From Heteronotia binoei (Eukaryota): 64,000 bases of DNA. The notes beneath the pieces are model-generated. The model searched no databases, was not told where the DNA came from, and saw only the letters and a program-made list of their open reading frames with translations. Shown one piece after another: positions 1-64,000 of this stretch (positions are counted from its first letter, which is position 1; each line of letters starts with the position of its first letter). The position numbers and the translations under genes were made by a program. The stretch spans positions 56,606,001-56,670,000 of the forward strand of contig NC_083239.1 in NCBI RefSeq assembly GCF_032191835.1, given 5' to 3'.

Positions 1-3000
1 CCCTCCATCTCGGCCGTGACCCGGCGGCGCTTCACTGGGGCTGCGGTGGCGGGAGTCTCGTCTGCTGTGCTGCACAGAGCTGGGCCAACGAGAGGGAGGC
101 TCAGTCTGGCACAAAAGGGCTTTTGCAGCAGCCCTCCGAAAAGGACAAACAACTCCCCTGGCTTTGACGCTGATGCGGCAGTCTACGAGTCTGCAACCTT
201 ATCAACACTGTGCCTTTTCCGACCCCTCTGCAAGAGATAGGGAAAAGCAGGGCCCAACAGCAGGCACGCCTGCTAGCGATGAAGGGGGAGAAGTGGCTGC
301 ACCCCCCACCCCCCTCCCAGCTGTGGAATCTTGTGAGCAAAAATTCTACTTTGTGAGCTCCTGGCATGAAAGCTGTCAGCTGCTGTATACATTAGTTTGC
401 TCCGGAGCCCTCCTTCCTGAGCCGGAGGTAAAAAAACTGTGAGCTAGTTCATGCTAACTCAGCTTAGAAGGAACACTGACCCCTCAGCCACACAAAAGGA
501 AGTCATGGATGCAACCACTAGAGGGAAGCAGAGAGCTGTGCTCTGTAGAGCTTGAAAAGGAGGTGCTTGCAGTTCAGAAGAGACATTTGCTGGATTTCTA
601 AGAAGCCTTCAAATATGTTGATTACAACCACCACCCCTTTTTGTTTTCTGAAGCAGAAAAGGTGGTCTGGAGCATCTTCTCGGGCTCCAGTTCTGAGGAA
701 GGCCAGAGAGGGCAACTGGCACCGTCTCACTTGCCAAGGAGCAGCGGCCATCCCTCAGTCCAGCAAAGGACTGCACAGTTCCCCACTCAGCAACGCCCCT
801 CCCACTCCTGAGAGTTTTCTTCTCACATTCCCATTTCACAGGCGGGAAAGGAAACTGAGGCTCCTCTAGGGCGGAAGGGCTACCTGGGCCTTGGCCAAGC
901 CCTTCAACCCCTCTCTTTCCTGAGCGCCACCCTCTTGAGGGGGCAGTCAGGGGAGCTGGCAAGATCGGCTTGGTTCTGTACAAGAGCTGCACAAAGAAGC
1001 CGCCCCCCCCCCCAAGATATGCAAGACTCCTGTAGCTGCCCATGCCAGCCCCTGGCAGGTGCTTGGTGCAATGCCAAAGGACAGAGCCAACAGAGTGCAG
1101 CTACCAAAGCAGAGCATGAACACACACACACCCCAGTCACCTGCTTTGGCGTTCTTCACGGCCAGTTTGTTGGACACTGTGACGGAGATCTTGGAGGTGC
1201 TGCTGTCCGGCCTCCGGACAGGAGTGGACGGTGGGGAGTCTCTGCTGAGGCTGTTTGCGATCATCCTGCTGGCAGCTGCAGGGAGGGGAGTCGGCAGGGC
1301 CGGGTGGAGGAGCTGCTTCCAGCCACCAAACCCACACGCTGTCTCCCAGAATGGAGAAAAGGGCCCGCCCATCCCAGCAGCCCTCACTGCAGGCACGAGC
1401 CCTAGCAGCACCGTCACTTGGCCCTCCACTCGCACTTACCACTGGTGGCATTCCTGCGGAGCTCGGACTGGACGGTGCTTTGGCTGGAAGCAACGGACTC
1501 CGTGGCTGCCTTGCACATTTCCTAGAGATGGAGACAGCCGGGATGCAGCGGTCATTCCCCTGGCTCTGGCACTCGCACTCCCATGAAAGCACCAGGCTCA
1601 AATGGATCCCTGCCTCGAGGAGGTTCTCCAGGCTCAGCTGCTGATGCGCCAAATTCCTGCAGAGTCCTACGTAGGAAGGCCCCTGGCCTGGGCTGGCCTG
1701 GTGGTGTGCCAAGAGACCAGAGGGCCAGCTGGCTGCTCCTTTGTTGGGGCAAAACTCCAGCTCCTAATAAGCACTTACATGGCTCAGCAAGAGCACCAAG
1801 GATCACAAGAGTGGAACTCAAGGGCCATGCTGTCCAAACTGCTTCCATTCCTCCATGTAAATTCTGGGGCTGACACAAGGCCTTTAGAAGCCTGGGCGAC
1901 AAGGATTCTCCTGGCAGCTTCCTCTGCCAAGTGTCCCCCCCCCCCCCAGCTAGATGGATCCATTCGCCTCCTATATGTATGGCTGAGGATCCTGCCCAGA
2001 AAGCCAGGTGTTCTGGTAGCCTGCTTGACCCCTCCGCTGTGCCATTTCTGTTTCAAGCGTGGAAGGGGCAGAGTCACCTTTCTCCCCAGAGACCCACCTG
2101 CCTATAGACGACTTTGGCATGCTTGAGAATGGCGATGATGTCCCCGACCACGGTGACGCCCAGTTCGTTCAGGATCTCCTTGTTCAAGTCCATGAGCATG
2201 TTCTTCTGAATCCTGCAGGACACGTCAGCCAAGTGAGAGGGCTGCTGCATGGAACTCCTTGCAACCCGCCTGCCGTTTGAGCCTCGAGTGCCAGCCAGGG
2301 GAAAGGCGCTGCCAGACTTGGGGAAAGGCTAGCTGGTCCTCTACAGGAGTCGGCTGCAGGAAGAGCTCTTCCAAAGGGTACGTGTCCCCCCACCCCCACC
2401 ATGGCAAACTCTGCTTCTTCTGCCAGCAAGTTCTCCCAACGGCCTCTAAAAAGACCCACCAGGGGACCCCAACCACCACCTTCCCTGAATGCAGTTCAAG
2501 ATACGGCGGCTGCCAGCTGGGCAGGGTGCCTCCTGGCTGCCCCTCCAAGGGGCCCTCTCATACCTCCAGAGGGAGGGGATGGCTTTAAATAGACGGGAGC
2601 CGCCTTCCCATTGTCAGGCTAGACGCCTGCTCGGAGCCGCAGGAGGGGTGGGGGGTGCTGCTTAGGGCCAGCCCTGCCACTAGGCAAACTAGGTGACACC
2701 CCCCCCCCATGTGACTCAGTGCCAGAGAGCCCGGGGCCGGCCCTTGTGCTGCTGTGCTGAGCTCCAAGGTTATAAATAGAAAAGTGAAGCCCCCTCCCCC
2801 AGCCTCTCAGACCAGCTGTCTGCGTCTGGACCAGGGGCAGGAGAGAAGGGGGGAGGAGAGAAGGGTGGGGAAGGGGAGGGGGCCTGGGTCTCCCTCCCTC
2901 CCCCTGTGCCCTGAGAGGGGGTGGGGGAGGGGGTGGGGGTGGAGTGGGGTGGGTGGGAGGGGGGTCTTGGGGTCTCCCTCCCTCCCCCCGTGCCCTGAGA

Positions 3001-3345
3001 GGGGGAGGGAGAGAAGGGGGGAGGAGAGAAGGGTGGGGAAGGGGAGGGGGCCTGGGTCTCCCTCCCTCCCCCTGAGAGGGGGTGGGGGTGGGTGGGAGGG
3101 GGGTCTTGGGGGTCTCCCTCCCTCCCCCCCCCCCGTGCCCTGACCTGTTGTCGACGAACATGACGGCGTAGTTGACGGCGGGCCCGGGGGGGATGCCGGC
3201 CTCCTTGAAGAACTGGATCCACTCCGAGGTGGCTGCGGGAGGGAGGGAGGGAGGTGGGTGGGTGGGTGGGGGGTGGAAGGAAGGAAGCCCCCTCCCCACA
3301 ACACCCCCGCTGGGCCCCCCGCTCACCCATCGTGACGGACACCAT
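1..3345 (-). CDS. C19orf47: C19orf47 orthologue (SAM-like N-terminal domain protein), 5' part; runs off the window edge. Coding exons 3327-3345, 3145-3232, 2098-2212, 1440-1521, 1141-1275, 1-79 (truncated)
   Basis: Spliced translation MVSVTMATSEWIQFFKEAGIPPGPAVNYAVMFVDNRIQKNMLMDLNKEILNELGVTVVGDIIAILKHAKVVYRQEMCKAATES...AASRMIANSLSRDSPPSTPVRRPDSSTSKISVTVSNK...PVKRRRVTAEMEG closely matches human C19orf47 as I remember it. All introns are GT-AG with consistent phases. Confidence 0.95.
300..478. mobile_element. Short hAT-like MITE (family ending CTTAGA(A/G)GGAACACTG), partial copy
   Basis: Shares GAGCAAAAATTCTACTTTGTGAGCT...GCTAGTT...CTCAGCTTAGAAGGAACACTG with the copy at 46493-46708. Confidence 0.55.
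2820..3140. repeat. Imperfect G-rich tandem duplication (about 150-170 bp unit, 2 copies) in C19orf47 intron 2
   Basis: The block GGAGAGAAGGGGGGAGGAGAGAAGGGTGGGGAAGGGGAGGGGGCCTGGGTCTCCCTCCCTCCCCC occurs near 2841 and near 3008, each followed by GGGGGTCTTGGGG(G)TCTCCCTCCCTCCCCCC. Confidence 0.8.
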
Positions 3346-3349
3346 CGCG

Positions 3350-3530
3350 GCGGCGGCGGCGGCGCTCCCTCCTTCCTTCCTTCCCTCCCTCGGCAGCCGC
3401 CAGGCTCCAGCAGGCCGCGCCGGAAGTAGAAGGGCTCCCGGCAGGACTGACTTCCGGCAAGGCGCAGGCTCCTCTAGGCGCCCACCATAGAGGCCGGGAG
3501 GACCGCTCTTTCACGCCCGCTGTGCGGAGG
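3350..3530 (-). promoter_or_regulatory. C19orf47 CpG promoter with ETS/GABP-type sites
   Basis: CpG-rich sequence directly upstream of the ATG exon; CGGAAGT at 3421-3427 and ACTTCCGG at 3450-3457. Confidence 0.6.
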
Positions 3531-5397
3531 AGGCATTTCTCTCTATGCATCACTCCTCCAACCAAGTTGCTTTCTTTCCACCTCTCCCTGCCCCATATAG
3601 CTGCCTGCCTGCCTGCCTTCCTTGCAGCCCTCAAACATCTGAGGGTCATTCATTGTGGCGCTTACCTGAAGCGAGTTTGGCCACTCCCGCAACTGAATCA
3701 GAGAATCCCAGAGTTGGAAGACGGGGCGGTAGAGGCCGTCTAGTCCAACCCCGATTGCATGATCAGCCTACATCACCCCTGGCAAACTCCCAGCGGGGGA
3801 ATTCCAGCAGGAGACACTGCTGCCCGCCCTGCACTAGCTCCAAACCAGCCGTTCTCTACAGCAGACAGAGCAGATTTCTGTAATCCGGGAGATCTCCAGG
3901 CCCCACCTGGAGGCTGCCACCAAGACCAAAAAGCTGTGAATATAACCAACTAATAAATCATAATATATTCTAGAAAACATTTACGCCAAAAATTCACAAC
4001 AACATACTTGCCAAAAACATAGGAGGTATGAAGTTAATCTTTTAATAATAATAATAATAAGTCTCAATAAAGTGCAATATCATATACAGCTTTGTTTCAA
4101 GCCTTTTTCAGAATCCATTAAATACGAACAATTCCCAGCTCCTTAGAACAATTGGCACTTGAGACCTTGCTGCTGCTTTGGAAATGATCTGGCCTTATAG
4201 GATGCCTCTCTGAAGAAGCTTTAACAAGAAAGGCGTCCACAAGTTGACAGCATTTCTTAGAGGCTTGCTATTGTCCCTTCTACCCTGGGCAGAATCATGA
4301 CAAACACGCATGAAACTGAAAGGAGTGACATCCTTTGAAGCACTTTATTGGACCACCACAAGCACTTTTGTTCTAAGGAGCCAGATTTACATTATAAAAT
4401 AGTAACTTTATACCTCCTGTGCTTTTGCCAAGTGAATTTGACATACATGTTTTCTTGACTGTCGTATAGTTACTTATAATCACGGCTTTCGGTTCTTGGG
4501 TGCAACTTCCATCCCGAGAATCTCTCCAGAGGGTGCCCAGCAGGAGGCTGGCAGCCTAACTGGCCACAGGGGTGGTGAGCGATGCACCCGCAAGGGCTGC
4601 CAGGCCTGGGTTGGAAATACCTGGAGACCTAGAGGGTGGTGGGGCTTGCAGAGGGGAGGGTTAAAGCCTCAACAGGGCTCTTTTTGAAGAAAAAGCCCAA
4701 CAGGAACTCATTTGCCTATTAGGCCACACCCCCTGCCACCAAGCCAGCTGGGACTGTGTTCCTGTACATTCCTGCTCCCAAAAGCCCTGGGCCTCCCTGA
4801 ATGGTGCAATGCAAGGGAAATGATGGTTTCGGTCTTGTCCCTTCGCCAGCCTGAGCTCTCCACAACCATCTTTTCACGGAGCCAGAGAGAAATACTTTTA
4901 CTTTTGGATCAAGGCATTTTTTTGCTCTGCACTGGTGCGTTGAGCCAAAAGTAAAAGTATTTCTCTGTGGCTCCATGAAAAGATGGTTGTGAAGATCTCA
5001 TACTTTCTGCAGGGGAGCTGAGCTCTGCCAGCTGGAGGCCAGTTGTAAAAGCAGGAGATCTCCAGGCCCCACCTGGAGGCTGGCAACCCTAGTGCTCCCT
5101 CCAGTCCAAGCTGGCCTCACTTGCCCAGAAGCCCAGCCAAGCCAGGCGAGAAGCTGGGCGAGCAGCACTTTTGCTGCTGACTGGGGGGGGGGGGGGGAAG
5201 AGAACAGAAGCAGATCTCCAGCTGCCCCCCTCCCCCGCAGCCTCACCAGTGGGGAGGCTCAAGCAGCAGCTGCTGGGGGTGACTCTGGAGAGCAGCTCCG
5301 TGTCTGTGAGGAGAGCAGGCGGACTTGACGGCCGAGGGTCTCATTCAGTAGAAGGCGGCTGCAGGTGTTCATCTCCTGGAATTTTTTTTGGGGGGGA

Positions 5398-5590
5398 GGG
5401 GGGCTGTGGCTCGGTGGCAGAGCCTCTGCTTGGCATGCAGATAGTCCCTGGTTCAATCCCGGCATCTCCAGCTAAAAGAACCAGGCGGGGGGTAACTTGA
5501 GAAGCCTCTCTCTGAGACGCTGGAGAGTCACTGCTGGTCTGCGTAGACAAGACTGACCTTGAGGCACGGAGGGTCCGAGTCAGCAGAGAG
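5398..5590 (+). mobile_element. tRNA-derived squamate SINE (Squam3-like)
   Basis: Head GGGGCTGTGGCTCGGTGGCAGAGC (A box) and GGTTCAATCCC (B box), then a body ...CTGGAGAGTCACTGCTGGTCTGCGTAGACAAGACTGAC shared with other copies near 9183, 14217, 15258, 48005 and 49600. Confidence 0.75.
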
Positions 5591-6020
5591 CTGTGTGTGT
5601 GTGTTTGCACACCAATTTGTGTGTCTCAGCAGCTGCCAGTATCACTGTTCCTCCTCAGTTTTGGAGCACATCATGGGGCTGTAAGCTGGAGGTTCCATTC
5701 CAGGCAGCCATCCCTCCCTCCCCCCGCCCCGGTTGCCCGTGGGGCTTGCTGTGGTCCGGGGTGCTAAAAGTTTGTTTGGGCCCCTTTCCTTTCCTATTGG
5801 GGAGGCTGTAAAACGTTCTAAGCCAAGGACTGGTGTTAGTAAAGGCAGGCAGAGGGGCAAAGGTCGCAGAGACCCACCTCTGACCCTGGCCTTACCACTG
5901 GTCCCCCCCCCGCCCCCCGCCCGTGGCACAGAGCGCTTTCCCCCAGCAGCTGCAGCCCTTCCTGGAGCAGCCAGGTCAGGGGGTCCAAATGAATTCTCTA
6001 GGAGGCTGCCAATGAACACA

Positions 6021-6026
6021 TTTATT
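6021..6026 (-). terminator. Candidate PLD3 polyadenylation signal
   Basis: AATAAA on the minus strand about 1.1 kb downstream of the PLD3 stop codon. Confidence 0.45.
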
Positions 6027-7166
6027 TTGGGAGGTGTGCTGTTCAGTACAAAATATGTTCCAGGAACCCACAGCACTAACACACAGGGCCAACAGAACCG
6101 TTACAGGAAAATTTAAAACGGAATAAACATTCAGACCACACTTTAACACAAGGGACCTAGTTCTAATCAGAGGGGCTTCAGGCATTCATTCAAAGGCCCT
6201 TCTGCCAGCGCTGGAAGGGCTGCAATGAGTAGGTGCACCCCCAAGGCCCCCCAGCAGAACACACGGAGGCCTGCCCCAGTGTTGCCTTGGGGGTCTCAAG
6301 TGTGTGGGGCAGGTCCTTTGAGGCCACTGAAGAGCCAAACCTGCTCCGGGCTTCTAAAACCCACCTAGACCGAGATTCCCTCCCATGAGGACCCACTGCG
6401 GCCCGATCCTGGCCTTTCTTCAAGGTGCTCAGAGAGCCCGGTCAGTCTGGCTGCAGCTGGACTCCCCAACTCTGCCCGTTCCTCGTGCTCAGGCAGAACA
6501 AAGCAGAAGCACCGTTTAGCCCAACCAAGTTTTCTTCAGAGTGTTCTGAGTAAGCCATCTAGAGCTCAGGGAGACAGACAGGCAGGGGTCTCCACCCTTT
6601 ATCTTCAGCACAGAGGTGCCATAAGAGTAAGGCGGTCTGGCTGGCTTTCTTTAAGCAGCGCCCAACCAGGGTCTTCTGTATTTGTTGTGGATGAGGGGAG
6701 GAACAGCCACAGACTCCAGTGGGGAGTTGCGCTGCTGGGATGGCGAACTCCCTCTCTGCACTGGTTCCTTGTGTGTGTGTTGAAACGGGAGGAGAGAAAG
6801 AGAGAGAAGACCCCCTCCCTTGCCCTTGGCTTGACCCTTTACCCCTCCCCTAAAAGAAAATCCTTTGGAAGGCAGGCAGGATGCCTCCCCCCCTCCCCCT
6901 GTAGCAGGCTGAGCTCTCTGCTTTCCAGCAGCACAGCAGCAGCATGGGAGGCTGGAAGAGGAAGAGGAGGGAGGCTCTCTGTTCCCCTCACTCGACACTT
7001 TGCCCCCCCCCCAAGAGGCTGCTGCTGCCGCAGGGCCTGGTTTGCTCCCAGGAGGGCAGTTTCCCCTGGCCCTGGGAAGGCCGGCTGTTCCTCTGAGCGT
7101 GGGACAAGCGACGCTCTGGCCTTCCTCAGGAGATGACAGTGTCCTGCCAGAGGTGGGAGCCTGCGG

Positions 7167-10100
7167 TCAGTGGCCCCCGCACAGATCCTCCGGCTGGCCC
7201 AGCAAGCTCAGCTCCCGGCTGTAGCGTGAATTCCAGTCCCGCTCAAACACGGCCTCCAGCTGATCACGGACAGTTGGCTGGTTGCTGTCTTCCACCTGGC
7301 TCTGATTGACCACCAGAGCAGACCCGGCCGTGTGGAGGAAGTAGTCCCCGGACCAGTTGGAGGTGCCTGCCGGGAGGGAGGGAGGGCTGAGGGGGCAGCC
7401 CAAGGAGGACACTTTGCCCCCCTCACTCCGATGGAGCCAGCAGGGTCTGGGCGGGTCTTCCAAGATGACCCCAGCTCCTGCCAGCTCTCCCCCCACTCCA
7501 CTCCCCAGCTGCTCCTGTTCTAAAGCCACTTCTGGTTCTGGGCCTTCCTTCCCCGCGGCCGGCTGAGTTCCCGTTTTGGAAGGGGCTGTCCTGCTAGCCC
7601 TCCTGGGCCTGCCGCAAAGCCACTCCCCCTTTCCCCACCACGGCTCCCGTGGCCCTGCCTGCTCCTCTCGTGGAGCCCCCCCCCCTTCTGCGGGGCTCTC
7701 CCGCCACTCACCGATGTAGGCCACCTGGTCTGACACCATGTACTTATTGTGGTTCACCCGGGCGTAGGGGATCTGGGCCTGCGTCTCATTGGCTGGGACC
7801 ACAAAGAGCCTCTGGAAGAGGAAAGGAGAGGAAGGGGGCAATCATAGGCCCCGGAGAAGAGGAGGCTGAAAGGGGCAGCCCCCCACCCCTCTTTATCCCT
7901 CCCCCTCCGCACAAACAATGAAGAAGCTGCAGCTCTGGACAAGAGGAAACTGAGAGGGGAAAGCTGGAGGTTGCTAAGTGTCCCCCCCACTTTTCCTTCG
8001 AGCAGCTCAAAGAGGCAGCATCCGCGGCTGTCCCTTCTTTCCACACAAGAACCCTGCAAGGGAGGTTCAGCTGAGAGAGAGTGAGCGTGCGAGAAAGACA
8101 GAAAATGGGAGAACATGCCCAAACGGACTGAAAATTGTCAACTGGGCAGCTTCCTCCTCAGGCATCCTGCTTTGCTCGATTTTAACAGCCGGTGGGGATT
8201 CTCTGCTCCCCCCCTCCCCCTTCAACTGCAGGAGTTCTGAACACCTTTGCTTGCGTTCTCTCCTTCAGCTGGAAAATGAGCCCTCAAAGGAGAGTCCTCC
8301 AAGCACAAGTCAAGTGGTCTGCCCTTTCCCTCTGGGGCCACAAGAGCCCTGGGAATTGTGGGAAACAGTGGCCTGGAGAAACAGAGAACTCCTCAAGGCA
8401 GGCCAGACAGGGGCTCTGAGAGCGGACGCTGGGCACTGGGTGCAAAGAAATCTGCTTCGCCCTGCTTTCTTCTGGGGATGGCAAAGAGCCGTGCAACTTC
8501 TTTTGAGTTCCTTAAATATATTTGGTTTCACTTTCCAGTCTCCTGTCGTGCCTTGGGATTTGCAACCGCAGCGCCTGTGCTCCACATTTCCTAGAGCGAC
8601 ACCCACGCAGCCCAGGCATTCCTACAGAAGGACTTCCAGGTAGTCCAGAAGCCAGAAGAATCAGTGGCAGTGTGCATTAAGGGTCGCGACCCCCCTCCGC
8701 ATTCTGAGAAATGGTGAAGGCTGCAAGTAGAAGGTTAAGAAGCAGAGCCCCCTGCCCCACATCTCCCGCCCCCCGCTCTGCTCTTCCAGGTCTGTTCTCT
8801 GGGCTGGCTTGGTCCTGACAACCAGGCCTCTGAGCAGAACAGACGCGGCTGTCTCCCAGGGCAGAGAGACCCCCTAGAAGACCCTCACCACTTCGATGCT
8901 GTAGCCGGTGCGATGGTCCTGCATAGCTGCCAATGAGCGCAGGAAGGGGAACACGGCAGCCTTGGTGTGCTTCCAGCAGGCAACCAGGAGGCGGACACGA
9001 ACTCGCCGCTCATAGGCCACCTTCCGGAGGTGGTCATCGATCACCGGCCAGAACCTGAGGGGAGGACAAGCCGGGATGGTCTCTTGCATCACCTGCAAGC
9101 AGAGGTCCCCTGGGGGGGGGGGGAGTTCAGCAGTGAGGGCAGAGGGGGTGTCTGAGGGATAAGAACGGCTCTCACGAGGAGTGAGGCTGTGGCTCACTGG
9201 CCAGGCCTCTGCTTGGCAGGCAGAAGGTCCCCTGTTCAATTCCCAGCAGCCTCTCCAGGTAAAACAGACCCGGGCAGGGGGTGAGGGGAAAGACCTTTCT
9301 CTGCCACTCTGAGCAGGCAACACAGGCCGTGGGGGAGCGAAGGCCAGACTGGAAAGAAGGGCGCTTCCTGCATCCATCTCTTCAGCAGGGGGGGGGGGCT
9401 GGGCAGCCTTTGGCCCCTCAACCCATTCAGCTCTGTTGGGCACTTCTGGGGATGTTTTTCTATCCTGTCTCCTCATGCTGAAGCTGATGTTTGGGGCTGC
9501 CCCATAAGCAGCGCCTCAGTGAGAGAGAACTTCTCTGCCATTACAGCACCCAATCACCAGACGACCCTGGAAAGCCCCCAGGAGAAAAGGGTACGGAGGA
9601 CGGAGCAGGGGAGGCCCCATCGTGGCTGCCGGAATCCCTTTTTCCTGGGTGCCATCCAGGCAGATAACCGCTACGTGAGACAAGAGACGCCTGAGGCAAG
9701 GCTGGGACACCTGACAGCCAAATGCGGGAGAAGAGCGACCCTGTCACTCGCCCCTTACAAGTTCCCCTGCTGGACAAGAGGCAACCAATTCCTCCCTCCA
9801 AGGCAGGGACGGAGTCTGACCATGGGGCGGGGGGGAACTTGGGGTGTGGCCTGCCCCCCGCCAGCCCCCGGTTACCTCCTGGGGTGCGAGAACTCCATGG
9901 TGGGCAAGTAGCTCATGACAGCCACGTAGACAAACTCCTGGGCCCCGTCGATGACGCTCAGCACGGCCTCGAGGTCTCTGGTCCGCCCCGTAGGACACAG
10001 CGCTGGTGGGGAGCTCTGGAGGCAACACGAGAGGAAGGAGCAGAGAGGGGCCAGTCAGGAGGGGCACACTGGCCCAAGGAGGGGGGGAGGGGAGGGCACA

Positions 10101-13100
10101 GCAAGGGAGGGGTTGTCCACCCCACCCCTTGCTTTTGAGTGCAGATGCCAGAGACTGCCTGCCAGAATGCAGGTCTTTGGGAGTGGAGCACACTCTTCAC
10201 ACACGCCCTGCCCCGAGTTGAGGTCACCACCTTGGGCCTCCTGCCAGAACTGAATATCCCAGCAGTCAGAGGGGAGAGGAGCTCCCAGGGGAGAGCCTGC
10301 GCCTTCGACCCCACTCCCACTGAGAGAGAGACAGAGAGAGCATCAGCAGCCGGAGCTGCAGGGCACCACGTGCCAACTCACTGAAAGATACACGCCGGCG
10401 TCGGTGCCATTCAGCTGCAGGGCCAGGGGGGTCTCCTTGTTGTAGGGGGTGGAGAAGTTGGCAGGCCAGGGCGAGGGGAGGGTGGCGTTGGGCAGCCCCA
10501 GGGCCCAGTAGACCTCAAAGAGTTTGCCCAGGTCCTGGGCCAAGCAGCTGCAGTTGTAGATGGCCACGCCCAGCTCCTTCACCTGGGGACCAAGCAGGAG
10601 ATGCTGCTGGCTGCTCCAGAGGACACAGCAGCCTCCCCAGGCAGCCCCAGAGGCACAGCTTGCCCAGCTGCTGGCTGAATGGTGCCCCCCTTCCCTCCCC
10701 TCCTCACTCAGGCTCGTAGGTGGGAAGGGGAAGTCACCTGGGTGAGGGCTCGCCAGTCCATGTTTGCGCTCCCGAGGTAGATGTGCATCTGGTCCACGAT
10801 CCAGAACTTGGTGTGGAGGACTCCAGATGTCAGCCGCGGCAGGTCTACTTTGCGAATCTGTGCTCCTGGAGGGATCCAGAGGGACACAGAGGGCCCTTGC
10901 ACTCAAAGTGGGGCTCTCTGCCCCCCTCCTGTGTGCCCCCCACAAGGGGCAGCCCCTTCCCCACACTCACCACTCTCCTCCAGGGCCAGGAGGTCCGTGC
11001 TGGGCAGCCTGGAAGAAGGCGGGTTGACTGCGATCCGTGGGGTGATGCCTCTCTGGGGCAGCTTCAGCAGCTCGGCCAGGATCTCTTCCCCCTGGGGGAT
11101 TCAGAGGGAGGCTGAGACCCACCAGAGCAGGAGGAAGAAGCAGCCCCATCCCCTTCCCTGCCTGCCTCCCCAGCAAGCCACCTGGAGCCCGTGGCTGTGG
11201 TGTCATGAGAAGGCAGGGGCACTGACCTGCCAGTGGGGCCCAGAGTCCTTTCAGCTGGCACTGCAGGAGGAAGCAACTGGGGGGCTCCCCCTGACCTGTG
11301 CCACCCCCCAGCGCCTGGGACACTCTGAAGCCCCCCTGGCACCCAGCCAGTGGCAAGGCAAGGAGGTATTCTGCCGCCCCAAACAAGCAGTGAAGCAGGG
11401 CTGGGTTCAGGCCTGGCAGGGGGCAGCCCCACTGCTCCTGTGGGGAACGTATGCCATGGCGACATTATTTCCAGGGGAACAGCTTGACTGTGGGACCAGG
11501 GGGCCCCCAAAGACTCTCTTTTGGCTGGAAGTCCCACATAGTTTGCTCAACAGCAGCAAAGAGTTGTTTACAGACAGACAGACAGACACGCACAGAGCTG
11601 GCCTTCAGGCTGCCAGTTCAGCCCCAGCTGAGCCAGGATGCTACTTGGGGGTGGACCAGCCAGAAGCATTCTGGGCGGAAGCAACCTGGCCCCTGGCTGG
11701 ATCTCATCAAACCTGACATGGATTGTGCCGGTTGCATTCCTGAGCTCCTCCTCTTTGTTAGGTTTGTGTTTCTTTTTCATTCAACTGGAAGGAGAGCGGT
11801 AGGCTTTGGCCAACACAAGCTGCTACCAGCTGGTAACGTCACCAAGGGAAGAAACCTTCTAGGAAACCCTGAGCTTGATTTATGGGTTCCCACAGATGTT
11901 GGACTGCTGTGACACAGCTTCCAAATTTTATCAACAGCCTTTGCTGCCCAGAGCCTCAACCAATGGATGTTCCGCTTCCCTCCCTCCCTCAAAGGGCCCT
12001 TTCACGGACTCCCAGGCTGACTGGCAGTTTGCGGCTGTGCAGTTACATGCCTGTTTGCAAGAGCATCGATCCTGCCATGGTGCTGAGGGCACGGCAGTTA
12101 ATCCAGGCGTCTCAGGTCAGAGAGCTGCTCTTGCCACCCCCCCTCGCCAAGAGACGTTGCTCTGCAGTCAGAGAGAAGAGCTTCCCCAGGAAGGCCAGCT
12201 GGGAAAGGTGCGGCATCCACCTTTGCAAAGGGGTGGCTACCTGGCTGGCTGAGGGGTCGTGCCATTGGCTACCTGGCTGGCTGAGGGGTCGTGGGTGCGG
12301 GTGTCTTTGTTCTGGAGGGTCCAGTAGAAGGCTGCGATGTCCACAGTGCTCCTGGCCTCCGCAATGAGGTTTGCCCAAGCCTGGAAGGTGGAGGGGTTGG
12401 TGGTGCTGTTCTCCTCGTACACCAGCCCCTCAGGGATACTCTCCACCAGCACGAACCTAGAGGGAAGAAAGACCTCAGAGGGTGGCGGGCAGGGCAGGGC
12501 AGCCCATCTCTCTGGGGAGCACGCAGGACTCTGCCCCACCCGGCCCTTACAGGACCCCTCAGAAGACACATTGCCTGCCTGCCTGAGCCCATCAGTTCCT
12601 CTCTGGGGTATCCTTTAGACCCAAGTGGGCAGCCCTGTCGGTCCAAAGCAGCAGAACAAAGCTGGAGTCCAGTCAGGCACCCTGAAGACCAGCAGAGGTT
12701 TAATCACTGCTGCTTAATCTGACAGCAAGGAAGATCCTGTGAGTTTAGGGGGAGGGACTTGTGAGTTTCCTGCATTGTGAAGGGGTTGGACTAGATGACC
12801 CTGGAGGTCCCTTCCAACTCTAGGATTCTAGGATTCTTCAGGAGGTGGTGGGCTCCTTCCTTGGAGGTTTTTAAGCAGAGGCTGGATGGCCCTCTGACAG
12901 CAGTGAAGATCCTGTGAATTTAGGGGGAGGTGTCTGCGAGTTTCCTGCATTGTGCAGGGGGTTGGACTAGATGGCCCTGGAGGTCCCTTCCAACTCTTCT
13001 ATGATTCTAATAGGCTTCCTCCTTGAGAGGTGGTGGAGATTTTTCAACAGAGGCTAGATGGCCATCTGACAGCAATGAGGATCCTGTGAATGTAGAAGGA

Positions 13101-16100
13101 GGGGTTTGAGAGTTTCTTGCATTGTGCAGGGGGTTGGACTAGATGACCCTGGAGGTCCCTTCCAACTCTTCTATGATTCTAACAGGCTTCCTCCTTTGGA
13201 GGTGGTGGGCTCTCCTTCCTTGGAGGTTTTTCAACAGAAGCTAGATGGCCATCTGACAGCAATGAGGATCCTGTGAATTTAGGTGGAGGGGTTTGTGAGT
13301 TTCCTGCATTGCACAGGGGGTTGGACTAGATGACCCTGGGGATCCCTTCCAGCTCTAGGATACTATGAAGGCATAAGCTTTGGTGTGCATGCACCCAAAC
13401 CCAGAATTAAATCTGTTTGGTCTCGAAAGATGCCACGGACTCAAACGTTGTTCTGGGGTATCCTTTCTCACCCATCTGGGTTTTGAGGTCAATTTCTCCT
13501 CTAGCCCCACTTCCCAAGCAGTCAGTGCTACTTCTGTTTCCTGGGGGCACCACCTGCTCCTGCTCCAGTGAGGAGGAATCGCTCCTCAGCAGACTTCTCT
13601 TGCCAGGACTTAGCTTTGATTTGCACTCAACGAATACGGGAGCACCAGAATCTGGGCCCCACGGCTGCCCCTGGCCTGTCCGGAAACTCTTGGGGGGGGG
13701 GGGGCAGAAGTCCAGTGGATGGGCAGGGCTCACCTGCAGGGGTCACGGCAAGGGTCATCCAGGTAGGAGGCAGCCATCACATCCTCTCCCTGGACGGAGC
13801 CTCGGAAGGGAAGGAGGAAGGTGTGGATCAGGAGGGCGGCCACCAGCATGGTTCCCAAAACAGCCAGCACCAGGAGGCAGTGGAAGTCCTGTGGGGGGGG
13901 GGGGGAGAGGGGAAGACCCAGCAGCACTCACCACCAGGGCTCCCGGCATGAACGGCTGCATCAGCAAGACTCTGCAATTCCCCCCATCCCCAGGAAGCAC
14001 CAGGGAGAGCTCTTCGCAGGGTCTGGCTTCTTCTTCAAAGCTTCTTATTGCCATTATTTGGAACCATCAGATGCCACCCAAGATCAGTGTACTGGGGAGG
14101 GCCAGTGGCAGAGCCTCTGCTTGGCATGCAGGAGGTCCCAGGTTCAATCCCCACTTGAAGGAACACGCAGGAGGTGATGGGAAAGACCTCAGCCTGAGAC
14201 CCTGGAGAGCTTTGGAGGGGGGCTGTGGCTCAATGGCAGAGCATCTGCTTGGTAAGCAGAAGGTCCCAGGTTCAATCCCCGGCATCTCCATTTAGAAGCA
14301 CAGGGTAGTAGATGATGGGAAAGGCCTCCACCTGAGACCCTGGAGAGCCGCTGCCAGTCTGAGCGGACAGTACTATCCCGACGGACCGATTCAGGACAAG
14401 GCAGCTTCCCATGCGTTCATGTGTGTCCCATCAGGAAGACAAGGCACACGTCCCCCCACGCCCCGCTGAAGTGTCTGTGACAGACGTCATCAAACGCTAC
14501 ATTCTCTATCGCGGCAAGGATGGGATCTGCAAAGCATAAACTCCCCAAATCTTTAGAAAGGACAGAGCGTTCCTCCAACCCTGGGACTCTAGACTTCCGA
14601 GGAGAGCGGGAAGAGCTCCTGCTGGAACAGACGGGGCTCCCCTCAAATAGCTCAGGGGCAGCCACCCCCAGAAGGGGCTGGGAAGGAAACCCACCTGAGG
14701 GGTCCGGCCAGCAGGACGCAGCTCCTGGGAGGGGAACTTCAGCTGGAAGGAAGGAAGGAGGAAGAAGACGAGGACTCAAGGAGGGCCAGACCAAGAGGGA
14801 AAGGAAGGCGCCGCAGACTACACTGGCCTGACTCTGACACCACGACTGCAGGGGGATAGGGCGAAGCACTGCAGGTGACATTAATGTCGGCACAAGGTCC
14901 CAGGAGACCCCCCCCCCCCCCGCACAGGCCTTCTTTGAGCAGATCCCACCCTTCTCCCACTCAGCCACCCCAGGCAGTGCCCACCCAGGAAGATCGGGTG
15001 CTCCATCTGGGCAGCTGGCACAGGACGGGCACGGAAGGCTGCTGGCAGTGTCCTGGGATGTCACTGAAAGAGCCGCTGCCCCGAGGCGGGAGCTGGGAGA
15101 CAGGGAGGGGCTCCATTCCAGTGGGAGCCTCAGACAGACACACCGCTCAGGAGGAAAAGGCAGAAATCCCCCTGATCTGTCCCGGTCTCCGTTCCATGGA
15201 TCAGTTGATCATATAATCTATGGTGTGGTTTGGAACCAAAGATATGATGAGGTGAGGGACGGTGGCTCAGTGGCAGAGCATCTGCTTGGTAAGCAGCAGG
15301 TCCCAGGTTCAATCCCCGGCATCTCCAACTAAAAGGGTCCAGGCAAAGAGGCGTGAAAAACCTCATCTGGAAACCCTGGAGAGCCACCCCCAATCTGAGT
15401 AGACAAGACTGACTTTGATGGACCCAGGGGGGTCTGATTCAGTAGAAGCCAGCTTCATAGGTTCATACGATCTGTGACGCTCATTGTCTGTAACATCGCC
15501 AGTGTGGTACAGTGGTTCAGAGCGGCAGACTCTAAACTGGAGAACTGGGTTTGATTCCCCCCTCCTCCTCCACACATGCAGCAAGGTGGGTGACCTTGGG
15601 TCAGCCACGGTTCTGTCAGAGCTCTCTCAGTCCCACCTGCCTCACAGGGTCTCTCTGTGGAGGGGAGAGGAAGGGAAGGAGATTTTAAGCTGCTTTGAGA
15701 CTCCTTCGGGGAGAGAAAAGTATGGCATAAAAACCAAATCTTCCTCCTGCCCAATGGGATCAGATGCCCCAGTTCTGTAATCCTAACCCTACTGCCTTGT
15801 TCATGGGACGCTGCCTAAACAAGTGAATTGTTCTTTTATATTTTGTAATCCACTATGAACAAAGTGAAAATGCACGAAAGAGGCACTAGGCCAGGGGTGG
15901 GGAACCTTTCTTCTGCCAAGGGCCATATGGATATTTATAACATCATTTGCGGGCCATAAAAAATTATCAACTTAAAAAACAGTGTTCTGCCAAGGGAGGA
16001 CGATTCAGGCCGGCAAAATTAATGCAAATATTTTTCTATTTGAAGTCATGTGGGAAGAGCCTAATCTTGCACGCACACACACACCCGGCCCACCGCCCTG

Positions 16101-16566
16101 GGCAAATGCATAGGTCCAGGGCTTTTTTTGTAGAAAAAGCCCAGCAGGAACTCAGTAGCATATTAGACCACATCCCCTAATATTAGCATATTAGATCACA
16201 CACTTATTAGCATATTAGGCCACACCTTCTGGGATAATCAAGTGCCAACTGAACTGTGGCAGTAACTTTTCCAGGCCCTGCAGCAATTCTGTCTGGCCAG
16301 CCAGGCCCCAGGGAGGCTGCCGCACAATACATTTGGGCGCTGCGATCCCTGCCTGGCCCTGGGGAGGCTGCTGCACAGCACAGCCGGGCCCCACGATCCT
16401 CGCTGGCCAGCCAGGCCCCAGGGAGGCTGCCACATGGCTCGGTTCGGCCCAGCAGTCCCTGAGGGCCACACCAAGTGACCTGGAGGGCTGCATACGGCCC
16501 TCGGGACGGAGGTTCCCCACCCCTGCTGTAGGAGATTACCTGCTGATAGGTTACGCGGGGCTTCAT
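7167..16566 (-). CDS. PLD3: Phospholipase D3 / lysosomal 5'-3' exonuclease, about 489 aa. Coding exons 16540-16566, 14695-14742, 13734-13888, 12273-12456, 10971-11091, 10738-10865, 10382-10582, 9876-10015, 8889-9054, 7712-7811, 7167-7366
   Basis: Spliced ORF of 1470 nt with consistent phases: MKPRVTYQQ|LKFPSQEL..., a type II TM segment ([23 protein letters not shown]), VLVESIPEG, first HKD motif HTKFWIVD with GSANMDWR, second motif RVNHNKYMV with [20 protein letters not shown] and [13 protein letters not shown] are PLD3-type rather than PLD4-type. Synteny agrees. Confidence 0.93.
9183..9340 (+). mobile_element. Squam3-like SINE, degenerate
   Basis: GGCTGTGGCTCACTGGCCAGGCCTCTGCTTGGCAGGCAGAAGGTCCCCTGTTCAATTCCC head. 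Confidence 0.6.
12700..13366 (+). mobile_element. Four tandem CR1 LINE 3'-end fragments (about 170 bp period) in a PLD3 intron
   Basis: Each unit ends in ...GGTTGGACTAGATGACCCTGGAGGTCCCTTCCAACTCT(T)CTATGATTCTA or a close variant, the typical CR1 3' terminus with its short terminal repeat. Confidence 0.8.
14097..14415 (+). mobile_element. Head-to-tail pair of Squam3-like SINEs (truncated monomer plus full monomer)
   Basis: Two tRNA-like heads (about 14100 and 14217), each with GGTTCAATCCCC. Confidence 0.7.
15258..15470 (+). mobile_element. Squam3-like SINE
   Basis: GGTGGCTCAGTGGCAGAGCATCTGCTTGGTAAGCAG...GGTTCAATCCCCGGCATCTCC head and full body. Confidence 0.75.
15500..15750 (+). mobile_element. 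Second tRNA-related squamate SINE family (Squam2/CORE-like)
   Basis: GTGTGGTACAGTGGTTCAGAGCGGCAGACTCTAAACTGGAGAACTGGGTTTGATTCCCC head; CTCACAGGGT...GTGGAGGGGAGAGGAAGGGAAGGAGATT tail shared with 48950-49445 and 55062-55350. Confidence 0.65.
15892..16525. mobile_element. Non-autonomous hAT (Charlie-like) MITE with a nested element
   Basis: Terminal inverted repeats CAGGGGTGGGGAACC ... GGTTCCCCACCCCTG (15 bp, perfect). Flanking 8-mers CACTAGGC and CTGTAGGA are a decayed TSD with central TAG. An internal AGGGCTTTTTTTGTAGAAAAAGCCCAGCAGGAACTC element also occurs near 4675. Confidence 0.75.
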
Positions 16567-19511
16567 TTATTCCGGAGTGTTGGGGTCAAAGAGGGAGGAA
16601 GAACCTGTGACGCCCAAGGCCTGGCGACTGAGTCTTTGCTCCTTCCTTGCAGGGCTGGCACGATCTGCAAACAGCCCAAGAGAAATAAACACCTGCTGCC
16701 CACCTAGGAGCTCCTGCCTCCGCTACCCCACCCTCCAAGGCCATGATGCCAGCTGCATTTCCGCATGCCTGAGGATATGCCCGCATCACCAGGGAGGGGG
16801 CTCCTTCTGGGGCTGGAATCCAGCCTGGACATAGCATCCAGCTCCCCTCTTGGAATTTAAACTGGCTCGCCAGTCATGCAGGCTGCCAGCACAGGCTGCT
16901 TTCCTGGGGGGGTTGTCTTCCTCCCCTGCTCTATGCCAGCCAGCCTGGCAGGAGCAAGCAGTCTTTTCCCCTGGAGAAAACCTTGCCCAGCCCCACAAAG
17001 TGTTTAGCTCCAACCAGAAGGCAGGATTCAAGAGTGTCCCGCTGAACACCACACCCCTTCACTCTACTTTGCAAGCAGGTTTTACTGCAGGAAGCAGCCC
17101 GATCCAGGGGGCTGGAAGTGTGTGCGGGGCGGGGTGGGGAGGCTTCCCAAGGAAGTGGAGCTACAGTTGTGGGAAGAGGCCTTCCCTTCACACCCGGAGG
17201 TGTTTCCCTGCCCGATCCCCTTTCAAGTCCTTTGCAGCACCCAGCCCAAGAGGAAGAACGTGAAAGTCCAGTTCTTCTGTGCCATCTCATCTGGTTGGTG
17301 TCCTCCACGTGCCGTCTCCTGTTCTTAGTCAGAGTTGGCGACAAAGGAAGATCCTCTCCGCTCTCAGGGCCCTCCGTGTGCAGGCAACCGGATCCAGTCT
17401 CCTCCTCCTGCTTCTCTGAGTCACGAGTCCCAGGGCAGCCTTCCAGGTGACCGAAGGTCCCCCCCTCCTCTGCCTTCTCCCAGGGCTCTTCCAGCCACTT
17501 GCTGAGTAAACACCGCTGGTTTCTCCCCTGACCCAGAGAGGAGGAGGGGGGTGCAAAACTGGCCTCCCTGGATTGTTAACCAGTGAAGGGACAAAAACCA
17601 CACCCAGCCCCTGCTCTCTTCACCTCCTTTTGGTCTCTTCCACTCACGGCTGACTCTTCTCTTTCTGACTCACAGAGAAATGTTTGGGAGATGAGGGCTC
17701 CGTCTTCCTCTGGAGAATCAGGGGAGTGCCTTTTCCTCTCTTCACTGTCTGGGGCGGTCAGAGTACGGGGCTGGAGCAGGTGGGCCCCCTCACCTGTGTG
17801 GGTTTCGGGGTGGATGAGTGTGGGGGAGGGGGGGAGTGGCTTAGGCAAGGCTGCGGCCTCTGGAGGCAGGAAGGAGCTGGTTTAGCAGCTGGGCTCTCCG
17901 TGAACCACAGGAAAGGAATTGGGTCTTCTCCACCAGCCACAGGCAAGAAAGCAGTGCACTGAAGGCTCCCAAGAGCACAGGTGGAGGCAGGCTGTCTCTG
18001 GCTGCGTTAGAGGTGGCGCTACTGTCTCCTCTCCCGCCCCCACACAAGCTCGCCTGGGCACCTCACAGGGGGAGAGCCAGGCAGTGCCTGAGGGCGACAG
18101 AGGCTCCTGCATTGCACCCCCCCCCCAGCACAAACCAGTTCCCCCGCTGCAGCCAGGAGACTCCCAAAGCCAGCCTAGGGTGCAGGCGCGCTCCCCTGCA
18201 AGGCAGTCCCCAAGCCCAGTGTCCCCCCACCCCTTCCAAACACCTGGCCGGGAGGGGAGCGCTGCTGCCCGCCCACCCACCCCTGTCCGGGTCATCAGGG
18301 AGAGGCACGGGAAGACCCCCCCACGGCCCCCTGCCCGGCCAGCCCCGGTTCTGAGAGCCCGGCGAGGCAGAGGCAGCCCCCTCTCCCCCCCGGGTCCTTC
18401 CGCAGAGCTGCGTGGCGGGATCCCCTCTGCCCTGCAGGAGACCGGCCTGGCCCCGGCTGCAGCGCCTTGGAAACAGCCCGCCCGTCGGAGGGGGCTTCAG
18501 AGCACGTGCAGAGTGCCAGCGGGGCTTGGGGAGCCCAGAGGCCGGGCGTGGCTGCCGAGCGAGCGAGCGAGCGAGGGCTCCTCCAGCCGCCGCCGGAGAC
18601 CCTCCGGGAAGAAGAGCCGCCGGGCCCCTGCTGCCCCGGGCCCCCGTCCGCCTGCAGCGGCAGCACAGAGAACCCCCCCGCCCCGCCCGAGGCAAGAGGT
18701 GCCGGGGCTCACCCGCCCTGCCCGCGTCGTCCCTCCAGCCAGCCTTTGTCCTCCGAGCCCGGCTGAGCGGCGGCAACCGAAGGGTTAAGGCCCTGGCCCC
18801 GCCCCCTGCCCCGGGATGGGCGGGGCTCCCTTTTGAGCCCGAACCATTGGCTCTCGGGGGAGGGGCGACTCTGTCCCCCGCGGTTGGGCGCTTCCACTGG
18901 AGGGCTCCCCCGGCTCCGTCCGTGGTCCCTTCCTGGCAGGAGAGGCGAAGGGAGGGCAGGAGCTTGGGACGAACCATCGCAACCAGCGAAGGGGGGAGCG
19001 GGGCCCGGACGGGGCGCGTCGCAGCAGGGCTTTCCCACTCCCGGTTGCCGCGCGCTGGCGATGGAGCTCAAGCTCTCGGTGAGCGGCAGAGAGGCGGCCC
19101 GGGGGGGAGCCCCGCCGCCCCCTCCCTCCCTCCCGCCTGCCTGTCCGGGCCGGGGCTCCCTCCCTGGGCTCAGCACGGCTGCTGCAACCGGGAGAGCCTC
19201 TTCTTCTTCTTCTTCATGCAGCGGAGGGGCCGGGTGGGGCTCTTGGTGTCTCCCTCCGAGCAAGAGCGGGGGCCACCCGTCCCCCCGGGGCTGGCCGCTG
19301 CCGCGCTCTCCTGGGCGGGCAGAGGGTCTGGGTGCGAGGGGCCCGGGCTCAGGAGGCTCGGAGGAGCCTAGCTCTGCGGGCGGGCGGGAGAGCAAGCAGC
19401 TCTTTCGGGACCCCCCCCCCCCCATCCGTCCACCCCTCCCCTCCCCTCCCGGCGGCGCCGTCGGGGCTGGAGTCGAAGCGGGGGGGGGGCAGTTTGGCTT
19501 CTGCATTTCCT

Positions 19512-19517
19512 TTTATT
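19512..19517 (-). terminator. HIPK4 polyadenylation signal
   Basis: AATAAA on the minus strand about 160 nt after the stop of the HIPK4 last exon. Confidence 0.65.
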
Positions 19518-19679
19518 GGCGCGCGCTGCGGCTCCCTCCGCCGCGAGGACCAGCCTATAAATCTCCGGGGCTGCAGGTGCAGCAGCAGCAGCGCGACGGG
19601 CTCTGCCGGCCGGCCGACGGGCCGCCCTCTCGTCTCCCTCCTCCTCCTCCTCCTCTTTCGCCGGGCCCGGCCCGGCCGG

Positions 19680-19856
19680 TCACTGCTGGCTGGCGATGCG
19701 CTGCTGCGGGAAGGGCTGGAGCGGCGGGCGGGCCCGCGCCAGGGCGCTCCTCTCCACCCCGCCCTCCGCCAGCCACTCCTCGGGGGCCTGCTGCCAGCTC
19801 TTGTGCCCGGGCACCGACGGGCCTCCGGACGGCTCGTAGACCTCCGGGGGCGTCCG
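19680..19856 (-). CDS. HIPK4: HIPK4 last coding exon (58 aa plus stop)
   Basis: Strong acceptor CCCCCCGTCTCTTTGGCAG|, phase 0. RTPPEVYEPSGGP...QPFPQQRIASQQ* parallels the remembered human terminal segment RPDPELFDPSSCP...SFLQHVTGHH* in sequence and length. Confidence 0.75.
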   Translation of the reverse strand, partial: RTPPEVYEPSGGPSVPGHKSWQQAPEEWLAEGGVERSALARARPPLQPFPQQRIASQQ

Positions 19857-20074
19857 CTGCCAAAGAGACGGGGGGGGGGGGAGACAGGCGTCACTCTCTC
19901 TCTCCCTGCCTGGCCGGACCTCCGCCTTTGTTCTGGCCCCCACCCCCCACGAACCCGGGGCCGCTATCCTGCGGAGGGGGGCACCCCTTGCCATCCCCCA
20001 GTGGCCAGACCCGGCGAAGGAACTACCTTTGTTTTTGGCAAGGGGTCTCCTCTGCCCAAGAGGGATGGGAAGCA

Positions 20075-21365
20075 GCCCTCTAGTCCAGCATCCTGCAGGC
20101 CTCTCACTCCATGGCCAGCCAGTCCCCCTGGAGAGTCAGCAACTGGGCACAGAGGCCGAGGCCTTGAGAAGAACCTCAGAAGAGCCCTGCTGGGTCAGAC
20201 CAGGGAGGGTCCATCTAGTCCAGCCTCCTGTCCAACACAGGGGCCACCCAGTTCCTCTAGAGGGCCAACAACAGGGCAGAGAGGCTGAGGCCTTCCCCTG
20301 AGAAGAACATCAGAAGAGCCCTGCTGGGTCAGACCAGGGAGGGTCCATCTAGTCCAACCTCCTGCCTCACACAGTGGCCAGCCTGTTCTTCTGGAAGGCC
20401 AACAACAGGGCAGAGAGGCCGAGGCCTTCTCCTGAGAAGAACATCAGAAGAGCCCTGCTGGATCAGACCAGCCTCCTGGATCCAGCCTCCTGCCTCATAC
20501 AGGGCCAACCAGTTCCTCTGGAGGGCCAACAACAGGACAGAGAGGCCGAGGCCTTCCCCTGAGGAGAGCATCAGAAGAGCCCTGCTGGGTCAGACCAGTG
20601 AAGGTCCATCTAGTCCAGCCTCCTGCCTCACACAGTGGCCAGCCAGTTCCTCTGGAGGGCCAACAACAGGACAGAGAGGCCGAGGCCTTCCCCTGAGAAG
20701 AACCTCAGAAGAGCCCTGCTGGGTCAGACCAGGGAGGGTCCATCTAGTCCAGCCTCCTGTCTCACACAGTGGCCAACCAGTCCCTCTGGAGGGCCAACAA
20801 CAGGGCAGAGAGGCTGAGGCCTTCCCCTGAGAAGAACATCAGAAGGGCCCTGCTGGATCAGACCAGGGAGGAGCCATCTAGTCCAGCCTCCTGCCTCACA
20901 CAGTGGCAAGCCAGTTCCTCTGGAGGGCCCACAACAGGGCAGAGAGGCCAAGGCCTTCCCCTGAGAAGAATCTCAGAAGGGCCCTGCTGGATCAGACCAG
21001 GGAGGGTCCATCTAGGCAAGCCTCCTGTCGCACACAGGGGCCACCCAGTTCCTCTGGAGGGCCCACCACAGGGCAGAGATGCTGAGGCCTTCCCTTGAGA
21101 AGAACCTCAGAAGAGCCATGCTGGGTCAGACCAGAGAGGGTCCATCTAGTCCAGCCTCCTGTCTCACACAGTGGCCACCCAGTTCCTCTGAAGGGCCAAC
21201 CACAGGGCAGAGAGGCCGAGGCCTTCCCCTGAGAAGAACATCAGAGGAGCCTTCTGGATCACACCAGGGAGGGAGGGTCCATCTAGTCCAGCCTCCTGTC
21301 TCACACAGTGGCCAACCAGTTCCTCTGGAGGGCCAACAGCAGTGCTGAGAGGCAAGGCCTTCATA
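20075..21365 (-). repeat. Tandem array of about 134-bp units (about 9-10 copies) derived from a CR1-type 3' end
   Basis: AGAAG(A/G)GCCCTGCTGG recurs near 20178, 20311, 20446, 20572, 20706, 20840, 20974, 21108 and 21242 (divergent). The unit resembles the adjacent CR1 tail (AGAACATAAGAGAAGCCATGTTGGATCAGGCC...CACACAGTGGCC). Confidence 0.85.
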
Positions 21366-21445
21366 AGAACAAGAGCTGGGGCCTTTCCCTGAGTTGCCAC
21401 TTGGCAGTGGGATTCAGAGGCTGACTGCTTCTGAACATGGAGATT

Positions 21446-22030
21446 CATAAGAACATAAGAGAAGCCATGTTGGATCAGGCCAATGGCCCATCCCGTCCAA
21501 CGCTGTGTCACACAGTGGCCAAAAAAACAGGGGCCATCAGGAGGTCCATCAGTGGGGACAGGACACTAGAAGCCCTCCCGCTGTTGTCCCCTGCCCCCCA
21601 AACACCCAGAATATAGAGCACCCCTGCCCCAGACAGAGAGTTCCAACAATACACTGGCTAGCAGCCACTGATGGACCTCTGCTCCAGATGCTTCTGCAAT
21701 CCCCTCCTGAAGCTGGCTATGCTTGTAGCTGCCACCTCCTGTGGCAGTGAATTCCACATGTTAATCACCCTTTGGGTGAAGAAGCATTTCCTTTTATCCT
21801 TTTTAACGTGACTGCCCAGCAATAAGTATTCCTGTATTGTGAGAAAGGGAGAAAAGAACTTCTTCCTTTACTCCAGGCTAAAGAGCCCCAAGTGTTTTAA
21901 CCTTTCTTCATAGGGAAAGTGTTCCAACCCTTTAATCATTCTAGTTGCCCTTTTCTGGACTCTTTCCAATGCTATAATATTCTTTTTTTGAGGTGTGGTG
22001 ACCAGAATTGCACAGAGTGCTCCAAATGAG
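21446..22030 (-). mobile_element. 5'-truncated CR1 LINE fragment
   Basis: Reverse complement of the 3' part of the neighbouring plus-strand CR1 (CATAAGAACATAAGAGAAGCC tail; GAAAGTGTTCCAACCCTTTAATCATTCTAGTTGCCC). Confidence 0.8.
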
Positions 22031-22269
22031 TCTGCACCGTCAATTTCCTCCCTTCATTTGCCATCGCGAGTAGCCCTACTAGGCCTCTTCTCCATGCCCC
22101 CTCCTCAAAAGAGTACACAAACAGACTGCTTGGCCAGAACGATTGCTGTCTTCCCCCCTCCCCCCAAATTCTGTACCCCTGGCCTCCCTCCAGCCCATTG
22201 CGAGGTAAACCTGGCTGGTCTTGGTCCAACGCTGCAGGTTGGCTGTTTGGTACAGTTGCCCCCTCTGAC

Positions 22270-23298
22270 GGCAGTTAAAAACATGCTGGGGAGGACGGTA
22301 AGCAGTGGGGTGCCGCAGGGCTCGGTACTGGGTCCCATGCTCTTTAACTTATTCATAAATGATTTAGAGTTGGGAGTGAGCAGTGAAGTGGCCAAGTTTG
22401 CGGATGACTCTAAATTGTTCAGGGTGGTGAGAACCAGAGAGGATTGTGAGGAACTCCAAAGGGATCTGTTGAGGCTGGGTGAGTGGGCATCAACGTGGCA
22501 GATGCGGTTCAATGTGGCCAAGTGCAAAGTAATGCACATTGGGGCCAAGAATCCCAGCTACAAATACAAGGTGATGGGGTGTGAACTGGCAGAGACTGAC
22601 CAAGAGAGAGATCTTGGGGTCGTGGTAGATAACTCACTGAAAATGTCAAGACAGTGTCCGTTTGCAATAAAAAAGGCCAACGCCATGCTGGGAATTATTA
22701 GGAAGGGAATTGAAAACAAATCAGCCAGTATCATAATGCCCCTGTATAAATCGATGGTGCGGTCTCATTTGGAGTACTGTGTGCAGTTCTGGTCGCCGCA
22801 CCTCAAAAAGGATATTATAGCATTGGAAAAAGTGCAGAAAAAAGCAGCTAGAATGATTAAAGGGCTGGAACACTTTCCCTATGAAGAAAGGTTGAAACGC
22901 TTGGGGCTCTTTAGCTTGGAGAAACGTCAACTGCGGGGTGACATGATAGAGGTTTACAAGATAATGCATGGGATGGAGAAAGTAGAGAAAGAAGTACTTT
23001 TCTCCCTTTCTCACAATACAAGAACTCGTGGGCATTCGATGAAATTGCTGAGCAGACAGGTTAAAACGGATAAAAGGAAGTACTTCACCCAAAGGGTGAT
23101 TAACATGTGGAATTCACTGCCACAGGAGGTGGTGGCGGCCACAAGTATAGCCACCTTCAAGAAGGGTTTAGATAAAAATATGGAGCACAAGTCCATCAGT
23201 GGCTATTAGCCACAGTGTGTGTGTGTATATAAAATTTTTTGCCACTGTGTGACACAGAGTGTTGGCCTGCTCCAACATGGCTTCTCTTATGTTCTTAT
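22270..23298 (+). mobile_element. 5'-truncated CR1 LINE with an open RT C-terminal half
   Basis: ORF 21995-23209 contains [70 protein letters not shown] and QRVINMWNSLP; ends in the CTTCTCTTATGTTCTTAT terminal repeat. Confidence 0.93.
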
Positions 23299-24684
23299 AT
23301 GGGGCACAGAGGGAGGGAGGCCGTGGTATCGCTTGGCACTGCCTGCTGATGCCAAGAATCTGGGCAGCCCTTGAGACTCGGAGCAGCCAGTGGGGTGGGG
23401 GCAGGGGAGAGCACTGGTTGCATCAGGGGTGGGTTTTGAATCCTCCGTCTCCCACCACCCACGGGGCACAGCTCTGGGGCTGCAAGGTCCCTCCTCTGCA
23501 GGGACAGCTGAAAATGCAGATCATATTCTGCGTGGTGGCCGAGCAAAAGCGGATCTGGTGGGAAAGGATGCGTGCTGCCTTGCTCCTTCTTCGTTGCTCC
23601 CCTGGCACAGGCTCTCCCCGCCACCCCCAGCAATGGCAGGGACGTCAGAACCAGGCAGCAGGGCTTCCACACACACACACACAGGCTGGAGCAGGAGAGA
23701 TTCTGCTTTTCAGTCTTGAATATTTTGCTGTCTCCTGCAAAACCAAACCAGATACCAGCTCGTTTCTGCAGACGTTAAAAAGGCCTCTCCTATGGCATCT
23801 CTTCTGGCTAACTCAGCTCTTTGGCCCCGTTCCCATGGTGGGCAGTGGCTGCCTAAGGAGTCAAAGCTCTTCTTGCGCAGACTGAGGTCCTCTTGATATC
23901 CATGCCTTAGTACTTTCCGGAGCAGGCTACTACCATGCCCACTCTAGGAGACTACCCTTGAAGGCTGCACCAAACTGGCTGGAGCAAAATGCTGCACTCA
24001 CCCGGCACACACCTACTGGTGGTGACCCCGTGCTAACTCAATCGCACTGGCTAGTTGCAGCTTTCCCAGGCTGCCTTTGAAGCCCTACAGAGGCTGTGCG
24101 GTTGGTTCAGGTCCAAATGCATGACCCCCCTCCCCCAAATCCGGGGGCGGTTGGAGAGGCGCTCCTTCAGGGAGCCACCTCTGGGCTGCTTCGGAGGAGG
24201 GGGGAGCCCTGCTGTCCCACCCCCCACCCCGGAGATGCTGCATCAGGACATGTTTTTCGGGGGGGGGGCAGGGAGAGGAAGCTTTTGTTTCGTTTGGGAT
24301 TCCTTTTGACGTAGCAACTGGATCGGGTCCAGGAGCCCCTGAGAGACCAACAAGATTTCGGGAGCAGGAGCCCTTCCTCCCAGCATCAGCTCCCTTGTCC
24401 GCCCAGCTTTTGAGGACTCTCGGAAGCTCCTCCCCCTCGGAACCTGGGGGGGCTCCAGCTGTTCTCTCAGGCAGGCCACGTGGCCACCTTCTGCAGCCTG
24501 TGACGGGAGCTGCTTGTGGTGCCATTTTCTGCTGCTGTGCCAGATTAATTTTTTCATTGCTGCCATGTTTCATTTCTCGTGGGCTCCCTGCGCCCTTCAG
24601 ACCCGTGCGTGTGTCAGGCTGGACCTGCGGTGGCCCCTCTCCCCACAAGCCCTCCCCCCACTTGGCCAGAGCACGTCCTGTTAC

Positions 24685-26362
24685 CTGCTCAGCGGGGGAG
24701 AGCATCAGGCCCTGGAAGAGGGCAGGGTCCTCCCTGGGGTGGGGCTCTGGCGGGGGGGGACATGGGGCTCCTGTTCCTTGCCTTCTTCTCCATGTCCTGG
24801 GGGGAGGCCTTCCCCAGCAGAATCAGGTGGTCGTAGCTGTGGTCGGATTGGGTGTGATGGGCGGCCTTCCGGTGCTTGGGGCTGCTGTGCCGGTTTCTGT
24901 AGTAGGCCGGGATGGGCTCCTGCTCGTGGTGCAGGCGGAAGTTCTGGTGGGCAGGGGCTTTGCGCCGGCTGGAGGCTGCCTCGGGGGGTCCAGAGAGGGG
25001 CTTGTGAAGCCCCTTGCTGGCTCCTTCTCCTTCCCACGCGGCGAGGGCCAGATCCCGCCCTGCCTCGGCCAGGCTGAGGTCGTCCATTTGGCTGGTGGTG
25101 TTCTGGACGCTGGTGGGAGCGCTCTCCCCCTCCCCCTCCTCCTCTTCCTCCTCCTCCTCCTCCAGGAAGGGCTCCCGGGTGGCGTAGAAGCGCTCCTCTT
25201 CCAGGGCGCCGTAGGGCTGCAAGCCCTTGTCTGCCTCCAGCTTGCTGTGGTTGGGCAAGGACTGCTCCAGGCTCCGCAGGCACAGCTGGTAGTACTGGGT
25301 GAGGTCGTAGTTCCGCTCGAGCGGCTGGGTGGTGATGTAGGGGTGCTTCAGAGCCGCACTGGGGGTGATGCGCTCGTGAGAGTCCCAGGTCAGCATCCTC
25401 TTGATGAGCTCCACCATGCTGCGGAGGTCAAAGTATTCAGCCGAGGCCTCGGGGTCCGGGTAGATCATCTTGTGGGCGTTCAGCGTCTCCAGCTCATCCA
25501 GAGACTTCAGCACGTACTTCCTCCTCTCCACAGACTTCACCTTGGTGTCCGCCAGGTACTCGGCTGGCGTCTTCAGCTGCCAGGCGTTGGCCCCCTCCTG
25601 ATGCTGGCCCCTGTTGAAGAAAAGGTGGGCCTTCCTGGCTGCGTTGAGGAGGGTGGGCCGCGGCATCCCTTGAGTCTCGCTGATGTACCGGACCTGGTCG
25701 TATTCGTTGTTCCCGGGGTACAGGGGCCACCCGAGGTGGAGCTCAGCCATGATGCACCCCAGGGACCAGACGTCTACTTTCTCACAGAACGGCAAGCCCA
25801 GCAATATCTCTGGGGCCCGATAGAACCGGGACTGGATATATGGCTCTTTGACGTAGCGCACCTCGTTGAAGATGCTGGCTGAGCCAAAGTCGATCACCTT
25901 GACGTAGAAGGGGTACCTCACGTGGTCCACCAGCATGATGTTCTCGGGCTTCAGGTCTGCGTGGATGATGGAGAGCTCTTTCAGCTTGGCCAGGGCCCTC
26001 AGCACCTGCATGGTCACTGTGCGGATGTGCCGGACTGGCAAAGGGGCAAAGTTGTTTTCTTTCTGGAAGTCAAAGAGGTTCTGCTCCAGGAGCTCAAAGA
26101 CGAGGTAGAACTTGAGCTCATCGTGGAAGCACTCGTGGAACTGGATGATGTGGGACTCTTCCGCGTCCACCTCGACCATGGTCTGCAGCAGCTTCAGCTC
26201 GTTCTTGATGATTCTGCTGCGGTAGGAGTCGTTCTTCAGGATCTTGATGGCCACCATCTCCCCGGTGCTCCGTCTCCAGCTCTTCACCACTTCCCCAAAC
26301 GTGCCCTTCCCCAGGGTATCAAACACATCGTAGTAGTCAGACATCGTTTTGATTGTGACCAT
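24685..26362 (-). CDS. HIPK4: Homeodomain-interacting protein kinase 4, large first coding exon (whole kinase plus most of the tail). One apparent +1 frameshift at the G8 run 24752-24759; about 617 aa with the last exon after correction
   Basis: MVTIKTMSDYYDVFDTLGKGTFGEV, VAIK, HADLKPEN, VKVIDFGSAS and KEPYIQSRFYRAPEILLGLPF are near-identical to HIPK4. Tail motifs MDDLSLAEAG, EPIPAYY and SYDHLILLGKASPQD match the HIPK4 tail. Donor GAGCAG|GTAACA at 24685/24684. Confidence 0.95.
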
Positions 26363-27551
26363 CGTTCGGGGCTTGCCCACGGTCAGAAACACAGGCGCAA
26401 AGTAGCTTCTTGCAAACAGAGGTTCAGCGTTCTTGGAGCAGAGAGAACCCCGGCCCTTCTCCGGAACAGCGGGTGATGTAACAGTCAGCTCAGTTCCAAA
26501 GTTGCTACGCTGAGAGGGTTCTGTTGTGGAAGTCGGTGGCCTCCCCCTCTCGGGAGCTGATGGCCGGGCTTCCTCTCCTGCTGGGGCAGCCTGGGTCGAG
26601 CCCCCCCAGCCCCTTCCCTGCAGCTGCTCCTTTCAAAGACCCCTCCTCAGGCAGGGACCACAACCTTCTCCCTGCACCAGCATTTGGAACCCACACAAGT
26701 TCAGAGACTACCTGCTCTCTGGGGAGCTCATAATATCTCTGGATGCAGGTGGGGCGCTCTTGCCCATAGTTTATTCCCTTCCCCCCTTTCAGAAGGTGGC
26801 TTGACTGAGCTAAGGCGGCCCCCAGCCCCTGACCCCTTTCATTCCTGCTGCTTGAGGGGGGTTGTGCCATTTTGTTCCTGCAATCTGGAGAAGAGTGGCG
26901 GGAGAGGATTCCCACGAGAGCTGCTGCTTCTGCAGAGGTGGGAGCTTTTAGCCCAGAAACATCCAGGGGCTGGCACCAGGGAGCTGCCCCCACCCGGCTC
27001 ACCCCCCACCCGGCCACAGTGGGGCAGGCTGAGAAGACCCTCTTGCGTCCCCTGTGCCTTTGGGAGGGAGAGGTGGGGTGGGGGCGCCCTCAAAGCAAAG
27101 CCAGGCAGGGCAAGAGAGCTTGGCACCGGTCTCTGCAGGGGAGCGGACGGGAGGCAGCGTGGGGGGCTTTTGTGGTCAAAAGGCTCATCCCATGGAAGGC
27201 CTAGGAAGCACTGTGTCCTTCCCCATCGGGGGAGACAAGGGGGCCCCATGACCAAAGGCTTCCGGTGGGCCAAACCCTGTGAGAGGGGGCCAGGGCCCCT
27301 CCTGGCTGTGCTGTGAGGCTCAAGGGGGAGGAGGCCTGCCCTGGTGGGGCCTGGGTGCTAGACCCTCTCCCCCAATGAGCTTCTGCTGGCTGCCCCCCTG
27401 CCTCCTGGGCTCCAGGGGCTGCTGTGTCCGAGGGAGGGGGGGAGGCAGGCAGACTCTGTGCAGGGCAGTCCTCCAGTGCGTGCCCCCCCCCCCCCCGCAC
27501 ACGACTGGCAAAGACAATGCAAAAGGCAGCCAGGTTAGTCCACAGATTAAT

Positions 27552-27557
27552 TTTATT
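27552..27557 (-). terminator. Candidate PRX polyadenylation signal
   Basis: AATAAA on the minus strand about 900 nt after the PRX stop. Confidence 0.55.
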
Positions 27558-28468
27558 CAAACCCAGACAGGGAGGTGGAAGGAGACGGCCTCCAGAGATT
27601 CACAGAACAGCCTTCTTTTTGAGAAGTGATTCACGAGATACAGGCCTGCCTTGTTAACAGATTAGGCTGAAAGACTTCCGGACATCTCAAAAGCCACAGG
27701 GAATTCCCCCTCTCCCCTCCCCCCCTTCCTTCAGCTGCTGGAGGCAGGACCGACCCCCCACCCCACCCACCCACACACACATACTTGCTTTCCAATGCAA
27801 ACAGCCCTCTTGCCTTTGGGGAACCTCACAGAGACATTTCATAGTTGCAAGACTGGAGCCACTTAAATGCCCCTTGAAAATTAAGCCCTTAGTCCTTTTG
27901 CAGGAAAAAACAAGGGGGGGGGGAGTGCTTCTCATTCCAGCCAAAATGGGGCTTCCAGAATTACCATCCTGAAGGGAAGGAGAGAAAGGGGGAGGGAGGA
28001 AGGGAGTGGCTGGGAATGGAGAGCTTTGCCTACTGACAGCACTAAAGACCAGGCCAGCCCCCTTCAAAGAAACCCCCTTAAGTGAGCTGGGAGGGAGATG
28101 CCTGCTGCTGCCCCTCTTCCTCTCCCCCTGCCCTCTCCTTCTGCTTTAAAGGAGCAGGGTTGTTAAGGGAGTGGGGGGCAAAGGAGGCTAGCCCTCCAGC
28201 AGCTGTGATTAGCAGACAAACTTCCTAGCGTCAGAGAGAGAGAGAGAGAGAGAGCAAGAGAGACGTGCCACACACTCCCTGGGGCTTCTGCCCGGGCCCT
28301 GAAGGTGACACAGAGCCCCAAGACTGTGCCTGGCTTCTCCAGAAGACAGACCTCCCTGGAGGTGGGGGGGGGGGGCACCCACCCAGTCAGATTGCCTCCC
28401 CCACCCCCGACCTGTGGTTAGTGCTACATCTTGGGGGTGGGAGGGCAGCGGTGGGGCTCCTGCCCTCC

Positions 28469-31400
28469 TCACACGGCAGCTGTGGCTTCCCCCTTGCCTC
28501 CGGCTGGGGGGCTCCCTCCTCCAGCCTCCTCTGAGAAGCCCACCTGGGGCAGGTGGACTTTCTGCCCCTCCAGGCTGGCGATCTCCAGCCCCCCGCGGGA
28601 CTTGGGGCTCAGGGCCACCTTGGGGAACCTGAACTTGGGGGGCTTCTCCGCCTCTCCCGGGGCAGGCACCCCGTTCCTCTTCTTGAAGCCAGAGAAGGTG
28701 ATTTGGGGGGGCCTGAACTTGAGGGCGGCAAAAGGGCCCGGCCCCTCCGAGGGCCCCACCAGCTGGAGGCTGAGCTCCGGGTCGCTCTGGGCCACCGTGG
28801 GGGAGGGTGACGAGAGCTCCAGCTGGGGCAGGCGGATCTTGCCCAGCTTGCCATCCTCGGCCCCCTCCCCCTTGGAGAAGCCCACCTGGGGCAGCTGCAT
28901 CTTCTCCCGCCCGCCGTCCTCCTCCTCCTCCTCTTCGCTGCCTGTCTTCAGCCTGGCGAGGCCCAGCTTGAACCTGCCCATCACCCCTTTGCCACCCGCC
29001 TCCTCCTCTCCCTCCAGCAGCCCGGAAGAAGAAGAGCCCTCCGCCCCCCTCCCTTTGGGCCTGCCCAGCGCAAAAGCTGGCCTCTTGGCCTTGGCCTCCT
29101 GCCCCCCCGCCCCCTCCCCGGCTGCTTTGGGCAAGGACAGCTCGAACTTTGGGATCTTCACCTTGTACTTCCTGCCTGCCTCAGCGCTGAGGGTCTCCCC
29201 TCCGCCTCCCCCCGGACTCCTCTGGCCATCTCTTCTGCCGCCAGCCATTTCCAGCTCCTGGGAGCCCCTGCTGCGGATCTGGGCCCCCTCCACCGCATAC
29301 TCCGCGTGAGTTTTCAGGCTGGGAGCTGCAAGCTCCAGCCCAGGCACGTGGAAGGCGGCTTTCTTCCCCTCCGGGCCAGGGGGAGTGGCAGCGTCCTGCC
29401 CTCCCCTGGGGATTGACACCCCCAGTGCTGGCATCTTGATCTTGGGCACCTTCAGCCAGCCCTCGCCCTGCAGACCTTCGGCACTTGCCAGTTTCCCCGC
29501 TTTGACTCTGGCCTCCCTCTGGCCGTCCTGATCGACAGAGAAGCCCACCTCCGGGAGAGCCATCGGGGGCACGGAAGGGCAGAGGGGCTGGGTGTCTGCC
29601 CTGGGCTCCCCGCCCGCCTTGGAGAGGCTCAGGGAGGGCATCTGCAGCTTGAACTTGCTGTCGGGGCCAAGAGCGGCCCCCTCCTCCTCCCCTGCCAGAG
29701 CCACGCACAGCCCAAAGCTGCTTGGGGGCACTTCTGGGCCCAGCCTCTCAGCGCTCCCTCCAAGTTTGGGGACCTTCAGCTCTAGCTGGGGCAGGCCGGT
29801 TTCCCCCTCCCCTGCCCCCTCCCAGCTGGGGCCTCTGACTCTGGGCAGCCGGAGGCCTCCTTCCTGCTCGGGGTCTCTCGCTTGAGGGCTGCAGAACTTG
29901 GGCAGCTCCACCGAGGGCATCGGGAGGGCCTTTCCTCCCTCCCCTGGGAGCTGGGCGCTGGGCAAGGCGAGGTCCACTTGGGGCACTCGGATCTGCTCTC
30001 CCCCTCCTCCTTGGCTTGGCAGCTGCGCCTCTGCGGCCTCCCCCCTCCCAAACCTGGGCAGCTGGATCTTGGCCTCTGGCCCGACTGTGGGCAGGCGGAG
30101 GTCCAGCTCTACTTTAGGGGCCGAAAGCTGCAGGGAAGGGGCTTGGGGAACCTTCAGCTCTGCCTCGGAGGCCTCTGCCCGGGGCCTCCCTGGAGCTGGC
30201 TCCGCTTTGGTTGCCGTGCCCGGCAGGGCCATCTCCAGTGAGGGCACCTTGACCTTGAGGCTGGGGCTCTCGGCCCCCATGAGCGGGGCCTCCTCCGCTT
30301 TGGCCTCCGGGAGGCCGATCGTGGGCAGCTCCACCTGGGGGAGGAGCCCTTGGCCCAGCTCTGCCTTGGGAGAGGGCAGCTTCAGCTTAGGCAGTCTGAC
30401 CTTGGACTTCTCTTTGGGGCTCTCAGCCCCCTTTGTGGCCCTGCCCTCCCCGCTGAACAGCCCCACTTTGAACTTGGAGGCCTTGGCCCCCCGCTCGCCC
30501 AGCAGGGCCTCCCCTGTCTCCAGCTCCACGGGGCCCTCCTTGCCTCTGCCCCCCAATCTGGCCAGGGAGAACTTGGGCATCTTCCAAGGGCTGTCTGGGA
30601 GCTCCAGGGTGCCTTCTTCGTCAGGAGAGTCCGCTTTGCCCGTGGGCAGGCCGATGCCCAGCTTGGGTGCCTCAACGTCCACCGTGGGCAGCGGCAGGGA
30701 GGGGAGCTTCATCCTGCTCTCTGCCGGCTCTTCCTCAGCACTTCTTCTTCCCTCCCCTGAGGCTGGCTTGGGGCCCTCAGCATCTGCCCCCCCTTTGGGT
30801 TTGGGGAAGGAGAGCCCAAACTTGGGCATCTTCAGCTTGGGCCCTCGCTCTGCTGCTGCAGCGGCCTCGGGGGGCCCAAAGAGCTCCGTGCCCCCCACTT
30901 TCCAGGCCTTGGGGCCAGAAAGGCTGAACTTGGGGAGGGCAAATTTGGGCAGCTTCAGCTTGGCTTCTGCCTCGGGGGACTGGCCCCTCTCTGCAGCCAC
31001 CTGGGGGAGCTTCACGGCGGAGACTTCCACCGAAGGCAGCTTCAGCCCTCTGCCCTTGGCTGGCCCTTCCAATTCTGTCACGGCAGCTTCTGCGCCGTCC
31101 TCTTGGCCCAAAGCGAGGCCCACCTGGGGGATTTTGGCGACAATGTCTCCGACCCCCAGCCCCTCGGTGGCCTCCCCGCCTGGCTGCTCCGCCCTGCAGG
31201 TGGGCACGCAGATCTCGACGGCCAGCTCTTGGCTCAGGGCTTCCAAGGAAGGCACTTTCAGCTTAGCCTCGGCTCCCCCCGGGGGGTGACCAGACCCGTC
31301 GGCCTTGGGCAAGCCAAGTTCGATCCCCACTCTGGGCACATCCAGCTCCAGGGCAGGCGCAGCGGCCGGAGGGAAACTCAGCCGGGCGGCAGGGAGGGCC

Positions 31401-34400
31401 AGCTCCACCTCTGGCCTGTCCACACAGAGGCCCAACTCTGGCTTCAGCACGTGGGAGACTGTGGGAAGCTGCACTCCCAGGGGCTTGGTGGCTGGCAGGG
31501 AGAGACTCAGGGCAGGGCCCCCTCCTTTCCCAACGGCTTCGCCTTCCAGCTTCTTCGGCACGCGGGGCGGGGAGGGTGTCCCCTTGGCAGGGAGGCCGCT
31601 GCTTTTGGGGAGCGACACTTGGGGCATGTGGAGCTTGAACCGCGGCCCTTCGGTGGCCTCTTCGGGCTTCACCTCTGGGGCTGCCGGCCCCCCCAGGGCC
31701 TTTGGAAGCTGCATGTCTGCGATTTTGGGGGCGGAGATGTCGAGGGAGGGCACCTTCAGGGCAAGGCTTCTCGACTTACTCTCTGCCGGGGCCTCTCTGC
31801 CCTCTGCCCTGCGCTCCGTCAAGGCCTTGGGGCTCTCCCGCTTCCCCACAGAGAGTTCTACTTGGGGCACTCGGCTCTCCTCTTCCACCTCCACCTCTTG
31901 GGGCTTGGAGCCCAGCTTGGGCAGGCTGACCGTTGGCACCTTTATGGAGAGCTCCAGGGCCTGCATTTTTGGCTTTGGCGCCTCAGCTTCCGCCTTTCCC
32001 CTGGGCAGAGGGATCTCCACATCTACAGGAGGGAGCCCCACATCCAGGAAGGGCATCGCCGCCTTCTCCTCTGGTCCCCCCTCGGCCTTGCCCCTCCCCT
32101 TTCCTAGGACGACCCCCAGGAGGGCTGGCTTCTGCTCCGCCTCTTTGGCCTTGGGGACTCTGATCTTGGGGGCCGCTTCTGGGCTTCCCTCTAGCCCGGG
32201 AAGGCTCACGGCCACATTGGGGGCAGCCACTTCGGCCACCGGGACCCTCAGCCCCGCCAGGAGCCTCTCCGGAGGGGCCTCTGCTGCAGGGCTGCCTTGG
32301 GGCAGGACGAGCTCCACCTGGGGCAGGACGTGGCCTGCAGGGCCTTCACGGGGAGACCCTCTGCCGGGCCCCACTCTGGGCAGGGGGAGGTCGAGTTCCA
32401 CCTGCGGGGCCTGGAATCCTGCCTCCTCTTTGGGCTTCTTGCCTTTGGAGAAGGGGATGTTGAACCTGGAGGCTTTCTCCGCAGCAGCCTTTGGCGGAGC
32501 CCCATCCAGCCGCCCCGCTGCCCTCGCGGCCAGGGCCTCTTTCACCTTCAGCCGGGGGAGCTTCAGCTTGCGGCGCTTGGTCTCCAGGGAGGAGAGGAGA
32601 GGAGAGAGGTCCAGGCTGGGCTGGGCTGCTGCAGCTGCCACCTCTCCGGCACGCCTGGCCTTGCGCAGCTTGGAGAACTTGGGCAGGGAGAACTCCACGT
32701 CCACGGGGGGGCCCCCCTCCAGCTTGCTGCCCCGGGCCATGCCTTTCCCGGCCTTCTTCCCAGCCTTCGTCGTCGTCTTCTTCTTCTTCTTCCTCAGGGA
32801 GGTCAAGCTCCGGATGTTCTGGAGAAAGAAAGAGGGGCTGGGTGAGCCTGCTTGCCTGCCCAGTGGGGAGCGGGGGACTGGGTGGGTGGGAGGAGAAGGG
32901 GCCCTTGGAGTGGGTGCAGGACCCTGCTGCCCAGGTGGGGAATGCACAGGAAAGCAGCACTCTAACACAACTCCCTGGAGCGTCCCTGTCAAGGCGGGTG
33001 GAGGGCAGGCTGCTTCTTGGCATCACTGTGGCCCCACACAGACCACTCGGGGCTCCCTGGAGGGAACAGTGCTGGACCAGAGTGGGGATTGCTTTGGCCT
33101 CACGGAGACCCTTGAGCCCACCTGCACATGCTCGCTCTGTCTCTCTCTCCCCCCTCTCCCCTGCTTCACAGGGATGTTGTTGTAGGAGGAAAATGCAAGA
33201 AGGGAGCTGCCTACACTGAGCTGCTTCGGAGGAAGGGTGCGACAAAACCTCAGCAGAGGAGTAGCTTGTTGCCCCTGTCCTTTGAGCGCAGGCTGCTGTT
33301 TCCAGGTGTGAGCAGAAAGCCCCCCTGGGAAGACCATGAGCAGGGAGAGCAAAGGGCGGCCTCAGAAGGGGAACCTCCTTGGCCAGAAGCTGCTGCTGTT
33401 TTGTTCGTAAAACCTGCCTCTTTGCTGACATCCTCCAGTCCAGAGGCCGTTCAGGGATCCAATAAAAAGAGTCAACAATAAAACGCTTTTTAAAAACCCA
33501 CAGCACGGAAATCCTGAAGTTACTTTTGAAATATTGCTTGAAGAAGGCTGGCTTCAAAGCCAAGGCAACATCAGTGCCAGAGGGGGTTTCAAAGCCAGGG
33601 GGCCACCAGAATAAAGGCCTCGCTCTCTTTCTGCCAGCTTTAATCCCAGGGGAGGGGAAGCCTCTAAGGAAGATCTGTGCCCTCAGACGGGTCCATAAGG
33701 GAGACAGTCATCCCTCAGAGAGCCAAACTGGCCACAGATGCAAGTGTTTTGGGAGAGGATGGCCACGGCCTACCCCCTAGCAGCCTGGCTGCCACATTCC
33801 GAACTCTCTTCAAGGGCTGCCCTATCTACAACTCACTGCAGCTGTCAAGCAGCAAGGAATCGGGATCAGAGAATCAGACTAGGAGCTCTGAGTTCAGATT
33901 CCCTCTCTGCCATGGATGGTCTTGCCCCCCGCCCCCCAACTGGCTGGGAAGAGAAAAGAGAGGGGAGGGGGCCCACGAGAGCTGTTCCGGGTCTTCACGG
34001 GGGAGAAATGCAATGAAGTCCTTGGGCCAGTCTTCTGCAACACCACCTGGGGCCAGTGGGGGGGGGGGGTGGCAAGGAGCAGCAGCTGGGGGGCAGGAGT
34101 TCTCAGAGAGTTGCCTTCAAGGATTTCTGCGCCACTAACCAGCTTGGCCATTTTAGCTTTTGGCCCCCGCACTTCGAAAGTGGGGGCTGCGGGGCTGCGG
34201 GTCACGTCGGTGCCAGGGACAGTCCGCTTCAGCAGGAAAGAGACCTTGTAGGGCTCGGCGCTCTTGAGGATCTGCAGGGCGTCTTCATACTTCATGTTGT
34301 CGAAATAAACCCTGGCGCTCAGGAGCTGGTCACCTGCGGAGGGGGGGGGGGGAGAGGGGTTGGGCCCTCAGAAACTGGCCCCTTCGGAGCCCAACGAGAA

Positions 34401-34917
34401 CCGGAGCAAAACCCTCAAGGGCTGTGACTGGGGACCACACCTGCGACTTCTGCCTCTGAGCCACGGGCCCTCCCTGGAAAGGGGCTGCTGCAGATTTCTT
34501 TTCTTTTTTGGGGGGGGGGGGCTTGCTCAAGACCAGTCAAGTCCAGGAATTAAGCCCCTGCCCCCCTTCAGAACTGCCTAGGACTGTCAGCTCTGGGCAG
34601 GCAAATACGGAGAGGTTTGGGGGCGCCTCATGCTGTGAAGCCAATCCTCCACAGCTGCCATTCTGTCCAGGGGAACTGACCTCTGTCACCTGCAGTGGAA
34701 GGTCTCCAGGCCCCACCTGACCTGGCAGCTCTGAGGCTGTCCCCCCAGGAGCCTTACCTTCTCTGAGACTCCAGGCCTGGGCAGCCGGGGAGCCTCTCAG
34801 CACATCCTTGACAAAAAGGCCCTGCTTCCCTCCTCCAGCCACGCTCAGCCCGGTGACCCCCGCCTCGGCCTCTGTCTCCACAATGACCTCCAGGAGCTCA
34901 GACGTCCCCACGGTCTT
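28469..34917 (-). CDS. PRX: Periaxin (L-periaxin) core: PDZ exons 34758-34917 and 34140-34333, giant exon 28469-32818 (1450 codons)
   Basis: [33 protein letters not shown]...REG|[32 protein letters not shown] (PRX/AHNAK PDZ); basic NLS region LRKKKKK...[14 protein letters not shown]; many P-x-V/L-E-L type repeats; acidic stretch; C-terminus EATAAV*. Splice phases are consistent. Confidence 0.96.
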
Positions 34918-35015
34918 CTGGAGGGGGAGGGGGAGAAGGAAGGTCGGTGCTCCAAGCCCCAGAGCCGCCCCGGCCCCTCCCCCTGTGGCCCCAGACTGCC
35001 AGTCTCCAGCCTCAC

Positions 35016-35162
35016 CTCCATCTTGCGGAGCTCGGCCTCCAGCCCCCCGGCAGCCCGGGCTTCCTCCTCCTCCTCCACTGCCGCCTCCTCGGAGCTGGCC
35101 CGGCTGGCCCCCTTCTTCTCCAGCACCCGCTTCAGCTCTGCATGCAGCTTCTCCTTCTGGGC
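35016..35162 (-). CDS. PRX: Putative additional in-frame PRX coding exon (AQKEKLHAELKRVL...AELRKME)
   Basis: Acceptor CCCGTCCCTTCCAG|, donor GAG|GTGAGG, 147 nt, phase 0-0, no stop; splices in frame to the PDZ exon; coding-like composition. Confidence 0.75.
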
Positions 35163-36296
35163 CTGGAAGGGACGGGGCCCGGAGGTCAGAGGTCAGGCCC
35201 TGGCCTCTCCACCCGCCTGGAGTCAGTTCCAAACCAGCTTCAATGTGGAACAGGAGGCTGCTCAACTGCTGGAGCCAGCTGCTCTGGGGCCAGACCTCTG
35301 AATCCCTCCTCCTCTGGACAGCTGCCCACCTCCCCCCAAAGAACGGAAGTGACACCACGGGGGGGAGGGGCTTGGCACCCCAGGCAGTCTTACCCATTGC
35401 CCCCCCTTGCTCTGGGTTAAGGAATCCCTCTGGGGGAGGGGCTCCGCAGGGGGTTGTGCCGCAGAGTCCCCCCTCCAAAGCAACCATTTCCCCCAGGGGA
35501 AGTGCTCCTGGTTCTCAGAAATCAGTTGCAATTCTGGGAGACCTCCAGGCCCCACCTGGAGGTTGGCAGGTTTTCCCCTCCCCCCGCCCCCGGCCAGAAA
35601 CTCACAGCTCTGTCTGGGTCGCCTCCGGCTTCCTCTGGGGAGAGGGGCAAGTGGGGGCCCGTGGGGGTCCGGACTGGGGCGGGCTGCTCATTCCTTTTGG
35701 ACTCAGCGAGCTGCAAGACGGAGGGAGGCGGGAAGAGCAGAGTCACAGCAAACCCTCCCATCCCAGGCACCACCCCCAGGACCTCACCCATCCCCAGCTG
35801 CCCCCCCCCCCCCGGCAGAGGCCTTCCCCATCCCCTCCTGCCTGGCCCTTGTCGCTGGAGGAGCTGCTGGGGACTGAACCGGCGACCTTCTGCACACCAA
35901 GCAGAGGCCCATCTGGAGGGGCCTTCTGCTGAACCGGCCTGTCTTGTCTACGCAGGCAGAAAAGGGGCATTCCCACTCCCGACAGCCTTTCCTTTTAAAC
36001 CGGAGGTGCTGGAGACGGAAACCAGGAGGGCCTTTCTGCACCCCACGCCAAGGAAAGGGTCTTCCACGGAGCTGGACCACCAGAACAAGCCCCACTGGCA
36101 AGCTGTGGGTCAGGGATGAGTGGGGAAATAGAGCCCCCCCATGGAGAGAGTTCTGGACCCCAAGCAGCGCGTGAGGGGAGGGTGCGTGCGGACGAGCTGC
36201 CCTCCTCTCTACTTGTGCTGCAGCCACGGCTGGTATTCTGCAGCATCCAGCTCTAAGGAGGGCGATGGCTTTGCGAGGGGGGCCGTAGCTACTTAC

Positions 36297-38955
36297 AGGC
36301 GCTTGCCGTCTGGTCCTGCTCCTGCGGCCTTCTTGTACGTAGGCCTCGAAGCTGTGGAAAGAAAGAAAGAGAGGTTCCTTACCTGGACTTCTGGCTGTGC
36401 AGTGACTCCTCCTCAGTATCCTTCCACCCCCCCCCCCCACCTCCCAGTGCATTCCCTGGCCCCCAGAGGGAGCATGAGATGGATCACAGGAGGACTGGGT
36501 TGGGGGGCAGGTGGGGGGGCCTGTGGCAGGCCATGCCTACCTGGTCCTCCTAAGGCCCCTGTGATGCACGGACCGGTCAGCTTCCTCGTGCCACCGGGGG
36601 CCAGAATCAGAAGAGGCCCTCTGTGCCCCCCCACCCCATGCCACAGCGCTGGCAAGAGAAGAGCCCTGCCGGGTCAGGCCTCTGCTTTCCAACACGAGCT
36701 CCACAAAAACGCACCAAGGAGGCCCACTGGCTCCCTCCGCGCTCCCAGGCTGCAGCAGCTGCTCTGCCCAGGTAGACTGCCCCTGAATAAGGAGGCACCA
36801 GCAGGCCTCTTCCCTTCTCTCTCTGCTGGCAACCCTGCCCAGCCCCCAGCAAGAGCCAGCGGCCTCTCAGGCCCTCTCCCTCCTCGAGAATGGGCAGCAT
36901 TTCATTCCCACGCTCACTGGGGCTCCAAAGACCCACACCATGCCGTGGCATTCCCCAAAAGGTCAAGGCTCCGCACTGCACATTCCCAGCCCCTGGCAGA
37001 CAAAAGGACGCTGCGTCCGGGCAGAGCCCGCGGGGACATAGCTGGCATTCTGGGCCCCGGTCCCAGACACCTCCTCAGAGCGCTACTGGAGCACAGGCTG
37101 GCTCCAGGTCCCAGCCACCCCACAGCCCCCTCCCTCACCAAAAGCTCCAGCAAGAGTTTCAGGGCTTGGGCTTTGTCTGCTGTGGGGCTTACCTGCTCCC
37201 ACTCGAAGAGCAGCAGCGGGGGTGGGGGGGCTACATCTGGGTGGGTGGAGAAAAGGAGGGTCATGGGATCACCCAAAGGACAGAAGGTGCTTTTCCACAA
37301 GCTGCTGCTCTCTGGCTGTAATCAGTCAATGGCCGGGCGCAACAGTCGCAAAAAGGGGCGCTCAGGTACTGGTCACCCAGGAGTGGTTGGGAAAGATCCC
37401 CAGGCCCAGCCTCTGCCTTTCCCAGGTCTGGAGGAAGAGCTGCTGGGCAAGGCCCTCTGGAGCCAGAAGGGGACCAAGGGGCAGAAGGTGGCTTCCTTCC
37501 TTCCAGCGTCCACTGGTGGACTCCCCGGAAGCCTTGGCCAGACCCAGCATGCTCTTGGGCACTGGTCTGCAGGTGCTCCAGAAGCAGGAAGGAAGCAGCG
37601 CAGTGACCCTCTGGCTCATGAGGATTCAGCCCCCAGCTCAGCGGCTCCCTGCACCCCGGTGGGTGGGGGCACCTGCAAGAGGGGGCTTCCCCACCCAGTC
37701 CTGGGCAGGTGGGGGCCCTTGGAGGGCTGCAGGTGAGAGCAGAAGGAATTTCTCCTGCCTGACGCCCCCCCGCCATGAATGCAGCAGAGCAGCTCCCACT
37801 CCCCTGCAGACAATCAGCAGCTTGTTCCCCTCCAGCCTCCTCCCTCGGCCTGGCAGGAGTGCAGTGGGGATGCCAGGCATTCTGTTGGCTCAGCAGCAGG
37901 CAGGAGCTGCCCCTCTGCAAGGGGGCCGGGCCGGAGGAGCAACCGAGGCAGGTGGGCATCCCGAAGGCCCCGGCCAGAGACTCCACATCCTCCAGAAGCA
38001 GCCAGGCATCGAGGGCAGCCTCTGCCCCCCCAGCCGCTGTGCAAGAGCAGATGGGACCCTCCCAGGTCTGACCCCATAGAGCCCCTCACTGCCCTCTGGA
38101 AGCTCCAGGCACAGAAGGCCAGCTCCAGAGGAGGAGCTGTAGCCATCTCCTGTAGCAAAGCAAAACTCAAGTCCAGGCTACCGACATTTGTGCCCAAACT
38201 CCCTTTACCAGACCCAGGCTGGCTTCTGCCCCCTTCTCTCCCTTCCCATCTGTCTCTCCGAGGCCTGCAGAGGGCAGCTGCCAATCCCACCCAGGCCTAC
38301 CCAGGGGTCAGCCCTGCTCTGCTCAGTGGGTCTTACAGCCCAGGATGCACACATGGGATTGCAGCCCTGATTGCAGCGGTTAGGGGCCTGACTTCAACAC
38401 CCCCCCCCCACAGCTGCCCCAGAAGACTCCCTCGCGCTTGCCACTCTCTCAGCCAAATGTCCCACCCAGGGATGTCGCGAGGGCCAGGGCAGAAGGGAGG
38501 CTGCTGTGAGCTCCTTGGGAGGGGAGGGGAGGGGGTAGGATGTGCCTGAGAGGTGGCTTGCTCTCTGGGTGATCCCGCAAGTGCCAGCACAGGGAAAGGC
38601 AGCGAGGGGCCCATCCCCACAGCAGCTCCAGATGCTGCGCATTTTGTCCCACAAAGAAGCAGCCAGGCAGGCAGTGCGGAAGGGCCAAGAGCGGGCACTC
38701 CCCCCCCCCCGCCTGAGGCTGCCTTCATTCGCACCCTGCACCTCGCCATGCCAGGCTAGAGCCAGCCCAGCCACTAAAAAACCAAGCTGGAAGGAGGCAG
38801 GAAAGTCCCAGGATCTGAAGGTGGGGGGAGGGGGGGAGAGTCCAGCCTCAGGAAGCCAGGAAGGAGCGGCCGAGAGCCTCCCTGAAGCCAAAGGGAAGTC
38901 CAAGGCAGGCGTGGGCCCCACCCAAGGATGAGACCCCCCCCCACACACACACATG
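36297..38955 (-). CDS. Putative upstream coding exons of a long PRX isoform: 36297-36351, 36383-36455, 36541-36648, 37193-37236 or 37193-37315, about 37380-38264, 38337-38955
   Basis: Canonical GT-AG boundaries with mostly compatible phases and protein-like translations. Continuity needs single-base corrections in G/C runs, and one predicted intron is only 31 nt. No homologue recognised. Confidence 0.4.
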
Positions 38956-40199
38956 CTGAGAGAGGAGGGAAGGAAGTGGCCCCCTCCCCAGACCTATCAT
39001 GGAGGGCACCTTTTCAGGCTCATTTCCTTCCACTGTTGTTCAACACATTTCAGGAAGAAGTGGGGGGGGGCAGGGGAGGTTAAAGGGACTGAATCAGAAG
39101 AAGGATTAGAGGCAGGGAGAGAGGCCAGCTTGCTCAAGGGCAGGTGGGGAGGGGGCTGAAGGGATGGGTACCCTCCTCACCATTCACTCTACCATTTCTT
39201 GCCTGCTGCTGTTCTCTGCAATGAGATTATGAAATCCTGGCCAGGTGGGGGGAGGGTTGTGAAGTCACACTCTGCACATGCCCAGGGGCACTCTTGCCAT
39301 CCTGCAACACATTCCTTGCAGGGCCCGAGTGGCCCCAGTTCTGCAAGTGGGTGGGGCAGGGAAGGAAGGGAAGGGTCCGTCCTTTATGATTTAATATGAA
39401 CCAGTAACAGAGAACTAGGAGGGACTGACCACTTTCCACAAGGCATCCACAAAACTGCACCACCACCACCACCACCCCGGTCAACTTGGGACCAAGCCCT
39501 CCTCTCACCTCCCAGGGGCTGGTGATGAGTGCTGCGGCCGTCTGTGGCCCAGAAGTGGCCCGCCCTTTCCTGTCCGTGCGAGGGGGCCACTTGCCCTCTG
39601 CCCCCCTCCCCAGCATCCTGTCTCTAATTCGTGACCTGGGGCCACCCGTCTGTCGCCAGTTCAGAGACAGCCTTCCTGGGTGTGACCAGACGCCCCTTTC
39701 TGCCATCCTGGGGGAACCTTTAAACCCCGTCAGCGTGAGTTCCCTGTGCAGGGAGTTTATTAGGCAGCTTTTTATTTTGATTGTCTTGTCTTGTTGCTGT
39801 GTCTGCCTCTTGAACTTCGCCTGTCTGAATCTGATCCTAGGATCATGGCATAGATGCGTGACTACAGGTTGTTGTCTGGGGGGAAGGGGGGACCTTAAAG
39901 GGTTTGCATATCGTTTTTAAAAGGTTAAAGACAATGCAAAAAAAAAAAAGGAATTCAGAAGCAGACTCGAAACAAAAAATAAAACCAGACGTGGCAAAGA
40001 TTTGCTAAGCTTCACTGCCTGTTTCAAGATTTTGGGTGCTGTCAACCCCTGAAGACTCCCAGGCACCAAAGGGGGGTGGGCTGGGCTGTGCCCATTAAAT
40101 GCTCTTTTGCAGCCAAGCCCCCGGAGACCCCCGGCCGAGCCTGCCTCTGGGGTTTGAGGATGACCCTCACGGCAGCAGTTCAGAGTGAGGAAGGAAGAC

Positions 40200-40900
40200 C
40201 GTTTGGGCAGCTCCCCATTCCCTGAATGGTGCCAGACTGGCCTTTCCCCACCTCCGTCAGGTCAGGCTCCCCCCAGGCTCCCTTCTGACTTCCCTCCTTG
40301 TGTGACCCTTGCAGTGGACGCCTCCCGGCTGGACCACTGTAACTCGCTACCCTTCAGAGTGACCCAGAAGGCAGCTCACAGGAACACCCCTCAGAGCCCA
40401 CATCCAACTGGCTCCCAGCTGGATTCCAGACCTTCAAGGGCCCCCCTGCGGTCTGGGACCCCCCCCCCTTCAGGGCCATATGTCCTTCAAAGAGCTTTAC
40501 GCTCTGTGGACCCGCATCTTCTGGTGATGCCTCGGCCGGCCCAAGGGACACCCACCTAGCCTCAACCAGTCAGGGCCTTCTCAGCTCTGGCCCCGGCTTG
40601 GTGGAACACCCTCCCAAGCGAGATCCAGGCATTCCACCAGGCCGAGGGTTGAGGCAGCAGAAGTCCATCCGGCCTGGCCTCCCCCCACCCAGCTCCATCT
40701 TGACTTCTCATCCACCCACCTGCCTCTCTTCTGGGCAACCGCTGCACGCGGGCAGAGACTGGGGAGAATGGAGGCACGAAGCTGTGGCCCTTGCCAACCA
40801 CTGGAGTGTTTTAACTGAGAATATATATTTCGAGGGGGTTTAACCATTATTTAGATCTATGTCTAACTGCCAAATTTCTATTAGTGTTCCTGTATAGCTG
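40200..40900 (+). mobile_element. Degenerate L2-type LINE fragment
   Basis: Translation includes VDASRLDHCNSL, like the L2 ORF2 SRLDYCNSLL motif; heavily decayed. Confidence 0.5.
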
Positions 40901-42479
40901 AGCCTTGTTGTGCAGGGAGAGGAGGGCGAGGAAGGCAAATATAACACACACACACACACATGTCTTGAGGCCCACTCCTCAAGCTCGCCAGGCCCCCTGC
41001 CAGCAGCTGCTCCACCCAGGGCAAGGGCAAAGGTGCCGCCTCCAAGGCTGTGTGGGCTGGGGGCAGCCGTGGGTGGGGGCCGTTCAGGGCTGAAGGGCAG
41101 GAGTGCCCCCCCCCCCCAGAGCATCTTTGGCCCCAAGGGGCTTCTTCGCCTTGCTGCTCTTGCCTGTCACTGCAGCCACGTAATCCGATCCACGTGGGAA
41201 AGGGGCCCAGAGGATCATCGGCCCAGCCAAGAGGTTAAAGAGCTGGTCGAGAGGTCCAGACCGAGGCCTCTCTCTCACACACACACACACACACAACTGG
41301 CATCCCCTCCAGCTTCGCCTCTCTCTCCTGGGCCTTCCCTGCCTGGACTCCACCAAGTGAAACGGGAGTCCCAGCTGCACTGGGGATTCATAACAACAGA
41401 AGCCACCCCCTCCAGCAGGGTTTGTGCACATTGGAGTGCAGCCCTGCCGTGGCAGAGAGCAGGAAGAGGTTTCTGTGGCCTGGCGCTGAACCTAGCAGAG
41501 TCCTTGAGGATCTAAAGCAGCCCCCCTCCCCCCCCCCCGCCAGAGGCCCCAGAGCAAAGACCCCCCCCTCCTCTCCTGGGAACAGCCAGCAGCCCACCCC
41601 AGGGCCAGAGCCTGTTCAGGCCAGCAAAGAGGGAGACGGGGAGAAGTGCTGGAGGGGCTGCTGCAAGTGAAGGGTCCCGCCTGCCTGCCGATCCGCTGGG
41701 CCGGAGCCAACAATGCGGAGACGGAAAACAGCCATCAGCTCCTTTCCTGCTAGGACGGGGGCGGGAAAGAGAGCGAGAGAAGCCTGACATCCTCTCCAAC
41801 GCACAGGGAGTTTCAAGCAAGGAGTTGGCCATTTTGTCACAGCGCAGAGGCTGCCCCACTGGGGTGGAGGCCCCAGAGCCTGAGTGGGAGACGGGCAGGA
41901 AGGAGAAGGTCTCTGCCTCTCTCCTGGGGGGCCTGGAAGCCTGGAGCACCCCAGCTGGAGTGGCAGCCCCTCTCTTCGGGCAAGGGGTGCCCTCCTCTCC
42001 CCCCAGCGCAGCAAGGCAGTGTGGTTGTGGTGGTTCAGAGTGTTGGATGGGGAGAACCAGGTTTGAATCCTGACTCATGCCACGGGAGCTCATCACGGGG
42101 TGGCCTCCCTCGCTGGGTTGTTGTGAGGGCAAAACGGAGGAGAGGAGAAGAAGTCAGCAGCTTCGGCTCCCCCCAGGGCGAAACGGACCCAACACATCAG
42201 CAAGGGAGCCGTCCCTCTCCCTCCCGGCAGCGAAGGGGCCGCTCGCGTCTCAGCGGTGTTTTGGGGTCCTTTGGCAACTTGCAAGAAAGCAGGATTTTGG
42301 ATGGGAAAGGCTGGACGCTGGGATTGCCTATGCGAATGGCAACATGAGCTCATGATTCAAGGGCTTGATATTCTTCATGAACTGGGGGGGGGGGAGCAGC
42401 CCTCAGAAGAGCCACTGCAACCCCCCCCCCCCTCAGGCCCCGCCCGGAGTCCCCCAAGGGCTTCTCTGAGGCGGGGGGC

Positions 42480-43260
42480 GGGGCCCTTCTCCGTTGGGGA
42501 GATTTGGGGAGAGCCCCCTTGGTTGGGCTCGGCTGTGGGCCGGGCTGCAGTCGATGCCGGTCCCTGAAGCGCCCGGGCTGCCCGCTTTGCCACCGCTGGG
42601 GGAGGGGGGCAGAAGGGCGGCACGGAAGCCAGGCGGCGCTGCCCGGGGCAGGCAAGGAGCTGGGGCGGGGGCTTGTGCGCGGCCCCGCGAACGGCCAGCT
42701 GCGCCCCAGGCCCAGGGCTGCCGGAGCCCCCCAGCAAGCGGCCAGTCCCCCGCAGAGGAAGCCCAGCCTGGCCCCCCGCGGCGGAACTGCAGGGAAGGCG
42801 GCCGCCTCGCCTGGCCCGGCCCGGCCTCCCCTCCCCTCGCCTCGCCTCCCGCCGGGCTGCCCGCCTGGCTCACCTGGCCGCCGTCCGCCCTTGGCCGCGG
42901 GCCGCGCTCCCCGTGCAGCAGCAGCAGCAGCAGGCGCTGGGCAGGCCTCCGCCGCTCTGGGCAGCCGCCCTTGGGCTGCGCCGCGGGGCCGAGGAGGCGC
43001 CGGCGGGCAGGAAAGGGGCGGCCCCCGACGGCCATCCAGCCAGGCTCCAGCCCGTGGGCGCCGCGCTCGCCTGCCTCGGCCCTGCCCCACCGACAGAGGG
43101 AGGGGCGCTCCCCAGCCCTGCTCCCGCCCGGCCCTCTGCACGTGCTCAGGGGCGCCGCCGCCGCCGCCGGCCGAAGGGCTGAGCCAGCCAGGCTGCCTGC
43201 GGGGACGCCCCTAAGGCCGAGGAGCCGTGCCTGAGCGTCTGTCTGGGGAAGGCTGCACCG
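42480..43260. promoter_or_regulatory. CpG island in the PRX 5' region (possible alternative promoter or GC-rich exon)
   Basis: Very high GC and CpG density; contains a strong minus-strand donor CAG|GTGAGC at 42874/42873. Confidence 0.55.
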
Positions 43261-43386
43261 CATCTCCCCCCCACCCCCACCCCCGCTGCTCCGGTTTGCG
43301 GATGGGGACTGGCAGAGGGGCCAGGCCGGACTTCGCGCCCCCCCCCCCCCCCGAACAGGCGGAGGAGACTCCCCGCTGCTCTCTAC

Positions 43387-43921
43387 CTTTTCTCGGCTTC
43401 CAATCGCCCCCCCCCCCACGACTGACAGACAGACAGACGCCCTGTGGGGCGGGGGAACTTCCCTGGAGGGAGGGGAGAGCTTCGAGACTGGGGCTGCCCC
43501 AAGGTCACCCCAGCAGGCTGCAGGTGGAGGAGGAGGTGGGGAAGCACCGGCCTCAGCCCTGAACCACAGCACAGCTCGCCCCCCTCCCTCACGAGTGCCC
43601 CCCAGCGGCAAGCAGGCGCTGGCCGAGCAGCAGCCCACTGAAGAGGAGCAGGACCTCCCCCCCCAGCACCTGCACAAAAGGCCAAGGGGACTGGGCACAG
43701 GAGGCGGCCGGCCGGGCAGGGCACAGAGGCACCTCCCTCTCTGGGGCCCAAAGCCTACGGGCACACTCTGCAGCAGGCTGCATCTTTTCCTGGGCCAGAA
43801 CTGACTGAAAGGGGAAGCAATCCCCCTCCCCCCAGGGATTGGCTGCCTCTCTGGGCCCCCTACCTGAGTGGGCCGCTGGGGACCAGGAGACCCCAAACAC
43901 CCTGGCGAAGCAGTCACACAT
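43387..43921 (-). CDS. Putative first coding exons of an AHNAK2-like PRX isoform: 43864-43921 (MCDCFARVFGVSWSPAAHS), 43593-43669, 43387-43517
   Basis: ATG with A at -3; MCDCF start; donor CAG|GTAGGG (phase 1). The next exons have pyrimidine-tract acceptors and compatible phases (1 to 0, then 0). Same strand as PRX and upstream of it. Confidence 0.55.
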
Positions 43922-46492
43922 CCTTCCTGCCGCTGGGGCTGGGCTGGGGCTTCCTGGCTCTGCTCCGGGCTAAAGACCCTGCCCTGCGTGTGCCCCAGAG
44001 TGAAAGGCAGCCAGCCAGCCGGCCGGCAGGATTAGAGCAAACCCTCCATCAGCAGTTTGGGCAGCCTCTGAAAGCCCCCGGGCATTGTTGGGCTGGAGGG
44101 CAGGAGGGCCAGGCTGGGAGAGACAAAGGCAGGCCGCAGCCGCCCCTCTCGCTGGCTCCCCTGCAGGGGTGGGGGGCTGAGCCCTCAGGAAGAGGAGGCA
44201 GCCTGGGCAGAGGAGGGGGGCCGAGTGCAGCAGGAGCCACAGCAGGCACCCTGAGAAGGTGGAGCCCACCAGGCGAAGTCAAAGGGCAGCACTGAGCCAG
44301 CCCAGTGGAGGGACACCATTTCCACGAGGACCAGCCGCATGCACGCTCTCTTTTTAAAAAAGTGCATTGGCTGGTGATTCTCTTGCAACCGGCCCTGAAG
44401 TATTTCCACGTCCCGAGAGCACCAGCCGCTCCGATGCCGCCAGCCGCCTGACTCCTCCCACTCGTAACACTTCCAGAGTTTTAGAGTTCTGCACTAATTA
44501 GTAATATTCTCCTCCAGTGAGCTCAGGGGAGCCACGGCAGCCTTTTCGTGGCTGGTTCTGCAGCCGTCATTTTGTGGCAGCCTCTTGTGGCTGTGCCCAC
44601 CCACCTGAGCCAGGATGCCAGAAGTGCCCACAGGCTCAAAAAGGCTGTTGTGTAAAACCCTCCAACATTTACTGAGAATCACATGGAGCCAAACCCAAGA
44701 ATTGCAGCCCAGAATAAGGGGGGCGGGAGGAGGAGCCCTGTGCCCTGAAAAGCCAGAGGCAGGCCTGCCTTCTCCCTTCCCAAGAGCACCCAAAGCACCA
44801 GGAATTGGAAGCAGCTCTTCCTCTCCAGGGTCTGGGCCACAAAGGAAGGATGGCAAGCGGGGGGCTGCTGTTCCTCTTTCCTGGGAAGCCTTGCAGGGTG
44901 TGGTGTGTGGTGAGGCAGCTGCCTCTCAAGGAGGGGGACTGGGTTCCCCGCCCCGTGGCGACCCTCATGGGAGTGGGGGAATCCTTCTGGTCAACTGCAG
45001 GGCGGGCGCTGTGGGGCTCTGTGCCGTGGGGGCAAGGAAGCTGGTTCCAGAGATAGACGTGGGAAGCTTGGAGAAGAGGTCAGGATATCCTCCTGCCTGG
45101 TTTCCTTGTGGTGAGGCGTGGGTGGGGCAAGCCCCACACCCACCAGCCAGCAGGTGCCCCCCCCCCAGGAAGCTTCTGCTGCAGGGGGCAGCTCGGAACA
45201 TTCTCAGGGCAGCCCCCTTTACTATCACGGACTGCAGGGGGGGGGGGGCTGGAGGCAGAAGGGGGCAGACCCACTCCATTTCCAGACTGGCCAAAGAGCA
45301 CCCCAGGCTCTTGGAATCAGTTGACCAGAACAAGGACATCATAGTAGGGCTCATGCTGGCTGGGAGAAGGCTCTGGGGGGACAAGCCACACCCTTTCGGC
45401 CACAGGCCTGCCACCGCCCCTCACCCCTGGAGTGGGGGGACAACCACACAGTCAGGGGGTCTTCAAAGGAATGGGGGGCAGTTGGGAGTTCCTCAGCAGC
45501 GGCAGTTCTTCAGAAGCCTCTCGCCAAACAGCTGGGATGAGAAAGGGGACTTGGATATTCAAAGTGTTTTTTCCCCCTCAAGAAGCCCCACCCCCTCCCT
45601 AAATATGGAGGAACTCCGTGGAGGTCCCTCTGGAAGCCCAAACCTGCTCGCAGCAGACATAGTTTCGGGGGGGGGGGGGGGCGGTGTCCAGATTCCCTCA
45701 CCAGAATCAGGGTGATGCTAATGCCAGGAGGGAGAGCCTTGAGTGGTCAGAATTGGGGGGGGGGGGGAAGGGGTGTATTGGATCTTAAAAAAAAAAAAAA
45801 GATTGTTGTGGTTCTAAGTTAAAATGTTTCCCCCCACCGCCACCCTTTCCTCCCTGTTGGCAACTTATGATTCTTGGGATGGGTTCTGTCCGCTTCCAAA
45901 GGAAAAGAGCCTTTGCTCCACAGAATGAAAGCTCTCCCCTGGGGCCTGATGCCCACCAGCGCTGCCCCCCCAGGGCCCCCCTTGCAAGCCTCTCTTCTGC
46001 TTTGGCCGACAGGATGGCAGCTGCGCCCTCTTGTGGCAGTGCCAGAGACCGTGCCTGGCAGCTTTGCCCCTTCGGCTGCCCTGAGCCGCTCCCTGGCTGG
46101 GATACGGGGTGGCACCTTCCAGGGAGAGCGGGGCCCCAAGAACTGGGCAGACAGGAATGGGGAGAAGAAGGAAACACCCCTTGAGTCGCAGGCTCCCAGC
46201 AAAAGGCACACTTGGAGTGGAGGAGAAAATGTGCCCATCTAGAAGGCTCAGCTGCAGCCAGTTCCTCGCAGCAGGTGCTCACTCCCTTTCCCAGGCCGAC
46301 CTCAGCCAGAGCCCTCCAGGCCTGGCCCAGGCTATGTCCTCCCCACCCCCACACAGGCGCTCAAAATCAGCTGCCTTCTGCCCGGCCCACTGGATGGAGG
46401 GGCGTGGAGGAGGGATATTGAGTACATTTGTCTGCTTCTTTCCCTTTCCTCTTGGTCTCAGGCGGCTGACAAAAACAGTTAAAACATCCCCA

Positions 46493-46708
46493 GCCAACAT
46501 TCCCTCGAAGCTGCAGTCTTGTGAGCAAAAATTCTACTTTGTGAGCTACTGGCAATAAAGTTGGGAGCAACTGGCATTAAAGTTGGGAGCTATTGCATAA
46601 ATTAGTTTGCTCTGGGGCCATTTTTCCTGAGCTGAGACAGAAATGTGTGAGCTGGAGGCTAAAAAATTGTGAGCTAGCTCACACTCACTCAGCTTAGAGG
46701 GAACACTG
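46493..46708. mobile_element. Short hAT-like MITE
   Basis: Degenerate terminal inverted repeats (CA..TTCCCTC(G/T)AAGCTG ... CAGCTTAGAGGGAACACTG); homologous to 300-478. Confidence 0.6.
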
Positions 46709-47184
46709 GTTAGAACCAAAGATGCAATCCCCAGTCCCCAATCCCTCCCCTCTTCCTAAAAGGTGCCCGCTTCTCAAAGCCCTGCCAAACAGGCCATGCA
46801 ACACCTCCTGAAGGTCTCCAAGGAGATGCCATGGAGTGGAAGCCCTGGTGGGGGGGGACAGACCCCCCGCCCTCCATAGTGGGGTAGCACTACTGACCCA
46901 GTCTCGTGAGTGCCTGCAGGAGTCTGCCACCTTCCCTTCCAGAAAATGTTTGGAATATCAACTTCAGAATTTGCTAAATGATCCAGCCTCTTCCTGCGAA
47001 GCATCCAATTCCCTGAACCCTCCATCTGTGATGGAAATCCCACCTTCCCACCACACTGCCTGCCTGGGCTCAAACCAGCCCGCCCAGCACTGCTGTTCCA
47101 TGAAGGGAACCTGGACTCTCGAAAGAAAGCTGACGCCAGAAAAAAAATTGTTGGTCTGGAACTGAACTGTTTCTGGACCCCACT

Positions 47185-47187
<3 letters not shown>

Positions 47188-47270
<83 letters not shown>
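47188..47270 (+). repeat. (AAT)n microsatellite at the tail of a decayed LINE-like fragment (47270-47900)
   Basis: About 27 AAT units followed by TTATTTGTATCCCGCCCTCCCC. Confidence 0.9.
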
Positions 47271-48004
47271 TTATTTGTATCCCGCCCTCCCCGCCTCGGC
47301 AGGCTCAGGGCGTCTAACAGCATTTCATAAACATACAATGATAAATATAAAACTTTAAATTTAACAAATATAAAACTTTAGGTTTAACATCATTTAAAAA
47401 CCAGTCAATATAATTAAAATTTTATAACTTAATCTGACAGTGACGATGGCATTTTTGACGCTAGTTTCTGTCAGCTTGCACAATTTACATAATGACATAA
47501 GTCCTTAGACAGGACCGTGTTGGCGGATCCTTGATTAACAACCTTATTCAGCAGTCCGTATATGCCAGCTTGAAGAGGGTGGTCTTGCAGGCCCTGCGGA
47601 ACTGGTCAAGGTCTAATGGCACAACCCCGGCCTTGTTGCAGCTGCCAAGGTGGAGCGCACAAGTTCTCTTTCAGCCACATCTGCCCTTGGCCTTTTTGGG
47701 GGGAGCAGCAACTGAACACCCGTCTTCACTTGGAGAGACCGGCTGAGTGGGCCGGGCTGCTGCCTCAGCAGGACAAGCCCCACAAGGAGAGCAGCAGAAC
47801 GGCCCCCTTTGGCATGGACCCCTCACAGCTAAAACCTCCCATGTGAGCTCCAAGCCTTCCCTCTTGGGACTGAGCCAGTCTTGACTTACAATCCCCCCCC
47901 ACCCTGAAACGAGTGCTTTCCTGCAATAGATGCCATCTGATGCCATTGTATTGGCATGGACTGTCCAGTTTGGCAAGAAAAGAAATGGACAAAATTGGAC
48001 ATTG

Positions 48005-48330
48005 AACCTATGAAGCTGCCTTCTACTCAATCAGACCCCCTTCGGTCCATCCAAGTCAGTCTTGTGTGCTCAGACTGGCAGCAGCTCTCCAGGGTCTCAA
48101 GTGGAGGTTTTTCACACCTACTTGCCTGGACCCTTTTGAGTTGGAGATGCTGGGGATTGAACCTGGAACCTTCTGCTTACCAAGCAGATGCTCTACCACT
48201 GAGCCACAGCCCCATTCATGGCTCTCCAGCTGAGGTTTTTCACGCCTACTCGCCTGGACCCTTTTGAGTTGGAGATGCCGGGGATTGAACCTGGGACCTT
48301 CTGCTTACCAAGCAGATGCTCTACCATGGA
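48005..48330 (-). mobile_element. Head-to-tail pair of Squam3-like SINEs
   Basis: Two reverse-strand heads (GGGATTGAACCTGG...CTTACCAAGCAGATGCTCTACC). Confidence 0.75.
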
Positions 48331-48949
48331 GCAACTGTCCCTCCCCATTGTGAAGGAACTGACTCACGAGCCCTCCATGTTCCGTTGGAGGCCAAAACTC
48401 TCCACAGCTCTCCCAAGTCTCCACTCATCTAGGGCACCCCCTTTCCTTGCTCCCGGGGTGGTGGTGCCCAAAACAAACTGTGGGACTCCCACAGACAGCA
48501 GCAACACCAGCTAAGCGGAGCAGCACTTCATACCTGTGGGGCGGCTTAGAGATCCCACCTTGTCACAGCACTACTGTGGGGAAATCCCTCACAGCTCCAA
48601 TGTTGAGGCCCCCCCATATTAACTGCACTTCAGAGAGTAAGAACAGGCAGGGTTTCCAGAGATCAGGCTCACAGCATTCAAAATATAACAAAGTTTAATA
48701 AATTATTAATAAAAACAATACACCTTATTTAGGCTGAGCAAGGATCCAAAGGGAAAGTGAGGTCAGCCCACCCCTTCTCCTTCTCCTGACGGAGTCCACG
48801 TAGGACAGGGGAGTCTTTCTTGAAGCTGAAGCAGTTCCAAGTTCCACAGGCCCTCAGTTTGCATGGTTGGGACCTCTCCTCACCACATAGCCTGAGCTCA
48901 GCCTTCCAGCAGGGGGGGTGTGTGTGTGTGAGGGGTGGGAAAAGTGTCA

Positions 48950-49445
48950 TCAGTTTGGTGTAGTGGAGCCAGTTTGGTGTAGTGGTGAAGTGTGCGGACT
49001 CTTATCTCGGAGAACTGGGCTTGATTCCCCACTCTTCCACTTGCAGCTGCTGCAATGGCCTTGGGTCAGTCATAGCTCTCGCAGAGTTGTCCTTGAAAGG
49101 GCAGCTGCTGTAAGAGCCCTCTCAGCCCCACCCACATCACAGGGTGTCTGTTGTGGGGGAGGAAGGGAAAGGAGATTGTGAGCCGCTTTGAGACTTTTCG
49201 GGGTGGAAGGTGGGATATAAATCCAATATCTTCATCTACCTCACCGGGTGTCTGTTGTGGGGGAGGAAGGGAAAGGAGATTATGAGCCGCTCTGAGACTC
49301 TTCGGAGTGGAGGGCGGGATATAAATCTAATATCTTCATCTACCTCACAGGGTGTCTGTTGTGGGGGAGGAAGGGAAAGGAGATTGTGAGCCGCTCTGAG
49401 ACTCTTCGGAGTGGAGGGCGGGATATAAATCCAATTTCTTCTTCT
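48950..49445 (+). mobile_element. Squam2/CORE-like SINE with a triplicated 3' segment
   Basis: tRNA-like head, then three copies of CTCAC(A/C)GGGTGTCTGTTGTGGGGGAGGAAGGGAAAGGAGATT(G/A)TGAGCCGCT...GGGATATAAATC. Confidence 0.75.
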
Positions 49446-49599
49446 TCATTCACCTAAGCAAGAGGGGGAGGGCTTTTTCCTGCCAGCACCTGGGCTTCTG
49501 AGCATGCCCAGAGCATGGTCATGAGGACTGAAACACCTGAGTGGATTCCTGGATTCTCCACAGCCATCAAGAATGGAAAGCAGGGAGGGAGCGTTGGAG

Positions 49600-49815
49600 A
49601 AGGATTCCTCATATGGACATATGAAGCTGCCTTCTACTGAATCAGACCCTGGGTCCATCAAAGTCAGTCTTTTCTACTCAGACAGGCAGCAGCTCTCCAG
49701 GGTCTCAAGCTGAGGTTTTTCACGCCTCTTTGCCTGGACCCTTTTGAGTTGGAGATGCCGGGGATTGAACCTGGGACCTTCTGCTTACCAAGCAGATGCT
49801 CTACCACTGAGCCAC
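49600..49815 (-). mobile_element. Squam3-like SINE
   Basis: Reverse complement of the full head and body. Confidence 0.75.
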
Positions 49816-51864
49816 CGTCTCTCCCCAACCTCCTCCTCGCAGCTGTGTGGGCCCTTCCCCCTGGAGTTTCAAGACTGGCTGAATCTCTGGCCCCTCCTGC
49901 CGGGCTGAGGTCTGGACAGAAATCCCTCTTGCCAGCTGCCAGCCAGGCAGGAACACTTGAGGATACGGAGGCTGGCTCACTCATGACAGAACGCCGATTG
50001 AAAACTTCGGAAAGTTCCTCTGCTCCCAACAAGGAAACACTCCCCCCCCCATCCCATGCAGGGCTTTACAGCCTCTCAGATGACCCCCCACACCGTCCCC
50101 ATGAATATGGCAACATGTCAAAGTTCAAGACACACTAGCCGAGAGGTGCATGCAGGAAGGCAGACGGACCAAAGCTGCACTAGTCAAACAGGGACAGGTG
50201 GCATGCATGCCTTGTTGTTTGGGCACACCACAGAAAACGGGTGCAGCGCCAGGACAGCAGGGCAGACTCCCCTTTATCTCATGCCAGCTTCCTAACCCAC
50301 AGTCCTGGTGCCCCGGCCGCCCCAAGAAGCCCTCCTTCCCAGTGCCAGCCCTCCATAAAAAGGGATGCTCTTTTATGCCCGTAGCCCTGCGGCTCAGACG
50401 TCAGTTTCAGCTCCCTCTTTCTTGCGAACGCCCTTTTTGGAAGCTCTGTCAGCCCCCAGCGGCCAGGGCAGGCCCAGCCAAGTCAGCGGCTTCATTGTGA
50501 GCACAGGTTGTGCAGAGGAGGAATGAACCTGTGACCCACCAGAGGGGCAGAACTGTGGGGCAGGCGGGTGTTTGCATCTCCCTCCCAAAGGGCTTGCTGG
50601 ACCCCCACATGCCCTCCTGGGGCAAGCAGGGCCTCTAGAAGACTTCACGGCCTGCCCTTTGGCATGGATACATCGTGGACCCCAGGACTAGCCTGGCTCC
50701 TTCTAATTATTGCTCCGAGGCCGAGGAGGGCTCTTCCCCTCTACGCTGGCCACCCTTGCTGGGCCCCCCTCAACCCCCTGGGACTTTTGCCTCCCCCGCC
50801 CCCCTCCACACGGAGAGAAGAGCCGGCCGGCCGGCCGTGGCAAGCGCAGGCAGCCTCTCATCCCACGCGGGTGGCAAGGGCCTCCCAGCCAGGAATCCGG
50901 ACCAGCCGGGCAGGATGCCCGGGGCCCGAGTCATCCCAAGGGAGGCGCTGCCACTTCCTCCTGCAGCTTCCTGCCCAGATGAAAACGACAAGGCAGGTGC
51001 CCAGGGGGAGGGGGCAGGGCGGAAGAGTCCAGTGGCAGGGAGTTCTTGAGGTGAAAAGCACACCCAAAGCGCAAATCCACTCCCTGAAGCACCACCAGGC
51101 CTTAACTGAGACCACTTTTAGGGCACACATTGGAAGCAAGGAGTCTGTCGCCCGTGGGAGGTCGCCCCAGAGGCACAGCATGCTGCGATAGAACATCAGC
51201 GTTGGAAGGGACCTCCAGGGGCATTTAGTCCACCCCCCGGGTCACGATGCAGGAAATTCACAAATACCTCCCCCGCAACTGTCTGTCTGTTTTTATGATA
51301 TTATTTTAACTCTGTTGTTTCATTGTTGTAAGCTGCCCTGAACCCGCTTGCGGGATATGTCTAGAAATAACTAAATTAAACCCAGAGCTCCCTGATTCCA
51401 ATGCCCAGAAGATGGCAAAAACCCTCCAGGAGCCCTGGCCAAACTGGCCTGGAGTAAAAAGGCTGCCTGACCGCAAGAGGGAGGACTGCAGGAGTCTTTG
51501 CACACCCCTGGCAGCGTCAGAGGCTCCTCCCCAGGGATCAGGCCGGGCCAGGCAGAACACTGAACCCCACCCCCCCGGCAGCCAAATGGCAAAAGCTTGA
51601 AGAGAAGGTGGGCAGCTAGGATGGCAGGATGGCACGTGCAGGAGATGCTGGTCAGAAGGGTCAGCCCACCCCTGTGCTACTCCCGCCTCCTGCCTCTGCC
51701 CGCAGCCCACTCGTCTGCCACCTGCAAAGAGGCCTGAGCACCGTGCGCCAGTCCCCCTGCTCTGCTCCTGGAGGCACAGACCCCTCCCGCCCCCCCCTCC
51801 CAGATAAGAGGCCCTTGCAAGTCCAGAGGCCAGCAAAGACAGAGGCCCCATCCGGCCAGAGTCC

Positions 51865-52455
51865 TCACGACTCCTCGGCTCCCAAGAGGAGGTAGTCCAA
51901 GTCCGGCAGGTCCTGCCTGCCCCCCTCGGTGCCAGAGCAGGCCTCCTTGCTGGGGGGGCCCCAGTCGTACATGGAGGTGTCAATGTCCTCAAAGACGCCC
52001 TCCAGGCCCTCCTGCAGCAGGGCCACCCCGGGGCCCAGGAGATCCAGTGGGGCCGGCCGGGTGGGCTCCGGGCTCAGCAGGAGGTCTTCGGGCTGGGCCG
52101 TGGGCGGGCACAGGGGGTCGCTGAAGCTGCCCGTGCTGGCCAGGTCCTCCAGAATGGAGGAGAAGGTGGAAGGGTCCATGCCCGAGAGCAGCAGCTGGTC
52201 CACGGGGGCGAGGAGAGGCGGCAGGGCAGGTCTCGGGGAGCTGCTCACCGGGGGCTGCTGGGGCTCCATCTCCTCCTGGATGCGTCGGAGGGTGTTGGCC
52301 ACCAGGACCAGGTGGCGGAGGTCGGGCTCCCCCCGCTGCAGGCTCCGGTGCAGCTTGGAGAGGGAGATGCTGAAGAGGGCGCTGGAGGGCAGGGCCGAGG
52401 CAGCCTCCTCCTCCTCCTCCTCGCTCCGCTTGCGCTTCTGCCCTTTGCCCAGCAT
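51865..52455 (-). CDS. SERTAD1: SERTA domain-containing protein 1 (TRIP-Br1)-like, 196 aa, single coding exon
   Basis: MLGKGQKRKRSEEEEE start, SERTA core SKLHRSLQRGEPDLRHLVLVANTLRRIQ, GLEGVFEDIDTSMYD and LDYLL acidic C-terminus. Acceptor 4 nt before the ATG (52459); non-coding exon donor ACG|GTGAGC at 52834. Confidence 0.9.
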   Translation of the reverse strand: MLGKGQKRKRSEEEEEEAASALPSSALFSISLSKLHRSLQRGEPDLRHLVLVANTLRRIQEEMEPQQPPVSSSPRPALPPLLAPVDQLLLSGMDPSTFSSILEDLASTGSFSDPLCPPTAQPEDLLLSPEPTRPAPLDLLGPGVALLQEGLEGVFEDIDTSMYDWGPPSKEACSGTEGGRQDLPDLDYLLLGAEES

Positions 52456-52649
52456 CCTCCTGCAGGGAGGGAGGGAGGGAGGGAGAGGAGGGTCAGACGG
52501 CTCTGCTCCCATTGCATCAGGCAGCCGCAGAACAGAGGCAGCGTCTCCACGCAGAGGGGCACCCCAGATCGCCTTCCTCCCCGCCATTGCAAAGCCATGC
52601 CGGGGCACAACCCCCCTCCCTCCCCTCCGAGAGCGGGCCAGGAAGGAGG

Positions 52650-53100
52650 AGGAGCGGGGCGCCCAGGCCGCGTGACGGAGGAAGCGGAGGGTGACTCATC
52701 CCGCAAGCAGCGGCAGCCGCAGGGCCCGTCGTGGCCATGGCCGAGCCTCCCCCTCCCCTCCCGCCGGGGTCCCCGGGGCGGCCAGGAGCTTCTCCCGCCC
52801 TCCTCCCGCCGGGACCCCCTCCGGGCTGCTCACCGTCGGGGCCAATCAGCGGGGCTGGGCGGGGGCGGCGCTGGGCCAATCAGCGGGCGGCATCGCTCTT
52901 CCCCTCTCGGGCCTCTCGCGGACTCTGCCGCTCTCGGCCGCCGGAGCGCGGCTACATTCGGCGGGCGTGGGCGGAGGCAGCCAATCACGAGGCCCGCCCG
53001 GGCAGCTCATCTGCATAGGAGGGAGGCCGCGCCCTGCTCGGCAGCGATTGGCTGAGGCGCGCCGGCCGCCCGGGAATGCGCGGAGGGGCTCTCTGCCCAC
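52650..53100 (-). promoter_or_regulatory. SERTAD1 CpG island and promoter with several CCAAT boxes
   Basis: CCAAT/ATTGG at about 52842, 52867, 52981 and 53047, with GC boxes. Confidence 0.6.
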
Positions 53101-54142
53101 GCCCAGAGGCGCTCTTGCTCTGCCCTGGCGGAGGCTGCTGCTACTCTTCCCTCCCCCCGGAAGAGAAGCGCCCCCGGCCCTGGAGGAGGGAGGGTGATGG
53201 ATGGCTGGGCTGGGTGGGGAGGGAGGGAGGTGAGAGCTGCCCGGCGGAGGACCTTCTGAGAAGGGGGGGGGGGCAGGGCTGGCTTCTTTCCTCGCTGGGT
53301 TGAGACCCGGGTCTCCTGGGGGGGGGGCGGGCAGCCTGGTGACCCTCAAGCCATGCCCCTCTTTGCCCCGTTCTGTTAACCACAGGGACAGGAACTGGCT
53401 CCATGTCAGCACCAAGGCCCTGCTGCGTGCGCACCCCCCCCCCCCCCCGCCTGGACACAACACTCAACAGCATCTCTCAGCAGGACTATTGGCTACCTGC
53501 TGACCTGCGACATCTTCACACTGGGCAAAAACTAGTCTGGAACGAAGCCCCGCCCCGCCCCACCCCACGTGTTGCCAGGGAAGCAGACTGCCAGTGTGAG
53601 AGGAATCACCCTGGCAGGACTGAAGCCCCTTTGGAGGGGGGGGGGAGGAATCCCCAGGACCCCAGAGCCACCGGTTCTGCAAAGCGCTTGGTGGTTCCAT
53701 GGGGGCTGGCATGTTTTGCAAGCCTGAAATGAAGCTGTGGGGCTGGGGGTCACCACCCAGATCCCCACTTCCCCTGGCTTGGGCGAAGGTTAAGGTGAAG
53801 AAGTGGACACAGCAATGCTTGAGCCACAGAAATCAGGCTTTCTTTAATACTCCCACTGCCTGGTACACAACCACGTATGCAAGCCTGGGGTGGGGCAGGA
53901 CAGGGGCACAGAGGGATGGTGGCAGCCACCCTGGGCAACATGGGGCCAGATGGTAGCCACAGCTCCAGGGAGGTTTTGCAGCGCCTAGAGGCTCCAAACT
54001 GGAAAGGCCATGGACGGAGTGGGGGGTGGGCAGGCCAGAGCAGAACTGAAGAGTTTCCCTTCGCTAAGGGCCTGGTCTCCAGTCTCCAGATTAGAGGGAG
54101 GTGGAAGGAATGGGGGGTGGAAAGGTAAGGGGGGTTCTGGAA

Positions 54143-57100
54143 CTACTCCTTGGGGTAATGCCTCGACAGGTAGACGTTTTTCCCATCATACTCCGCGGTG
54201 GTCAAGCACTTGAGGAAGAAGTGCCCCAGGTCGTGCTTGGAGATGACTCTGGAGCCCCCCGATGAGTCCACGGTCACCGTGTAGTCCCCTGTGAGTGGCT
54301 GGTCCCCTGGAAGAGGAGAGAAGTCAGGTTGGACCCAGGGAGACCACCTCGACCCTCCATTAATGCCCTCCAGGCGCTATGTTTGTCTGCTGGGGGGGGA
54401 GGTCAGCTGCCAAAATCCATCTTATTGCTGCTTTTGGTATTGCCCTTTTACTCTGTTTTATCTTCTAGGTATCCTGTGCATGGTCTTGGACTCAGGGACC
54501 TCTCAGCTCCTTTCCAACTCCATGGGCGCTTTCACACAGCTGAAATAACACACTTTCAATGCGCTTTGTGACTGGATTTTACAATGTGAAATGGAAAAAT
54601 CCACTTGCAACCAGACTCTGAAGTAGATGGAAACTGCATTATTTAGCACATGTGAAAGTGCCTTCTGTGTTTGGCAAGGAAATGCAGAGAGAGAACTCTG
54701 TGGAGGGTCAAAGTCTAAAAGGCAAATGTCTTTGGCCCCTTTCCTTCAACCGTAAAGCAGTCTTGGAACAGGACCAAAATGGACCGCTGTGTCAGTCTGT
54801 CTGCAGCAGGAGAGAAGAGCCAGAGCCCAGCAGGACCTTTAAGAGCAACAACATTTGTGGCCTCAGGGGAGGCAAGTGACTCACTGGACCCTGGATCTGG
54901 ACTCACAAAAGCTCACCCCTGCGGCCACAGATGTCCTTAGTCTTCTGGGCTCTGGCTCTTTTCTACTGGCAGAAACAAAAAAAATGAAAAATGGCCCCGT
55001 GAGTCACCAAGGTACAGTAAGCAGAAAAGACATCTCACTGGGAACAAAATAAGTACAAACCAGTTTGGTGTGAGAGCCAGTTTGATGTAGTGGTTAAGTG
55101 TGCAGACTCTTATCTGGGAGACCTGGGTTTGATTCCCCAGTCCTCCACTTGCAGCTGCTGGAATAGCCTTGGGTCAGCCATAGCTCTCGCAGGAGTTGTC
55201 CTTGAAAGGGCAGCTGCTGTGAGAGCCCTCTCAGCCCCACCCACCTCACAGGATGTCTGTTGTGGGGGGAGAAGATATAGGAGATTGTAAGCCGCTTTGA
55301 GTCTCTGATTCAAAGAGAAGGGTGGGGTATAAATCTGCAATTCTTCTTCTAAACATGTGGTATCCTTAAAGGTACAGGATAACCAGTTACAAAGATATTG
55401 AAGCCACAGAAAACATATATCTCTAACAGAGCACTCTTCTGAACCTATACATAGAGGCAGTGAAGTCTTCCAAAAGGGGTTCTCAGGTGTACAAAAATAT
55501 AGAAAAGTCCATTCACTTCACCAGTCCCCAGCAGACTGAAAAGTGCTTGTGAGATATTCTCCAAGATCTCTGCTGCCCAACAGCTGTTTCGACAAATGGA
55601 AGTCTTAATCAAGGGCCAGGAATAATTCTCTTAATGAAATTGATCCTGGAACATCTTTGTCTCTTTCTTTTTTCTTCAATCCATCCCAAAAACTTCTTGT
55701 TCCTAGCAAATAATGTATGTCTCTGCTGTTCTCCTTTTCTACTGGAACACTCGTGCTCCTGAGAACACGCAAAGGTCTCCAACATCTGAGACTACTGAAT
55801 GGAGCCTCCAGCCATCTGTTAAAAATTCACCCTCCTCCTGCTCAAAGAGAATGTTCATCTAGGCATTTTGGCATGGGACACAAAAATCCAAACTGAGCAG
55901 GGCCAAGTGTGAGCTAGATTTGCCCTTGATTTACCACTCGACGGGAATGCAGGCCAGAAATGGAAGTTCACCGTCACCATGATTGGGAAAGCAGTACCAG
56001 CATTGTGGAGACTGAAACAAATCAGTATATGCCAAGGATTGTAAGCACTTGCATGCAGTGAATTAATGCAGTCTCATGTAGTTTCATAACCTATGGAAGC
56101 TGGGTTGCCAGCCTCCAGGTGATACCTGGAGATCTCTCACTATTGCACTTCCTCTCCAGATGACCAAGACCCTGGAGAAAATGGCTGCCTTAAAGGGGGG
56201 GGGGCTCTGGTGGGGTCCTTCCCCTCCCAGGCTCTATCCCTGAAATCTCCAACCCAGAGCTGGCAGCCCTAAGGCTGGAGTGCAGGGCCAGCAGGCCACG
56301 ACTCTGAACCAGAGAGTGCTGGAGAAAGCGCAGAATTGTTCTTTAATTACAAACACTTCTAATTTTAGCCCAACAGTCTTGCTTTCCGAGTTTTAATGAG
56401 GAATATCATAAAGATGTACAGGGGTGTCAAACATGCGGCCCGGGGGCCAGCTTAGGCCAGAGGGCTCCTATCAGGCCTGCAAACCACGCACCGTTGTCTG
56501 CTTCTTTCCCCCCCTCTTGCTTCTTTCTACATCACAGCTCACTTTGCCAGGCTTGCTCAATCAAGCTACAGAGCAAAGCCTTTACTTTCTCCACTGGCTG
56601 ACCAGCACATGAAGCAACTTATATACAAAAGCTCGCAATGTCCAGCCATTTCAGGTTTTCCTGAGTCATAGGCAGTGACCATGAGATTTCTGCAATGAAT
56701 GTCAGTAAGTCAAAAGTAGGTTTCCAGCTTACAGATGCACGTCTGAACAGCATATTCAAGATTGCTACAGCACAGACATCGTCTCCATATTGTGAGACAA
56801 TACTTCAGAGGAAGAGGTATCAGTTATCAGAGTGTTCAAAAACCAAAATATTGCAAGAGTGCTACTTTTTTAAGCAAATAGGTCTCATTTATGTCACATC
56901 TGGCCCTCATAACAAAGGAGTTCAACACCCCTGAGGTGTATCTAGTTCACCTAGAAGTATTCATTTGGATTTGTTCACTTTAGGTTCCAGTTATTTTATT
57001 GAGAGGAAAGGAAAGGAAAGGTCCCCTGTGCAAGCACCAGTCGTTTCCGACTCTGGGGTGATGCTGCTTTCACGTTTTCACAGCAGACTTGATGGGGTGG

Positions 57101-60100
57101 TTTGCCATTGCCTTCCCCAGTCCTCTACACCTTCCCCCCCCAGCAAGCTGGGGACTCATTTAACTGACCTCGGAAGGATGGAAGGCTGAGTCAACCTGGA
57201 GTCGGCTACCTGAACCAGCTTCCGCTGGAATTGAACGAAGGTTGTGAGCAGAGCTTAGGACTGCAGTACTGCAGCTTTACCACTCTGTGCCATGGGACAA
57301 GTTGGTAAATGAGGTTTGGATCCTGTTACTGTTTGGTGGATCAGTAACTGGCTGACAGAACACACCTAAAGAGTGCTTGGGAATGGTTCCTCATCCTCTT
57401 GGAGAGAAGTGACAAGTGGAGTGGCTCAAGGATCTGTCCTGGGGCTTCTTTTGTTCAATACCTTTATAAATGATTTGGACGAAGGAATAGAAAAGGAATA
57501 GAAATTTGCAGATGATACTAAATTGGGAGGGGTTGCAAATATGGCAGAAGACAGAGTCAGGATACGGGATAATCTTGACAAACTGGAAAAAAGGACTAGA
57601 ACAAATAAAACGAATTTTAACAGGGATAAATGTCAAGTTCTGCATTTAGGTAGAAAAAAAATCCAATGCATCGTTATAGGATGGGAGAGACTTGCCTTGG
57701 CAGTAGTATGTGTGAAAAGGATCTAGGGGTCTTAGTGGACCATACACCGAACATGAGTCAGCAGTGTGATGCGGTGGCTAAAGAAGGCGAATGCAATTTT
57801 TGGCTGTATCAACCGAAGTATACTTTCCAGATCATGTGAGGTGAGAGACAGCTCCAGCCTCTCCCAGCCATCTCAGGCAGTGCAGCCCCTCCCTCCCTCC
57901 CCCCCCCCCCCAAAGAGCCAGACCTGCAATGTGGGGGGGCATCACGTAGACGCAGTCCAGGCCCGACTCCTTCAGGATCTGCTGCATTCGTATGTGGTCC
58001 TCGGTCAGGGGCCGCAGCTTGGCAGGGACTTTCTCCAGATCCCACATCAGGAACGCTGGGTCAGAAGGGCATGGATTCTAGTGATTAGCTCTCCCCTCCC
58101 GGTGCCCCCTACTGTGGGGCAGGCCTTTCCCCACTGCCCCTGCTGGTGCTGTGACTTGGGGGATTCCCCCCTCCCTCCATTTGAGACACCTTGAGAAAAA
58201 CAAAAGCACGAGCACAGAGAAGCATGAGAGGCAGAGCAGGCCAGAGGAAAGAGCATCCGCTGGGCTGGGGCCTTAGAGGAAAAAGGAAAGGAAAGGTCCC
58301 CTGTGCAAGCACCAGTCGTTTCCGACTGTGTGGTGACGTTGCTTTCACAGCGTTTTCATGGCAGACTTTTTTCGGGGTGGTTTGCCCTTGCCTTCCCCAG
58401 TCATCTACGCTTTCCCCCCAGCAAGCTGGGGGACTCATTTGACCGACCTCGGAAGGGTGGAAGGCTGAGTCAACCTGGAGCTGGCTACCTGAACCAGCTT
58501 CCGCTGGGATCAAACTCAGGTCATGAGCAGAGACTGCACTACTGCAGCTTTAACACTGCGCCACGGGGCTCTTGGACCTTAGGGAGCTGAGTGCAAATCC
58601 TGCTTGAGAGCAGCTGCCCCATCGCCTGCAGAACAGGAGTCTCAGCAACATGTTTCTACCCTGATGAGGCTTCTTGGCCCGGCCTCCCCCCAGGCCTGAA
58701 GTGCTGCACAGGAAGGGGGCGTGGCCGGCAGGACTCTGGGCGGGGGCTCCTCACCTGAGAGACAAACGACCACCTTGCGGATCCCGTGGGACTTCATGGC
58801 TTCCACAATGTTGCGGGTGCCTTCGGACATCATGGTGGTGGGGCCTGAGGAGCAAGGGACGGCACAGTCAGCAAAGCCCAGGGGAGAGGGAGGGAGGGGG
58901 CCTGTGGGGGGGGGGATGCTGCCGCTCATACTCAGGTCGTTGCGGGTTCCCAGGATGATGATTACGGCGTCTTGGCCCTTCACAGCCTGGCCAACCTCTT
59001 CCGGGTTCAGCACATCTCCCACGATGACGTGAGCCGGCTGGAGCTCGGGGGAGAGGCGGGCGGGGTCCCGCACCAGCACCGTCACTTGGTAGCCTGGAAA
59101 GAGGGGCAGGCCGGTTAGTGGAGGGCGGCCTCAGAGGTCAGCAGGGCCAAGTCCTGGCGAGTAGATCATGTCACAGAGGGAGGCCACGGCAAACCACAAC
59201 TGTTGGTCTCTTGCCCTGACGTGAGGCCCAGGCTGGCCTGATCTCCTCAGATCTGGGAAGCCAAGCAGGGTCAGGACACGCCCAAGGAAGTCCAGGGTTG
59301 CTAGGCAGAGAAGTGGACAATGGCAACCCCCCCCCCCCCCCCCATGAACACCTCTGGCCTTGAAAGCCCTCCGGAGGCCTGATGGCAAAAGGCAAAAATG
59401 TGAGAAACTGGAGAAGGGGTTGAAGCAGAAGTGCCAAGCAAAGGCCGCAGGCTTCTCTATGGTGGTCTTGGGCTGGTGGGGGGAGGCGAGAGGGGCTTGG
59501 GGCTCCTTTCCGGAGCACCCTTCTGAAAAGAGCGGGGGGGGCTGCAGCCAATGACTTCACAACAAGGCTCCCCCGACACAGGAGGAGAAGTGCTGTTTTG
59601 AACACGGAACCACCAGTAACACAGGCCCAGACCTAAACCTGCCGGGAGAGTGGGGGGGAGTAGGGGGTGGTGGCTGCTCCCTTGGGGGGACCCCTGCGAT
59701 GAGGCCTTCTGCCAAGGGATACCGGGGCGTGTGTGTCCCGCTTGCTTTGTTTGTCAGTTATAACTGGCTTTGGCACTTCAGGTCCCAAGCAGAAAAGGAT
59801 CTTTCTCTGCCTTGGTTCACTGAGATCTACTTACCGGAGATGGGAGAAACTGAACCCGGGTCTTTGTGTGCGCAATGCAGGTGCTTTCCCACGGTGGCAG
59901 GCAGCACCTCTCTTTGGAGCTGTGGTGTTGCTTTCAGTTGGGCTTCTATTGTTTGGCTGCGGTTTTTAAAATCCTTGGAGGGTGTGGCCACAGTGCCAGA
60001 TTTCACCCTGCGGAGGCCCCTAGGCAGTCGAAATCTTGGGGGGGGGGCCTTACAAATTATCTCAGTCTGAGTGCCAGCCCCACTGCCCATAGTGGCTCCC

Positions 60101-61342
60101 GCTACAGGCAGCTTCTTAAAAGCCCCTTTGACTAAGCTGCGAGGGAGAAGCAGAGAGAGGCAAACTTGGTGACAACGCCAGCAGCAGCCACACCAGGCAA
60201 GCTGGCCAAAGAGCGGCTCAGTTGCTGGCTGCATGTGCAGGTGGGAGGGCTGCAAGCAGGGGGGAACTGGGGGTGGGGAGCCAGCCCAGGGCCCCTAAAG
60301 GCGTGGGGCCCATAGGCCAGTGCCTGCTTTGCCTAATTGTTAACCTGGCTCTGCTGGGCCTCCCTGGAGAAGACTTTGACCCTCACTGTCACCTGCTCAG
60401 TTGAGATGCTTTGCCCTTTGGCATGAGACATGCATGGGCATCTCTCCTTGCCCCCTGGCTCCTCAGCAGCCTGCCCCCAAACCGCTCCAGGATCCTGCTC
60501 CTGGGCTGCCTTGCAAGAGGCAGGGGGGCATGATCCGGTGCTGGGCCCTGCTGCTGCCCCACAGCCACCGGGCGAGTTGTGGCAAGGCAGCAGCTCAGGG
60601 AAGCAGAGGGGGCAGGCGGCAGCAGGGGGAGAGTGGCAGGGGGCTGCTCCAATCCTGCTGGTGGGGGGTCTGGTCCCAGGGGCAGTGCTGCTGAAAGGGG
60701 TGTGGGTGTGTGTGGAGGTGTCCCCGCCCAGTCAGGCCTCCCCCCCCTCAGGCCAGGAGGCGGGTGTGGGGCTGGTGGGGCCAGATCTGGCAAAAGCAGA
60801 GGTGGCAGGCCAATGCGATAAGGGCGGGTCTCCTTATCAGCCCCCGCCATGCCTCTCCCCCCCCCCCCCGCCCTCGGCAGCCCCAGGAGGGGGAGCAGTC
60901 TTGGAGCTAGCCAGGGGCCCATGGGGTTTGGGAAGGTTTGGGGGCTGCCCCTCTCCCTCCCACTCAGGAGGGGCACCCAAGAGCAGCTGCTGTCTGTCCC
61001 CTGCCATGGAAGAGGGGTGGTCTGCAGCCTCTCCAGCTTCCTGTTCTCACCCCTATGGCCCCGTCCCTCCATGCTGCCCCCTAGCTACAGGGCTGGTGGG
61101 GGGGCAGCAGCAAGTGCGGGCAGGCGCTGGAGCCCTCCGGGGAGCAGGACCCCGAGCAGGCTGCCTCCTTGGGCCAGGGCTCTTGGCGGGGCCACCCCGC
61201 GGCAGGCCGGAAGGAGGAGCCCCGGGGTGCGCATCCCCCCCCTCCGCGGGTCCTTACCGGCCTCGAGGGCTTGGGTCAGGGTGGCCGAGCCGGTCATGCC
61301 GGTGGCCCCGAAGATGGCGATGCGCTTGCAGGAGGCCGCCAT
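54143..61342 (-). CDS. BLVRB: Biliverdin reductase B / flavin reductase (NADPH). Coding exons 61258-61342, 58932-59093, 58755-58844, 57924-58055, 54143-54306
   Basis: Spliced [22 protein letters not shown]...LVRDP...GDVL...[21 protein letters not shown]...CLSAFL...DHIRM...[15 protein letters not shown]...[16 protein letters not shown]. Rossmann GATGxTG motif and a five-exon structure with consistent phases. Confidence 0.96.
55062..55350 (+). mobile_element. Squam2/CORE-like SINE
   Basis: CCAGTTTGATGTAGTGGTTAAGTGTGCAGACTCTTATCTGGGAGACCTGGGTTTGATTCCCC head; same family as 48950. Confidence 0.7.
56097..56270. mobile_element. Short inverted-repeat element (GGGTTGCCA...TGGCAGCCC family)
   Basis: Terminal inverted repeats; the internal GGAGATCTC/CCAGG motif also occurs near 3890, 5050, 34700 and 35540. 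Confidence 0.5.
56419..56933. mobile_element. Non-autonomous hAT (Charlie-like) MITE
   Basis: TIRs CAGGGGTGTCAAAC ... GTTCAACACCCCTG, followed inside by the typical GCGGCCCGGGGGCC; TSD imperfect. Confidence 0.65.
57008..57295 (-). mobile_element. Sauria SINE
   Basis: AAAGGAAAGGTCCCCTGTGCAAGCACCAGTCGTTTCCGACTCTGGGGTGA...GACCTCGGAAGGATGGAAGGCTGAGTCAACC, the Sauria SINE body in reverse orientation. Confidence 0.85.
57300..57830 (+). mobile_element. Degenerate CR1 LINE RT fragment
   Basis: AGTGGAGTGGCTCAAGGATCTGTCCTGGGG, TTTATAAATGATTTGGA, TTTGCAGATGATACTAAATTGGGAGG, GATCTAGGGGTCTTAGTGGAC. Confidence 0.8.
58276..58572 (-). mobile_element. Sauria SINE
   Basis: Second near-complete copy, similar to 57008-57295. 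Confidence 0.85.
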
Positions 61343-62350
61343 GCCGCCCAGCTCCCTCCTCCGCTCGGCGCCGCGCCGCCTTCCGCCCGGGAAAGAGGCC
61401 CAGTCCCAGTCCCTGCCCCGCAGCCGCAGCCCCTCCTCCTCTCCTCTCCTCTCCCCTGCCCGGGGCCACCCCTGCCAGGGCCCCGCCCCGCCTGCCCGCG
61501 GGAGGAGAGAGAGAGAGGCCGGCCCGGGGCCCCCCTCCCTCCCTCCCTCCCGCCGCCTGCCAGTTCTGCGCCGCCGCCGCCGCCGCCAAGTCCGTGCCCA
61601 GGGCGGGCGGAGGGGGAAAGGAAGCGCGCTGCTGCTGCTGCTGCTGCTGCTGCAGCCGCCCCGAGGGCGTCGCCTGGCCGCCTTTGCCGGGAGCCCCGCC
61701 GCCGCCGCAGCAGCAGCAGCAGCAGGCAGGGGGGGGCGGGGGGGGCGGGGGGGGGTCCTGGGCTCCCTCCCTCCCTCTCTCCCTCTCCCTCCGCGGCTGG
61801 CGGGGCGGGCTTGCGCGGGGCGCCCGGATTGGCTGCGGGGCCGGGCCGGACGGACTGGGGTGCTGCTGCTGCTGCTGCTCGGCTCAGCCCCGCCGCGGCT
61901 GCTGCTGCTGCTCCTGGAAGCCCCCCCCCCCGGTGAGTCCCGAGCCCTTCCTTCGCCCGGGGGGGGGGAGAGGGGGGGCTTGGCCCCTGCCCGGACTCCT
62001 CCGCAGCCCGCCTCCGCCCTGCCGGCCCTCGGCCCCCCAAGGCAGCCTCGCAGGCGGCGAGGGGAGGCCGGCCGGGGGGGAGCGAGCCCGGAGCGCCTTT
62101 CTGGGCAGCGCCCGGACCTCGGGAGCATCGGGGAGGGGTGGGGGCTGCTGCTGCTGCTTCAGCGCCCTTGGGGCCCCGACGGCGGCGGCCCAGAAGAGGC
62201 CTGGATGGCCCAGCTGCCCCCTGCCCGTCCCCCCCCCCCCCGGGGCTTCCAGAGGGCCGCGCTGCCCTTCCCCACCCGCACTGCCCGGGCCCCCCTGGCA
62301 CACACACACTCCCGGGCCCTTGCTGCTGCCCTCCCGGCGGGAGCCCCTGC
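61100..62350. promoter_or_regulatory. CpG island: BLVRB promoter and probable divergent non-coding first exon of SPTBN4 (donor at 61932/61933)
   Basis: Dense CpG; plus-strand consensus donor CG|GTGAGT; ATTGG at about 61828. SPTBN4 lies head-to-head with BLVRB in human (from memory). No SPTBN4 coding exon is recognisable in the window. Confidence 0.5.
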
Positions 62351-64000
62351 CTGCCTGCACTGTCTGGGGCTGGGGGGGACCCTGGGCCTCCTTGTCTGCC
62401 TCCCCTCAGCCTGGGAGGGCCGCAGATGAGCCCTGGGAATCAGACCCCCCTCCCGGGTCCACCAAGGTCATTCCAGGGTCTCCAGTGCAGGTGGGGATTG
62501 AACCGGGACCTTCTGCAGGTGCCAAGCAGAGGCTCCCTGGGCCTTGTGGCCTGTCTGGCTCCCTCCTGGTTCCATTGAGAGCCTCCCAGAGGGAAGCCCG
62601 AGGGCGAGGGGGGGGGCTTCTCACCAGATCCTCACACCAACCCTGCGAGGCAGGACAGGCCGAGGGTGGCACCACCTCATGAGCGGCGATGGCCCAGCAG
62701 GGACTGAAGCCAGGCTCTGCCCAGTCCAACCTCCCCATAGGACGGCTGCACTGCAGCCAGCTGAGTTTTTCTGTGGCAATAATAAGACTCTCCTACCTCA
62801 CAGGAGTGTTAGTGCAGTGAATGAATTTACAGGGGGGAGGTTTGCTTTTCGTGAGTATGCTCTGGTGGGAAAGGCCCGGACTCAGTGCCTGAAGATCAGC
62901 TGGGCAGGGGCTGTCCCATGAGTTCTAGGGCTGGTGCTCTGGCCCACATTCTCGCAGGGGCCTGGGGCTGGCTGAATGCTGTGGGGAAGAGGGCCCCTCA
63001 GTCACATCCTCTCCACCAGGGATTTCGCAGGTGGCCTTGGTGAGGCAGAGGCCGTCTCTCAGCCACAGTCTCTGGTCCGAAAAAAGGCCGTTGTTATGCT
63101 GGCCGGCCTTGCAGGGGTGTTGCGAGGGCTGCCGAGGGGACCCTGAGACACTGGGCAGGAGTAAGTGGGCACAACACAGTTGTCGGAGCTTTCCCCATCA
63201 CGGTGCCATCCGCCCACCTCTTCCGGGGTGTGTGTGCGCATGAGAAAGGGTCACCATGTGCTCCCAGGGGTCCTTCGGCTGTGATTTGCAGCCAGCTGAG
63301 CAGCAGAGGTGGCCTTGGTCCCCCCTCCCCCCACCGCCTCATGCCCCTCAGCAGTTAATTTCCTTTGCTTGTCTCACGAGGGTGGGGACCGAGGGAGGGG
63401 GCTGCGGAGTGACTCCAGGAGGGGGAGAGACCAGATGAACCCGTTCTGGCCCAGCTCAGAGAGGGATCGGATGGCACCGGGACGCTTGTCTGTTGCAGAA
63501 GCAATGTGAGCCTGCTTGCTCTCTCTCCCAGTGTGGCTTCCTAACCTCTCCTCCACGTGGCACCAGGCTCCTGCCGTGGCACACTTGGTGCTGCCACTGG
63601 CAGTAGGTGAAGTGCCCGGGCAATACCATGTGCCAGGGCAAGGATCCGCATCCCGAGCAGCTGCTTGCTGGGAAATAAGTTGGCCCAGGGCCTCTGAGGA
63701 AAGGCTTTCTGGGTTGTGAGGAGGATCTGGGTCTTCCCAAGCAAAACCTGAGTCCAGAGGCTCCATTAAGACCCCCAGAGCTTTAGTCATGTATCAGCTT
63801 TCGTGTGCAAGCGCACTTCTTCAGATACATGGGCGTTGTTTCCTCAGACCTTCCTTACAGAGGGGGTGGGGTGGGATACAGTGGGGGGGCTGCTGTCAGG
63901 ATGGGCCACAGGCTCAGGATGCATCAATGCTGGAAGGGGGGGGGGTTATAGCTGAGATTGGATGCAAGAGAGATCTATGAATGGCAGTAGATTAGCATAC

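What the first reader, a model, noticed from the sequence alone, without database searches (positions are those of the whole stretch)
43864..43921. AHNAK2-type MCDCF first exon upstream of periaxin
Seen in sequence: a 58-nt minus-strand coding exon, ATG (A at -3) MCDCFARVFGVSWSPAAHS G|GTAGGG, about 9 kb upstream of the PRX PDZ exon. Candidate exons follow at 43593-43669 (phase 1 to 0) and 43387-43517 (phase 0 start), with 194-nt and 75-nt introns. Knowledge, from memory: human AHNAK2, the closest paralogue of PRX, begins MCDCFHMVLPTW with a short phase-1 first exon, whereas canonical periaxin starts at MEARS just before the PDZ. Inference: this locus keeps an ancestral AHNAK2-like N-terminus whose Cys2/Cys4 could be S-acylated, giving a membrane-anchored long periaxin isoform from a separate promoter.
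Basis: partly seen in the sequence, partly recalled or inferred. Interest (0 to 1): 0.82.

Follow-up and report, generated by a model that had tools for sequence, protein, structure and literature searches.

The report
Conserved upstream periaxin first exon, frame-broken
The 58-base MCDCF segment is the gecko copy of an ancient, already database-annotated first coding exon shared by periaxin and AHNAK2, but in this genome assembly a one-base shortfall in the next exon puts it out of frame with the rest of periaxin.

Summary
The window is the Heteronotia binoei PRX locus, with gene order SERTAD1-like, PRX, HIPK4. The exon at 43921-43864 (minus) is real. It has an ATG with A at -3, encodes MCDCFARVFGVSWSPAAHS, and ends G|GTAGGG in phase 1. 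It is the orthologue of the first coding exon of long periaxin isoforms. RefSeq already predicts these isoforms in geckos, other lizards, a turtle, frogs, a salamander, gar and teleosts. M1, C2, C4 and W13 are invariant across these proteins and across AHNAK2 from shark to mammals. A bird AHNAK2 locus has the same design: a 55-nt, phase-1 first exon.

The homologous exons are 36351-36297, 35710-35606 and 35162-35016, followed by the PDZ exon at 34917.

One result is new. Exon 2 is 55 nt here but 56 nt in Paroedura, Gekko, Eublepharis and Pogona. As assembled, the MCDCF ORF therefore shifts frame and stops after 82 codons, at 35134-35132 in exon 4. This fits the RefSeq model, which starts at MEKTVG.

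S-acylation of Cys2/Cys4 is plausible but untested. The kind of exon is already known from annotation. Interest is modest.

The parts
43922..44129 (-). Conserved upstream block, the putative core promoter and 5' UTR of the MCDCF exon
   Evidence: blastn matches window 44129-43856 to Paroedura L003 2750-3066 (74% over 322 nt), and 44090-44018 to Pogona L002 2779-2856 (81%). That it acts as a promoter is inferred.
43864..43921 (-). Exon 1 coding part: 58 nt encoding MCDCFARVFGVSWSPAAHS plus G, with donor CAG|GTAGGG in phase 1
   Evidence: Paroedura and Pogona have the same 58-nt length and phase. M1, C2, C4 and W13 are invariant in 19 PRX and AHNAK2 N-termini.
42500..43500 (.). CpG island inside intron 1 (GC 0.75-0.79, CpG observed/expected 0.63-0.68), with conserved blocks at 43204-43129 and 43084-42930
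36297..36351 (-). Exon 2, 55 nt (acceptor ttctttccacag|C, donor CCT|GTAAGT). The homologous frame reads FEAYVQEGRRSRTRRQAP. It is one base shorter than the 56 nt found in four other squamates.
   Evidence: The shortfall lies within the first 12 nt: CTTCGAGGCC here against CTGCAGAGGGCC in the others.
35606..35710 (-). Exon 3, 105 nt, encoding LAESKRNEQPAPVRTPTGPHLPLSPEEAGGDPDRA (phase 0 to 0). It is skipped in Paroedura isoforms X3 and X4.
35016..35162 (-). Exon 4, 147 nt, encoding AQKEKLHAELKRVLEKK...ELRKME. It holds the conserved helix motif, the stop of the shifted MCDCF ORF (TGA at 35134-35132) and the RefSeq start ATG (35021-35019).
34758..34917 (-). Exon 5, the first half of the PDZ domain ([20 protein letters not shown]...SLREG), phase 0 to 1
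34140..34333 (-). Exon 6, the second half of the PDZ domain
   Evidence: The exon model reproduces RefSeq P0001 exactly.
28469..32818 (-). Exon 7, the large repeat-rich periaxin exon including the stop codon

Best explanation
The segment is the H. binoei orthologue of the conserved first coding exon of the long N-terminally extended periaxin isoform. PRX shares this exon type with its paralogue AHNAK2.

In other vertebrates the exon is spliced across a 7-10 kb intron to three small exons and then to the split PDZ domain. This adds about 110 residues in three parts:
- a Cys2/Cys4 hydrophobic tip;
- a disordered Pro- and basic-rich linker;
- one conserved helix, QKEKLHAELKxVL.

The most likely role of the tip is dual S-acylation that tethers this isoform to membrane. 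This is inferred from the invariance of the cysteines and from analogy with PSD-95 and GAP-43 type N-termini.

In the H. binoei assembly all splice sites and all exons are present, but exon 2 is one base short. Translation from the MCDCF ATG therefore leaves the periaxin frame and stops after 82 codons in exon 4. As assembled, the exon would give an upstream ORF in a long 5' leader, and periaxin would start at MEKTVG.

Shown: orthology, exon map, the frame defect, and the relationship to AHNAK2. Inferred: transcription, promoter use, S-acylation, and whether the one-base shortfall is biological.
For: - Locus identity and synteny.
- Exon 1 sequence and phase.
- RefSeq periaxin isoforms beginning MC[DE]C[FL] in Paroedura, Pogona, Anolis, Lacerta, Podarcis, Lerista, Pelodiscus, several frogs, Pleurodeles, gar, zebrafish and medaka.
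- Homologous exons mapped by tblastn, with canonical splice sites.
- The model for exons 4-7 reproduces RefSeq P0001 exactly.
- Exon 2 is 56 nt in four squamates and 55 nt here.
- The spliced ORF from MCDCF stops at codon 83.
- AHNAK2 N-termini and their names.
- AHNAK2 exon 1 is 55 nt and phase 1.
- M1, C2, C4 and W13 are invariant.
- Only residues 70-95 are predicted helical with confidence.
- Promoter-side conservation and the CpG island.
Against: - No transcript data could be consulted, so use of exon 1 and of these junctions in H. binoei is inferred from orthology.
- The one-base shortfall could be an assembly error or a polymorphism of one haplotype. Exons 1-4 otherwise look intact, and pN/pS across exons 2-4 is about 0.45, the same as between Gekko and Pogona. 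Lineage-specific changes lean nonsynonymous only weakly (8:2 against 9:10, Fisher p = 0.13).
- Weak alternative sites could restore the frame: a donor at 43806 and acceptors at 36394, 36382, 36331 and 36328.
- No experiment or paper on acylation of PRX or AHNAK2 N-termini was found.
Confidence: 0.8

Rival explanations
1. One reading: an intact long periaxin isoform made by splicing 43864 to 43669-43593, then 43517-43387, and onward to the PDZ exon.
For: Both candidates have AG...GT borders, and the reading frame stays open.
Against: The frame is open only because the DNA is GC-rich. The product matches no PRX long isoform. The DNA is not conserved with Paroedura or Pogona, while the neighbouring blocks are. 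The combination ends in phase 2, which does not fit the phase-0 exon at 34917. The true homologous exons lie at 36.3, 35.7 and 35.1 kb.
Confidence: 0.03
2. The long isoform is really intact in H. binoei. On this view the missing base in exon 2 is an assembly error, a variant of the sequenced haplotype, or is bypassed by an alternative splice site.
For: Exon 1, the promoter block, all splice sites and the homologous frame of exons 2-4 are undamaged and still look constrained. One of the differences is GGG to GG, a short homopolymer. In-frame alternative sites exist.
Against: The shortfall sits in a cluster of three or four changes, not in a long homopolymer. The RefSeq model for this species has no MCDCF isoform and starts at MEKTVG. 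The alternative sites are weak, lacking a polypyrimidine tract or having a poor exon end.
Confidence: 0.25
3. The Met-Cys N-terminus works as an oxygen- or NO-sensitive Cys N-degron, as in RGS4, RGS5, RGS16 and IL-32, controlling isoform stability rather than anchoring it to membrane.
For: Cys2 is invariant. Removal of Met before Cys and the Cys/Arg N-degron pathway are established knowledge, not tested here.
Against: Cys4, the hydrophobic stretch at positions 5-11 and W13 are equally invariant, which a degron alone does not explain. An acidic residue at position 3 is, from memory, unfavourable for the dioxygenase ADO. Nothing was tested here.
Confidence: 0.1
4. A chance ORF, or an exon of a separate gene unrelated to PRX.
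For: None, beyond the short length of the exon.
Against: It is conserved at a syntenic position in three other squamates, with the same length and phase. It is joined to PRX in RefSeq models of more than 20 species. No other gene lies between SERTAD1-like and PRX.
Confidence: 0.01

Closest known systems
Predicted long periaxin isoforms in RefSeq (e.g. Paroedura picta X1-X4, Pogona vitticeps X1, Anolis carolinensis X1, Pelodiscus sinensis, Ascaphus truei X1, Pleurodeles waltl X2, Lepisosteus X1, Danio rerio X17/X18)
   Same: The first exon has the same length (58 nt where DNA was read), phase, ATG context and peptide (17/19 to Paroedura). The order of downstream exons is the same, and so is the synteny.
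   Different: In H. binoei exon 2 is 55 nt rather than 56 nt, so the ORF is interrupted. The species' RefSeq model lacks this isoform. None of these isoforms has been verified experimentally: a 2020 review lists only S- and L-periaxin as verified (PMC7072810).
AHNAK2 first exon (MCDCFH[LVM]V[LF]P.W...)
   Same: M1, C2, C4 and the Trp are invariant. Both have a short phase-1 first coding exon (55 nt in Neopelma), a very long first intron, several small exons, and then a PDZ domain split at the same ...EG|DQLL position.
   Different: This is a different gene. AHNAK2 continues with SGRQL...RPRPQGSSPVYEY and lacks the QKEKLHAELK helix. Its first exon is one codon shorter, and its synteny differs. 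The window is PRX, not AHNAK2.
Placental-mammal long periaxin models (MWGYLCSLCRPPGS...)
   Same: The first exon is positionally equivalent, begins ATGTG and ends in phase 1 (43 nt in dugong). It is followed by homologues of exon 2 (EPRTQEAQ) and exon 4 (AQRQLLHAELK).
   Different: The MCDCF motif is replaced. The cysteines sit at positions 6 and 9 and the Trp at position 2. Whether this exon is the same one after divergence was not proven.
N-terminally dually palmitoylated scaffold proteins (PSD-95 MDCLCIV, GAP-43 MLCCM); from knowledge
   Same: Two cysteines lie within the first five residues, next to hydrophobic residues, at the start of a PDZ scaffold protein.
   Different: There is no experimental evidence for PRX or AHNAK2. 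Here Cys is at position 2, directly after the initiator Met.

Membership tests
First coding exon of the long PRX isoform | Lies upstream of the PRX PDZ exons on the same strand, between SERTAD1 and PRX | tested here: met
   SERTA ORF at 51865-52608 (-), exon 1 at 43921-43864 (-), PDZ exon at 34917 (-), HIPK4 at 24689-26392 (-).
First coding exon of the long PRX isoform | ATG-initiated, 58 nt, GT donor in phase 1 | tested here: met
   Identical layout in Paroedura L003 and Pogona L002.
First coding exon of the long PRX isoform | Invariant M1, C2, C4 and W13, with a hydrophobic stretch between | tested here: met
   Alignments A1 and A2.
First coding exon of the long PRX isoform | Reads in frame through exons 2-4 into the PDZ domain | tested here: not met
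   58 + 55 nt leaves the frame, with a stop at 35134-35132. Exon 2 is 56 nt in Paroedura, Gekko, Eublepharis and Pogona.
First coding exon of the long PRX isoform | Transcribed and spliced to exon 2 | not testable with these tools
   No transcript data are available. Only conservation of the splice sites and promoter block supports it.
AHNAK2 gene (orthologue) | AHNAK2-specific N-terminal exons (SGRQL..., RPRPQGSSPVYEY) and giant AHNAK repeats | tested here: not met
   The downstream exons are periaxin-type, and the large exon is 100% identical to RefSeq periaxin.
AHNAK2/PRX shared N-terminal exon type | MC[DE]C[FL] start, Trp at position 12 or 13, short phase-1 exon | tested here: met
N-terminally S-acylated proteins | Cysteines near the N-terminus in a hydrophobic or basic context | tested here: met
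   Sequence only: MCDCFARVFGV.
N-terminally S-acylated proteins | Thioester-linked fatty acid demonstrated on those cysteines | not testable with these tools
   No relevant paper was found. This needs acyl-biotin exchange or metabolic labelling.
Cys2 N-degron substrates | Met-Cys N-terminus oxidised by ADO and arginylated | not testable with these tools
   Met-Cys is present. Suitability as a substrate is unknown.

The most novel reading that the evidence does not exclude
All jawed vertebrates keep a third, never experimentally described periaxin isoform. Its invariant Cys2/Cys4/Trp13 tip, shared with AHNAK2 since before the paralogues split, is a lipid anchor that places a PDZ-dimerising scaffold directly on the membrane. 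H. binoei has recently lost this isoform through a one-base deletion, much as placental mammals rewrote the tip to MWGYLCSLC. The gecko would then be a natural knockout of the isoform.
Probability: 0.25. Interest if true: 0.55.

Novelty: new member of a known kind. Interest (0 to 1): 0.33.

Why it matters
Periaxin is a major protein of non-compact peripheral myelin and a Charcot-Marie-Tooth 4F / Dejerine-Sottas gene. The literature treats it as starting at the PDZ domain. Database models from fish to reptiles show a longer form with an invariant dual-cysteine tip shared with AHNAK2, and no paper found here discusses it.

For this window the practical results are these:
- a corrected exon map;
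- the finding that the species' annotation lacks the exon, probably because the frame is broken;
- a concrete, cheap test (resequence 55 nt, then read cDNA) of whether a gecko lineage has lost the isoform.

The discovery itself is not new, since public gene models already contain this N-terminus.

Tried and rejected
Rejected: no homology, no conservation and the wrong phase.
- **Locus is AHNAK2 rather than PRX.** Rejected on synteny and a 100% match to RefSeq periaxin.
- **MCDCF exon in Gekko kuhli L001.** Not found, because the 10 kb flank ends about 1.7 kb short of the expected position.
- **Eublepharis L004.** Its longest model uses a different first exon (MAQTFSL...), and the 3 kb flank does not reach an MCDCF exon.
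- **Canonical ways to restore the frame** (neighbouring AG/GT sites, exon 3 skipping). None works. Only weak alternative sites remain.
- **Relaxed selection in H. binoei.** The test was underpowered.
- **Literature searches** for MCDCF, periaxin with palmitoylation, AHNAK2 with palmitoyl, and periaxin with alternative promoter gave nothing relevant.
- **AlphaFold2 on the N-terminal 235 residues** gave low confidence except for one helix, so no fold search was run.
- **Pfam on the CpG-island ORFs** (42350-43141, 42433-43917, 42494-43234) found no domain.
- **P0005 locus.** The first look-up failed because only the longest isoform is indexed. This was solved by using isoform X1.

Full report
**What the window is**

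The 1,507-codon minus-strand ORF at 32992-28469 is a periaxin-type repeat exon. Its coding part is 100% identical to RefSeq 'periaxin [Heteronotia binoei]' (P0001, 1,569 aa).

Downstream on the same strand lies a protein-kinase exon (24689-26392, Pfam Pkinase E = 5e-51). The neighbouring gene models in four squamate loci carry the same kinase. I call it HIPK4 from the known human gene order, which I recall from memory.

Upstream on the same strand is a SERTA-motif ORF (51865-52608, E = 2e-15). The gene order SERTAD1-like, PRX, HIPK4 is that of PRX, not AHNAK2.

The window contains no N.

**The observation**

On the minus strand, 43921-43864 reads ATG TGT GAC TGC TTC ... CAC TCA G|GTAGGG and translates to MCDCFARVFGVSWSPAAHS plus one base.
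- There is an A at -3.
- The nearest upstream in-frame stop is 17 codons away, with no intervening ATG.
- The segment sits at the upstream edge of a CpG island (43500-42500; GC 0.75-0.79, CpG observed/expected 0.63-0.68).

**Is it more than chance, and what is it?**

A search with the large exon returned periaxin models from about 80 vertebrates. Many of these, plus further models from a search with an N-terminal region, start with the same peptide:
- Paroedura picta: MCDCFARVFGVSWAPAADS
- Pogona: MCDCFTRVFGVSWSPAASY
- Anolis, Lacerta, Podarcis and Lerista: MCECF...
- the turtle Pelodiscus
- six frogs
- Pleurodeles
- gar: MCECFRGIFRVTW
- zebrafish, medaka and many other teleosts: MCECLRGIFRVTW

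Paroedura has five RefSeq isoforms. Four start MCDCF; they differ by skipping of exon 3 and by one extra residue (Q) at the exon 4/5 junction. One starts at the PDZ domain.

I fetched genomic DNA for Pogona (L002) and Paroedura (L003). In both, exon 1 is also 58 nt and ends G|GTAAG in phase 1. It is 89% identical to the window in Pogona, and a conserved block lies just upstream: window 44129-43856 aligns to Paroedura, and 44090-44018 to Pogona.

The segment is therefore the orthologue of a conserved first coding exon of PRX.

**The real downstream exons**

I ran tblastn with the Paroedura N-terminus and then read the splice sites.

| Exon | Coordinates (minus strand) | Length | Features |
|---|---|---|---|
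| 2 | 36351-36297 | 55 nt | acceptor ttctttccacag\|C, donor CCT\|GTAAGT |
| 3 | 35710-35606 | 105 nt | |
| 4 | 35162-35016 | 147 nt | AQKEKLHAELKRVLEKK...ELRKME |
| 5 | 34917-34758 | 160 nt | first half of the PDZ domain |
| 6 | 34333-34140 | 194 nt | second half of the PDZ domain |
| 7 | 32818-28469 | 4,350 nt | large repeat exon, includes the stop |

Joining the ATG at 35021 in exon 4 to exons 5, 6 and 7 reproduces P0001 residue for residue. This validates those junctions.

- Their product resembles no periaxin.
- The DNA is not conserved with Paroedura or Pogona, although blocks on either side are.
- They end in phase 2, which cannot join 34917.

**The unexpected point: a broken frame**

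Exon 1 ends in phase 1. The homologous frame of exon 2 (FEAYVQEGRRSRTRRQAP, which continues into LAESKRNE...) needs two bases from exon 1, not one.

Exon 2 is 56 nt and begins CTGCAGAGGGCC in Paroedura, Gekko kuhli, Eublepharis and Pogona. In the window it is 55 nt and begins CTTCGAGGCC. The net loss of one base lies in a cluster of changes within the first 12 nt.

Spliced through the canonical sites, the ORF from MCDCF reads 19 conserved residues, then an out-of-frame stretch. It stops after 82 codons at TGA 35134-35132 in exon 4, 111 nt before the RefSeq start codon. Skipping exon 3 does not help.

Only weak sites would restore the frame: a donor TCA|gtcagt at 43806, and acceptors at 36394, 36382, 36331 and 36328 that lack a polypyrimidine tract.

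This fits the fact that RefSeq gives H. binoei a single periaxin starting MEKTVG. The usual first Met of the short form (MEAQLRKME in other squamates) is CTG here.

I cannot decide whether the missing base is biological.
- Against an old loss: exon 1, the promoter block, all splice sites and the homologous frames of exons 2-4 are intact. pN/pS for exons 2-4 is 0.45 against Gekko and 0.47 against Pogona, the same as between Gekko and Pogona (0.44).
- Weakly in favour of relaxed constraint: H. binoei-specific substitutions are 8 nonsynonymous to 2 synonymous, against 9:10 for Paroedura and Gekko together (Fisher p = 0.13).

**Relation to AHNAK2**

I searched 1.84 billion representative proteins with a profile of 14 long periaxin N-termini (A1). 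Among the hits were many giant proteins that start MCDCFH. Ten were looked up by name:
- seven are 'protein AHNAK2': squirrel, kangaroo rat, Tasmanian devil, two birds, a caecilian and elephant shark;
- two teleost proteins are labelled AHNAK-like;
- one catfish protein is labelled hypothetical.

In the Neopelma AHNAK2 locus (L005) the first exon is 55 nt, encodes MCDCFHLVLPNWPGSPAS plus G, and ends in phase 1. It is followed by a 48.6 kb intron, small exons, and a PDZ domain split at ...KEG|DQLL, the same position as in PRX.

In an alignment of 19 first-exon peptides (10 PRX, 9 AHNAK2), M1, C2, C4 and W13 are invariant. So the exon type predates the PRX/AHNAK2 split. It is not 'AHNAK2-like' in the sense of being unusual for PRX.

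Placental-mammal periaxin models have a positionally equivalent first exon reading MWGYLCSLCRPPGS. In dugong it is 43 nt, phase 1, and begins ATGTG. Homologues of exons 2 and 4 follow.

**How it probably works**

Shown:
- The extension of about 110 residues consists of the invariant Cys-x-Cys hydrophobic tip, a poorly conserved Pro- and basic-rich linker, and a strongly conserved motif, QKEKLHAELKxVL.
- That motif is the only confidently predicted element: helix 70-95, pLDDT 81-84, with everything else below 50.

Inferred:
- Two invariant cysteines next to hydrophobic residues at the very N-terminus of a PDZ scaffold resemble the dually palmitoylated tips of PSD-95 and GAP-43 (from my own knowledge).
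- A reversible lipid anchor is therefore the most likely function. I put this at about 40-50%.
- A Cys2 N-degron, as in RGS4, RGS5 and RGS16, is a rival. It does not explain the invariance of Cys4 and Trp13.

No paper in the searchable library mentions the motif, or acylation of either protein's N-terminus. A 2020 review lists only S- and L-periaxin as experimentally verified, both starting at the PDZ domain (PMC7072810).

**Verdict**

The exon is real and ancient, and it belongs to PRX.

The isoform is already present in public gene models of many species. The kind is therefore known, and only its presence in this species is new.

The one new observation is that in this assembly the exon is out of frame with periaxin by one base. 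That is either a recent lineage-specific loss of the long isoform or a local sequence error. Both are easy to test.

Interest is modest. The untested lipid-anchor idea applies to the whole gene family rather than to this window.

Noticed in passing
window 36709-37105 (-): Strongly conserved non-coding block 0.4-0.75 kb upstream of PRX exon 2. It is 79% identical to Gekko kuhli, 77% to Eublepharis and 73% to Pogona. Alternative first exons of the Gekko (MGEGWP) and Eublepharis (MAQTFSL) gene models start in or near it. It is probably an internal promoter or enhancer for shorter PRX transcripts.
   Followed up: partly
window 43129-43204 and 42930-43084: Two blocks inside the intron-1 CpG island are conserved with Paroedura, and the second also with Pogona. 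No coding homology was found. Their function is unknown.
   Followed up: partly
window 35040-35042 and 35019-35021 (-): Where other squamates have the first Met of the short periaxin form (MEAQLRKME), H. binoei has Leu (CTG). The only in-frame Met before the PDZ domain is the last-but-one codon of exon 4, which is where RefSeq starts the protein.
   Followed up: yes
window 46501-46709: Interspersed repeat of about 200 bp, with more than ten copies in both orientations in the Gekko kuhli PRX/HIPK4 locus (L001). It looks like a gecko SINE.
   Followed up: no
window 21995-23209 (+): ORF with a reverse-transcriptase domain fragment (RVT_1, E = 1e-12), probably a decayed retrotransposon about 1.5 kb downstream (in the HIPK4 reading direction) of the kinase exon at 24689-26392.
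   Followed up: no
window 60000-62700: Very GC-rich stretch (0.71) with long open frames on both strands (up to 750 codons) and no Pfam match. It may be a CpG island or the first exon of another gene beyond SERTAD1-like.
   Followed up: no
L006 1501-1543 (dugong PRX): The mammalian long-isoform first exon (MWGYLCSLCRPPGS, 43 nt, phase 1) keeps two cysteines three residues apart, at positions 6 and 9 rather than 2 and 4. This may be the same exon after divergence.
   Followed up: partly
L003 (Paroedura picta PRX): RefSeq lists five isoforms, including ones that skip exon 3 and ones that differ by a single Q at the exon 4/5 junction. The N-terminal extension is therefore itself alternatively spliced.
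   Followed up: partly
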